Shown one piece after another: positions 1 to 64,000 of a stretch of DNA of 64,000 nucleotides (position 1 is its first letter; every line of letters starts with the position of its first letter). The translations under genes and the position numbers were made by a program. The notes under the pieces are model-generated. The model had not been told where the DNA came from. It saw only the letters and a program-made list of their open reading frames with translations, and did no database searches. This DNA comes from Takakia lepidozioides (lineage: Eukaryota > Plantae > Bryophyta), in assembly GCA_030704615.1 (NCBI GenBank), contig CM060731.1, positions 1,054,001 to 1,118,000 on the forward strand, in the 5' to 3' direction.

Positions 1-176
1 AACAGTGTCTGATATGCTGCTCAGTGTTGAAACAATGTTTTCAAGTACGTTGCGGTATTCTCCTGGAGAGAAGATGTTACTCTTGGAACAGTCCTTAAAA
101 GAGAAGAGATGCATCAGATGATCAAAGATCTTGCTCAATGTGAGGCAGACCTGACACTTATGGGGGATGTTTCCAG

Positions 177-448
177 GGGGAGTGCATGCAGCCATGGTGG
201 GCTCATTGCATCCAACGCCCTTGGCAATTCTGCCATTCCTAACACCACATTCAGCAGCAGTTGCATTCTGCGAGGGGATATTGCAATACGGAACTGCCTG
301 GGAGGTGCTTATGCATGATGAGCTGCAGAGCGGAGCTATGACTCGTGAACAAGTAGTTGAGCGACTTCGCACAGTCTTGTCTCTCACTGATGTCACCCGC
401 TTCCCTGCCCCCAAAGACCCCAACACTGTCATCTTTGTGGCGGCCACA
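177..448 (+). CDS. ABHD18: ABHD18-like (DUF2048) alpha/beta hydrolase, penultimate exon (5' part of gene lies outside the window)
   Basis: Acceptor ttccag ends at 176 and donor gtaagg starts at 449. Translation GGVHAAMVGSLHPTPLAILPFLTPHSAAVAFCEGIL...LSLTDVTRFPAPKDPNTVIFVAAT matches plant ABHD18 as recalled. Confidence 0.9.
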
Positions 449-863
449 GTAAGGCTTCTTATACTCACATGGGTGGACTTATACATGCCTTGCTGCAATT
501 AAGGATTCTTTCATTCTTACTTGAGTCAACAGGGGTTCCCCATTAGCAATGAACCTGGATGTTCTGAGGTCATGGTGAAGACCTTTAAGAAACTAAATGT
601 GGATCTGACATGCCATTTGACTCATCTTGTTCTACTCAGCAAACTCTCTGATTCTGATGGGTTGGGGCACAGATGAGTCTCTTGCTGCAAAGAAAGGAAA
701 TCTTGGTTTCTGAGACAAATATTATCACCTAATTTTTAAAATCTGATTCCTGTAAGCCAAATTAAGTTTGGAAAGAGTTCGACATATCATATTTAAGGGT
801 TGTGGATTTATGAAGCTAGGTTCTAAAACTTGTAAATTAATTTCAAGTTTTTCTTGAATGCAG

Positions 864-1034
864 GATGATGGCTATGTACCGGACCATTCAGCGCTGAAAC
901 TGCAGCGTGCATGGCCAGGGTCGGAGGTCCGGTGGGTCCGAGGTGGCCATGTCTCCTCATATTTGCTTCACAATGATGAATTTCAAAGGGCTATAAGGGA
1001 CGGACTTGCACGATTGAGTGACAAAAGTGTATAA
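864..1034 (+). CDS. ABHD18: ABHD18-like hydrolase, terminal exon
   Basis: Acceptor tgcag ends at 863, phase 0 with the previous exon. Encodes DDGYVPDHSALKLQRAWPGSEVRWVRGGHVSSYLLHNDEFQRAIRDGLARLSDKSV* (catalytic Asp and His region); TAA at 1032-1034. Confidence 0.9.
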   Translation, partial: DDGYVPDHSALKLQRAWPGSEVRWVRGGHVSSYLLHNDEFQRAIRDGLARLSDKSV

Positions 1035-1678
1035 GTGGTTCTTTGCAAATTTCTGGAACCCCTAATGGTGTTAAGATCAGTTGCAGTTGTTGCATCCACC
1101 CATGATAAATTAGTTTCTTTCATGATTGAATCCTTTCAATATCTTTCTGTAACTTCCCGAGCTATTCTAGCTAAAAATCAGAGAGGAGATGGTAGAGGCT
1201 TGATAGGAAATGAATAGAGAACTTGGGACTGCCTTGTAGGGAGGTTTCGAGCTCATGACTAGTCAGGAAATTCATGATGCAGCCCTGATCAAAAGATGCT
1301 ACTCACTCAGCTCAAAGAGCACAATGACAATTTCAAAGTTACGTTTGGGAAAGGAGGGTTACAATGCTGATGTTATGGCCAGTCTCAGAATTAGCTATGA
1401 TGAATAAATTGCAAATGCTATTATTGGGAATATCGCATTGATGGGTTGAACTTCTGTTGCTGCCTTTGGAGACTGCTATATTTAGTGACAAACCAAAGAT
1501 TTGGCAGCTTGTAGTTGTACTTCTTTGTTAAGGAAATTGTCAAGATTTCCAATTGGGTGGGCTTCCTGTGTTGGTATACCGTTGGTGGAAAGCCAAAAGG
1601 GTGCAGGGTGTGGGCAGTGGGTTTTACTGTGGATCGGTGAAAATGCTAGTGTTTTAGTAAGTATGTTTCACTGCGGTG

Positions 1679-1797
1679 TATATATATATATATATATGCA
1701 TATATATTGGTTTTGATTGGTTTAGGTTTTGATTTGGTTTATATTGATTTATATATATAATCAGTGTTTAGGATTATATATATATATATATATATAT
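1679..1797. repeat. (TA)n microsatellite cluster
   Basis: TA runs at ~1679-1697, ~1750-1759 and ~1775-1797. Confidence 0.85.
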
Positions 1798-2039
1798 TGG
1801 TTTTGATTCGCTGCACTGCATTGAAAATACATTACGAAGAAAACACATAATACTGCAACGCAGGTACCAAAAACATTTGGATGGCTCAAAACAGTTTTTT
1901 TTATAATAAATTTTAATAATAATGAAAGGGGAGAGTGGCAGTGCTGCTGCTAATTTCCAGCTTCCGTGCCTGTCATCTTCATGCACTTGATATGCAAGAG
2001 GCATGCATAAGTATCAGAATTTGCAAAGCATTGTAGATG

Positions 2040-2380
2040 CAATCAAACATCATGTAGTGGTTGGGCTGAACACCCCTTCCTCACCATTTACTCATAGGTC
2101 TCCAAGCCTCAATCCCTTGCCCTGCCCCTACTGTACATATCTTGCGATCATCGCACTCCACAACACCACATTTTGTTCAGCCATGTTGTTGAACACTCCC
2201 TTTGCATCCTCCATGCACCCACATTTGGCATACAAGTCCACGATCTGGCATAGTTCAGAACGACATCTAAGTACAATTCCAGCTTGGACGATGTTCCACT
2301 GGAATAAAGTCACAAGCCACTCAAACGGGCTTCTGAGGGCAAACTGCATTCCTCAGCTTGTAGCAATTACAAGGCTTGCA
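2040..2380 (-). pseudogene. PLS-class PPR gene fragment
   Basis: Minus strand reads IVDLYAKCGCMEDAKGVFNNMAEQNVVLWSAMIARYVQ, followed by stops and frameshifts. Confidence 0.8.
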
Positions 2381-2759
2381 GGTGCCCACATCTTATGGAA
2401 AGAATCCCCGCACCCCCCCCTCCCCCCCCCAAGTCACATGCGTCTAAGTACAAACCGAGAAATATCAATGGCAAATGCCCACAGAAGTACTAGACTATCA
2501 ACTTACTTGCTACACGCGCTAGTCATGATCCCACACACTCACAATATAGCAGGACTAGTAACCAATACACACCAGTAAATAAACTGAACAAGAAAACAGA
2601 CAATCAACAAACTCGACCTCGTACCCTATGATACTTGAGCCACCCATGAAGGATCCAAAGCGGTTGGAGCTCTCAAGCAACGATCTCCCAGGACCTCTGC
2701 AGGAAATTAGGCTATTGGAAAACCCCCCACTGGTAAATGCACAAAGAAGCAATTCCTCA

Positions 2760-3240
2760 TACGGGACACCATATCAACATACAGAAATGGTACTCACATA
2801 TTTGACTGCCCTTGTTATACCACATCTCATGCAACCATATTGTCAAACACGCCATTGTCAAATACCCAAACTTGGCATACATGTCCATTACGGCAAGGCT
2901 CAAAATCACATCAGATACAATACCAGCTTTGACAATGTCACCATGGACCTCTACGCCCTTTTCCAGGGCTGCCCTGACATACATATCCACCAAGGCAGTG
3001 TTCAAAGTGACATCTAGAGGTACAATTCCAGCTTTGACGATGTAACCATGGACTTTTGTGCCATTTTTAGTGCTGTCAGGCTCGCATTTGACATAGATGT
3101 ACACCAGGGGAATGTTCAGAATGACATCTGGTACAATTCCAGCTTTGATGATGTCACCATGAACCTCCTTGCCCCTTCCCAGGGCTGCTAGGCTTGCATA
3201 TGCATATTACAAACACAAATGAATATGACCTGGTCTGGCC
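2760..3240 (-). pseudogene. PLS-class PPR gene fragment
   Basis: Repeated VHGDIVKAGIVxDVxLNTALVDMY motifs, frameshifted. Confidence 0.8.
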
Positions 3241-3628
3241 TGAAGAAGTGAGGGGAGACAATGTAAAGGATAACGCTGATTCTAGAGACGTCTACGATAA
3301 GGAGATTTCAGAAATAGACTCAGGGGTGGGATTCAGTCCTGTGGAGGGGGATATGCCATTACAGATGTCACCATATCAAGGTTTAAGCCAACGAGTTAGA
3401 GACATCGTCGATGGTAAGACATCTAGGGCATTGGTCGGCGATCAAAACTCTGTTGACGTGAGTATTTCAGATTATGAGCTGTCCTGACACTTGTAAAACC
3501 CAATTTATTACAAACTTGATATAACATCAGAATTTTTTACCAATGGAACTAATAACCTATTGCTCTGTGATAGTCTCATAAATGAATCGAAATTTATACG
3601 GAAGTCTAATCACCCGCATTTTCTGTAG

Positions 3629-3880
3629 ATCCGTGAGTCCAATACGGAGGAAGTGACATATACCAGAACAAACAACACACAACAGCGTACAATGAAGAAA
3701 CAATACGACTTGAGAGTGAGGATATCGTCGCCCAAGGTGGCAGCTTCAGAAACCGCGGGCGATCGCGCGAGGTTACTTATGGGAGGGGTCGACAAAAACA
3801 TACCGGACGGCGAAAGACCCATCGCCGGGGGAATTGGCGGCGAAACCTCATCCGGCTTGGAGCAAGTGCCGCTAAAACTG
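3629..3880 (+). CDS. putative internal exon (phase 0/0) upstream of FCP1-like domain 1
   Basis: Acceptor ttttctgtag ends at 3628, open frame IRESNTEEV...QVPLKL, donor gtactt at 3881. Splices in frame to the acceptor at 3967. Confidence 0.5.
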
Positions 3881-3967
3881 GTACTTCATTCTCCCCCTTC
3901 TGCTTTCCTTTCTGCATTCCATTGTGAAAAACTTCCAATGAATTAATAATTATTTCCTAATGGGCAG

Positions 3968-4779
3968 GATGATATGATCTATCCACCACACGACTATTCT
4001 CAAGCTGTCAATCCCGCGGATTTCTTTGCTCTTCCAATGGGTCCAAATGGATGTCAGCCCGGATATTATGTCCTGGTTCTGGATGTCAGGTTCCTATGTG
4101 AGGTCTACCTCCAGAATGGGCCAAAAACCCCTCCCGCAACACAGCCTTGTATCTCCGCTGGAAGATTTAAGTTAGCAATGCGACATGAGGTGGGAGACTT
4201 CCTCAAATGGGTCGTCAAGAAGTTTTGGGTCATCTTATGGAACACTGGCAAAGAAGAGACTGTCGTGGATTTCAAATCAGCCTTGTTCGGGAGGAACGCC
4301 CACAAGGTCATGCATTACAGTTCCGACCAATGTGTGGAACATAGACTTACTTTCAACACATATTGGCCTACGCTACCTAAGGCCCAAACGACTTTACGAC
4401 TTGTTCGTAGACCCCGACTCTTAAGGCCTACAGGTCTAACATCCTGCTTATCGATGTCGTTGGGAATATGTACAAGTCTTTCCTCAATCCTCTGAGCCTG
4501 CTCATCTTCCTACCTAAATACGAAGCACTTGTAGATCCATACAAGGATGATTTTCTGATGGGTCATCTGAAGCCCCACCAGGAGAAGTTGAGGCATTCAA
4601 AAATGGACATTTGGGCCTTCAATGAGCAGAACCCTTTTGGAATACCTAAGGATATCTACTTTCAAGATGCTAGAGTGAAATTTATTAATCGTTGGGACTT
4701 TCCATGGCCTAAGAACAAGGAGGAATGGGATGCACATCAAGGTACCTAGAGGCCCTGGAAATGGAACATGGGATATTAA
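3968..4779 (+). pseudogene. FCP1/NIF-like HAD-superfamily domain 1 (frameshifted)
   Basis: YVLVLDV...MRHEVGDFLKWVVKKFWVILWN...SSDQC...KRLYDLF...ILLID...YKSFLNP...DDFL follows the NIF motif order. Two frameshifts at ~4380-4440. Confidence 0.7.
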
Positions 4780-4890
4780 AGTGACTAGTTTTGATAATGT
4801 ATTGGGATTCTGAGGTCATTGAGTTCCTTATCTGTTCATGGGATTCTTCTTTTCTTGATTTACTTAAGTGTCTTTATCACTCCTTCACAG

Positions 4891-5610
4891 ATCCGATAGC
4901 CTGGATCTCCACCTGTGAGGGGACCTCGCTTGATAATTTTTGACGTTAATGGAGTGTTATGCAAAATAACGAAGAGCCAGAGCCCAGGACTTGCTCCACG
5001 CTTTTCGGAATCTGATTACAGCATTCTTGCTATTGTTGAGTATCGGCAAATCTTTAGACGAAAGATGTACCGGGAAGTTTGGCAAGAGTTACACAAGCAT
5101 TTCATTTTAGGTATCTGGAGCTGCATGGTGCTTAAAAACTTAAATGTTGTTCTGGATTTGCTCCTACGTGGTCTTCCACGGCCAGCGTTCATCATGTCGC
5201 AGGAGGATTGTATCATTTGCCCAAGCAATCTGCACCCAAATTACCGAACGGGACAAGATCAACCTCATGTGTTCTTGAAACCACTCCTTAAAGTATGGCA
5301 GAGTTTTGAAGATTTTTACAATCAGAGTAACACCCTGCTGATTGATGATACGGCTTTGAAGTGTTTGATGAACCCTCTTGAATCTTGTCTTCTTCTCAAG
5401 TCTTTTGAGAACATCGACGTCGACGATTTCTTCCTTTTCAAACTTAGAGATTTCTTGCTTAGCTTCTTGAAATTTGAGAACGTCTCAAGCTTCTTGAAAG
5501 CAAGGAGAATACGATTTCCACCTTTCAAAGTTAACGATCCACAGTTCAAGCCTCTTCTTGACTATATTGACAATTCACAATATTGTGATTTCCGAGTAAA
5601 TGATAAGTAA
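4891..5610 (+). CDS. FCP1/NIF-like HAD-superfamily domain 2
   Basis: LIIFDVNGVL...FILGIWS...FIMSQEDC...FLKPLLKVW...NTLLIDDTALKCLMNP...DDFFL. Acceptor ttcacag ends at 4890; one TAG in the third codon, then open to TAA at 5610. Confidence 0.85.
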
Positions 5611-5852
5611 ATATTCGCGTCCTACTGTGGACACAGTTTACTATTTAAAATTGATTGTGAAGACCATGGAATTTCAGTCTTCTTCTGATATTCTTTTGCT
5701 TTGCATGGAAATTGTTATATTGCCAAACCATATATAACGGTCAATGGATTCGTTGTTCCTTTATGTCCGTCGATTTTTTTTCGGAACCACGCGTGATCAC
5801 GCGTTCTTCCAACTCAAATTTACTACTTTGTTGACATATATTTCATTTGCAG

Positions 5853-6797
5853 GTATTCCCATATCAATATGTTCTTCATGCCACAAATGCATCTCCAATT
5901 GGCGAAACAATATCGTCTGATATTGCTGACGATGTAGAAATGATCAGGCCAGAAGCTTTCCAACGACCTGACAACTTGTTATCTACTCAGGCATCCATTG
6001 TTGTTATGGAGAGTGATCCCATCAGTGTTTCAGATGTTGTTTCGAGGCTCAAAATGTCAAAAGGTGAATCCATAGTTAGCAGGGTCGATGATTTAACTGG
6101 GGTTGGCTGCATAGTGGAAAACGACTCTCAATATCTTGGGGAATCCTCTTTGGAGCCGTCCTTCTCCCAACACTTTCCATCAGACGCCGTCACGGGCCAT
6201 CTACATGAGTCTACCGAACAATTGGTTGCAACTATCGCTCAACTGCCTCCTCATCATGTCGTAATTCCAAGCGGGTCACCGGATCACGAGGGCTGGACAC
6301 CTCAGCTGCTGAGAAGTCAGGTGATTTAATTCTATTTCATCCATGCGTTTTATTGTTACTGTGTTTCTGTTCATCATCTGATTTTCTCTCTTCACTCCAG
6401 GCTAGAAAAACTGCAACGTATGACCTTCCTGTGAAGCGGCAACTTCTGTGGGGTTGTATTCCAAGGTAATCATTTTTTTTCCGTTTGAATTCGGTTCAGG
6501 ATGTGCAGAAAGAAAGAAACCAAATTCCATTGCCAACCATTAGTGAGAAGGTTATTGAACTCACTCATTCGCCGACTGAGGTCAGCACACCGACAAGACC
6601 GGCATATATTTCTGTACCATCCCCAATCCCCCAGAATTTCGGACGGTCCTGTGTCAAGGAAACGTCACAGATCACAGCAGTCAGCGGCGGTCATGTCCGA
6701 CGACGAAAAAATAGCATCTGGCGTTCTGTTATCCCTTCAACATTCACCTGCTTCCAGTGGTAACCCGCCTCAGAATCGGAGGGTAAATCTAGCAAAG
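5853..6797 (+). CDS. low-complexity Ser/Pro/acidic exons (5853-6320, 6401-6465, 6500-6797) leading to FCP1-like domain 3
   Basis: AG/GT boundaries at 5852/6321, 6400/6466 and 6499/6798. The first exon is an open 156-codon frame. Contains a basic patch RKRHR. Probable frameshift in the last exon. Confidence 0.45.
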
Positions 6798-7148
6798 GTA
6801 ATAAGTATCTCCTTCACTTGGTCCTCTGTCTTATTGGTTATGGCTTCCTAGTAATCATTACATATATCATTTACATTGTCGACACAACTTTGCACAAAGT
6901 AACCTCACGCGATCGCGCGTCGTTCAGAGACTCCCAATTGTGATTTTTGGTCTCAAGTCTCAATTGGGTGTCGTAATGCTAAAAATATTACCTTCGCAAA
7001 ATATTCCATTTGAAAATCAAGGTATAGAAATTAGGTAAACCACAAAACGCAAGTATGTCATGGCATTTTTTGAGTTGCAAAATGTATTGGAAATACCTAA
7101 TTTCTGGATCAGATAACAGAAACTAATGGGCTCTTTTGGATGGTTCAG

Positions 7149-7887
7149 AACGTTGTTACTCAAGAAATGTGTGGTGTCCGGAAACACAAACGCATGTTGC
7201 TGGTACTGAGTGTCAATGGCCTTCTTTGCTTACAGGCCACCTCCTACCGGAGACGAGTTGTTTAAACATAGGTTTTAATTGAGGAAAGTAACAATTCGGG
7301 TGCCCGCAAGACCATTTGTGGTTCCAAGACCTGGAGTGTTGGAGTTTCTTCGATTGGCATTGACTCATTTTCATGTAGCAATTTGGTCTTGCTCTGAGAG
7401 GGATACTGTATTCAAGATGTTGGAGTGTTTCGTTCCTCCGGAAATTATGAAACAATTTCGTTTCATATGGTCTGCTGAGCATTGCACAGATACAGCTGGA
7501 CATATTAAGCCTGGAATGAAATATCTTATTAAAGATATTAAGAATATTCTCGTAAAATTTAGTGGGAAAGAATTTGCTAGGCAGGGGAAAATTCTACTGG
7601 TCGACGATGACCCATCCAAGGCACTCCGAAACCCAGTGAATACTGGAGTCTTCCACATCACATTCAGGCAATCAAGCAATTTGGAGGATTTGGTTGACCT
7701 CACCAAAGCTTTGTGGCCTTTTCTCTCTAGCTTGATTGGAGCCCAGTCTGTTGTTGATTACGTCGGCAAGAACTCATGCAAATCTTCCGGCCCTCCGATA
7801 GATCGAAATCACGTCTACTGGTCCTGGTTTGGAAGATTTATTGATGCTTCTGTTTGGCACCCCCTCAAAAAGATCCCGATTATCTGG
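7149..7887 (+). pseudogene. FCP1/NIF-like HAD-superfamily domain 3 (one frameshift near 7265)
   Basis: KRMLLVLSVNGLL then PRPGVLEFLRLALTHFHVAIWS...FIWSAEHC...ILLVDDDPSKALRNPVNTGVF...LWPFL. Acceptor ends at 7148, donor at 7888. Confidence 0.8.
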
Positions 7888-10165
7888 GTACATAGTTTAA
7901 CATTGCCCTATTTTGTGTGTAGTCCATCAGCTTTACTTTAACCTCCATTTGTACTTGTACGTATGTTGACTTCACATGACTTTTATGAGATCAATGATAT
8001 TTCAATGATCTTTGTATTTTCTTTAACAATTCCCTTCTGTGCTGCCTCCACACAGTTACATTCCAGTGTCAAGTTCAGAATCAAATTCGACAGGAGAAGA
8101 AAGAGGAACGGCAGCGTAAGGCTGAGCGGAGGGACCGCGAGGCTTTACGTTTGTCAAGGTCATCAAGTACAGCTACCAGTGAGGTGTCTTGTCATATCTT
8201 ACATCAATCTCCCACTGTATCCATCTCCTCGGGTGTACAGAATTTCGCCATCAGTGGTAACCGACGGCGATCTCGAACATATGCGTTGAGTGTGAGCAAC
8301 TCTGTGTTATTGATGAATTAAACTATGGCCGGCCTGTTCATTACACACATACGTTATTTAACTCTGTCAATGTTATGCCAGACCATTTCGGCTGTAATGT
8401 TAGTTATCGAAGTTTGAGAGAAATCACGCGCGATCGCGCGTGGTTCCTTCATATACCCTCTTGTGGAGCTAGCATGGATCAGCAGTGCCATCAGATGTTA
8501 TCAAAACAAGTTGACTTCATTGTCAATTTAAGCAATAACAGATCAGGTTGGAGGCTGGAGGAGGCTGGAGGAGAAGAAATTTTCCGATGTTTTCATATTA
8601 CGATGGGGAACAAGTGACACGATCATCGTCTATGACTGAATTCGGGTTCCTATCTCGTAATTCAAGCTCCCACGATGGTCGTCTCATTTGTTCCTTAGCG
8701 GATTGTGAAGCTCTGTTAAAATCTCTCTTCAAATGGATTGAAATAATTTTGGTGGCTTCGAAATTCCTTCTCTGACGAACTGATGACACCATTGTGGTTG
8801 ATTGAAATCTGGATGCACTCGGCTCTTTGGGGTTCTCAATGGTGGTAGAGGCAAAGATCTGTCGCGCGATCACTCGTGGTTCGAAAAGCGGAATTCAACA
8901 TCGTCCTGGTTCTCCAGCCGACTGCCAAAGTGTTATATTACCTCAACAGTGCCACATGTGATTGGTCGGAGTGATGTTTTTTCTATGCTCACGCATTCAA
9001 CAACGAAAATGCTGTCATTTGAAGATGTGATGATTTTGCAGGCATAGTGAGTTACTTCAGGTCAGTTACAGCGAGAGAACTCAAGGTATTCGGATAATCC
9101 GTCCCGGAATATTTCACACCATCATCCTGGATGAATCATTGATATGTTTCAGAACACGCACTCAAATCATCCAGGCTGATGGTATCACTTGTTCCTTGGC
9201 GGATTGTTCAAGTATCTTATAATCCTAGTCTTTAAGTTGTTTGAAGTCATTCTCCCTGCTTGCATAATCCGATCTCCAACAATTGACAACATCATCGTGG
9301 TGTTTTATTTGGTTCCTATATCCTTCGTTTGGAGATCCATTATTCTTTTGAGGAACACCAACGATTAACATCGCACGATCACGCGTACTTTTCTAAGAGC
9401 TGACCTGTTCTGATGTCCATCATTGCACACCAAAATGGTGTTACGAGGAGGCAGAATGTCAGCAATTGAACGTCAATCTCCAGCGACATTCTCGTCGTTT
9501 TCATGTGGACTGGACGCCAAATGAGGAACAACGTCGCTAACAATCTGTGCAAACAATCTCAACAATCATATGTACTTCAAGGTGCTTGATACTGCATATG
9601 TTCATGTAGCTGATTTCTATAGGAGTCTTTTGCTATTCCCATTCCAATAACATCAGGTCCACTGAGACTGCCATATTCCGAAATCGGAATCAGGCACCAC
9701 CTATATGAAACCATAACCTAAGAATGAAATCTCTAGTTCATGCAATCACAGCCCGGAGAAATATCTCAAACTGCTGGCCAACTACTTGTGGGCTAGGGTG
9801 TTTCTTTGGAGTCGTATACAATGAATCAAAGATCTAGTTCTCAGCTGACATGTAGCTGATGATTTTATATTGGTCAATGATGGTGGGCCGTGGCTGATAC
9901 GGGAGTCTGAATATGACAGTCTCTGGGGACCTGATATTGTTCGCATGATAATAGTAAAACGACTACTATACAACCCGGTTATCAGCGTCACGTCCGTCCG
10001 TCAGCGTCAGGTCACGTCAGACCTGACGCTGACGGGACCTCTGTCACATTAGGTTCGAGGAATATTCTGGTAAAAATAGTAGCAGGTAAAATACTGCCAC
10101 TTAAGCAGCCACGTCGCCGACACAGTGGCGGTGACAAATACATTTTGAAAATGAACAAAATGAAC

Positions 10166-11175
10166 GCGACCGCCAATTATGGCGGTCACTTTGATTTTCG
10201 AAATTAAAAAAGAAATAGCGACCGCCGTATTGGCGGTCGCTTCAATTTTTTTGTTTTTAAAGCAAGATTGTTGACGGTCGCTTTATTTTTCGAAATAGAA
10301 AAAGAAATAGCGACCGTCATATTGGCGGTCGCTTCAATTTATTTTTAAAAAAAAAACAAGATTGGCGGTTGCACTCGCGGTCGCTTTATTTTTTGAATTA
10401 AAAAAACAAATAGCGACCGCTATCTTGGCGGTCGCTTCAATTTATTTAAAAAAAAGAACAAGATTGGCGGTTGCCTAATTTTATAAAAAAAACAAGCGAC
10501 TGCCGTATTGGCGGTCGCACAATTTTGTAAATATGTACAGAACAAGCGACCGCCATATGGCGGTCGGATAATTTCAAAAAAAAAAAAAAAAAAAAAAAAA
10601 AACAACGACCGCCATTAGGCGTTCGCTTAATTTAAAAAATATATAGAAAAACAAATGACCGCCATATGGCGGTCGGTAAATTTAAAATTATATTAAAAAA
10701 AACAAGCGACATATGAAAATAAAAGCGACCGCCACACCGGTGGTCGCTTGTTTTAAAACAATACAATATTTGTGACCACCAAACCGGCGGTCGCGTCAAT
10801 TTTATATATTAAGTTTAAGCGACCACCAGCCTGGAGGTCGCTTAAACTTGAAAATATAAAGAAAAAAGCGACCGCCTTACTGGCGGTCGCGTATTTTTAA
10901 AAATATTAAAAATAAAAGCGACCACCATATTGGCGGTCGCTTTATTTTAAATATATTAACAAATGAAGCGACCGCCATACCGGCAGTCGCATTATATTTT
11001 GAAATAAAAAATAATAACGACCGCCATACGGGCGGTCGCTTAAATTTAAAAATATACAAAATAGAAGTGACTGCAATATTACAGAAAATAAAAGGAAATA
11101 AAAGCGACCGCAGTAGTGGCGGTCGCTTGTTTTTCCTAAAAAATAAAAATAGCGACCGTAGTATTAGCGGTCGCT
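10166..11175. repeat. left subterminal palindrome array, ~20 units of GCGACCGCC-N3-7-GGCGGTCGC with A/T-rich spacers, ~50-bp period
   Basis: Units visible at 10218, 10309, 10412, 10495, 10545, 10724, 10818, 10867, 10917, 10967, 11017, 11103, 11151 and others. Confidence 0.9.
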
Positions 11176-11603
11176 TAATTTCAAAATTACAACAAATATG
11201 GTTGTACAGCCTTTTTCGGGTGGGCGCTATTGGTTCGTCATTTATTCATTTAACTTTCATTTAACTTTCATCCTTCTTGGATCATATATAAGGGAGGAGG
11301 GTCACCAAACTCATCACTTCCTTTAGCGCAAACACTTGAGGTTGCTTTGGATGTTCTCTTCCATTGAACGAGAGTGTAGCCCAAGAGGAGGGTGCGCACA
11401 TTTTGCCGTTGTGGCTTCCACCAAAGCCACTTCAGCAGATTGTGTATAAGCTCAACACTACAACCCACATCGACCCACTTGGGTTGCTAACAGGTGTAAA
11501 AGTGTTGGGCTATCGCATTGCACTCTACATTCACAACACGTTCATTTATAAGTGACTGTTTTTTGTTGCTTGCATCGCTAGGTCCGAGGAAAGTGGATAT
11601 TGG

Positions 11604-12202
11604 GTGAAAATGAGGGAGGAATGGAGCCCTTGGTATACGACAATCCCGAACACTGTCAGTGCCACTGATAGTGTTGAGTGCAACCTATGTGGATTAAAAT
11701 TTTCTTATCGTAAGGATCGGTTGCTCGCTCACCTCGGCTATAAATGTGCGAAGAGCGTTGGGGTGGGTTTATGCCCTAAAGCATCTATGCGGGTAAAAAG
11801 CCACTTTGCCCAGTGTGGAGGCAATATTCCAATGTCTTTGGATCTGGACATGACCTCTGAGCAGAACACTCAATTTTCCCGTCATGATGCCCCGATTAGT
11901 ACCCAGGGCGACTCTTGTGAGGCTTCGGGTGTCCTTGGACAAGTGGGTTGTACCGGAGCAACACCTGCTTCAACACCTCTTTGTACCCCTACACTTCAAC
12001 GGAGTAGAGGATTACGACATCAATCCATGCAGGAAGGTCTTAACTTGTCTGCGAAAAGACAGTTGGATAATAAATGGGCGCAGTTTTTCTTCGAGGCCAA
12101 CATACCATTTAATGTGGCAAGGCTTCCGGCATTTGTTTCTGCCGTTAGAGCAACCTCGGAGTCCAGATCCACGTACGTGCCTCTGACTTATCACAATCTC
12201 CG
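11604..12202 (+). pseudogene. hAT transposase N-terminal part (BED-type zinc finger and start of DUF659), truncated at an LTR junction
   Basis: CNLCGLKFSYRKDRLLAHL...C and KWAQFFFEANIPFNVA...YVPLTYHNLR. Upstream TATA-like tatataa at ~11286. Confidence 0.85.
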
Positions 12203-12801
12203 CCCCTTTTACTCCTCCACAAGACCCTCTCACAATTTGGGCCTAGTGGAAATTCCCTTGGTCGATGGCAGTCCGGAATAGCTCCTCAGACCTTGGTCGC
12301 TTTCCGGCTCGCACGCTTACTTACTAGTTTTTGGTCACCAACGGGCTTGCACCGTTCTCGGGGTTACTACTCCCTATATATACTTCTGTGACTGTCCGCG
12401 GGGGTTTCACAAACAACACCACCATTTTATGGCGAACCACCACGAAAACCCTCGATTCCCAGTGATGAGTCGCGGTGAGCCTTGGCCCACCCACCACGGT
12501 CCCCTTGGACCATGATGAGTCCCAAGACTCCCCACGACTCCCACCACAAGGTCTCCGCCCCCATGGTGAGTCCTATGCCACCCCCACTAAGTCCCACTAA
12601 GCTACCACCACCCCTCGTGGAACCACCCCCACCGCAACCCGATGTGTGGGGCTCCACCTAGTGAGCGCCTCCGCCTCCTTGAGTGCCTTGGGTACTCAAG
12701 GGTGCTTCAGCCCCCGCATCTATTGTTGTCACTGCCCCCACCACAGAGGCAGCCCCTCTCGTGTCCCGACCCCCCTGCCCTCAAGGCAAAGGGCCGCAAT
12801 A
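12203..12801 (-). repeat. 3' LTR of family A copy 1 (truncated)
   Basis: Near-identical to 18386-18982. Confidence 0.9.
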
Positions 12802-13705
12802 CACACCCCTACCAACAGGGAGTCGATGTCCTCATCGACTTGTCCATTTTGTAGAAACGAACATCCAAGTTGTGGCGTCCCACATCAAGGAGTTTGTTTC
12901 CGTACCATGGCGTCTCATGGCAAAGAACCAAACCCCTACTTGACTCTACTCTCCACTAGCTAGTTCGGCCGACTTCCTCCAAGTTCCGGCCAAGGGCGGA
13001 GCCTCTCAAGCTCCTCCCAGTGCACTCTTCTTGACCCACTTCAGGGCCAAGGAATGATCATGCTCGAGGATCGAATCGTCTTACTGCAACAACATTTGCT
13101 TGCGACCGCTCGTGATGTCGCTTTTGGCATCACCTTGAGCAAGGGTTCGTCTTGAACCCTTTTTGACTAGAAAGATAACCTTGAACCAACCGTGCACCCC
13201 AATCACTACAATTGGGTCCGCCTTGGAATGCTGGCCTGAGGTACGGGAACACGCCGAAGCCGCACTATGACTTCGTCCCGAGGCTACACGATTATAGTAC
13301 GTGAACGGAAGCACGCAGCTTCCGCGTTAGCCCGCACTACAAGGCAACCCCCTCAGTAGCGCAGTTATAGTACGCGCACACGCCAGATGCGCACTAGCAC
13401 GTGAACTCCCAACGAAGGTGCAAGTTTCATTGCCCCTTGGGTGGGAGTCACCCGATTTTGGCACTACACAAACACACGATTAAACCAATTTACCTCTCCC
13501 ACTTTGTAAGCTTAGCATGCATTCTACACACTAGCCAACCATACCATGCATCACCATTCCAAACAAAATAGGAACACACAATATTTGGAAACCATTTCAT
13601 TTATAACAAAATTCGTACAATACAAGTTTTTGCAATCGGATTCCTGAGCTAGCTAAGCCGGGCTAAGCATGCATTTCCTCCCCCACGCTCCGGTTGATGT
13701 CCCCA

Positions 13706-16700
13706 TCAACGCTTCTTCCGCTTTTGAGGTTGCCCTTCGAAAGCTGCAACCGCCTCGGATGCGTTCCCCATTTCTGAGGCACGCACCCAAGATGCCTCCA
13801 CATGATGATAGCCCTTCCATTTCACGAGATACTCCGTTTCTCGATTCTTGAACCTCCTCGATTTAAGCACTGCCTCCACCTCGTACTCAGGTTCATTTTC
13901 ATGATCCAACAGCACAGGTGGCGGACGCAACACTTGATGTCGATTCGGACGCGCTTCATCTTTGAAGTAAGGCTTCAAAAGGGAGACGTGGAATACAGGA
14001 TGCACCTTGCTGTTTGCCGGCAGCTCCAATTCATACACATCCTCATTCATAACCTTCCGGATGCGAAAGGGTCCCGTATACGGAGGTACAAACTTCGGAC
14101 TCACTTCCGGAGGTAGTCGAAAATTCTTGATGTTCAACCAGACCTCCGTGCCTGCCTCAAACTTAACCTCCCTCCGCTTCCGATTTGCCTACAGTTCATA
14201 CCGTTTCCTAGCTTTGGCAATATTGTACTTTGCGAGCTCCAACAAATGCTCGTGTTCTTCCAGCACTGCCGATGCTGCCGGTTCCTCAACGTCTTGGGCG
14301 GCCCAACTTGTCGGCACCAAAGGTGCTTTTCCATAGACCAATACGAAAGGGGAACTCCCGTTGCGGAATGTTTTGTGTTATTATAACAGAACTCTGCCGC
14401 ATCCAAGTGCTCCACCCAGTCTGATTGGTCTGCCGACACGTAATTCCGCAAGATCTGCTTCACCACGAAAATTCACCCTTTCCGTTTGGCCGTCTGTCGT
14501 AGGTTGGAAGGCGGTGCTCATTTTGAGCCTCGTCCCCATTTTCTTCCAAAGTGCCCTCCAAAACTTACTTGTAAACTTTGGATCGCGGTCCGAGACAATA
14601 TCCTTCAGGAGTCCATGATGCTTGAAGACGTGGGCGAAGTAAAGTCGCCCCGTTTTCTGCGCCGTTGCCGTCTCCTTGGTGGGGATGAAATGGCCCATTT
14701 TATTGAACCTATCCACCACCACCATGATTGCATCGAATCCTTTTGACAGCGGCATAACAGTCATGAAATCCATCGAGACACTTTCCTAAGACCCCTCTGG
14801 AATCGGCAAGGGTTGTAACAGCCCCGCTTGCTTTTTGTACTCGCTCCGGTTTTGTTGGCATGTGATGCATGTCTCGACATACTCCTCGGCCTCCTCCCTC
14901 AGTTTGGGCCAGAAATACTCTTTCTTCAAGAGTGCCGCGGTGCGCTTGGCTCCGTCGTGGCCCGCAAGCGGGCCATCATGGCATTCTCTTAAGATACTAT
15001 CTCTGATCCCTCCCTTCGGCACATAGAGACGCTTTTGCTTGTACCGGAGCAGTCCATTTTGCAAGTGGAACTGCGATTTAACCCCCATCCTCAAGTCCCG
15101 CATCACGGACTTCGCCATCTCATCCATTCAGTAAGCCTTCCGGATCTTCCTTTGGAGCGTCGTCTCCCCCCTGTACACCATCATGAGCTGCTGCTTTCTA
15201 CTTAAAGCATCGGCCACCACATTGTCTCGTCCCGATTTGTACTGGATATCCACGTCGAACAGTGCCAAAGTGTCTTGCCACCTAATTAGTTTTGGGGACA
15301 ACTTAGGCTGCGTGTCAAAATACTTCACCGTGACATTGTCCGTGAACACCTTCACCGGGTTGGAACCAATATAGTGGCGCCAAAGCTCAAGGCAATGCAC
15401 CACCGCCTTCATTTCTTTCTCGTGCGTTGGCCACCGCCGCTCCACTTCATTCAGTTTCTTACTTTCGTATGCCACTGGACGTCTACACCTCCAATTATGA
15501 AGTCCGACGCATCCGTATAAATCTCAAATGGGCGGTCGAACTCCGGGATTTTCAGGACTGGAGCTTCTGCCATCCGCTGCTTCAACTCGGCAAAAGCTTG
15601 GCCACAAAAGGTGTTCCATACCCAGACTTTGGATTTACACAAGAGGTCTGACAGCGGCCCCGCGATCTTGGCGAAATTTCTCACATACTTTCGGTAATAG
15701 GAGACAAGTCCTAAGAAGGATCGCACTCCTGGGACCGAAGTCGGAGACTCCCAGTCCAAGATTTCTCTCACATTTTTGTCATCCATTTTGATCCCATCCT
15801 GTGTAATCACATGCCCCAAGAACTCCACTTTTGTGACCCCGGATTCGCACTTTGAAGCTTTGGCATACAGCTTCCCTTCCCGTAATTTCTGGAACACCCT
15901 TTTGAGGTGCTCCAGGTGCTCTTCCTTTGTTTTCGAATACACCAAGATGTCGTCGATGTACACGATCACAAAGTCCTCCAACCACTCCTGAAAAAGGCTG
16001 TTCATTAGCGTGCTAAAGGTTGCGGGTGCGTTGGTGAGCCCAAAAGGCATCACCAAGAACTCAAAAGAACCATACCTTGTCCTGCACGCGGTTTTTTCCT
16101 CATCTCCTTCCGCCACTCGAATTTGATGATATCCGGAGCGCAAATCGATTCGGCTGAAATATTTCGCTCCTGCCAACCGATCGAAGAGGTCGTCGATCCT
16201 TGGCAAAGGGTATCGGTTTTTGATAGTCACCTTATTCAGAGCCCTGTAATTGACACACATCCGCAGCGTCCCATCCTTCTTGTCTGCGAATAGCACCGGG
16301 GTTCCGTAAGATGACTTACTCGGCCGGATGTACCCCTTTGACATTAGATCCTTGAGCTGAGTCTTCAGCTCGACCAACTCTCTGTGGCTCAACCGGTAGG
16401 GTGCCTTGGCAGGCGGCTCCAATCCCGGTATCACCTCAATCTTGTGGTCAACTCCTCTTCATCACATCCTGATATTTCTCCAAAATCCCCTTGATCCAAT
16501 CTGGGCTCGGCTTCCCATCGCCTTTTCCCTTCACTTGTCTTACGTAAAGCAAAAACTGGGGCTTGAGTGGCTCCTCCACAGCCCACTCCTTTGCTGATAG
16601 CACGTTTATTCGTCGTCCCACTGGGTTGGGCGCTTCCGAAACTCGTAAAACTTCACCACCATTCCCACACGGTAGCGTGACTGTTCTCTTGCGGCCATCT

Positions 16701-18225
16701 ATGACCGCTCCAGATTTGCTCAAAAAGGTCATCCCCAAAATTAGATCCACTCCATCGATCTCGCAAATGGTGAAGTTCTCACGTCCATCCCAACTCCCGA
16801 GCTGAAGAGGAACATCGAACGCCAACCTCGTTGCCAATTGTGGTTCTCTTTTAGCAGAACGCACCTCAATAGAAGCCCCCACATCACTTGTTGGGAGTCC
16901 CAGCTTCCGTGCCGTTGCCGGGGTGTCATGAAGGAGTGCGACGCTCCTGTGTCCACCAACAACGATACGTTAGTTCCGGAAATTATCCCACTCACGAACA
17001 ATAACTGACTCCCTTTACGCAGGGTGCGAGTCTCCTAATACAACTCACAAGAGTAGTTGTCTACCTTGCAAGTCTTGGCAACCACTGCCTCCACCAAGCG
17101 GCTACTGGAATCCTCGGATAACTCCATGGGTGCCCGCGTCATATTCAATTGTCAGGGTTTCGCGCACTTCTTTGCCATGTGCCCGGGTTCCCTGCAATTA
17201 AAGCACACTCCATCGAAGGTTGCCTTCTGTCCACCATAAGCCGCCGCACTTGGTTTCCCTTTCGGGGCACCAGGTATCGTCTTGACGTGTGAGGGCCCTC
17301 CCTTCGATTTCCATGTGCCATTGTCACCGTGTGGCCTATCCCACTTCTTTTCCGGTCGGAAGGAGTCACCTTCCCGCCAGACCTTCTTGTGGTTCAGCTC
17401 CGTACGGCCTTGTCTTTCGCCCCTAGGGACATCCGAGAAACATTCAGCCCTTTCAATTGCCTCATTCAAAGTCTTAGGTGGCTTCTCCTCCAACTTCCGT
17501 CTGGCCCATGGGACCAGTCCCGCCACAAAGTTGAAGACCATTTCTGGTTATGCCATGTCTGCGACTTCGAGCAACAGCACATTGAAAGCCTGGACATACC
17601 CCCGAATGTCATCCGTTTGCTTCAAATTCCTCATCTTGTCTCGGGCGAGCCAGGACGCGTTGAGGGGCACAAACTGTCTCTTCATGAGTTCCTTGAACCC
17701 ACTCCAGTTCAAGGTCTCTGGGTTTGGACCTCGGTCGTGAAGGCATTTCTGCCACCATTGTTGAGCATAGCCCCTCAAATAGGTGGGAGCCACTTCCACC
17801 CGATCCTCGTCACTCAACTTGGCCGCCCGGAAGTACTGCTCTAGCTCCAAGAGCCAAGTGTTGAGTGCCTTCCGATTTCGGACGCCCTCGAAGGTGCCGG
17901 GTTCCTTAGGCTTTACCTTAAGCTTTGCCTTAGTGGAAGTGGCATTAGCCGCCTTCAACACGTCTTTCAACGTCCCACCAAACTGCGCCAACAACCCTTC
18001 CCAAAAGGCTGCTGGCATGGGAGGCATCTGTTGGTCTGTCGGAGCTCTCATGGATTCCTCGGGCTCCTACTCCTCAGATTCCTCCCGTTCTTGAGCGGCC
18101 TCGCTTCCAAAGGCATGCATCGCTTCCTCAAATGGCCGCTTCGGTGACACGTTGCCCCCATCGGGCTCACCAGGATCATCATCTTTCGGGCCGTTCCGCT
18201 TTCGCTTTGGCTTGCCCGACCCCAT
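13706..18225 (-). pseudogene. gag-pol with C-terminal chromodomain, multiple stops, frameshifts and small deletions
   Basis: [14 protein letters not shown] knuckle, LVDTGAS protease, YIDD RT, RNase H TDAS, integrase H-H-C-C and VSDRD, chromodomain YEVEAVL...EYLVKWKGY...SW. Confidence 0.93.
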
Positions 18226-18266
18226 GATGAGGCCGATCCCAAGGACGATCGCGTACTGGATTCTAA

Positions 18267-18278
18267 GCTCTGATACCA
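18267..18278 (-). promoter_or_regulatory. primer binding site, tRNA-iMet
   Basis: TGGTATCAGAGC on the minus strand, 2 nt after the LTR end. Confidence 0.9.
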
Positions 18279-18280
18279 AG

Positions 18281-18982
18281 TGTCGCGCACCTCACTTTGG
18301 TAAGCTCCCCTTCAAGTCATAGTTACTCGCCAAACTGGCCGCCGGGCCAACTCGGAGCTTCGGCTGCTCACCGGGGCATAACGGTCCCCTTTTACTCCTC
18401 CACAAGACCCTCTCACAATTTGGGCCTAGTGGAAATTCCCTTTGGTCGATGGCAGTCCGGAATAGCTCCTCAGACCTTGGTCGCTTTCCGGTTCACACGC
18501 TTACTCACTAGTTTTTGGTCACCAACGGGCTTGCACCGTTCTCGGGGTTACTACTCCATATATATACTTCTGTGACTGTCCGCGGGGGTTTCACAAATAA
18601 CACCACCATTTTATGGCGAACCACCACGAAAACCCTCAATTCTCGGTGATGAGTCGCGGTGAGTCTTGGCCCACCCACCACGGTCCCCTTGGACCGTGAT
18701 GAGCCCAAGACTCCCCACGACTCCCACCACAAGGTCTCCGCCCCCATGGTGAGTCCTATGCCACCCCCACTAAGTCCCACTAAGCTACCACCACCCCTCG
18801 TGGAACCACCCCCACCGCAACCCGGTGTGTGGGGCTCCACCTAGTGAGCGCCTCCGCCTCCTTGAGTGCCTTGGGCACTCGAGGGTGCTTCAGCCCCCGC
18901 ATCTATTGTTGTCACTGCCCCCACCGCAGGCAGCCCCTCTCGTGTCCCGACCCCCTTGCCCTCAAGGCAAAGGGCCGCGACA
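18281..18982 (-). repeat. 5' LTR of family A copy 1
   Basis: TGTCGCGGCCC...GTGCGCGACA on the minus strand, with inverted ends TGTCGCG/CGCGACA. Confidence 0.92.
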
Positions 18983-19400
18983 CTCATTTTGCCACTAACT
19001 TCTTGATGGTGGATCGGTTGGTGACGGTGAAGACCAGTCTGGAGCACACCATCATCGATCCTCAATGGGATACGTACACACGGACATTGCGGGACTCCAG
19101 AAAAGCCAAGTCATTGGGCAAAAGTCGAAAAGTTCGAAATAACATTCGCAGCGATGATTTCTGGAAGAAATGTGAGAATTTTGTTTATATGGTAGAGCCG
19201 GTGTTAATCGTCTTGTGGGAGTTTGATGGAAAGCAACTAGTAATAGGCATGACATGGTTACTAATGCAAAATCTTGAGAAGCACGTCCAATCCTTGAGGC
19301 ATCCTCCCTTCTCCTTAGAACCTGAACTTGCAGACAGTGTTGAGGATGCATTTTACGACCGTCGTTCGATGGTTCGAACGGACTTGCATTATGCAGGGGC
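18983..19400 (+). pseudogene. hAT transposase middle fragment
   Basis: THFATNFLMVDRL (TRFAT motif)...SDDFWKKCE...[13 protein letters not shown]...[14 protein letters not shown]; cut off by family A copy 2 sequence. Confidence 0.85.
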
Positions 19401-22321
19401 ACCTTCACTGGGTTGGAACCAACATAGTGGCGCCAAAGCTCAAGACAGTGCACCACCGCCTTCATCTCTTTTTCGTGCGTCGGCCACCGTCGCTCCACTT
19501 CATTCAGTTTCTTACTTTCGTAAGCCACTGGACGTTCATCTTGTATAAGTACACCCCCAATCGCGAAGTCCGACGCATCTGTATGAATCTCAAATGGACG
19601 ATCGAACTCCCGGATTTTCAAGACTGGAGCTTCCGCCATCCGCTGCTTCAATTCAGCAAAAGCTTGGCCACAAAATGTGTTCCATACCCAGACTTTGGAT
19701 TTACACAGAAGGTCCGACAGCGGCCCCGCGATCTTGGCGATTTTTCTCACATACTTCCGGTAATAGGAGGCGAGTCCTAGGAAGGATCGCACTCCCGGGA
19801 CCGAAGTCGGAGGCTCCCAGTCCAAGATCGCCCTCACCTTTCTGTCATCCATTTTGATCCCATCCTGTGTAATCACATGCCCCAAGAACTCCACTTTCGT
19901 GACCCCGAATTCGCATTTTGAAGCTTTGGCGTACAGCTTCCTTTCCCGCAACTTTTGGAACACCCTTTTGAGGTGCTCCAGGTGTTCCTCCTTTGTTTTC
20001 GAGTACACCAAGATGTCGTCGATGTACACGATCACAAAGTCATCCAACCACTCCTGAAAAAGGCTGTTCATCAGCGTGCTAAAGGTCGCCGGTGCATTAG
20101 TGAGCCCAAAAGGCATCGCCAAGAACTCATATGAACCATACCTTGTCTTGCACGCGGTCTTCTCCTCATCTCCTTCCGCCACCCGAATTTGATGATAGCC
20201 GGAGCGCAAGTCGATCCGGCTGAAATACTTCGCTTCTGCCAACCGGTCGAAAATGTCGTCAATCCTTGGCAAAGGGTACCGGTTTTTAATAGTCATCTTA
20301 TTCAAAGCCCTGTAATCGACACACATCCGCAGCGTCCCATCATTCTTGTCTGCGAATAGCATCAGGGCTCCGTAAGGTGACTTACTCGGCCGGATGTACC
20401 CTTTTGACATTAGATCCTTGAGCTGAGTCTTCAGCTCGACCAACTCCCTGTGGCTCAACCGGTAGGGTGCCTTGGCAGGCGGTTCCGATCCCGGTATCAC
20501 CTCAATCTTGTGGTCAACTCCTCTTCGCGGTGGCAGGCCGCTTGGTAAATCCTCCGGCATCACATCCTGGTATTTCTCCAAGATCCCCTTGATCCAATCT
20601 GGGCTCGGCTCCCCATCGCCTTCTCCCTTCACTTCTCTAATGTAAAGCAAAAACTGGGGCTCGTGTGCCTCCTCCACGGCCCACTCCCTTGCTGACAGAA
20701 GGTTTATTCGCCCTCCCATGGATTTGGGCGTTTCCGACACTCGTAAAACCTTGCCACCATTCCCAAATGGCAGCGTGACCACTCTCTTGCGGCCATCTAT
20801 GACCGCTCCGGATTTGCTCAAAAAGGTCATCCCCAAAATGAGATCCACTCCATCGATCTCGCAGATGGTGAAGTTCTCACGTCCCTCCCAACTCCCCAGT
20901 TGAAGAGGAACATCAAACGCCAACCTTGTCACCAACTGTGGTTCTCCTTTGGCAGAACGCACCTCAATAGAGGCCCCCACGTCACTTGTCGGGAGTCCCA
21001 ACTTTCGCGCCGCTGCCGGTGTCATGAAGGAGTGCGACGCTCCTGTGTCCACCAACAACGACACATTAGTTCCGGATATTATCCCATCCACGAACAATAA
21101 CTGACTCCCTTTACGCAGGGCGCCAGTTTCCTGATACAACTCACAAGAATAGTTGCCTACCTTGCAAGTCCTGGCGACCACCGCTTCCACCAAGCGACTG
21201 ATGGTATCTTCCGACAGCTCCGTGGTTGCTCGAGTCATGTTCAATTGTCGAGGTTTTGTGCACTTCTTGGCCATGTGCCCGGGCTCCCCGCAATTGAAAC
21301 ACACTCCATCAAAGGTCGCCTTCTGTCCGCCATAAGTTGCTCCACCCGCTTTTCCTTTCGAAGCACCGGGTGCCGCATTGACGTGTGAAGGCCCTCCCTT
21401 CGATTTCCACGTGCCATTGTCGCCGCGTGGCCTATCCCACTTCTTTTCCGGTCGGAAGGAGTCACCTTCCCGCCGGGTCTTCTTGTGGTTCAGCTCCGTA
21501 CGGCCTTGTCTCTCACCCCTAGGGACATCCGAGAAACATTCAGCCCTCTCAATTGCCTCGTTCAAAGTCTTGGGTGGCTTCTCCTCCAACTTCCGCCTGG
21601 CCCATGCGGCCAGTCCCGCCACAAAGTTGAAGACCATTTCTGGTTCTGCCATGTCCGCGACTTCGAGCAACAGCACATTGAAAGCCTGGACATACCCCCG
21701 AATGTCATCTGTTTGCTTCAAATTCCTCATCTTGTCCCGGGCAAGCGAGGACGCGTTGAGGGACACAAACTGTCTCTTCATCAATTCCTTGAACCCACTC
21801 CAGTTCAAGGTTTCCGGGCTTGGGCCTCGGTCGTGAAGGCGTTTTTGCCACCATTGTTGAGCATAGCCCCTCAAATAGGTGGGAGCCACTTCCACCCGAT
21901 CCTCGTCACTCAACTTGGCCGCCCGGAAGTACTGCTCTAGCTCCAGGAGCCAGGTGTTGAGTGCCTTCCGATTTCGGACGCCCTCGAAGGTGTCGGGTTC
22001 CTTAGGCTTCACCTTAAGCTTTGCCGTAGTGGAAGTGGCATTAGCCGCCTTCAACACGTCTTTCAACGTCCCGCCAAACTGCGCCAACAACCCTTCCCAA
22101 AAGGCTGCCGGCATGGGAGGCATCTCTTGGTTTGTCAGAGCTCTCAAGGATTCCTCGGGCTCCGACTCCTCGGATTCCTCCCGCTCTTGAGGGGCCTCGT
22201 TTTCAGAAACATGCATCGCTTCCTCAAACGGCTGCCTCGGTGACACGTCGCCCCCATCGGGCTCACCAGGATCATCATCTTTTGGGCCATTCCGCTTTCG
22301 CTTCGGCTTGCCCGACCCCAT
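19401..22321 (-). CDS. Gag-Pol polyprotein (gag, zinc knuckle, protease, RT, partial RNase H), single frame, truncated
   Basis: Part of ORF 19052..22489. First ATG after the PBS gives [10 protein letters not shown]. Motifs [30 protein letters not shown]. Confidence 0.9.
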
Positions 22322-22376
22322 GATGAGGCCAATCCCAAAGACGATCACGTACTGAACTCTAAGCTCTGATACCAAG

Positions 22377-23101
22377 TGTCGCGCACCTCCCTTCGGTAAG
22401 CTCCCCTTCACGTCATAGTTACTCGCTTTGATGCGCGCGCCTGACTCCCAACCTGGCCGCCGGGCCAACTTGGAGCTTCGGCTGCTCACCGGGACTTAAC
22501 GGTCCCCCTTCGCTTCCCACTAAACCCTCCACCTATTTGGGACTAGTGGAATTCCCTTTGGTAGATGGCAGTCCGGAACAGCTCCCCACTCTTTGGTCGC
22601 TTTCCGGCTCGCTCGCTTACTCACTAGTTTTTGGTCACCAACGGGCTTGCACCGTTCTCGGGGTTACTACTCCCTATATATACTTCTGTAGCTGTCCGCG
22701 GGGGTTTCACAACCAGCCATGCCATTTTATGGCGAACCACCACGAAAACCCTCGACTCCCGGTGATGAGTCGTGGTGAGTCTTGGCCCACTCACCACGGC
22801 CCCTATGGACCGTGATGAGTCCCAAGACTCCCCACGACTCCCACCACGAGGTCTCCGCCCCCATGGTGAGTCCTATGCCACCCCCACTAAGTCCCGCTAA
22901 GCTACCACCACCCCTTGTGGAGCCACCCCCACTGCAACCCGGTGTGCGGGGCTCCACCTAGTGAGCGTCTCCGCCTCCTTGAGTGCCTTGGGCACTCAAG
23001 GGTGCTTCAGCCCCCCATACCTATCGCTGCCGCTGCCCCCACCACAGGGGCAGCCCCTCATGTGTCCCGACCCCCTGCCCTCAAGGCAAAGGGCCGCGAC
23101 A
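22377..23101 (-). repeat. 5' LTR of family A copy 2
   Basis: Homologous to 18281-18982; followed by the iMet PBS. Confidence 0.92.
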
Positions 23102-23374
23102 CTTAGCCCCCGCCAAAGCGTTTGTCATTTTCCTCTCCATATTTTGCTGAAAAATCTGAAACCCCTCCCATCCACGCCTGACATAAGCACTCTCCAACCT
23201 CATCATGTCCCTACCCTTGAAATAATCCACTACCATTTTTTTCACCATATCCAAGGCATCCGGACCCGGGTGGTCTAGCTTGTTGACCTGGCTATCCCGC
23301 TCGTGGGCACGTTTTCTCTTCCTCCGCCCCCCAGACGACCCCGCCCCAGAACTTGAATTCACAACCCCCGACAT
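23102..23374 (-). pseudogene. unknown accessory ORF in the hAT right arm, convergent with the transposase and truncated by LTR insertion
   Basis: MSGVVNSSSGAGSSGGRRKRKR...VNKLDHPG...NALAGAK, then LTR. 32/60 identical (ungapped) to the ORF at 51754-52245. Confidence 0.75.
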
Positions 23375-23696
23375 TGTATAAATTTTTGCCCACTACAGGG
23401 TCCAAAACCTCAGAAAACGGCAATGAACGCGTGTGGATGGTGTCTTCGTAGTTTTCTGCAAAAAAACAGTCCGCCAGAGATCCGAAAACGGCAAAACAGT
23501 GATACGATGATTGAACTGTGAACAAGTGTGTGGGACTGACCAATAGAAAACCGACAAAACCTCCCCCCCCCCCCAAATAATCACCTTTGCACTTCCCATT
23601 GGCAGTGCCAAGCAACGAAGTCAGAAAGGACTACAGGATGCCAAAGAACCGCACCACGAAATGGGCAAAAGTAGTCAGAGAAGGAGGGGGGAATGG

Positions 23697-23704
23697 TTTA
23701 TATA
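23697..23704 (-). promoter_or_regulatory. TATA box candidate for the accessory ORF
   Basis: TATATAAA in GC-rich context (gcgccTATATAAAcc), between the right array and the ORF. Confidence 0.5.
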
Positions 23705-23957
23705 GGCGCCCACCAGCCCCCCCCAAAAAAAAATGGCATTATGCTTGAAAAGGCGCGACTAGCCAGTCGCACCTCGCCACGCGCACCCACATGGGAGAGG
23801 TCAAGGGTTCAAAACCACCTCCCCCCATCCCATTTGTTTCGTTTTTCCTGACCCGTGGCACCTCGCCACGTGGCTGGCTAGACGCCGCTTCATGATTAAA
23901 AAATTAAAACAAAACGCCACACGGCGGGTCCCTGGATTTTTAAGAAAACAAAAAACA

Positions 23958-24593
23958 TGCGACCGCCGCATGGCGGTCGCTATATTTATAAAAACAAAAA
24001 GAGCGACCGCCACATGGCGGTCGCTGTGTTTTTTTTTAATATATTAAATAAGCGACCGCCTACTGGCGGTCGCTTAATTCAAGATTCAAAATATAAATAA
24101 GCGACCGCCGTTAAATGGCGGTCGCTTCATTTTTAAAAATATATTAAGTAAGCGACTGCCAAATGGTGGTCGCTGTATTTTTCAAAAATTAACTGAAGAA
24201 GCGACCGCCAAACGGCAGTCGCTTTATTTAAGAATAAAAATAAAAATAAACGGCCGCTGCTAAATGGCGGTCGCTAAATTTTAAAAATATATATAGCGAC
24301 CGCCACATGGCGGTCGCTGTATTTTTATAGAATATATCAATGATATAATAATAATAATATAATAAAGTGCGAGCGACCACCAATCTGGGCGGTCACTTCA
24401 TTTAAAACATAATAAATTTCAACCGACCGCCAATGTAGGCGGTCGCTTCATTTATAAATAAATAAATTACCGGCGACCGCCAATATAGGCAGTCGTTTAA
24501 TTTAACAAAATATTAAATTACAAGCGACCGCCAATATGGGCGGTAGTTTTTATTTTAAACTAATAAATTATATGCGACCGCCAATATAGGGTG
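23958..24593. repeat. right subterminal palindrome array, ~13 units of GCGACCGCC-N3-7-GGCGGTCGC, ~50-bp period
   Basis: Units at ~23958, 24002, 24051, 24100, 24151, 24200, 24250, 24295, 24372, 24423, 24472, 24523 and 24574. Confidence 0.9.
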
Positions 24594-25888
24594 GACACAT
24601 TTTTTTAAATGAATTAATAAATATTAATAATTGGCCACGTCTGTCTTACACCGTGGCTGTCATGTCATTACAAATGGTAGAAGTAAATCGTAAAAGTCAA
24701 ATGTAAAAAAATTTACATTGTAAACGTCCGGATTCGACGTGACGTGATGTGACGTGACGGCCGATGTGTCAGCGCCACATCACGTCAAGAATGATAACTA
24801 GGCTATACAATTCAGCTACAGGAACAACAATAGCATCAAACACCTAGCAGTAAATAGGATTTGTTACATTGCTTGTGACAGCTCCAATCAGTTAGTTGGT
24901 GGTTAGTCAGTTGGAGATTATTTAGTTGGTGATCAGTTTACGAGTGCTTTACAGTAAATCGTCAGAAGCACCACAGCCCGTCACAGATGAAAAAACGTCA
25001 TTTTCTCCATCAACGTACTCGCCACCGAGCCACTCTCCATAAACATACGAGCAGCATACTTACTCCCCAACTGGATACTTTCAGCATCTTACTCCAGGGT
25101 CAGTTATTTGGACATTATGTTTTGAAGAGCATACGAGTAATTCGTGATCTTCGCGATTCACTGAAAGTCTGCAAGACCACCAATTCTTCGAGAAGTACAG
25201 CTGAACTTCGGTCGCACAAGACATTGTTGGTTGGCGTAATATTGGAGGATATTTTTTGTGAGGTCATCACCATATCAACGATTCTCGAGACAACATTTCA
25301 ATGACTTCTTTCATCTTCTGCTGACGAAAACCTTCATAACAACGGAAGAATACAAATTTGAAAATGGTCCCTCCAACCTTGTCAAAATATCGTGATTTTG
25401 GGAAATGACTTTCCTCAAACTATTTTCATCATAAGTACGTCGGCCGACATCGTCTTGTGCTATCGGAGTTCAGCCCTCCTTCTAGAAGTTAATACTCTCA
25501 TTGACATGGTTTACGTTACTTGTATTGGTCTATGCCGCATGAGGCGAGACTTACTCAAATTGACATGGTTCTGAAATAAAACCTAGTTGTCTATCATCAA
25601 TGTCTCCCCATTGTCTTTCATTTCATTTCATGGTATTATGTCATTGTGCCATGTTTTGCTCACATATTTGATTGATTTGTCTTGTACGTTACATAGTAAC
25701 GGCCTTCGTAAGCTCAGTCGCGGTTACGAATATGACTGGCGCTCCAATCATCCATCAGGCCGCGGATCATGAAGCGAGTTATCTCCCGACACCCATTTTT
25801 TTAATTTATTTTTTAATGTAATGGAAACACTTGGGAGCGACAGCTCGCAAATCAGGCCCCCTTAATAGTATAACCTCTTTCACAGTAA

Positions 25889-26013
25889 CCCCGCCATGTG
25901 GCGTTGGAATGGGACACCACCCAGGAACATACCACATTCGTCAGTAGCAAGATTTGACCCCATAATCATCTGGGTGGCACTCAGTGCACTTCACCAACTG
26001 AGCTACTGACTGT
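25889..26013 (-). mobile_element. tRNA-derived SINE-like sequence
   Basis: Minus strand has an A box (TAGCTCAGTTGG) and a B-box-like GGTCAAATC at tRNA-like spacing, enclosed by a 9-bp stem GTCAGTAGC/GCTACTGAC. Anticodon arm is not canonical. Non-tRNA body follows. Confidence 0.55.
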
Positions 26014-26334
26014 TAGTATATCATTCAACTCTTATTCAACGTCGAGTTTACAGTGAAACTTGCTTTATGAGCCAAATAGAAACTGTTTTTTCTCTTGAAG
26101 TTTATACATAATGTTTCTTTATTGTCATATTATATATTAATAGACAAATAATTATTTATATCTTTATATTTATATTAAAAATGATCCATTTAAATTCATT
26201 TAAATGATTGAAAAAATACATATTTAGATATTTCTCCTTATTTCTGGACCAAACTTTAATCCAGATTTACTTAAAATTGTGTTGCTTGCAAATGAAGGGA
26301 GAGACCCCTACATCTAAGGTCCTCTCTGCCCTTC

Positions 26335-27375
26335 CCTAGGCTTCACCTGAGCCCCTTTGTTGCCTTGAACACGTTGAGGTAGTGGCTGGCTAGGAGCACC
26401 ACTACCCCATGATGCCTCCTTCGCAAATCCCACTATAACCACTCGTTCTTCCACCATGTTGAGTTCTATTCACTCTGCCAGCAAAAACGCATTTGCTAAG
26501 GTGGGTTGGGCCGCTTGTAGGAGAGTTGCATCCCGCATCCTTCTCCTCAGCTCCTTGTCCAATATCCCGTACCAGAACTGGACTGCCTGAGCCTCTGTAA
26601 CCCCTTGGGTTACATTTATCAAGCGCCTCATGCGAGTGAAAGCCTCCTTCAAGCTCTTAGTAGGCTTCCTCTAGAACTCTTGTAAGCTCCTCAACTTCTC
26701 TGTCCTTACCCCTTGGTAGTTCATTCTCAACTCTTCGAAGAACTCCACAACAGGGTTGAAGGCAGGCACCGCCACTGGTGCTGGTGCAGCAGTAGCTTGG
26801 GTGGACGTCATAGTTGTTGTACCACTAGTCCCACTACTGCTCGTGGAAGCTGCTGTTGTAGCTGTTGCTACTGGTGCAGCTGCCGGTGTGGCTGCTGCCC
26901 TTGTGCCTCTAGTGATAGAGACATAGTTGGGTGACCAGTACATCCTCCACTCCTCGATCTTAACATCGTGCCCCCGCCTAAACTCATGGTAATCATCCAT
27001 GGGCGACCCCTCAAGGTGCTGAAATAGCCCCTTCCATGCCATAAAAGGCGTAAACAGTTGTGGATTGCGCATTTGCTGCAAGTCACACCAACTATCAAAC
27101 TCTTGAATGAAATCATCCAACTCAATGGTGCCCACCGCCCCAGAGTATCTTCGTGGCCCCTTGGTGGCTCCATACATCTCCTCCATTGTGTCCCACAACA
27201 ATGGCAAGGAAACAACTTGCACCGCCGGTGTGAATTCTCCTGATTCACAATCCGAATCAGAACCTTCCGTAGAAAATACAGGAGAGGAAGGTGGCCTAAA
27301 CCGCGCACCTCGTCTCGTATACCCACTAGTATCGCTAGTGCTCGTACCGGCACTTTCCCCAGCAACTAGTGACAC
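26335..27375 (-). pseudogene. retrotransposon Gag-like capsid ORF with in-frame stops
   Basis: PRRYSGAVGTIELDDFIQEFDSWCD...LFQHLEG...FFEELRMNYQG...ESLKEAFTRMRRL-like...QFWYGILDKELRRRM, typical Gypsy Gag spacing. Confidence 0.65.
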
Positions 27376-29559
27376 CTCCGTGTTGACAAACTGACACTCA
27401 ACCGGTCATGAACCTATCTCTAACCCCCTCTCCACAAGGTAACCGGGTAGAGAACCTGATGCGGCTTATGGTTTGGAATACTAGGTTCTTAACATAGCCT
27501 GCACCTGCACCTGCATCCACCGTAGGCATTCCTATGGTTGGCTGGTCATCACCTCCAACCTCACCACCGGAGAAACAAAGATGGTCTGACTGGTCATCAA
27601 CCCAGCCTCACCATCAACATCATGCTCTAGGGTTGGATCGGCGATCAAGCCCGAATCAACCACCTATAAAATCAAACGCCCACACAAAACTAGCATGACG
27701 CACAATCAAGCATGCAGGTGTGGAGGGGATCCAAACACAAGAATGAAAACAACAACTCCCCCACACCAAAAATAACTCCACAGTGTCGCTCCTGCAAGGA
27801 CACCCCAGCCCAAACCCGGACTGGCTCTTGCCTCCACCTACGGAAAGGTCTCGGCCTACAGAGAAGGTGAAAAACTACGAGGAAGAGAAGCTAAAGCAAT
27901 GCTCAACCCCAGCACGCTCTCATCCCAACACCCTTTGTTTTCCTCTCTTCTCTCACTTGCATGACCATGAGAGCATCCTGTAGACACTCCTCAAACCGCC
28001 CTCCACGAGCTCATGAAACTTGGCCTCCAAGGCCCCATGCAAGCCTCCACACGCCAGTGCCTCCTTATGTCCACCATCCATTCAATGGAACCACATCAGG
28101 AAACCACGCCATTCACTAAAGGTTAAAAAATGGAGCAAATAGAGGTACATATAGGCCCCAACAACATTCTGTCCAAAGGAATTACCTGCAGGCTAGTCTC
28201 CCCCATAGTTAAGAATTGGGCTGAAAACCCGAAAAGATTACCTGCAGGGAAGTAATCCCCTTTGTTAAAATGCAACAGGGAGGCAATTCCGACTTTTCTG
28301 CTGGATCAGCTAGCTCAAAACCGTTGTTCTTCAGAGCCCAGCCTCCCCATCTAGGTCCCACGAAACGAGTGATTTTTTTTTTTTTTTTTTTCCACTCTGC
28401 CTGTTCGCGGCCTTCCATGACTCTAACCGCCACGACTCCTCACGGCCCGCCCTAGGCGCTCGTTGGCCACGGGCTGCCCTGTGATACCCCGTGGTACCAC
28501 GCCCACGAGCCTTCACGGCCCGCCATCCCCACGATCTGGTCACCGTGCCAACCCGTGGTGTCCGCACCACGGCTTTCCACGGTCACGGTCAACAGTTCCC
28601 TGCGTTCCCAGGAATTCCACATGAGTTCCCATACGTTCCCGATCGCTCCCAGGATGTTCCCACGCATTCCTGAGCTCTCCCCGAGCTGGGGTTTGCTCCT
28701 GCACCTGCTATCGCTGAGCTATGGCTTCTGCGGAGTCATCAGCCCCGTCGCCCTGCACTCCTGAGCTCTCACGGCCCACTAGAGGCGCCCCCAACTCAAC
28801 AAGCAAGCTATATGCTGCCCAACAAGCTCCATTTCTTCATGAAGCTCACAAAAAACAAATCTGAAAATACACACCTTTACAAACTTGGTGCACATGCACT
28901 TCTCATGCATATCCCCTGGCTCTAGGACGCCTCACTGCTGCCCTTCTAGCCCCCGCTCTTGCCACTCCAAGAGCCCTCACCGTGCTAGAGTTTCAGATTG
29001 AATTTTCCAACTCAAGCACATGCTTCATAAGTGCACTGATTTGCACACAAGAAGGACCAGCCCCCTCTCTTCACTCATACCTCTTCATGAGCTTGGAGCT
29101 GAAGCTCCCAACAGGCTGCGATGCATCCCCTCGCAGCTCCACTATTCGGCTGCTCCTCATCTACCCACAACAACTGATTTCAGGCAGAAATACCTGGAGC
29201 TGATCATATCATCTCCAACCTGCAACACGCTAGTTTCCCATGCGTAGCCCACATTCTTGCAGCTCGTTAACTCGGCCTGCAACTGAAGAAGACGACCACC
29301 AGTTCGCCCACTCGTGGTGAGCATCTCCTCCGCTTCACACTAGAAGCCCAAACTTGGTTGCCATAGCATTGAGCTATGCAACACTGACCACCTCTCTATC
29401 CATTGCAAACCTGCAACCTGTTCGCCTTCGCACTCTATCCGCTTTGGATAGGCTCATGCACGGATCCCTGCACTCTAGGCTGAACCGCTTCTCATGATTT
29501 GAAAACACATCACAGCCGCAACACACCATAGTCGGCTTACTAAAACTGCCATAGCCTCA

Positions 29560-29775
29560 CATTGCAAACTATATGTACACTACCAAAATATACCCTTCCC
29601 CTTCCTCGGGCTAGACGAGCCATACACTTACTTAGGAATCCAATTAGTACCCTTCCTCTTCCTCGGGCTAGACGAGCCATACACTTACTTAGGAATCCAA
29701 TTAGTACCCTTCCTCTTCCTCGGGCTAGACGAGCCATACACTTACTTAGGAATCCAATTAGTACCCTCACTCACT
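29560..29775 (+). repeat. LINE reverse-transcriptase fragment with a 57-bp triplication
   Basis: Unit tacccttcctcttcctcgggctagacgagccatacacttacttaggaatccaattag x3. One frame reads PFLFLGLDEPYTYLGIQLV (non-LTR RT YxYLG motif). Confidence 0.7.
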
Positions 29776-30254
29776 TGACACATCCAAAAAGAGTCTACAT
29801 TCCACAAAAAGTGGATGCCCAAGGGGGTGGTCGAGTAGCATTCTCTTGCTGCATTTGTGCAGGGAGTAGGATTCTTGCTGCATTTTGCTGATCATCTTGT
29901 TGAAATTGAATTTTGTTTCATTGCATCTGTCGCAGGCTCTAGCTTTGAAGCTTGCTGGCCTCATTGGTGTACCAGGTGAGTATTGTTTAAAGATGTGCTA
30001 CCTCTTCTTCTGACTCATGTGTATAGTGTTGATGCATCAAGGGACAACGGGGGGGGACACTCTGTAGATCTCAACACTCTTTATACTCTGCTAGAACTTA
30101 GGCATCCAAATGGAGGCTGCGTTGCACAACGCTCTCACCGAGGCGTCTCACGAGCGCAGTCCCAAGAGGCATGGCTGATTCCCTTTGCAAATGAATCAGG
30201 TATCACCTTTGAGCACATGTTATTCTGGATGGTAAACTTGTTTATATTGTAAGG

Positions 30255-30800
30255 CCAATGACATCACCAATGTCCTAGAAGTACCTATCCGTGAAGATGT
30301 TTCAGCTTTGCTTGCATTGTTTCACTCTTTACATTTTGCCTGTCACTTTGGGGTACGCAAGACTATTGCTCGATTGCGCGAAATGTATCATTAGGTTGGT
30401 CTGAATAACGATGTCGCTCAATTTATCGAACTTACTATTTGTCAAGTTAATCGTGCTTTGCGCCGGGAAGCCAGCTCTCAAAATCCTTCAACCCATCCCT
30501 GCCTCTCAGCCCTTTGCTTGAGTTTGAACGGATATCTTGGGGCCTCTGACACTAGCAGCTTAGGACATTGTTACATTGTCGTAGCGACTGACTACCTGTC
30601 CAAGTGGGTCGAGCTCCGTCCTTTGGCTAGCAAAGACAGTGATTCGGTAGTGGAATTCTTTACGAGGACATCATCATGCGCCATGGCTGCCCCCGTGAGA
30701 TCCTCATTGACAATGGTACTGAATTCTGCAGTGCTTTGATGGGTATTCTATGCATGCACATGGATATAAGCACTTAGTTACTTCACCCTATCTCACTCTC
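30255..30800 (+). pseudogene. Ty3/Gypsy integrase fragment
   Basis: FHSLHFACHFGVRKT...CQ...DILGPL...YIVVATDYLSKWVE...DIIMRHGCPREILIDNGTEF, frameshifted. Confidence 0.85.
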
Positions 30801-30889
30801 AATGAAGTACAAATAATGTGTACTCTTACTCTCACTCCTGGGATGAACCATCATGGTATTCACAAGATTTTGTTAAGATCACTCCATCC

Positions 30890-31770
30890 TATAGTGACCT
30901 CGTCTCCTTAAGCCTTCTTGACGGTTTTTATCTCAAAACACAAAATGACATTCCAACATACCTTAACAGTCATGTACACATTAATAGCCTATGCAATTCA
31001 GACCACTACCCCGTTTCAGTCAACTTCCCACCATCCCTCATCCCCTTCAGACCCATCCCACCCATACATGTCCCACCACCGCAATCTAGAATTTTATCCC
31101 CACTCCCCCAAAATAACATAGCCACCTTTCTAAAACACTTCCAACCAAGATCCTCATACCACACGATAAAACTAGCCGACATACTCTCCGAAGCAAACCT
31201 TGCGCAATCCCCTGAAGAAGCTTGGGCCGAATCTGAGTTCATACTCACCACCTCTATGCAAGAAATGACCAAAATTGTCATTGCCACCTGCTCTGCCCCT
31301 CCTGAAATTCCACAAACTACACGTTCAAAACAAAATGGTGGTTATCTTACACGTACTTAGAAACGCACATGGACATCACATCTTAACACATACCATACGA
31401 TAAGACGAGCCCTCACCATTATCCCTACCACTACCCCCATACACCCCGGGAATAATTGGGCAACAGACCCTCGTATCACCTGCCTAAATACCCTAACAAC
31501 ATGTCAAGCACTTATGCCCCCACCTGTCAATCCCCAAGATATTCCTAACTAGATAGCTGCTCTCTCCAAAGTTGGCAGAGATGCAAAAAAAACCGCTTAC
31601 AGTATTACCAAACAAAAAGTCGCCGCCAATCACAAAAAATTTGTCTCCTCTTTCAACCAACTGTTACGCGACCACCCCAAAAAAGCTCACAAAGCCATCT
31701 TCAACCCCGCCCTCAACCCACCTATCGACTGTTTCAAACACCGGCATGGCCACCTGCTTACCAATTACTA
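30890..31770 (+). mobile_element. LINE fragment (APE endonuclease C-terminus and linker)
   Basis: SLLDGFYL...NSDHYPV endonuclease end. Homologous in inverted orientation to 34450-35295. Confidence 0.75.
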
Positions 31771-34349
31771 AAGCAGAAGGCTGGTCCTCTACTGTGAGTG
31801 CTCCTTCATCCAGCAGATCTTCGAGTTTGTTGGGTGTCGCAGCCACCTGTGGTACAGATCATGAATGCTAGAACGTGAGCCTAAGAAATCGTGAGCAGAA
31901 AAAAAGTGCTCACGCTCATGAGGGTTTAATCAGAGCTGGGGGCCTATAACCGCGGATCGAAGTTATATATAGCATCTAAAACCACGGCCATGACATGGAA
32001 ACGAGTAGGGTGTAGGAACAAATTGTCCTTGTTTCCCGCTTTATATTTTGTATGTTTTTTAAAAAACAATTGTCACTAATATGATAAACAATTCTGAAAG
32101 TCAATGATACTGTCAAACAAAACACCATAGAAATATAAAAACAATTTTATGCTGTTCGTCGCTTTATATTTTGGATCAAATATCCATTATTTGTCAGTCG
32201 TATAATTTTGTTATTTTGGAGGTGAATAAAATTGTCAAAATGATAATTAAGGATAAATTAAATTAATGAAATTAAAAAAAAAACACACACACAACCCCCA
32301 TGAAAATCTAGAAATAGATTTTCGAGGTTTCCCGCTTTTTATTTTGGATCATTTTTGCATTATTTTCACTTTGAAAATTTTTGTACATTAAAAGTGAATG
32401 ACATTGCTCAATCTCACATAAATTTTGTTGCTTTCTCAATCAGTGACACTGTCAAATCAAACACCATGGCAATGCACACCTAATTTGAAAACAAATTTTG
32501 AAATATTCATTTGTATTTTTACATATCTAATGACTAAGACATTCGATTTGAAGCACAGGTTAGCACATGTTAGCAAAACAGAACTTTATAAGGTAGAGTC
32601 ATCCAAGAAAACATGAGTGGTGACCGAGGACATTGTCAATTTTGGTTGTCTCTATGTTCAGACAGGTCCTTTTAGTAGGGGCGGAGCTCCGCCCTCCGCC
32701 CTCCTACCGTTTTCACCGCTAAACTTAGTATCCATGATCTTTTTCCTAGGGTTCCGTTATATGTTTAACTATTCTAGATTCTTTCTTATCAATTTATGTC
32801 GGCCCGGCTATTTCTACCCAGACTACCGCTCCAACGCACGGGGGGGTCACTATATGTATTTTTTTCATATCACGTGCGTACAAAGGTATATTTATACTAG
32901 GCTATATTTTTAAAAATTTGCATTTTTTTCCACCCTATCTTTAGGTAATATTGTAAAACCCTTGTTTTCTAACACCCTATTTTTCTTATAATTTTAATTA
33001 ATTAGACCCTATTTTAAATTGTCTTTTTAAATAATTGCAAAATTTTAAAGCATGTACGCAATCAAGTACATTCTATATATCATAAGTCAAATGCCACACC
33101 GAAGAAAAAGTTTAATTTTCATTAGCCACGAACTCATTCAAAACCGCATCATCACTTAGATCTAAAGAGTACAAGTTTTGAGATGGTTCAAATGCCATAG
33201 TCACTGTTGATATTATTTGAATTTCAGGTGACCTCTACCTGATTTCATCTCGATGGATTAGAGCTGGATGAAATATGATAAACTTCACAAAGATGGATAC
33301 ATTATACTATAGATAAAATCCTTTAATACATTAATTTTTTTAAGTAAAACTCTGGATTTTTTGTGATATTTAAAAAAAAAAAAAAAAAAAACTGGGTGAA
33401 AGGATATTGCCTTACCATATTTTCTAAGTAAAACTTTTCTAAAATTTATCCCAAAAAAATAAATTGCACCCTATATTTGTTCTCACGTGGTGTTGAAAAT
33501 ACCGGGAGTGACCCCCCCAAGCTCCAACGTCACTAGCCTCCGCCACCATAGCTCGGCTCCTCAGCTCTTTGTTACGACGACAATCCGCTACGCAAGTGAA
33601 AGATCTACCATCCCCCCCTCTCTGTATCAGGAAAGGATTTACACTGCGAATGGCATGCTTATGTCTACGCACCACCCTCATCGACCTACTCAGACCGATA
33701 GCGTTATTACGAACGAGACCTAGATGTTCTCGGGGCGCTCATATTTCCAGCATCCCACGAGGATCTGCGAACACAACGGAGGAAATGTTGATAACAACCT
33801 CACTATCGTGCATTCATCACGTCCCTGTTGCGAGTTATGGGAGCATCTTGAACAACATTCTGGAGCATTTCGTATTATGCACCATAGTCACATGCCCACA
33901 CACAACACGCCAGTCCTTCTGTTTAGCTACAGCAACCTTGAAAGTGTGGAAGTTTCTTTTCAGCGTGATCTCCACAAGCCCCAATGGCCCCGTACCACCC
34001 CCAACACTGCCCCCATCTGGAGACGAGCAGTCGGCACACCCATGGTGCAACTTACTTTTATGTGTGCGGTACACTCCCAGAGTTTTGGAAAATGGTGTCC
34101 CCAACATCGTGCTCATGACAACGCCTAGTAGAGCTTGGAGACTCAGCTGGCACCTCTAGTACCTGTGCGGCTTCCGACTGACGAGTAGGGCGTCGGATGC
34201 CATAATCGCAAGGAGCGAATGTTGGGAGACTCAACTCATCTGGCCCACGCATTAGATCCCAACTGGATCCATGCTCAGGCGCCGATGTACCATACCAGCA
34301 GCCTGCCATCGCGATATATCGTATGCTTAGCTTTACATATGCAGTTGGT

Positions 34350-35697
34350 ATCATGTAGGTGGGGGTGTAAGCAGCTTTGGACTGTAGGTGTGTGGGTTGA
34401 GGATGCTTGGTTTCATATTTCTAGGTTAATGTCTGCTGGGTTGATTATCAGGTGGCCAAGCCGATGTTTGAGATAGTCAAGGGTGGGTTTAGGGAGGGGT
34501 TAAAAATGGCCTTGTGGGCTTTTTTGGGGTGATCATGTAGCAGTTGGTTAAAGGAGGTTACAATTTTTTTATGATTATCGGTAGCTTTTTGTTTGGTGAT
34601 GTGATAAGCGGCTTTCTTGGCGTCCCTCCCAACTTTGAATAGGGCAGTTATCTAGTTAGGGACGTCGAGAGGATTGTCAGGTGGGGGCATGAGGGCTTGG
34701 CATGGTGTTATATTATTCAAGCAGGTAATGCAGGGGTCAGCTCTCCTGTTGTTGCATGGGTGTATTGTAACAGAGTTAGGGATAATGGTGAGGGCCCGTC
34801 TGACCGTGGGGTATGTGTTGAGATGTGAAGTCCATGCTCGTTTCTATGTGCGGGTGAGGTATCGGCCGTTTTGTTTTGAGCGTTCTGTTTGCGGGATTCC
34901 AGGGGAGGCGGAGCAGGTGGCGATGACACTTTTGGACATTTCTTGCATTATTGTTGTAAGGGTGTCTACGGCTTCGTTCCAAGTTTTGTTTGGGAATTGC
35001 ATTATGTTTGTGTTAGATAGGGTGTCTGCTAGGTTTAGTATGAGGTGTACAGATGTTGGATGGAAATATTTTTGAAAGGCGGATATGTTTCGTTGGGGAA
35101 GTGGGGATAGAATTCTAGCTTGTTGCGGTGGTGCATGTATGGTTGGTATAGGTCTAAAGGGGATGAGGGATGAGGGAAAGGTTACGGAGACAGGGTAGTG
35201 GTCTGAGTTACATAAACTGTTGATGTGTACATGACTGTTAAGATAAGTTGGGATCTCATTTTATGTTTCTAGGTAAAAACCGTCTAGAAGGCTGAGGGGG
35301 GAATAGTTGAGTCCACCTTGCCTAGAGTAATGGTGGTCGGCGGGTATGTAGCGGAGGTGGTGTGTTCTAGTAAATTTTGCCCATTTGTGGTCCAGCGAGG
35401 ATGGGGATTTGTGTATACCATTATATGTATGTCCTTGGAGAGCAATATCTCTGTTGAAGTCGTCTGCTAAGATGTAGTGCTGGTGGGGGGTTGTGGGTTG
35501 GGTGAGTGTGTTTGAGATGGTGAGTAAGATATCAGGGATTAGAGAAAGATCATCTATGTGTGATGGCATGTATAGGTGTATGAGGATGGTGGGTGGGAGT
35601 GCAAGGAGGTGTAGTTTAATGATCTGGAGGTGTGTTCGGAGGGGGAGGGCCACAGGGATTTCAATCATGGTACTAGGGAGTGATGCGTGCATAGGAT
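34350..35697 (-). mobile_element. LINE fragment (APE endonuclease and linker), cut by the family B LTR
   Basis: HLYMPSH...YILADDFN...SLLDGFYL...NSDHYPV on the minus strand. Confidence 0.8.
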
Positions 35698-36756
35698 TGT
35701 TAGAGGACTGTCTGGGACTTAGACACTTATACGGGATCTGTAGGGTACCCTTAATTTTTGCACAGACTGAGACCAACAGGAGCCTTAGGGGTGACAGCAG
35801 CGCACTGTAGAGGGGGTTTACACAGCCCGTCACAGCCAACACAGCCCGTCACAGTCGTCACAGCCGACACAGCCAACACAGCCCGTCACAGCCGTCACAG
35901 TCGTCACAGCCGACACAGCCAGACACAGTCAGCACAGCTCGTCACAGCCTGACACAGCCATCACAGCCAACACAGCCCGTCACAGCCGACACAGCCACAC
36001 AGCCAGTCACAGCCCGTCACAGCCCGACACAGCCAAACACAGTCGCACAGCCAATCACAGCCCGTCACAGTTTCACACAGCCAGTCACAGCTTGACACAG
36101 CTGTCACGATCATAGGGAACGGAGAGCAGGACAGGGAACGACTGTGGGGAACAACACCTGCAAATGGAACATGTTAGTTCACGGACGACGGTTAGTGAGG
36201 GAAACGGTTAGAGCCACGGGTAGGAAGATAAAGGGAGAAGCAAGGATTGAGTAGGGGGCTTTTTGGGGGATGATTCTTGGAAGCACGTCAGGAGAGAGAG
36301 AGGATCGGGCGGAGAGTAAGAACGGAAGCAAAGATGGAGAGCACGGTGAAGGAGGAGAGATGATTAGTAGATGCTTGTTATATGCAAAACTGTAGTGATA
36401 TTGTAGAGCAGATTAGAGACACAATGGCTTCGGCCTGATACCTGATAAATCATAATCTGATACTTATACGATACAACCACACTGTGTAGAGAGATCTGAG
36501 TGAAGCTGTGGAATGAATGGATGGGTTGATGGAATCCGATAAATTGATGAAGCAAACTGATACTTAATTATCAATGGTAAGGTAGCTAACATGAATGCCA
36601 AAAGGGAAACAAAGAGGAAACACCCCCATGATACACTAGCTGTAGGTCATGACTGATTGTTCTGCGCGGGCTGAGTACTTAGAGATTTCCAACTCTTCTA
36701 TCTTGGAGTTTCCGCCTCGAATAGCGAAGGGATGGGTGAGTAAAAGCCGCGCAACA
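35698..36756 (+). repeat. family B LTR containing a CACAGCC-rich ~10-bp minisatellite (~35818-36108)
   Basis: Homologous to 42262-42944 and 62292-63274. Confidence 0.88.
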
Positions 36757-37344
36757 TTTGGCGACCATACTGGGGAACTGAGTAATGAACAACCAGATGT
36801 GACAGGCATCTGGTGGGATCATGGTGGTTGGACCATTAAAGAATTTGAAGCGAATCAAATTACCTGTGGAACGAAGGAAGAAAGATTGTCCAAACAATTC
36901 TTTCAAAGGTTCTTGGAATTGCCAGACGGTTGTAAAGAAAATATTCTTAAGCGAGTGCATGATGCTGATCCGGAATGGGGTCTGGAGAAAGGAGTGATAA
37001 AGATTTATCAGGTAGCCTGTAGAGGAAGAGCACGTTGGTTACCAACGTTGGTTTATGTGATAGCATTGCTATCCATTAAGCGAGTAGAGTTTGAAGGCTG
37101 GGAGGAAAGAAAAGTGAATGTTTATACTCATATGCATGAAGAGCTTGTACTGGTAAAGAATTGGATTCCAAAGGATATTTTGTGGATCAAACTCACACCA
37201 AGAACAGCTTTCCAGACTTGTTTGCCATATGGTTATATGGTAACGGAGACTTCAAGTATAGCCAAGGGTGCATTGAAGCTTGAAAGAAACCCAGGCATAA
37301 ACGAGAGATATTACAGAAGAGAGTTTTGGTTATTGCCACATTAA
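36649..37344 (+). CDS. extra ORF of unknown function upstream of gag
   Basis: 231-codon open frame with its own TAA, conserved in copy 2. Differences from copy 2 are mostly synonymous. True start uncertain. Confidence 0.7.
   Translation: MTDCSARAEYLEISNSSILEFPPRIAKGWVSKSRATFGDHTGELSNEQPDVTGIWWDHGGWTIKEFEANQITCGTKEERLSKQFFQRFLELPDGCKENILKRVHDADPEWGLEKGVIKIYQVACRGRARWLPTLVYVIALLSIKRVEFEGWEERKVNVYTHMHEELVLVKNWIPKDILWIKLTPRTAFQTCLPYGYMVTETSSIAKGALKLERNPGINERYYRREFWLLPH
36759..36776 (+). promoter_or_regulatory. primer binding site, tRNA-Arg-like
   Basis: TGGCGACCATACTGGGGA, 2 nt after the LTR end; resembles the TGGCGACTCCACTGGGGA PBS of Tat/Ogre elements. Confidence 0.65.
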
Positions 37345-37365
37345 AAGAAATGAAAGACATGGGAC

Positions 37366-40300
37366 ATGAGTGATGAAAGAGAAGCTAGACGCCAGAGATA
37401 TTCAGCAAAAAGATAAAGCTATCTGAAAGCTAATTATCCATATCTTTGGGAGAGAGGAATAGACATAGGGGAATCATCTGGACCTCTCACACCATTAAGA
37501 TCAAAGAGTACATCACCCATACCGGAAGAACTAGAGTTGGATGCCACTCCTTCTGTTTCTTTGCAAGAAAGATTAAGGGAATTGGTACAGGAAGAAGATC
37601 AATCACGAGGTGAAAGATCTGAGGTACATCCCTGGATAAAAGATTTGACAGAAATCTTTGATAAGAGTTGGCATGGAACACCAAAAGCAGGAACTCCAGT
37701 TTCTGAAACGGAAGGTGAAGAAGGAAAGAAGATGTGGCAGAGCCAACGGAGAGTTCAGACTCTCCAACACCAGTACAGTTGAGTTACATGAGTGAAGAAG
37801 AAACCCAAGGGCAGAACTTGGAGGATGAAAACAGAGAGAAGAAATTGGAAGAGGAAGAATATGAAGAAGTAGACCCAACAGCTGAGGTTGAGACTACAAC
37901 CAGGACATCCCAACCCGTTGGACCTGGATCAAGTGGAGCACTTGGATCACAGGCCAACGAAGGTGTCGGCTCAGGGGGATCAGGCGGGCTGCCTGGATCT
38001 GGCTCTGGGGGGACAGGGAGTGTGGGAAGTAGTGCAACTGAAGCTAGGAATACTGTGAATATCGTGGGGCCGGAAGCAGGGAGTGCTCAAGGGCCACCAC
38101 TTGGTGGAAGATCCACCACAAAAACAACAGGTCCAGAAGGACCAACACCAGCAAGGGTGCCAGCACCTGTCAGTGGGCAGAAGGTAGGGCCACAGATGGC
38201 GTTACAACTCTAGTGCAACAAACAAGTACGCACTCAGGAGACATGTAGCCCCATGTGCCAACTACCCTAGTGGGCATGGTTGTTGAATGTCTCCCAACCA
38301 ACACGGGCAAAACCACCCTTTCCAATATATTCAGGAAAAGGGGATCCCGATGTACACATTAGCCAATTTGAGCACATGTGTATAGTGAACAATGAGAATG
38401 GCGATGATGCCAAGATGAGATTGTTTCCTTGTTCACTTATTAAGAAAGCAAGTGAATGGTATGCAAGATTCCCTGATAATCATTTCCTAACCTGGAATGG
38501 CTTGAATACAACATTTCGAAATAGGTTCAGGACAAGTAAAACTGAAGATGAAGTGTATGGAAGTTTACAACAGTTAAAGCAAAAGAAGCATGAAACTGTT
38601 GAAGAGTATATGGAAAAGATGGAATTGATGATGAAAAAGCTGGCTGCAGTACCAGCACCTGGTTTACAGAAGACTTGGTTTGTGAGTGGACTAAGACCAG
38701 AGTTGCAAAAGAAAGTGGATATGTTACCCCATAATACAGTGGAGGAGGCATTTGAAACTGCAAACAGAATTGAGCAATTGGGAATGCTCAGGAGAGAGAA
38801 AAGGGATGATGAGGACTCTGAGGATGAGTCAGATGAAGAAGAAGAGCAAGAACTAAAAGGAGAGTAAGAGAAAGGAGAAGTTGAAGAGGGATAACTATGA
38901 AAAAAGATTGGAAGAAATCTTGAAGAAGTATGCCACAGAGGCTGCAACACATTGGAGGAAGGGTGTATGGTGTGCAAAGTGCCAGAATGAAGGCCATACC
39001 ACCACAGAATGCCACATGAAGGAGAAACACTGTACTATCTGTAAAATGGATAACCATTCTATCGAGAATTGTTACTATAACAGAAGGACAGTTGCAAGAG
39101 AACCTAGGCAAGTAAGGGTGCATCAGGTGCAGCCCCAGCCAAGAAGAACAATGATCAGGACCACTATGGTAGGTCTGGTGGATATAACAATGGCATGGAA
39201 GGAAGAGGTAATTCAAGAGGAAATTACCAAGGAAATTCCAGAGGCAACTATCAGGGTAATCCAAGGGGGAATTACCAGCCCGGGAATCAGGATTATAGAA
39301 ATAATCCAAGAACAGACCAAGGGCGAGGACCCAATGGTGAAGAACTATGTTACTATTGTAATCAGCCAGGACATCGCAGGGCAGCCTGTGCATTCTGGAT
39401 AAGACACCAGAATGAGATGAGAGCTCCTGTGAATGAGGGCCCAGTGGTGGCAGCTCACATGGTTAGGCCATGTGTTGTACCAGAAGTAAGTACAATGATA
39501 GTAACAAGAAGTAAAGCCAAACTAATACCTCCAGTAGTAGAGGAAGAAGATGATAATGAAGGTGGCAATGATATGCCTGAAGATGAAGAGATTTGGAGAG
39601 ATGAGAAGGAACTGCACAAAGAAGTGGCAGATACCAAAGGGAAATCAGAAGAGTACTGATATTCCTGTGGCAAGATTCTCTGATTCTGATGAAGAAGAAA
39701 GGAGTGAGGATGAAAGGAAGAAAGAAGATGCAGACATGCAAAGTAATGAAGAGACTTTGGCTGAAGTAATATGCCAGACCAAAGCAAAATTACCATTGGA
39801 CAGCTATTAGCTTGGCACCTTATTTAGCCACAGGCTGTATCAAGCAATCAATCGAATTGCCCAGGAGACAGGAAAACAGACCTGAACAGCAAGGTGACCA
39901 GTTCTAATGTGAAGCTCGGAAGGGCGAGAAACAGTCATGGACTTTGATGATTCTAATGCCAGTAATCCAATTGAGAATTGGAAGCACAGAACTAACTGAT
40001 GTACTGATAGATTAAGGTTCTGGAGTGAATATCATGACAGACCAATTAAGGAAGAAGCTTGGTCTAAGTAACATGAAACCAGCCCCATTTACAGTAACAA
40101 TGGCAGATCAAGAAGTGTCAGCCATTGGGATTGATAAGAGGAGTTAAATACAGATACAGAAGATGATCTTTATATCACAGTAACTGTGTTGAAGATGGAT
40201 GAAGTCATGGAGGCTTACTCCCTTATTATTGGGACGTCCGTGGCTGAAACAGGCCAGGTATTCCATGACTGGAATTCTCAGTTACTAACCCGTGCATATG

Positions 40301-40410
40301 GGATACACGAGATACAAATTACCACAAGAAATCTAGTAAGAATTACCTGCTACAAGAAGACCTCGAGGAGTCAGAGAGTATGACTGGAAAGGAGGACTGG
40401 ATGAGGTCAT
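37366..40410 (+). pseudogene. gag-protease of family B copy 1, frameshifted
   Basis: MSDEREARR start, FPIYSGKGDPDVHISQFEHMC capsid, knuckles CAKCQNEGHTTTEC, CTICKMDNHSIENC and CYYCNQPGHRRAAC, then protease. Confidence 0.85.
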
Positions 40411-40689
40411 GAAACACTGCTCCTTGCCTTGATGCTAGCAGCTGACAATAATACCCTAGAATTGTTCCAGCAAACACCCCAACCCTACTTATCGTACTAG
40501 TTTTTACTTGTGTCTGCGTCCAACAGGCATTCACATTTTTGCCTGGATTGTTCCACCATTGATTGGTTCGGAAACGTATTCATTCCAGAGCTTCTCCACA
40601 TCTCTATTATCTGTTTTTCGATACTTTCCTGTCGACCACATTGGCAGTAACATGTCAAAATCACTCCAACACCACCATAGATCCACCAA

Positions 40690-42125
40690 CGAGGTAACTT
40701 GCAGAACATTTGGTACAATTCCAGCTTTGATGATATCCCCATGCACCTCTTTGCCCTTCTCCAGGGCGTCTGCCAGGCTTGCAAGCATTGCCAATGCACA
40801 CAAACATGATGTGCTTCCCCCATCATTTGCTCATAGGTCTCCAAAGCCTCCATCCCACATCCCTGCTGTGCATACCCTACAACCATCGCACTCCACGACA
40901 CCACATCTCGTTCAGCCATAGTGTCGAACACTCCCTTTGCATCCTAGATGCACCCACATTTTGCAAACATGTTCACCAGGGTTTTGTTCAGAATGACATC
41001 TGGTACAATTCCAGCTCTGAAGATGTCGCCATGCACCTCTTTCCCCTTTTCCAAAGCTGCTAGGGCAGTGTTCAGATTGACATTTGGCACAATTTCAGCT
41101 TTGATGATATCCCCATGCACCTCTTGCCCTTCTCCAGGGCTGTCAGGCTTTCACAAGCATTGCAAATGCACACAAACATGATGTGCTTCCCCCATCATTT
41201 GCTCATAAGTCTCCAAAGCCTCCATCCCACGTCCCTGCCGTGCATACCTTGCAAGCATCGCACTCACGATACCACATCCTCGTTCAGCCATAGTGTCGAA
41301 CGCTCCTTCATCCTAGATGCACCCACATTTTACAAACATGTCACCAGGGTATTGTTCAGATGACATCTATCTGGTACAATTCCAGCTCTGAAGATGTCGC
41401 CATGTACCTCTTTCCCCTTTTCCAGAGCTGCCAGGGCAGTGTTCATAATGACATTTGGCACAATTCCACCTTTGATGATATCCCCATGCACCTCTTTGCC
41501 ATTGTCCAGGGCTCAATGCACCCACATTTTGCATACATGTCCACCAGGGTATGGTTCATAATGACATTTTGTACAATTCCAGCTCTGAAGATGTCGCCAT
41601 GGACCTCTTTCCCCTTTTCCAAGAGCTGCCAGGGCAGTGTTTAGAATGACATTTGGTACAATTCCAGCTTTGATGATATCCCCATGCACCTCTTTTGCCC
41701 TTGTCTAGGGCTGCCACGCTTGCACAGCATTGTAAATGCACACAAACATGATATGGCCGGGCTTCACCCCTTCCCCCATCATTTGATCATAGGTATCCAA
41801 AGCCTCCATCCCACGTCCGTGTTGTGCATACCCTGCCCGCATCGCACTCCACAACACCACATCTCGTTCAAGCCATAGTGTCGAAAACTCCCTTTGCATC
41901 CTCAATGCATCCACATTTTGTATACATGTCCAGGTCAGAGCAGTGTTCAGAATGACATCTGGTGCAATTCCAGCTTTGACCGATGTCACCATGGACCTCT
42001 TCCCCTTTTCCAGGCTTGCACACGTATTGCAAACCCAAACAAACGTGATGTGGTTGGGCTTCACCCCTTCGCGCATCATTTGCTCACAGGTCTCCAAAGC
42101 ATTCGTACCACACCCATGCTTGGTA
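40690..42125 (-). pseudogene. PLS-class PPR pseudogene (tandem motif array with many indels)
   Basis: Repeated EKGKEVHGDIIKAGIVPNV, MFDTMAERDVVSWSAM and GMEALETYEQMMGE motifs. Confidence 0.85.
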
Positions 42126-42261
42126 ATCCTGCCAACATTATATTCCACGTGATCAAAGATCGTTGAGGATTTCTGTGTTGAACACTTGGTGATCATCCAT
42201 GATGCTCCCGTCACGGCGCCGCCACGTCAGCTTCCACATCGTCGTCCACGTCTGCGTCCAT

Positions 42262-45200
42262 TGTTAGAGGGTTGTCTGGGAATTAGACATTTTTACAGGT
42301 TCTGTGGGGTACCCTTAAGTTTGCGCAAACTTACGGATAGTAGACTTAGACCCATATAGGCCTTGGGGTGGGTAGACAGGGCTTACACAGTCAGTCACAG
42401 CCTTACACGGTTAGGCAGAGCTTGACACAGCTTGTCACAGTCTGACACAGCCTTATACAGCTTGTCACAGTCTGACACAGCCTTACACAGCCTATCACAG
42501 CCTATCACAGTCTATCACAGCCTGACACAGCCCGCCACAGTCCGACACAGCCAGTCACAGCCTGACACAGTTTGGCACAACCCATCACAGCATTCACAGG
42601 GAACGACTATTGTGGAACGACATCTGCAGAGGGAACGTGCATACTGTCTTGAATGACAGTTAATTAGTTAGGCGGTTAGAAGAGCTTGCAAGTAGAATAG
42701 GCAGAGTAGCAACAGAGGGGGATACTTCTTGGATCATGACTTGGTCATCCGGGAGGAAAGGACGATCTGGAGCGGAGGGATGGAGAGCGCAGTGGAGTAG
42801 GAGACCTGATCTGTTGATGCTTGATGAATGCAAGCTGTAGAGTTGAACTGTAGAGCAGAATAGAGACACCATGGCTTCGGCCTGATACTTGATAGATATT
42901 AATCTGATACATATTTCATACTCACACTGTGTAGAGAGACCTGGGATTCTTTCAGAGGTTCTTGGAATTGCCAGACGGTTGCAAAGAAAACATTCTTAAG
43001 AGAGTGCATGATGCTGATCCTGAGTGGGGTCTGGAGAAAGGAGTGATAAAGATTTATCAGGTGGCCTATAGAGGGAGAGCAAGTTGGTTACCAACACTGG
43101 TTTCTGTGGTAGCATTGTTATCCATTAAACGAGTGGAGTTTGAAAGCTGGGAGGAACGGAAGGTGAATGTTTACACTCACATGCATGAAGAACTTGTACT
43201 GGTAAAGAATTGGATTCCTAAGGATATCCTGTGGATCAAACTTACACCAAGAACAACTTTTTAGACGTGCTTGCCATATGGTTATATGGTAATGGAGTCT
43301 TCTAGTATAGCCAAGGGTGCATTAAAGCTTGAAAGAAATCCAGGCATATACGAGAGATACTACAGAAGAGAGTTTTGGTTATTGCCTCATTAAATATATG
43401 AAAGACATGGGACATGAGTGATGAAAGAGAAGCTAGACTCCACAGATATTCAGCAAAAAGAGAAAGTTATTTGAAAACTTGCTAATCATCCATATCTTTG
43501 GGAGAGAGGAATAGACATAGGGGAATCATCTGGACCTCTCACACCATTAAGACAGAGAGTCAACATCACCCATACCGGAAGAATCAGAGTTGGATGCCAC
43601 TCCTTCTTATTCTTTACAGGAAAGATTAAGGGATTTGGCACAGGAAGAAGATCAGCCACGAGGGGAAAGATCTGAGGTCCTTGGATTAAGATTTGACAGA
43701 AATCTTTGATCAGAGTTGGCATGGAACACCAAAAGCAGGAACTCCAGTTTTTGAAGCACAGGACAAAGAAGGAGAGGATGATGTAGCAGAGCCAACGGAG
43801 AGTTCAGACTCTCCAACATCACTGCAGTTGAGTTATATGAGTGAGGAAGAAGAAATCCAAGAGAAGAACTTGGAAGATGAAACAGAGAGAGAATTTGGAA
43901 GATGAAGAGTATGAAGAGGTAGACCCAACAGTTGAGGTTGAGACTACAACCAGGACATCCAACCTGTTGGACCTGGATCAAGTGGAGCACTTGGATCATA
44001 GGCCAACAAAGGTGTCGGCTCAGGGGGATCAGGCGGGCAGCTTGGATCTGGCTCTGGGGGGACAGGGAGTGTGGAAAGTAGTGCAATTGTAGCTGGGGAT
44101 ACTGTAAGTACAGAGGGGCTTGTAGCAGGAAGTGCTCAGGGGCCAACACCTGTTGGGAGTTCCACCACTACAACAACAATTCCTCAAGGACCAGCACCAA
44201 CAGGAGGACCAACACCTGTCAGTGGGCAGGGTGTAGGGCCACAGATGGCGGTACCTCCAACACGGGAAAAACCACCTTTTCCCATATATGCAGGGAAAGG
44301 GGATCCTGATGTACACATCAGCCAATTTGAGCACATGTGTATTGTGAACAATGAGAATGGCGATGATGCCAAGATGAGACCGTTTCCTTGTTCACTTATC
44401 AAGAAAGCAAGTGAATGGTATGCAAGGTTTTCTAATAATCATTTCCTAACCTGGAATGGCCTTAGTACAACATTCTGAAACAAGTTCAGGACAAGCAAAA
44501 TTGAGGATGAAGTGTATGGGAGTTTACAAAAGTTAAGGCAAAAGAAGCATGAAACTGTTGAAGAATATATGGAAAAAATGGAGTTAATGATCAAAAAGTT
44601 GGCTGCTGTACCAGCACCAGGATTACAGAAGACCTGGTTTGTGAGTGGACTAAGACTTGAATTACAAAAGAAAGTGGATATGCTCCATAATAACAGTGGA
44701 AGAGGCATTCGAAACAACCAACAAAATTGAGCAATTGGGAATGCTCAGGAGGTATAAGAGGGATGATGAGGACTCTGAAGATGAGTCAGATGAGGAAGAA
44801 GAGCAAGAGCTCAAGAGGAAGAGTAAGAAGAAGGAAAAGTTGAAGAGGGATAACTATGAGAAAAGACTGGAAGAAATAGAGGCTGCAACACATTGGAGAA
44901 AGGGTGTTTGGTGTGCAAAATGCCAGAATGAAGACCATACCACAGCTGAATGCCACATGAAGGAGAAACATTGTACTATCTGTAAAATGGATAACCATTC
45001 TAATAGAATTGTTATTACAACAGAAGACAGCTGCAAGAGAACCTAGGCAAGTGAGGGTGCATCAATGCAGCCCCAGCCCAAAAAACAATGATCAGGACCA
45101 CTATGATAGGCCTGGTGGATATAACAATGGTATGCAGGAAATCCAGGGGAATTACCAAGGCAATCCCAGAGCAACTATCATGGTATCCAAGGGGGAATTA

Positions 45201-48200
45201 TAAGCTAGGGAATCAGGATTATAGAAATAATCCCAGAACAGACCAAGGGCGAGGACCCAATGGTGAAGAACTGTGTTACTATTGTAACCAAGCAGGACAT
45301 CGCAAAGCAGCCTGTCCATTCTGGATCAGACACCGGAATGAGATGAGAGCTCCTGTGAATGAAGGGCCAGTAGTGGCAGCTCACATGGTTAGGCCATGTT
45401 TCGTACCAGAAGTAAGTACAATGATAGTTACCAGAAGCAAAACTAAACTAATATCTCCAGTGGATGAGGAAGGATGTTAATGAAGATGGCAGTGATGTGC
45501 CTGAAGATGATGAGGCTTGGAGAAATGAGAAGGAACTGCACAAGGAAGTGGCTGATACCATAAGGGAAATGCAGAAGGATACTGATATCCCTATGGCAGA
45601 TTCTTCTAACTCTGAAAGAGAAGATGAAGAAGGTGAAGAGAAAGTGAAGCAGAAGGCTTTCACAAGTGCAGGATAATGAAGGGACTTTGGCTGAAATAAT
45701 ATGCCAGACCAAAGCTGAGGTTACCATTGGACAGCTATTGGCTGTGGCACCTCATTGTAGGCACAGGCTGTATCAAGCAATCAATCAGATTGCTCATGTG
45801 ACCGAGAACATGGACCTGAACAACAAGGTGACAAGTTATAATGTGAAGCCTGAAGGGCGAGAAACAGTCATGGATTTATATGCCAGTAATCCAATTGAGA
45901 ATTGGAAGCACAGACTTGACTGATGTACTGATAGATGGAGGCTCAGGAGTGAATATTATGACAGATCAATTAAGGCAGAAGCTTGGTCTAAGTAACATGA
46001 AACCAGCCCCATTCACAGTAACAATGGCAGATCAAAGGAGTGTACAGCCGTTAGGCTTGATAAGAGGAGTAAAGATATAGATTCAGAATATGATCTTTAA
46101 GATCACAGTGATTGTGTTGAAAATGGATGATGTCATGGAAGCTTACTTCTTATTGCTGGTCGACATGGCTGAAAAAACAGGCTAGGGTATTCCATAACTC
46201 GAATTCCCAGTTACTGACTGTGCATGATGGGAAGCACAAGATACGGGTCACCACTAAGAAATTTAGTAGGCTACCTCCTACCAGAAGACCTCATGGAGTC
46301 AGAGAGTATGACTGGAGGGAGGACTTGATGAGGAGCAGACGCTACCCAACCCGTTTGCTGCACACCCAGAGTGGGAGTAGGGTCAAAAATGCAACTGGGA
46401 GGCCTGAGTTGCTTTAAATGTATCTGGTGTGTGCAGTAACAGCAACCCCATTGAGGGGAAACAAGTGTTTCCCACCACATTCTATGAGGAAAGAACGGAG
46501 AATAGAAATCCTAGAAGAACCAGCCACTGTGATTTTACAGGATGAAGTAGTGGCTGGAGGGACAATCACAGCTAAAGAGTAGGTGAGGGAAGTGAATGTG
46601 AGAACTGAGGAGGAACCAAGAATGGTGAAAGTAGGGGCTGACTTAGAGCCAGAATTCTTTGAGGAGGCTAAGAGCAGGTTTATCAAATACAAAGATGTAT
46701 TTTTCTTGGAGCTATGAAGATCTGAAAGGGATACCACCTGAGATATGTCAGCATAATATTGAATTGGAACCATGGTCAGTACTAATCAAACGGCAAGGTA
46801 CAGGATGATCCCACTATGCACAGAAGGTTGGAAGAGATTAAGAAGTTGGGTGAGGCTAAGTTCATATACCCGATAGAGTATACAACTTGGCTATCACCCA
46901 TTTTGTTCAAGGATGTACACAAGTATTACAAGAGTTGTGATGAGTGTCAGAGGCTAGGACCTTTACAAAGATCTGGGAAGATGGCTTTGCATCCTACGAT
47001 GTCTATTGAACCATTTCAGAAATGGGGACTAGACTTTGTTGGACCAATAATCCAACGGCCAGGAATACACAGAACAAGTATATAATCACACAGCCACTGA
47101 TATAACTACAAAGTGGGTGGAAGCTAAGGCTCTTAGGGACAACACAGCTAAGTCCACATCAAGGTTCTTATATGAGAACATACTCACAAGATTTGGCTGT
47201 GATCCCCTGGAATTTATCAGTGACCATGGAAGTCATTTCATTACCGAGACTAGAACTATTGACTAAAGAGTTCATGATTGTGCACAGGAAAGAGTACAAA
47301 CCTATTATTACCCACAGGTACGGGCAGAGCCACCAAATATTATGCACTACTATCTTGGCTAAGATAGTCAATGCAAACAGAACAGACTGGGATACAGACA
47401 GGACTTCATATAAAGTCACCACCAAGTATACACCATTACAATTAGTTTATGGATGGAAGCTTTAACTCCAGTTGAATTCTTATTACCTACCATGAGAACT
47501 GAATGGGGAAGGAGAATAGAATTGGAGGATTCAATTAAAGTAATGACCAGAATTCAGATGAAGAGGAAGGATCAGTTTGATGAAGGTAAATTGAAGATTT
47601 TTAAGACGGGTGACTTGGTACTGTGGTTGCAGAAGAAGGAAAAGATTAAAGCTTCTAAGCTTAAGTCACCATGGAAAGGGCCTTATGTCATACAGAAGAT
47701 GTATGATAACAACACAGCCATGTTACAAAAAACATTAACAAAGAGATGCTTGGAGAGTCAATGCCAATAAGTTGAAGGATACAGTGGTATCCATGATAGA
47801 CCATTGCCGCATTATTTGCATCTTGAAAAACAAATGCAGTCACAGACTACACCGGTAATACCAACGGAGCATGAAGCACTTGTCATAAAGCGGAATATGT
47901 ATAGCCATAGCAGAGGACACGGGTGTTCACACAGCCATCACAGCCCACCACAGTTTAAACACAACATATCACAGCCTACCACAGCTTGACACAGCCCAAC
48001 ACAGGTTGCACAGTCCATAGGGTCAGTGACAGGTGGACACAAGTTAGCGTCAGAAGAGTGACCGATAAGTGTAAAGGCAGTTTGGAAGTCAACCTCGGAT
48101 ATGTGCCAGCCACGCGGACAGATGGAGACGGTAGAGTGTTTGAATTCAAACACGTGGCCAATGGAGCAAAGCACTCCGCATTGCATGTACTGCAATAGCG

Positions 48201-48250
48201 GGCGCCATCATGCAAAAAGAGTTATCAGAGTCGTTGAATTATGTTGCAAG
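42262..48250 (+). mobile_element. Ty3/Gypsy family B copy 2, internally deleted (U5/PBS and RT/RNase H missing); 3' boundary approximate
   Basis: LTR start TGTTAGAGG at 42262. Jumps at ~42944 into the extra ORF, gag ATG at 43414, protease at ~45925, RT start fused at ~46900 to integrase (CDECQR, KWGLDFVGP, PWKGPY). Confidence 0.85.
42945..43393 (+). pseudogene. second copy of the family B extra ORF (5'-deleted, one CAG>TAG)
   Basis: 94/100 aa identical to the aligned block of 36649-37344; same terminal TAA. Confidence 0.8.
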
Positions 48251-50529
48251 TTAGGTCGTTGCGGATCTATGGTGGTTTTGGAGTAATGTTGACATGTTAC
48301 TGCCAATGTGGCAACATGTAGGTATCGAAAAATATATGAGAGGGACGAGGAGAAGCTCTGGAATGAATACGTTTAGGGTGACAGTCAATGCTGGAACAAT
48401 GGAAGCAAAAAGGTGAATGCCTGATGGAAGCACATGCAAGTCAGCAAAGGAACTACTGTCATAAGTAGGGTTGGGGTGTTTGCAGGAACAATTATACGCC
48501 GTCACTGTCAGTTGGTAGGAAGAAGGCAAGGATGTATCAATGATTTGTGGAGAGGCATGGACAGCTGAATGAGCAAGGATAGAGTGGGGTCCATAAGAAT
48601 TTCGGCGGGCCGGATTTCAAGCTCCACATTGCCTATGATTCATTGTGGATGCACAGGTACAACAAACAGACGGTCAAGCAAGCACAGTAGGAAACATCAT
48701 TCCTTGGAGTTCATATGTCGTCTCGTTTCCTACACTTCAATATCCTGGCATTCCATTTGCTGAAGAACGTTCAATGAGTGCCACTTAGTTAGTCTTGACC
48801 TGGAGAGATTAGTTATCATCTACTGATGCTTGGGTCAGGACTAATGCATTTCTGAATACATGACAGGCAAGGGAGTTATCTCTGGAAAGCTTCAGCTCTA
48901 CCAATCGTATGAGGTATGTAAACTATTTGTAATTTTACTTGCTTCATGGATCATATTCCCTCCACTAGGCATTGCTATTGGATATAAATTTCTGGTCTTA
49001 ATATCAGTAACGACTTAGTCCATCAATCTAGGATCAAATCAAGATACTCTATGTCATATTTCTGGCCTCCACTCTATGCTTCCATAGTAATCAGTTGATG
49101 TAATACTAGTCTAGCTAATTGTTAAATCCATTTATCTATGCTGAAAACCTCTTGCATATAATCTGATGATATTATTATTCTAAGTACAAACAGCCCTCAT
49201 CATTAGTGCTAGTGAATAAATAGATCCTAGTAATTCTATGAGATCAGTCTAGTACATAGTGAAAGAAGTAAATAACAAAGCTTAGTCTAAATTCCCCATT
49301 CTCCCATGATCATGAGACTCCAAGGCATAGATCAAAATCATCACTATATATTCGGCCAAACAGGCCTGATACACCAGCCTACTCACTGGTTATGAAAACA
49401 ACAAGGCACACTACATGCTTACACCTTCCTCGCTTCTCAATCCACTCCAAGTATCATATGTAAACTGGTGCTATCTTCTTCCTAGAGTTCTCATTTATAC
49501 GTGCTCACTCTCCTTCTTCACCACACAACACCACTGACTGCCCACATGGGCTCATAATATATTACAAACAGAGAATTTAAATCAGATTCTTCATCGTGGA
49601 ATGTCATGACAAGGCCGGGTATTATCCCCCTTGCCTTATCCCTACCTAAACATAAAATTGCAGCTACATTAATTTCATCCTCATCTCCTCGATCTTAGTT
49701 TGGTCTCAGACCATCCCTTTGCCCATACGGTGCGCCGATCACAACTTAATTCGCCATTTTTAGGATTCACATAGTCAACCTGCCAATTAAATTCCTTTGT
49801 CAAATTTTCATCCATGGTTTCACTTTTCATCCCCTACTTCCATCTGTTGACAAACAGATGAATGTATTTCAAGATTTTGTTTTCATCCTCTTCTCCATCC
49901 GTTGTACGAATTTCACTTGTTTCTCCATCTGTTCTCCATTTTCATCCATCACTGACCATTGGAATGAAAAAACACTGATCATCCTGCATCCATCCCTTTA
50001 CCCTAAATTCTCGTTGCATCATCTTTATACTTAGTCAATTTCGCTTTCCAGGTCCCGCTCCATGCCATCGTTCACTGCTTCTTGCTTTGCTCCTGCCATT
50101 GTTTTCTATTACCTGCTTTCGTCCTACAACGAAGCCACCTTCTTCACAATTCACCCTCTTTTTTCCCTCTTATCAGAATCAGCGCCAAATTTTCATGTTG
50201 AATCAGCAATTTAGCTGTTTGAGTTAACCTTTCATAGTTTGTAGTGATTCTGACCTGATTCTGCCAATGTGACAAAATCTAAAGAAAACATATATAAAAA
50301 CTGGTAACACAGATGAGGAGAAGCTGTGGAATGAATACATTTTCTGACCTCAGTCAATGGTGGGACAATTCAGGCAAGAAGGTGAATGCCTATTGGATTA
50401 TAGGGACTAGCAGAGGCATGGTGTGCTCATGGAGAAGGGGTAGAGTGTGGGTCCAGATTCATCCAAGAGGGCCAGATTTCAAGCATAAGATTACCTATTA
50501 TTCCTTGTGACGATAAAAAATAGGAAAAA

Positions 50530-51245
50530 GACCGCCTGCAGCAGTTCCGTAGTACGGACCGAGTATGTTTTTTTTGGGAGACTATGGATATTTTTACATA
50601 TACAAGTACACTCATTTTAATTAAATTTATGATGGCCACCACACCCAGCACATAATCGTATATCTGACCGCCATCCAGTGGTCCCAATTTCGGCGGTCCG
50701 GTTTTACATATTGTTATGTATACAAATAACAACTAAAGCATATACCGGACCACCAGCCAGCGGTCCCAATTTTGGCGGTCCGGTTTTTTTTTCTTGGGGA
50801 GGCAAATATATGTTGTTACGAATACAAATAACAACTAAAGCATATACCGGACCACCAGCCAGTGGTCCCAATTTTGGTGGTCCGGTTTTTTTTTCTTGGG
50901 GAGGCAAATACATATTGTTACGTATGCAAGTAACTACTAAAGCATATACCGGACCACCAGCTAGCGGTCCCAATTTCGGCGGTCTGCTTTACTTTTGGGG
51001 AGGCAAATACATATTGTTACATATTCAAATAAAAAATAAAAAATAAAACAAATATAAATAAAAACTAAAGCATATACCCGACCACCAGCCAGTGGTCCCA
51101 ATTTCGGCGGTCCGGATTTTAATATGTTGTATCAGGACCGCCAGCTCCTCCCGTTCTTTTACCACATAAACCATTTTGTTCAACGGGGAAGGCCACCTCC
51201 GGCGGTCCTGTTCGCTTCAGTAAAGAAGATTATAATGGGACCGCC
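50530..51245. repeat. subterminal-type array: 102-bp units with a GGACCACC...GGCGGTCC inverted core, plus dispersed GACCGCC motifs
   Basis: ccggac at 50745, 50847 and 50949, with variants at ~50666 and ~51078. Same GACCGCC/GGCGGTC core as the hAT arrays. Confidence 0.85.
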
Positions 51246-51753
51246 CGTTCAATAACGAACATTTTGCCGGTACCCCGCCTGCACAGCCACAAAGGTGGGG
51301 AGGTGTGGGGGGGGGGCATGGGTATATAAGGCCAGACCTCAAGCCACATACCCCCTTTTCTCTCGTCTTCTGTGAGAGTGGTTTTGAGTCATTGGATGCT
51401 CAACATTTTTTTGCCTTGGACCGCGCGCACAAGGGGAAGACGGTTTTCTTCGGGTTCGGGACAGTGGGTTAGGGTTTAGATTTCCATTTTCTACCCTGCA
51501 TTTCCTCGTTGAAGTTGCGCACGCAAAGGAATCAATTTGGGGGAGAGGGAGGGGGGGCGTTTAGAATTATATTCCTGGTTTCAAAGGAGGCAAAATAGGT
51601 GAGTTTACATTGCAAATTTATTGGCCAAGCAACATTGTACTTGCGTAGCATTTGGAGCGGGGTTGAATTGTAGGCAAGGTGGGGCAAAACATATTGGGTG
51701 CTTCACAGTTACAAAAGTGCATTTGTTTGCACTATTTGCTAAGCATTTACGGA

Positions 51754-52245
51754 ATGTCTGCGTGTGTGTCCAGTGTCGTGCCCGGGATTTCGTCTGGGAG
51801 TGGGGGCCGGACTAAGGAAGAGGAAATCTCGCATGCATGATACCCATGTCAACAAAATTGACTATCCGGGAAAGGAGGCATTAAAGTGCGTGAAGGAAGT
51901 GGTTCGAGATTATTTCGTCGAAAATGACATGTTGAGCTTGCAAAGCGCGTACGTCCAGTATGGGCTTGATGGGTTTCGCAATTTCCAACGCAAGCTGGAG
52001 GGGGAAATGAGGGAGGCTTTGGCAGGTGATGAGTGAGGGAGGACAGGATGAAGTGCAAGTTTGATAGCTGGGTGCAGGGTCGGGCACTGGATGGCACATG
52101 GAATTTGAGGCAACTGATGGATACAGTTGTGAACAAGACAACTGACGGCCCGGTCCCTACTTGGGAGAATGAATTGTTTGTGCTTGTCGATTGGTGGGCT
52201 GATATGGCAAAGGCCTATGCAAGAAGGAGAACCCGACGTCCCTAG
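51754..52245 (+). pseudogene. homolog of the hAT accessory ORF (two frameshifts)
   Basis: MSACVSSVVPGISSGSGGR / RKRKSRMHDTHVNKIDYPGKEAL...MREALAGDE / EDRMKCKFDSWVQGRALDGTW...LVDWWADMAKAYARRR. TATA-like gtatataag at ~51322. Confidence 0.7.
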
Positions 52246-54779
52246 AAGATAGGAAGGCCATCTGATGGTGGGGGGTCAATGTTGGGGGACTCGCAAGGAC
52301 AGCCGGGACTAGATATTGCGGAAGCGGGGAAGTCTAAAGGAATATGAGGACATCAAGTATCCGTTGTTCACCGTGAACGCAGGAAGTTTGGCATGATAGC
52401 TGCAAAAACCAATCGATATAATATTTTCGATGTCAGCATGTTCTATGATCAGTCCACATAACGATTCTAGAACTAACATGAGAGACTCTCATATTAGTCT
52501 CTGTGTTAGTGTGGTATAGTGAGAGTTAGTAGGCTCGGGCTTCGTTTAATTGGTCTTGGACGCATTAGATAGGTTGTAGACACATTAAACATGATGATCA
52601 ATGTTTAAGGATGATGGCTTTTAAGTTTAATGAAACAAGCATATATCATTGTCAATCGCCATTTTGGACATGGATGATGAGAGATGAAACGCCATTAATA
52701 TCTAACCTAAAGTGTGTGTATACAAGATCGGGTCATACTGAATTGTTGGCATATATGTGTATTTTGAATCATATGTATTTATGATGCTTCGACCACACAC
52801 TTGGATGACCGGCTCTAACCCGTCATATGACCGACTATAGTCGGTCCAATACGTATCTCGGAAAAATGTATACGCATAATATGCATCCATTGTACCAAGA
52901 TACCTTTGTTGATGTGGTTATATAGGGAGTCTTATAAAGTTGGATGGAAATGTTATTAGTACGGGTATGTGTTTATGTTATGCTCTCTAACAGTTGGCAC
53001 TTTGGAGAAACGACACATACTTAGCTATATACTGCTTCATTTCATGTGGCCTCCATCAGTAGACGCACCCGCAACAATGCTATAGAAATAATTCACATAA
53101 CGTTTTGTGACAACAATTCTACTGCTCGCTTTTGCAAGTAAATAAAGCAGTTGACATCAATTTGCTGCAACTCGAACCCCCAACGTTTTAGTTGAATTGT
53201 TTGTGTGCCAAATCACCTGTCTTTTGAACATTGTCATAACGTTCTCAGCCGGTTTTGTTGCCACTCATATCTCTCCAAGTTAGCATGTCGCATTGGATTG
53301 TCTTGTGACTGGAATCACGTTGCTAGCGAATAGGGTACGCACATTGTTAGCTGGTTTCGTTGCGACTCGTATGAAAAATGAATCCAACAAACTGATACAT
53401 ATGGACTATACATACCAAACTATTTGGCACGACAGTGAAAGCATGTACAAATGATGTAAGGAACAATCGCAAATGCAACAATCTACAAGCATAAAACATT
53501 AAAATGCGATGTTTGTGAGACCACCACATGCTTATTGAAGAAGGGGTGGTTGATTTGTGAATGTATTATTTTACCGCCATTTGTGCATGTGTTGAATTTG
53601 AGATTTTGGCATATTTCACAAAGTGATTGCACTTTCAAATATCGACAAATCGCCCTGCCATCTTTAGTTACAACAATCCTTAACAAATTACTTGTTCATC
53701 CTCTGAATGAACATGCCTACCACACATGTTGCCCCACGACCGCTGGAAGATGGGAGAAGAACTTCTGCTAGAGCTCTTCCATGGTCGTTGCTTGCACATG
53801 TGTGCAAGAAGTGCAAAATGTTTTACGATTACCTCAGTCTCCATCGAGGCCAGATGCGGTACCTTTGGCGGTCATTATATCCATGCACATGCAAAGTTAA
53901 CTGCATACTTTCAAGAAAATTTATACAAGTTCCTCTCACACTGTAAATGTGCAGCTCAACAGCTGTAGCTTTGAGGATGGTCGATTGTAGACTTGTGAAA
54001 GGTCCGCAAGCATCAGTTCAAAGAACAGCCGACAACTCTCCCAAACCCTTCTACATAACTGATTACGGCTTCCCAACGTTCGCCCGTCATGAAACGGCGA
54101 GGCGACCGTTCTTGCATGAAGATTGTGTAGAACCGCAGGCCATTGTCCCCCTCACTTTCAGTTGCCCACAGCAGAGCTCGGTGGGCTTGGGATGCTACTC
54201 ATTCCGTGCCGTAGACTTCGCTGGAGCGGAAAGGCGGGATGGTAGGTTGGGGGGATTATTCGGTCGTTTGTCTGTACGCGCGTCGTCGCTGATTTCCTCC
54301 TGTTAAGCCATCTTAGGCTGCTGGCTTCCGACTACAGTCTATCAATAACATAGAGTGAAATTAAGCAGCTTTTTACGGGACATCGAGGAGTTATGATATA
54401 TCGGTTGCGAAGCTGTCCCCAAAAATGGCAATGGAGATCGACGTCCACAATTGAGACGATGCTGACCAAGGAGGTCCATTGCAGAAAAGTGGAAGAAAAA
54501 GGGGCTAGGCGGGATGTGAAGTGGGAACTATATGACAGACCTGAAATCGTGGCGAACGACAGTTGGGATGACATTGAACAACATGCGATATGGCCCCTGC
54601 ACGGGTGCAAAGCAATTATGAAAATGTGTCACATGAACCGTTTGTGGCATAGGAGAGGCATGAGGTGCAAATGAGGAACAAATTGGAACGCGTTAACTTG
54701 CACCAACTAACATTCCCCCCATACAGCGGAAGAGGTGCATCGGATATTATGGGGAGAAAAATGTTATAGGAATCAAATA

Positions 54780-55310
54780 TCCTATAGCTTTCCAACCATG
54801 TTGGATCACTGACTCCACCATTGTCCTCATCCCGGCTGGCTCTCCCGGCTGCACGAAGTGCTAAGTGTCGTTCATAACGATTCACCTGTTCTTTGTTGAT
54901 TGCCACAACAAACTTGACCCAATTTATCTCCACCCCTTTTGTTTCAGCAACCAAAGCCCTCGCAAATTGAAGAGTGAGTTTGTTGTTGGTTACCTTCCTG
55001 GAACTTGTCACTTTGCGGTATATCTTGTCTATCTCTTGAACAAATTCAGGATTAGGTTTACATTTGTACCAATACCCTTGCTTTCCATCATTTGGCCCAA
55101 AGACTTATTGTAACTCTGCAGGACTGGTATGGGTATCATTCAACTCTTTGACAGGGTCCAAACCAGTTGCGCGCAAGCCTTGGACTTCCTTGAAGTACTT
55201 GAGATCATGTCGTAGGACAGGCTTGCGCACTCTGATCACCACCTCATCAGAATTTTCGGGAAGCTTCGTTGCTTGCGAGCCACCTCCCTGTGTCGACATA
55301 CTTCCATACC
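54780..55310 (-). pseudogene. unknown, probably TE-associated protein (one in-frame stop)
   Basis: ORFs 55105-55299 and 54616-55011 join in one frame across a TAA: ...VFGPNDGKQGYWYKCKPNPEFVQEIDKIYRKVT...LTLQFARALVAETKGVEINWVKF. Confidence 0.5.
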
Positions 55311-55435
55311 TAGGCCATACAAAAAGAAATGAAATTGGTACTTCACACCAAAAATAAACACTACAAAGACCAAAAAGAAAGAGGTACTCAGCTAATAACA
55401 GATAACAGTACTTGGACCCTATTATCTGATTATCT

Positions 55436-57735
55436 GTTGTTCCAGGCCTATTCTCTGTGTTGTTCCAGGTCTGTTAGCGAATTTAAGTCACATCAAGTTT
55501 GTGACCCTACTTTATTTATGCTACATCAGTCGAGTTGCACAGGTGCAGTAAACAAAGATCTATATGGAAAACTATAGATAAACCTGACCAGTGATGATCA
55601 ATCGCAGCACGTCCAAACATTCCTGGCCTGGAAAATGTACCCTATGCTAAATGTACAGTGAGCAACTTCTGAAAGATGGATAGCGATAGACCTCAGCAAG
55701 GTGAACAACTTCTTCAGCGCGCAGCTCCTCCTTTTTCTTGACCGATTGCTTTCGTCTCCTCCTTAACTCTCTTCTGCTCGACCCTTGCCTGCTCAGGTCA
55801 ACCCCAGTGCTCAACAAATCGCAATATTAATCAGAAGTTAGCAGAGCCTAAGCACTCTGGTATGTGTTACGCCACTCGTACCTAATTAGCTGATTCCCTG
55901 GGATGAGAAATGCTCGTGCGTGCTGCAGTTTTCTGATCTGTGTTCGTCTGTGTTGAACTCTATCTATAGTTCACTTTATTAGACCTGTGAGGTGTAGGAT
56001 TCGTTATATTTGACTCAGATGTGTTGGTTGAGGTCTTGCAGTGGAGTTATTGTCAACGTGACAAGGATTTGGCTTGCAAGAGACCTCCGTCTCCATATTA
56101 TTCTGCTTATATCACGCAGACTCCTCTTGCCCTACTTTACTTATGCTACATCAGTCGAGTTGCACAGGTGCAGTAAACAAAGATCTATATGGAAAACTAT
56201 AGATAAACCTGACCAGTGATGATCAATCGCAGCACGTCCAAACATTCCTGGCCTGGAAAATGTACCCTATGCTAAATGTACAGTGAGCAACTTCTGAAAG
56301 ATGGATAGACCTCAGCAAGGTGAACAACTTCTTCAGCGCGCAGCTCCTCCTTTTTCTTGACTTCGATTGCTTTTGCCTCCTCCTTAACTCTCTTCTGCTC
56401 GACCCTTGCCTGCTCAGGTCAACCCCTAACTAGTAGTACAGAATATATAGACACTATAATCTTGAAATTATATGGTCTAAAAGAGGGATCTTATAGATCC
56501 ACTGACCATATAAGGAGCTCCTAGCCAGCCCCAACTCACACAGATCTTTGTATGCAACTTTTATGGTGGGGAGGTGAGTTCCTCATTACAGTTAATAAAG
56601 TATTCAATTCTGAACATACCAGTCTCATGTACCAGCATCAGAGCCAGCTGAAGTTAGGAATCTTGCATACTATGTAAAGGCAGAATCATGAGTCATGAAT
56701 CCCATTCTTTTCAAAGCATTTGGATGGCACAAATTTCCATACTTGGAAAATCTGCATGGAGATACGTGTGCTATAAGGGTTGGAGAAAGATCTCTGGACC
56801 GTATAGTTAATGGATCTGAAGTCAGACTTGTACCAGCAACACCAGGTGCCTGGACAACCTGTTTGCGATAAGAAGGATGGACACACGTGTGCCTGCATCC
56901 TCCTGAACCTCAAAGATACAACTCGGTAGCATGTTACATATGTTAGCATGCAAAAACAACCAAGGAAACATGGAATGTACTTTCTGCATGGATTGTTTGT
57001 TGGATTGCATGGGTCCATGACGATCAATTTGCCAGGAGGAGTGGTCAGAATATACTTAACTAAATGCGCCTGGGCTACATAATGCTTGATTTGATCTCTG
57101 TAAGTTGAGCAGCTGACACAGTGTCCCAGGCTACTACCAGCTCGAATTTAGAGCTTCTTCCACAGTAATTATGGCAAATGACGACGATCAGTGACGGATA
57201 CCAGTCTCACAACATGCCCTTGAAGGCTAGCAGTCTATCCACTCAATAAATTGAGAGATGCAGTAAACAAAGATCTATATGGAAAACTATAGATAAACCT
57301 GGTGATGATCAATCGCAGCACGTCCAAACATTCCTGGCCTGGAAAATGTACCCTATCTGTTGTTCCAGGCCTGTTCTCTTTATTGTTCCAGGTCTGTTAA
57401 CGAATTTAAGTCACATCAAGTCACATTAAGTTTGTGACCCTACTTTATTTATTCTACATCAGTCGAGTTGCACAGGTGCAGTAAACAAAGATCTATATGG
57501 AAAACTATAGATAAATCTGGTGATGATCAATCCCAACCCGTCCAAACATTCCTGGCCTGGAAAATGTACCCTATGCTAAATGTACAGTGAGCAACTTCTG
57601 AAACAGGGATAGCGATAGACCTCAGCAAGGTGAACAACTTCTTCAGAGCGCAGCTCCTCCTTTTTCTTGACTTCGATTGTTTTTGCCTCCTCCTTAACTC
57701 TCGTCTGCTCGACCCTTGCCTGCTCAGGTTCAATT
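55436..57735. repeat. four near-identical copies of a ~100-380 bp segment (55436-55805, 56130-56426, 57258-57355, 57356-57735) carrying a coiled-coil exon piece
   Basis: Shared text gcagtaaacaaagatctatatggaaaactatagataaa...; minus strand reads EQARVEQxRVKEEAKxIEVKKKEELR in three of the copies. Confidence 0.85.
56980..57257 (-). pseudogene. fragment resembling the OAS1_C / nucleotidyltransferase C-terminal lobe
   Basis: CVSCSTYRDQIKHYVAQAHLVKYILTTPPGKLIVMDPCNPTNNPC, preceded across frameshifts by SQFIEWI/LLAFKG and PGTLC. Confidence 0.45.
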
Positions 57736-59313
57736 CGCCAATACGTGAACTGTTGAAAAAGATGCTGATTGAATTGGTTATGTGTACGTTGCAAGCAAAG
57801 GAGATGGAAAGAAGTCAGAGAATAAAAAGGGAGAATGATGCCAGGAACGCGCAGAGAAAGTTCACCGCCACACAAAGTAGGAGGAAAGTGACGGTGAGAA
57901 CTTCAAGGACGAGGTGATCTCTGGTCATCTATGGACCGTCTGCAGGCAATATCATAAACCTTAAATTATCCTAATCAAGATCTACTGGCTCTACTCAAGG
58001 CTGGCTCTACTGGCTGTATATATTAGAGCTTAATATATACATACATACATGTAACTGGATTTTAAGTAAATCTAGACTTTCCAAAGTCCAGGAATAACAT
58101 ATATATTGATTTATTTATTTATTTAAATTGAATAAAAATTCAATATGAAAACAAATTGAAATGATTTTATTAAGTTTATTGTAGTAGATGTTTAGTAAAT
58201 ATTGCTGTTCCCAGAGAATCCATACCTGATCACATCCCTAATATGAGTTGAAATCCTAGTTTTCTACAGTTTCACGGGCAGCACCGGAGACCTCATATCA
58301 ATCACAGTTGCTTCATTTTTTTAATATTAACCTACAAAAAAATGCCAAACATTGTCACTCCAGAAGCACAGGAGAATTATGACTGCTGTCCCAAGTTCGA
58401 CATCTCCAATGAGGCAAGGGAGATCTCCCGATCTATGATTAGAACATGGTAAGATAGAAAGACATCCCGTCGGGATACGTCCCAAAATGTCCAGAGTAAT
58501 TTATTAGAGCATCACCAAACCAAATTTGTACAGCCATTGAGGTCCTTGGCTATGGGCACTAATCAACCATCATTATCCCATAGGACCCAAAACCATAGTC
58601 TTCGACGCAAACCAATACTGAAGTCTCTATAGAAGCCAATTCATTCGAACAGTTTGCCTCCAATGCATCAGCCCTTTGACATAACTGTTTATCTTTGTCT
58701 ATCATCGTCCTCGAGTCTCAGACCGGTTCCTCAAGAGCGTCATCCATAAAATAATAACCACCTAGCGGATTCCAAGGTCACAGGCAAGGCCGTGAACCGA
58801 TTATTCTTCATTCATGTAAGTCATAGCTCCACGCACAAAACACATGCGGACCAGGGGGCTTGTGATGGGACCAGGTGAGGATCCTCACTTATTTTGAAAT
58901 TTCTTGAGCATACAATTGGGGATATGGGCTAAGGAGACCTGTAAGTTATGGCGCCTTGAAGTGGTTGCTGCCTGCAGCCCCGAATTCAACCCGACTGCTC
59001 CTGGTTTGGCATGCGACAGCCTATGTTTTGGCTTTTGTTGTTCTGCCATCGATGGGGCAGCTCGACCTGTGTGGCCTGTCTCCTGAGGCCTGCATACAGA
59101 CCATACCCTATCTTTTGATCCTTGACAGCAGGGCCTGTGGATTAATGAGCTAGGTTGTAATTTCTTTGGGCCATAGAGGATATGGTTTTATGGGGCCTGC
59201 CTCGGCGGGTTTGGGACTTTAAGGACGTGGTGGCTTTGAATGTTATGGCGGCAGCCTGATAAGGCACCGACCTGCTCCTTTTCGGGCCTGTTTCTCGTGT
59301 GTAATGGATCATA

Positions 59314-59598
59314 GTGAGGTGTTCTTTGTTGAACACTGGTTTTTACCTGAGATCCTTTGATGGCACTCTAACGCCAATCGTCAAGGAGGGACGAGATTCT
59401 TTTGTTGAGGATCTTGTTGAGGCTTTATGGCCATTCCTTTCTGGCATGATGTCATCTCCGACAATTCAAGAGTACATGGAGGAGAATTACTGGAAGTGTG
59501 CAAATGTTCAGATGTCTGTCGATAGCTCTCACCCTGATTGGATTTGGCTAGCGAGATATGCAAATCCCCTAGGGATTACTGACCCTTGTGTGTTTTAA
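59314..59598 (+). pseudogene. C-terminal remnant of a fourth FCP1/NIF-like domain
   Basis: NTGFYLRSF...EDLVEALWPFLSGMMSSPTIQEYMEEN...DSSHPDWIW aligns with domain 3 (NTGVFHITF...DLTKALWPFLSSLIGAQSVVDYVGKN...DRNHVYWSW). LGIW motif at ~58917. Confidence 0.7.
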
Positions 59599-61019
59599 GG
59601 TATGTTCCCACCTCTTTGCTTTCAACTTCTTCTTTTTATGTCAACCGATGTGTCTTGGAGTAGTAGGTTAAGAGGTTAGAATGGGTCAGTAAGCACGGGA
59701 AGTCTCCCGTCCCTACTGCGCACCATGAATCTGGAAAGTATACTGATTTGTCTCATGGATTGGTTTATTTGTTCCAGTCAAGGCCAAGCGTGTATAAAGT
59801 CAACATCCGACAAGAAGAAGGATGGACATATCACACCAACAGGCCAGGAGGGTCTCTGGAGGTATATGAGTATTTCTGAGGAGGAGATCTGCTGGCGAGC
59901 ACAACGCTCTCAAACAGATGCAGGGCAACGGAATGTCCATCTGGGGAGATTTGGGATGAGAGTAGAATCCGCTACCCGTTCTTACTAGTCGGGTGACAGT
60001 CTTCCACCAGTTGGGATATTGTAAATAATGTACATTGACAATGACGCTATTCTCTATTCGCAAATTATGAATCCAAATGGTTCATTGTTTTTTATTCATT
60101 TCAGGTCCAGAGCGATGGATACCATGGCTGTGCTCTGTGTTCTTTGTGTACTCTTTGTTCGGTTTTGGAATTCATTACTCATGTCGAGGTATCACCACAG
60201 GAGATCTCCCCTACCTAACTATGTGCATGTTTTGGTTTCGTCATCACACCCGTCAGACTCTTTTAGACTAGAGAGCGTGAGTAAGGACAGGAGACCTCCC
60301 GTCCTCTTTGCCTTTCTATTTGTGCTTGTTCCTGTCAGACCCCTCATTCTCTTATGGCTTTGGTGGGTTGTTGTGCCCTGTGCATGTTTACCCCTCAATT
60401 TAATTTGACTATGCCTGATGTGTATCGCTAATTGGGAGGGGAGACGGCTCACCGCTCATGGCTCATAGTTTCTGGCTCATGAAATAGTAAACCTCCATAG
60501 CATGAATCTGTTGGATTTGGCAAGGTATACGGACTCTAGTCTGTTGGGCAGTGTATTATGGTGATTAAGGAGTGGACACAGTGTTACAATAGTGGGGTGT
60601 AGTTGGGGGAGAAGATTGACATGCGTTTTGGGATGAAATGGAAACAGGTGGGGGCAGAGAGGTAGAGTACCTTATGCACACAAGGAGCGACACTATGGCG
60701 TGAGCGGTGAGCGCACGCTCACGCGGGGCTGACGTGGCGTGAGCCCACGCCCACGCCACGTCAGCATGAGCGGATGCCACGCAACCCGAGCGGAGGCCAC
60801 GTCAACAAATGCCAGAGGACGGGCGGTCGAAGAAATGATACCTATTCCCGTTGGACCTATATCCGTGGGAATAGGCATGTACAGTATGATGAAATTAGAC
60901 CCCATTATGTAAGAAGACCCCATGACTTCAATGAATAGGTAGGACTGTAAACCGCCGACCTATGCTGCATATTGCATACAAGACGACAAAGAATCCACCA
61001 TCTTCAAAGGCATTCAGTA

Positions 61020-61290
61020 CATAACAGAAATGGTGTGTTTCAAAGCTCACACCGTTTCTGCCCCATCCAAAAGGCTCTTTTTGAGGTCTCTTCAGACAAT
61101 AACAGAAAGCATGGAGGGTAATTCAAAGGATTGCATACATCAGGAAAATGGGTGTGCTTTGAAGCACACCGTTTCTGCCCCCCCCAAAACGCTTTTTTTG
61201 AGGTCTCTTCAGACAGCAACAGAAAGCATGGAGGGTACTTGAACAGATTGAATACATAGCAGAAATGGTGTGCTTCGAAGCATCTGGAAA
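61020..61290. repeat. ~118-bp tandem duplication (about 2.3 copies)
   Basis: cacaccgtttctgcccc...tttttgaggtctcttcagaca...acagaaagcatggagggta repeated. Confidence 0.8.
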
Positions 61291-61374
61291 TGAGGTCAGG
61301 CAGTATGCAGTGCCGCACACCATTTTTCCAACCAACCACACCACGCCACTTTCCTACATTGTTGTCAGCAGCCC

Positions 61375-61966
61375 CCATCACCTGCGCGGCCTTGCTTTCG
61401 TAGTATGCATCCTCCACATCTTCCTCAATGTCCACCGTCTGGACCTCCTCTGTCTCTACAGGTGGGTTCTCGACAACCACTCTCTGTATCTTCCCCTGCA
61501 ATGTTTCGACAGACGGATCTGTACTGCAGAGATGGTGTGCGGTGCCACACATCACTTTCCTACATTCCAAATGCGCCGCACCACCTTTCTGCCCATTGAA
61601 AAACACCGAATTTGGGACCCCATCAAGCTCTTGTTGAGAAGATTCCATTGAGTGTTGAAGGGGGTAGAAAAGAATGCACAAACGGTCTGCAGCGCCGCAC
61701 GTCGTTTAAGCTCCCTCTGAATGTGTGCTTTGACTGGAAGGGTAGGAATAGAGGATGTTGTTTGGGGTTCACAACAATGTAGGAAAGTGGTGTGCGGCAC
61801 ACACCACATCTCTGCAGTACTGACCCGTCTGTTGAAACATTGCAGGGGAAGATGCAGGGAGCGGTTGTCGAGAACCCACATGTAGAGACAGAGGAGGTCC
61901 AGACGGAGGACATGGAGGAAGATGTGGAGGATGCATACTACAAAAGCAAGGTCACGCAGATGAGGG
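61375..61966. repeat. long inverted repeat, ~190-bp arms (61375-61566 / 61776-61966)
   Basis: Both arms translate in opposite directions to LCSTDPSVETLQGKxQxxVVENPxVETEEVQTxDxEEDVEDAYY. Confidence 0.85.
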
Positions 61967-62291
61967 GAACCAGAAAGTGAACTCGCAACTTGTAATGAAC
62001 CACATGGTTGTAGCAGGTGGGAGGTTGAGGATTCCGCTTTGCAGAATGGTCTCTATGCCGATTGTTCGACCACCGCTCAGTAACGTTTTTGCAGGGTAGC
62101 TTAATCTCCATGCCCTAGCATGCAACACGCTCCATCCCCCAACTGACCCCCCACCCCCCCCCCCCCCCCCCCCCCACACCCCCCCCCCCCCCCCCCAGAT
62201 ATTGCGATCATTCATGGGTTGTCGAGGAGGAGGAGATTCATTGGCCCACCATAGCCACGGTAATTGATTTTATCTTTGACCATGTGATGTA

Positions 62292-63274
62292 TGTTAGAGG
62301 GCTGTCTGGGACTTAGACAGTTTTACGGGTTCTGTGAGGTACCCTTAATTTTTGCGCACACTTACGGATGGTAGACTTAGACCAACAGAGGCCTTAGGGG
62401 TGACAGGCAGGCTTACACACTCAGTCACAGTCTTACACAGTCATACACAGCCTATCACAGTCTATCACAACCGAACACAGCTTGTCACAGCCGGACACAA
62501 CTTAACAGCCTATCACAGTCTATCAAAGCCAGTCACAGGCCGAAAACAGTCCGACACAGCCAGTCACAGTTCGGCAAAGTCACAGCCCGACACAGCTTGG
62601 CACAACCAGTCACAGCATATATATGGAACGGTTATCATTGGTAGGGAACGACTGTGTGGGAATGACATCTGCAGAAGGAACGTGCTTATTTCTTGGGGGA
62701 CAGTTAGTTAGTTAGGCGGTTAGAACAGCTTGCAGATAGATTAGGTAGAGCAGCAACACGGAGGAGACACTTCGATCGGAGAGGACACGGGTGGGCATCA
62801 GGACTTGGCCTTGAGGGAGAAAGAACGATCTGGAGCTGAGGAAGGAAGAGCGCAGTGGAGGAGGAAACCCGATCTGTTGGTGCTTGATTCATGCAAGCTG
62901 TAGAGATATACTGTAGAACAGATTGGGACATGGCTTCGCCTGGACGGCCTGATACTTGATAGAACTTAATCTGATACATATTCGATATACTCACACTGTG
63001 TAGAGAGACCGGAGTGAAGCTGTGGAATGAATGGATGAGTGATTGGAACCTGATAGATTGTTGAAGCAATCTGATGCTTAAATATAAACAGTAAGGTAAG
63101 TTGCTGACATGAAGGCAAGAAGGAATACAAACAGGAAACACTTTCATGATACACTAGCTGTAGGTCATGATTGATTGTTCTGAGCGGGCTGAGTGCTTAG
63201 AGATATCCAACTCTTCTATCTTGGAGTTCCCAACTCGGATAGCGAAGGGATGGGTGAGTAAAAGCCGCTCGACA
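62292..63274 (+). mobile_element. solo LTR of family B
   Basis: TGTTAGAGG...GCTCGACA flanked by the 5-bp TSD ATGTA (62287-62291 and 63275-63279). Confidence 0.93.
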
Positions 63275-63399
63275 ATGTAGTCGTTGATAAAATGTCGGAC
63301 CAACCGACAACTGGCATACCTTCGGGGAAATCCCAACTGCGGGTATAGGTGCCATCCGCGGAAATGGGTACAGCTACTTTTGTAAAAATCCCTGAGGCA

Positions 63400-63841
63400 G
63401 CCTCCGCTCACGTGAGCACTACTCCCTCACGTTAGGCACACAATTTAAAGAAGCCCTAAATGATCCAGGATGCTTAGACCTCATTTACCAAGGACTCCTT
63501 AAATTCCTCGCCCTAAAATACAATGGCCTCTATTCATTGTCATCACTCCACCCACAGGCCTGCCTGCACTCCTCTACTGCATGCACGCTACTTCGATGCC
63601 AATGAAAAGTAACATACAAACCGACCAACCGGACTTCCCTAACACATCGTCACCTTTAGAACGTGCATGGCTCACAAGCCATTTTCTGACGAAGTTCAAA
63701 CTCTCCCACCCTAAACAAAAAATACCCATCCTTATTTTTTCAAAAGAACGTTGTGTTACCACCCTTACCCAACTCATCACCGCCACAGGTCGCCAACTCA
63801 TAAAACCAAGCGAATTTACCTCCCTTTACGCTATTGCGTAG
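63400..63841 (+). mobile_element. probable LINE ORF2 fragment (post-RT region)
   Basis: LGTQFKEALNDPGCLDLIYQGLLKFL...; C/A-rich coding strand like the other LINE pieces. Confidence 0.4.
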
Positions 63842-64000
63842 TAAGTAGGCAAGAGTCGTGAATAATTTGTGCAATAATTGGGGCTGATACGATAATTGGG
63901 GCAGTGGCCTGAGTTGTCTGAAGCCGTTTTATCTCATCAATTAGGCAGCAATGCATTATTTCAGCCCATGCTACTTCCTCTCTCAAGGCCTTCAAACTTC

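Follow-up and report, generated by a model that had tools for sequence, protein, structure and literature searches.

Canonical hAT transposons are a few kilobases long and carry one gene, and they are the textbook case of single-gene transposons. The stretch of moss DNA analysed here (64 kb from Takakia lepidozioides, referred to as the window) contains a hAT element whose right arm holds an open reading frame, ORF-A, that points toward the transposase. A sequence-only reading had taken it for the second gene of a two-gene hAT, and the locus raises the question of whether ORF-A belongs to the element as a gene and what it encodes. The evidence supports an accessory gene that is real, old, and under selection inside a hAT bounded by target-site duplications (TSDs) and TIRs.

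Ends, arrays, and interior of the element

The hAT occupies positions 9974-24802 (14,829 bp). It is flanked by 8-bp TSDs, CTATACAA, identical at 8/8 positions (9966-9973 and 24803-24810, plus strand), and the plus strand of the window has just these two copies of the octamer. Adjoining the TSDs are 11-bp TIRs (9974-9984, plus strand; 24792-24802, minus strand) that agree at 9 of 11 positions, and the TSD/TIR-bounded element of the first reading was thus recovered as described. The first bases of the TIRs are CC, in contrast to the usual CAG or TAG. Assignment to the hAT superfamily follows from the 8-bp TSD, the short TIRs, the DUF659-type relatives of the transposase, and the presence of subterminal repeats in both arms.

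These repeats form palindrome arrays built from the same unit, GCGACCGCC-n-GGCGGTCGC, in the left arm (10168-11180, about 50-nt period) and the right arm (23950-24600, spacing mostly about 50 nt). A strict pattern counts 13 units on the left and 11 on the right (23961-24545), where the arrays called by TRF extend to about 24590. From outside to inside, both arms read palindrome array, TATA box, about 320 nt, and start codon, so that two promoters face inward, each behind one shared palindrome unit, with the transposase on the left and ORF-A on the right. A role of the palindromes as RNA hairpins was considered and found to be unsupported, since there are no compensatory changes among the units; sites acting in DNA fit better.

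Much of what lies between the arms is foreign. Sequence derived from the hAT amounts to 4,346 of the 14,829 bp, and two gypsy copies and two deletions occupy the middle. The transposase gene starts behind a TATA box at 11285-11291 (plus strand) and survives as two plus-strand pieces. The 5' part, with a Zn-finger-like region, is cut by the first gypsy copy (11604-12203; E~1e-22 by tblastn against loci with a DUF659 transposase), and the middle part is ended by a deletion junction (18982-19400). Compared with DUF659 transposases of public metagenome contigs, the two pieces are about 30% and 45-50% identical, respectively. A Pfam search of the pieces themselves gave no match; their relatives carry PF04937, and the relatives' genes run on into PF05699 (dimerisation). 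This copy has lost the catalytic regions and is most likely a dead remnant, left by deletion, of a hAT with several genes. Because of the deleted interior, the gene number of the intact element cannot be read from it, and the original description as a two-gene hAT is not supported; as detailed below, related elements also carry a RING-H2 gene.

The first gypsy retrotransposon (12203-18983, minus strand) has LTRs that are 96.8% identical, one of them truncated by a deletion that took transposase sequence too. The second (19400-23101, minus strand) is a partial copy of the same family, and its LTR truncates ORF-A. A third insertion of this family cuts another copy of the accessory gene, on Logan contig L001 (474-1962), at a different site 174 nt further downstream in the same gene. 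The orientation is identical in all three, and such repeated same-orientation insertions hint at a target preference.

Elsewhere in the window we found two FCP1/NIF-like HAD phosphatase domains (4915-5607 and 7279-7938; Pfam E values of 7e-8 and 8e-11) and decayed PPR gene fragments, some of them in tandem (2000-3200, 40400-42200, 48200-48500, and 50200-50450). Dispersed arrays of CACAGCC-type 10-mers are found in several unrelated-looking repeats (35700-36100, 42260-42600, 47930-48020, and 62290-62620).

The accessory gene and its relatives

ORF-A is a 5' stump. Its ATG lies at 23374 and the gypsy LTR ends it at 23101, leaving the first 91 codons of the gene (23102-23374, minus strand), which encode a Ser/Gly linker, a basic NLS-like patch (GGRRKRKR), and the start of a predicted helical domain. 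It is preceded by a leader of 322 nt (23375-23696, minus strand), probably containing a 5'-UTR intron, by the TATA box TATATAAA (23697-23704, minus strand, read 23704-23697), and by two (CA)CGTGGCGAGG promoter motifs (23772-23872, minus strand), a 12-mer shared with contig L002 (see below) and absent elsewhere in the window. The minus-strand order of array, TATA box, leader, and ORF is therefore as it had first been read. In three homologs (leaders at 23375-23696 and 51330-51753 of the window and at 85-378 of L002), a donor-like site occurs about 50 nt past the TATA box and acceptor-like sites precede the ATG, and on the strength of these splice-like sites a 5'-UTR intron is probably conserved in the gene family.

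A search of 1.84 billion representatives with ORF-A returned just two proteins, P0001 (the product of L001) and P0002 (encoded on L002), and no host-gene homolog; word-index searches, which cover proteins between 0.55 and 1.75 times as long as the query, returned the same two alone. No single-copy host gene was among these homologs, and neither Pfam nor the representative library gave a match to a described accessory family of transposable elements. Searches of Pfam, NCBIfam, and PDB with ORF-A and P0002 produced no match, no relative of P0002 turned up in metagenome or viral scans, and tblastn against plasmids and phages gave only noise matches. L001 holds a second copy with 93% DNA identity to ORF-A. 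The source of L002, SRR15431198, is a Takakia lepidozioides metagenome (PMC9021317), and all four ORF-A homologs probably come from one genus, Takakia.

The fourth relative, homolog B (51754-52245, plus strand), lies in the window itself and covers the whole N-terminal domain of about 165 aa, with frameshifts near 51810 and 52035. By tblastn it matches ORF-A at 41/79 positions (E=1e-20), with the next-best other match in the window at E=0.68. The ungapped match of 32/60 aa first noticed was essentially right: the block is 33/63, or 30/60 counted from its start. Over these 63 codons, dN/dS (Nei-Gojobori) is 0.28 between ORF-A and homolog B, 0.33 between ORF-A and L002, and 0.41 between L002 and homolog B, with dS of 0.85-1.27, values that are rough given some 36 synonymous sites. 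Between ORF-A and L001 it is 0.31 over 89 codons. Purifying selection on the accessory protein is indicated by every diverged pair, with ratios of about 0.3 and not about 1, and the supposed age of the gene is borne out by a dS near 1 and at least four diverged copies.

These results bear on the possibility that the ORF is a piece of a host gene picked up by passive capture, Pack-type cargo that does nothing for the element. Such capture is common among plant DNA transposons (PMC6446971, PMC13317346), and the G-box/ABRE-like words of the promoter, together with the likely leader intron, look host-like. However, we consider this origin very unlikely, since no host ortholog was found in the representative library or the word-index searches, selection has acted between copies standing behind transposon arrays, and three diverged copies have an undamaged start of the ORF downstream of its own promoter.

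The layout around homolog B had been described as the same as that of ORF-A. The order of array (50654-51250), TATA box (51323-51329, plus strand), and leader is indeed common to both loci. The array at locus B is built from another unit, however (GGACC(A/G)CC...GCGGTCC, about 102-nt period), and neither a TIR/TSD pair nor a transposase was detected at locus B. Two kilobases downstream of homolog B, on the same strand, is the broken 5' end of a coiled-coil/RING-H2 accessory gene, gene D (54426-54761; 36% identity over 100 aa, E=2e-12, to contig L018). On JGI contigs, several independent copies show a gene of this type, of 1,000+ aa, upstream of a DUF659 transposase. Since the RING-H2 gene is linked to hATs elsewhere, locus B is probably the remnant of a related multi-gene hAT, which lends indirect backing to the claim of an accessory gene belonging to these elements.

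Several other features were seen at this locus. Gene D has a basic patch of its own (KSGRKRG) and meets gene C head-on near 54770. Gene C (55299-54770, minus strand) is a broken ORF of about 175 aa with one internal stop, a likely leader intron, and no Pfam match; a paralogy of genes C and D was rejected as not significant (E=0.13-0.16). An isolated imperfect palindrome of 40 bp lies between genes B and D (52807-52846), and a repeated VATKPA-like stretch with several stops, possibly a decayed ORF, at 53100-53400 (minus strand).

The accessory gene had been proposed to be family-wide, and this could not be upheld. None of 25 hAT loci from other samples (L003-L027) gave a match to ORF-A or to the kinase part described below, and no hAT ends were found around the copy at 51.7 kb. 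The 25 loci are partial plant-like contigs, and many of them are repeat assemblies of a few copies. In some, 8-10 kb of sequence flanks the transposase on one side; the transposases are about 48% identical to that of the window. The transposase is present in them, the RING-H2 gene often so. Past its dimerisation region the transposase of these loci continues into a long C-terminal extension, acidic and of low complexity.

Related hATs lacking the accessory gene, and a locus B with neither TIR/TSD nor transposase nearby, would be expected if array, promoter, and gene formed a mobile cassette exchanged among transposon backbones, with the hAT one of several contexts. We regard this as quite improbable, because locus B is 2 kb upstream of the hAT-linked RING-H2 5' end in the same orientation, and because in the hAT at 9974-24802 the arrays ahead of the transposase and of ORF-A are made of one palindrome unit. 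Our preferred reading remains that of an accessory gene belonging to the hAT.

A candidate kinase beyond the N-terminal domain

What the complete gene may have encoded is suggested by P0002, the longest relative, which is about 60% identical to ORF-A over the ORF and is encoded on the 1.3-kb contig L002. After a basic patch like that of ORF-A it has a helical domain of about 170 aa and then a kinase-like N-lobe, a continuation at odds with the small accessory protein of unknown type first envisaged; ORF-A is most likely not a small stand-alone protein. The landmarks of this region are GGYG at 256-259 (G-loop), LAGK at 278 (with Lys281), Glu298, HHFGII at 305, and WWNGG at 326-330, and their spacing is the canonical one of an N-lobe.

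With hhalign, an N-lobe profile built from 82 distinct, unrelated kinases on plasmid and viral contigs aligned to residues 254-337 of P0002 over 79 columns (E=0.005, score 20.8) with all landmarks in register, compared with 12.0 +/- 1.9 and a maximum of 19.3 for 150 shuffled controls. A profile of 8 kinases gave E=0.017. The HMMER kinase match was weak, 131 of 5000 shuffles scoring as high, and a regular expression for the N-lobe, met by 0 of 20000 shuffles, has little weight since the pattern was drawn up after the sequence had been seen. Atlas feature neighbours are mostly kinase clusters, at 0.84-0.89, below the 0.9 mark, and serve as leads only. Single-sequence AlphaFold models, with pLDDT of 38 and 41, make fold searches meaningless; the N-terminal domain is predicted to be helical. 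P0002 ends at a stop short of the catalytic loop, and no recovered sequence reaches HxD...N, DFG, or APE.

In ORF-A itself the N-lobe motifs are absent owing to the gypsy truncation, and no recovered copy combines both hAT ends with the kinase part. The link between the two is found in their promoters. ORF-A and L002 have in common promoter words of 12, 10, and 9 nt (CACGTGGCGAGG, AGGTGCGAC, and GTGCGGTTCT), the first of which occurs nowhere else in the window, and L002 has the palindrome arms GCGACCGC...GGCGGTCGC immediately before its TATA box. Protein identities are similar among the relatives (65/109 for P0001-P0002, 63/109 for P0001-B, and 59/109 for P0002-B) and so do not decide whether ORF-A groups with P0002 or with homolog B, but the shared promoter words, and the different array unit of locus B, group it with L002. 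We therefore found moderate support for a C-terminal part of P0002 that would be a kinase and that ORF-A would once have had, and consider it likely that ORF-A is the cut-off N-terminus of an atypical protein kinase.

Homolog B provides the main counterpoint, as its N-terminal domain is followed by no significant kinase match. A G-loop/AAK-like stretch downstream of it was rejected because it did not beat shuffles. Homolog B may either be deleted for the kinase or represent a kinase-less form. In the latter case ORF-A might be a stand-alone protein of about 200 aa, an NLS plus a helical array binder that counters silencing in the manner of VANC or TnpA, with the kinase fusion of P0002 a separate subfamily. 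The helical prediction for the domain (pLDDT 38-41) would suit such a binder, but no DNA-binding fold or family was found for it (Pfam, representative library, and the poor models), and the subterminal arrays of hATs such as Ac and Tam3 are normally sites of the transposase. Array units do differ between loci A and B, as the targets of VANC do among families (PMC5735166). However, homolog B may simply be deleted, and the promoter words tie ORF-A to the kinase-bearing contig and not to homolog B. We thus judge the stand-alone binder improbable and retain the truncated kinase as the preferred reading.

Proposed function and comparison with known systems

The full accessory product would comprise a basic NLS, the helical domain of about 170 aa, and an atypical Hanks-type protein kinase, and its gene would be transcribed inward from its own TATA promoter behind the palindrome array that it shares with the transposase promoter. 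In hATs, subterminal repeats are normally the binding sites of the transposase, as in Ac and Tam3. Transposases can also activate their own elements (preprint, 10.64898/2026.08.24.746577). Taken together, these two properties suggest as the simplest model that transposase bound to the palindrome arrays would co-activate both genes. The accessory protein may then enter the nucleus through the NLS-like patch, aimed by the helical domain. Substrates of the kinase may be host silencing factors, chromatin proteins, or the transposase, and phosphorylation might prime them for the RING-H2 ligase of the element.

Our best guess is that the accessory product would be a nuclear helper against host silencing. 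That it is more specifically a nuclear kinase, switched on together with the transposase by way of the arrays they share, and aiding the element by phosphorylation, seems possible rather than probable. The broader proposal, that hATs of an early-diverging moss lineage encode a signalling module, is speculative and, as we see it, rather unlikely. In such a module an atypical kinase of the nucleus, equipped with a new targeting domain, and a RING-H2 ligase, both behind palindrome-array promoters, would jointly modify or destroy host silencing proteins, a counter-defence by enzymes that would set it apart from the DNA-binding systems of VANC and TnpA. The hAT family offers testable handles: a new domain of about 170 aa, a palindrome of defined sequence, and a candidate pair of kinase and ligase for assays in Physcomitrium. 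The value of the ORF-A stump is that it ties the N-terminal domain to true hAT ends. In the open literature we found no hAT reported to carry a kinase gene or a comparable second gene, subscription journals and Repbase being outside the scope of the search.

The element resembles canonical hATs (Ac, Tam3, and hobo) in its 8-bp TSD, short imperfect TIRs, subterminal arrays, and DUF659/dimerisation-type transposase. It differs from them in TIRs that start with CC and in a second gene that points inward and has a promoter of its own, and relatives further carry a RING-H2 gene. The presence of extra genes within a DNA transposon recalls Pack-MULE-type capture and Starship cargo; in contrast to these, the accessory gene retains a complete 5' end and exists in several copies, which show purifying selection, and no host parent was detected for it. 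With Hanks-type kinases P0002 would share the G-loop, beta-3 Lys, alpha-C Glu, and hinge, which the profile alignment places in register, but it is very diverged, with no Pfam match, and is fused to an unrecognised N-terminal domain.

Accessory genes are established in MuDR, VANDAL, and Spm (PMC6446971, PMC5735166), and the closest parallels are VANC of VANDAL, mudrB of MuDR, and TnpA of Spm, all cases of a DNA transposon with a selected accessory gene (PMC5735166, PMC6446971, bioRxiv 10.64898/2026.08.24.746577). The convergent layout resembles that of mudrB, and tandem arrays that differ between families are a further shared feature. The moss gene belongs to a different superfamily, however, and shows no detected sequence family match to VANC, TnpA, or mudrB; its product is seemingly an enzyme, a kinase, and in this it departs from VANC and TnpA, which are regulators that bind DNA. 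If this reading is true, a kinase-type gene kept under selection extends accessory-gene strategies to the hAT superfamily, and an enzyme joins the known DNA-binding accessory regulators.
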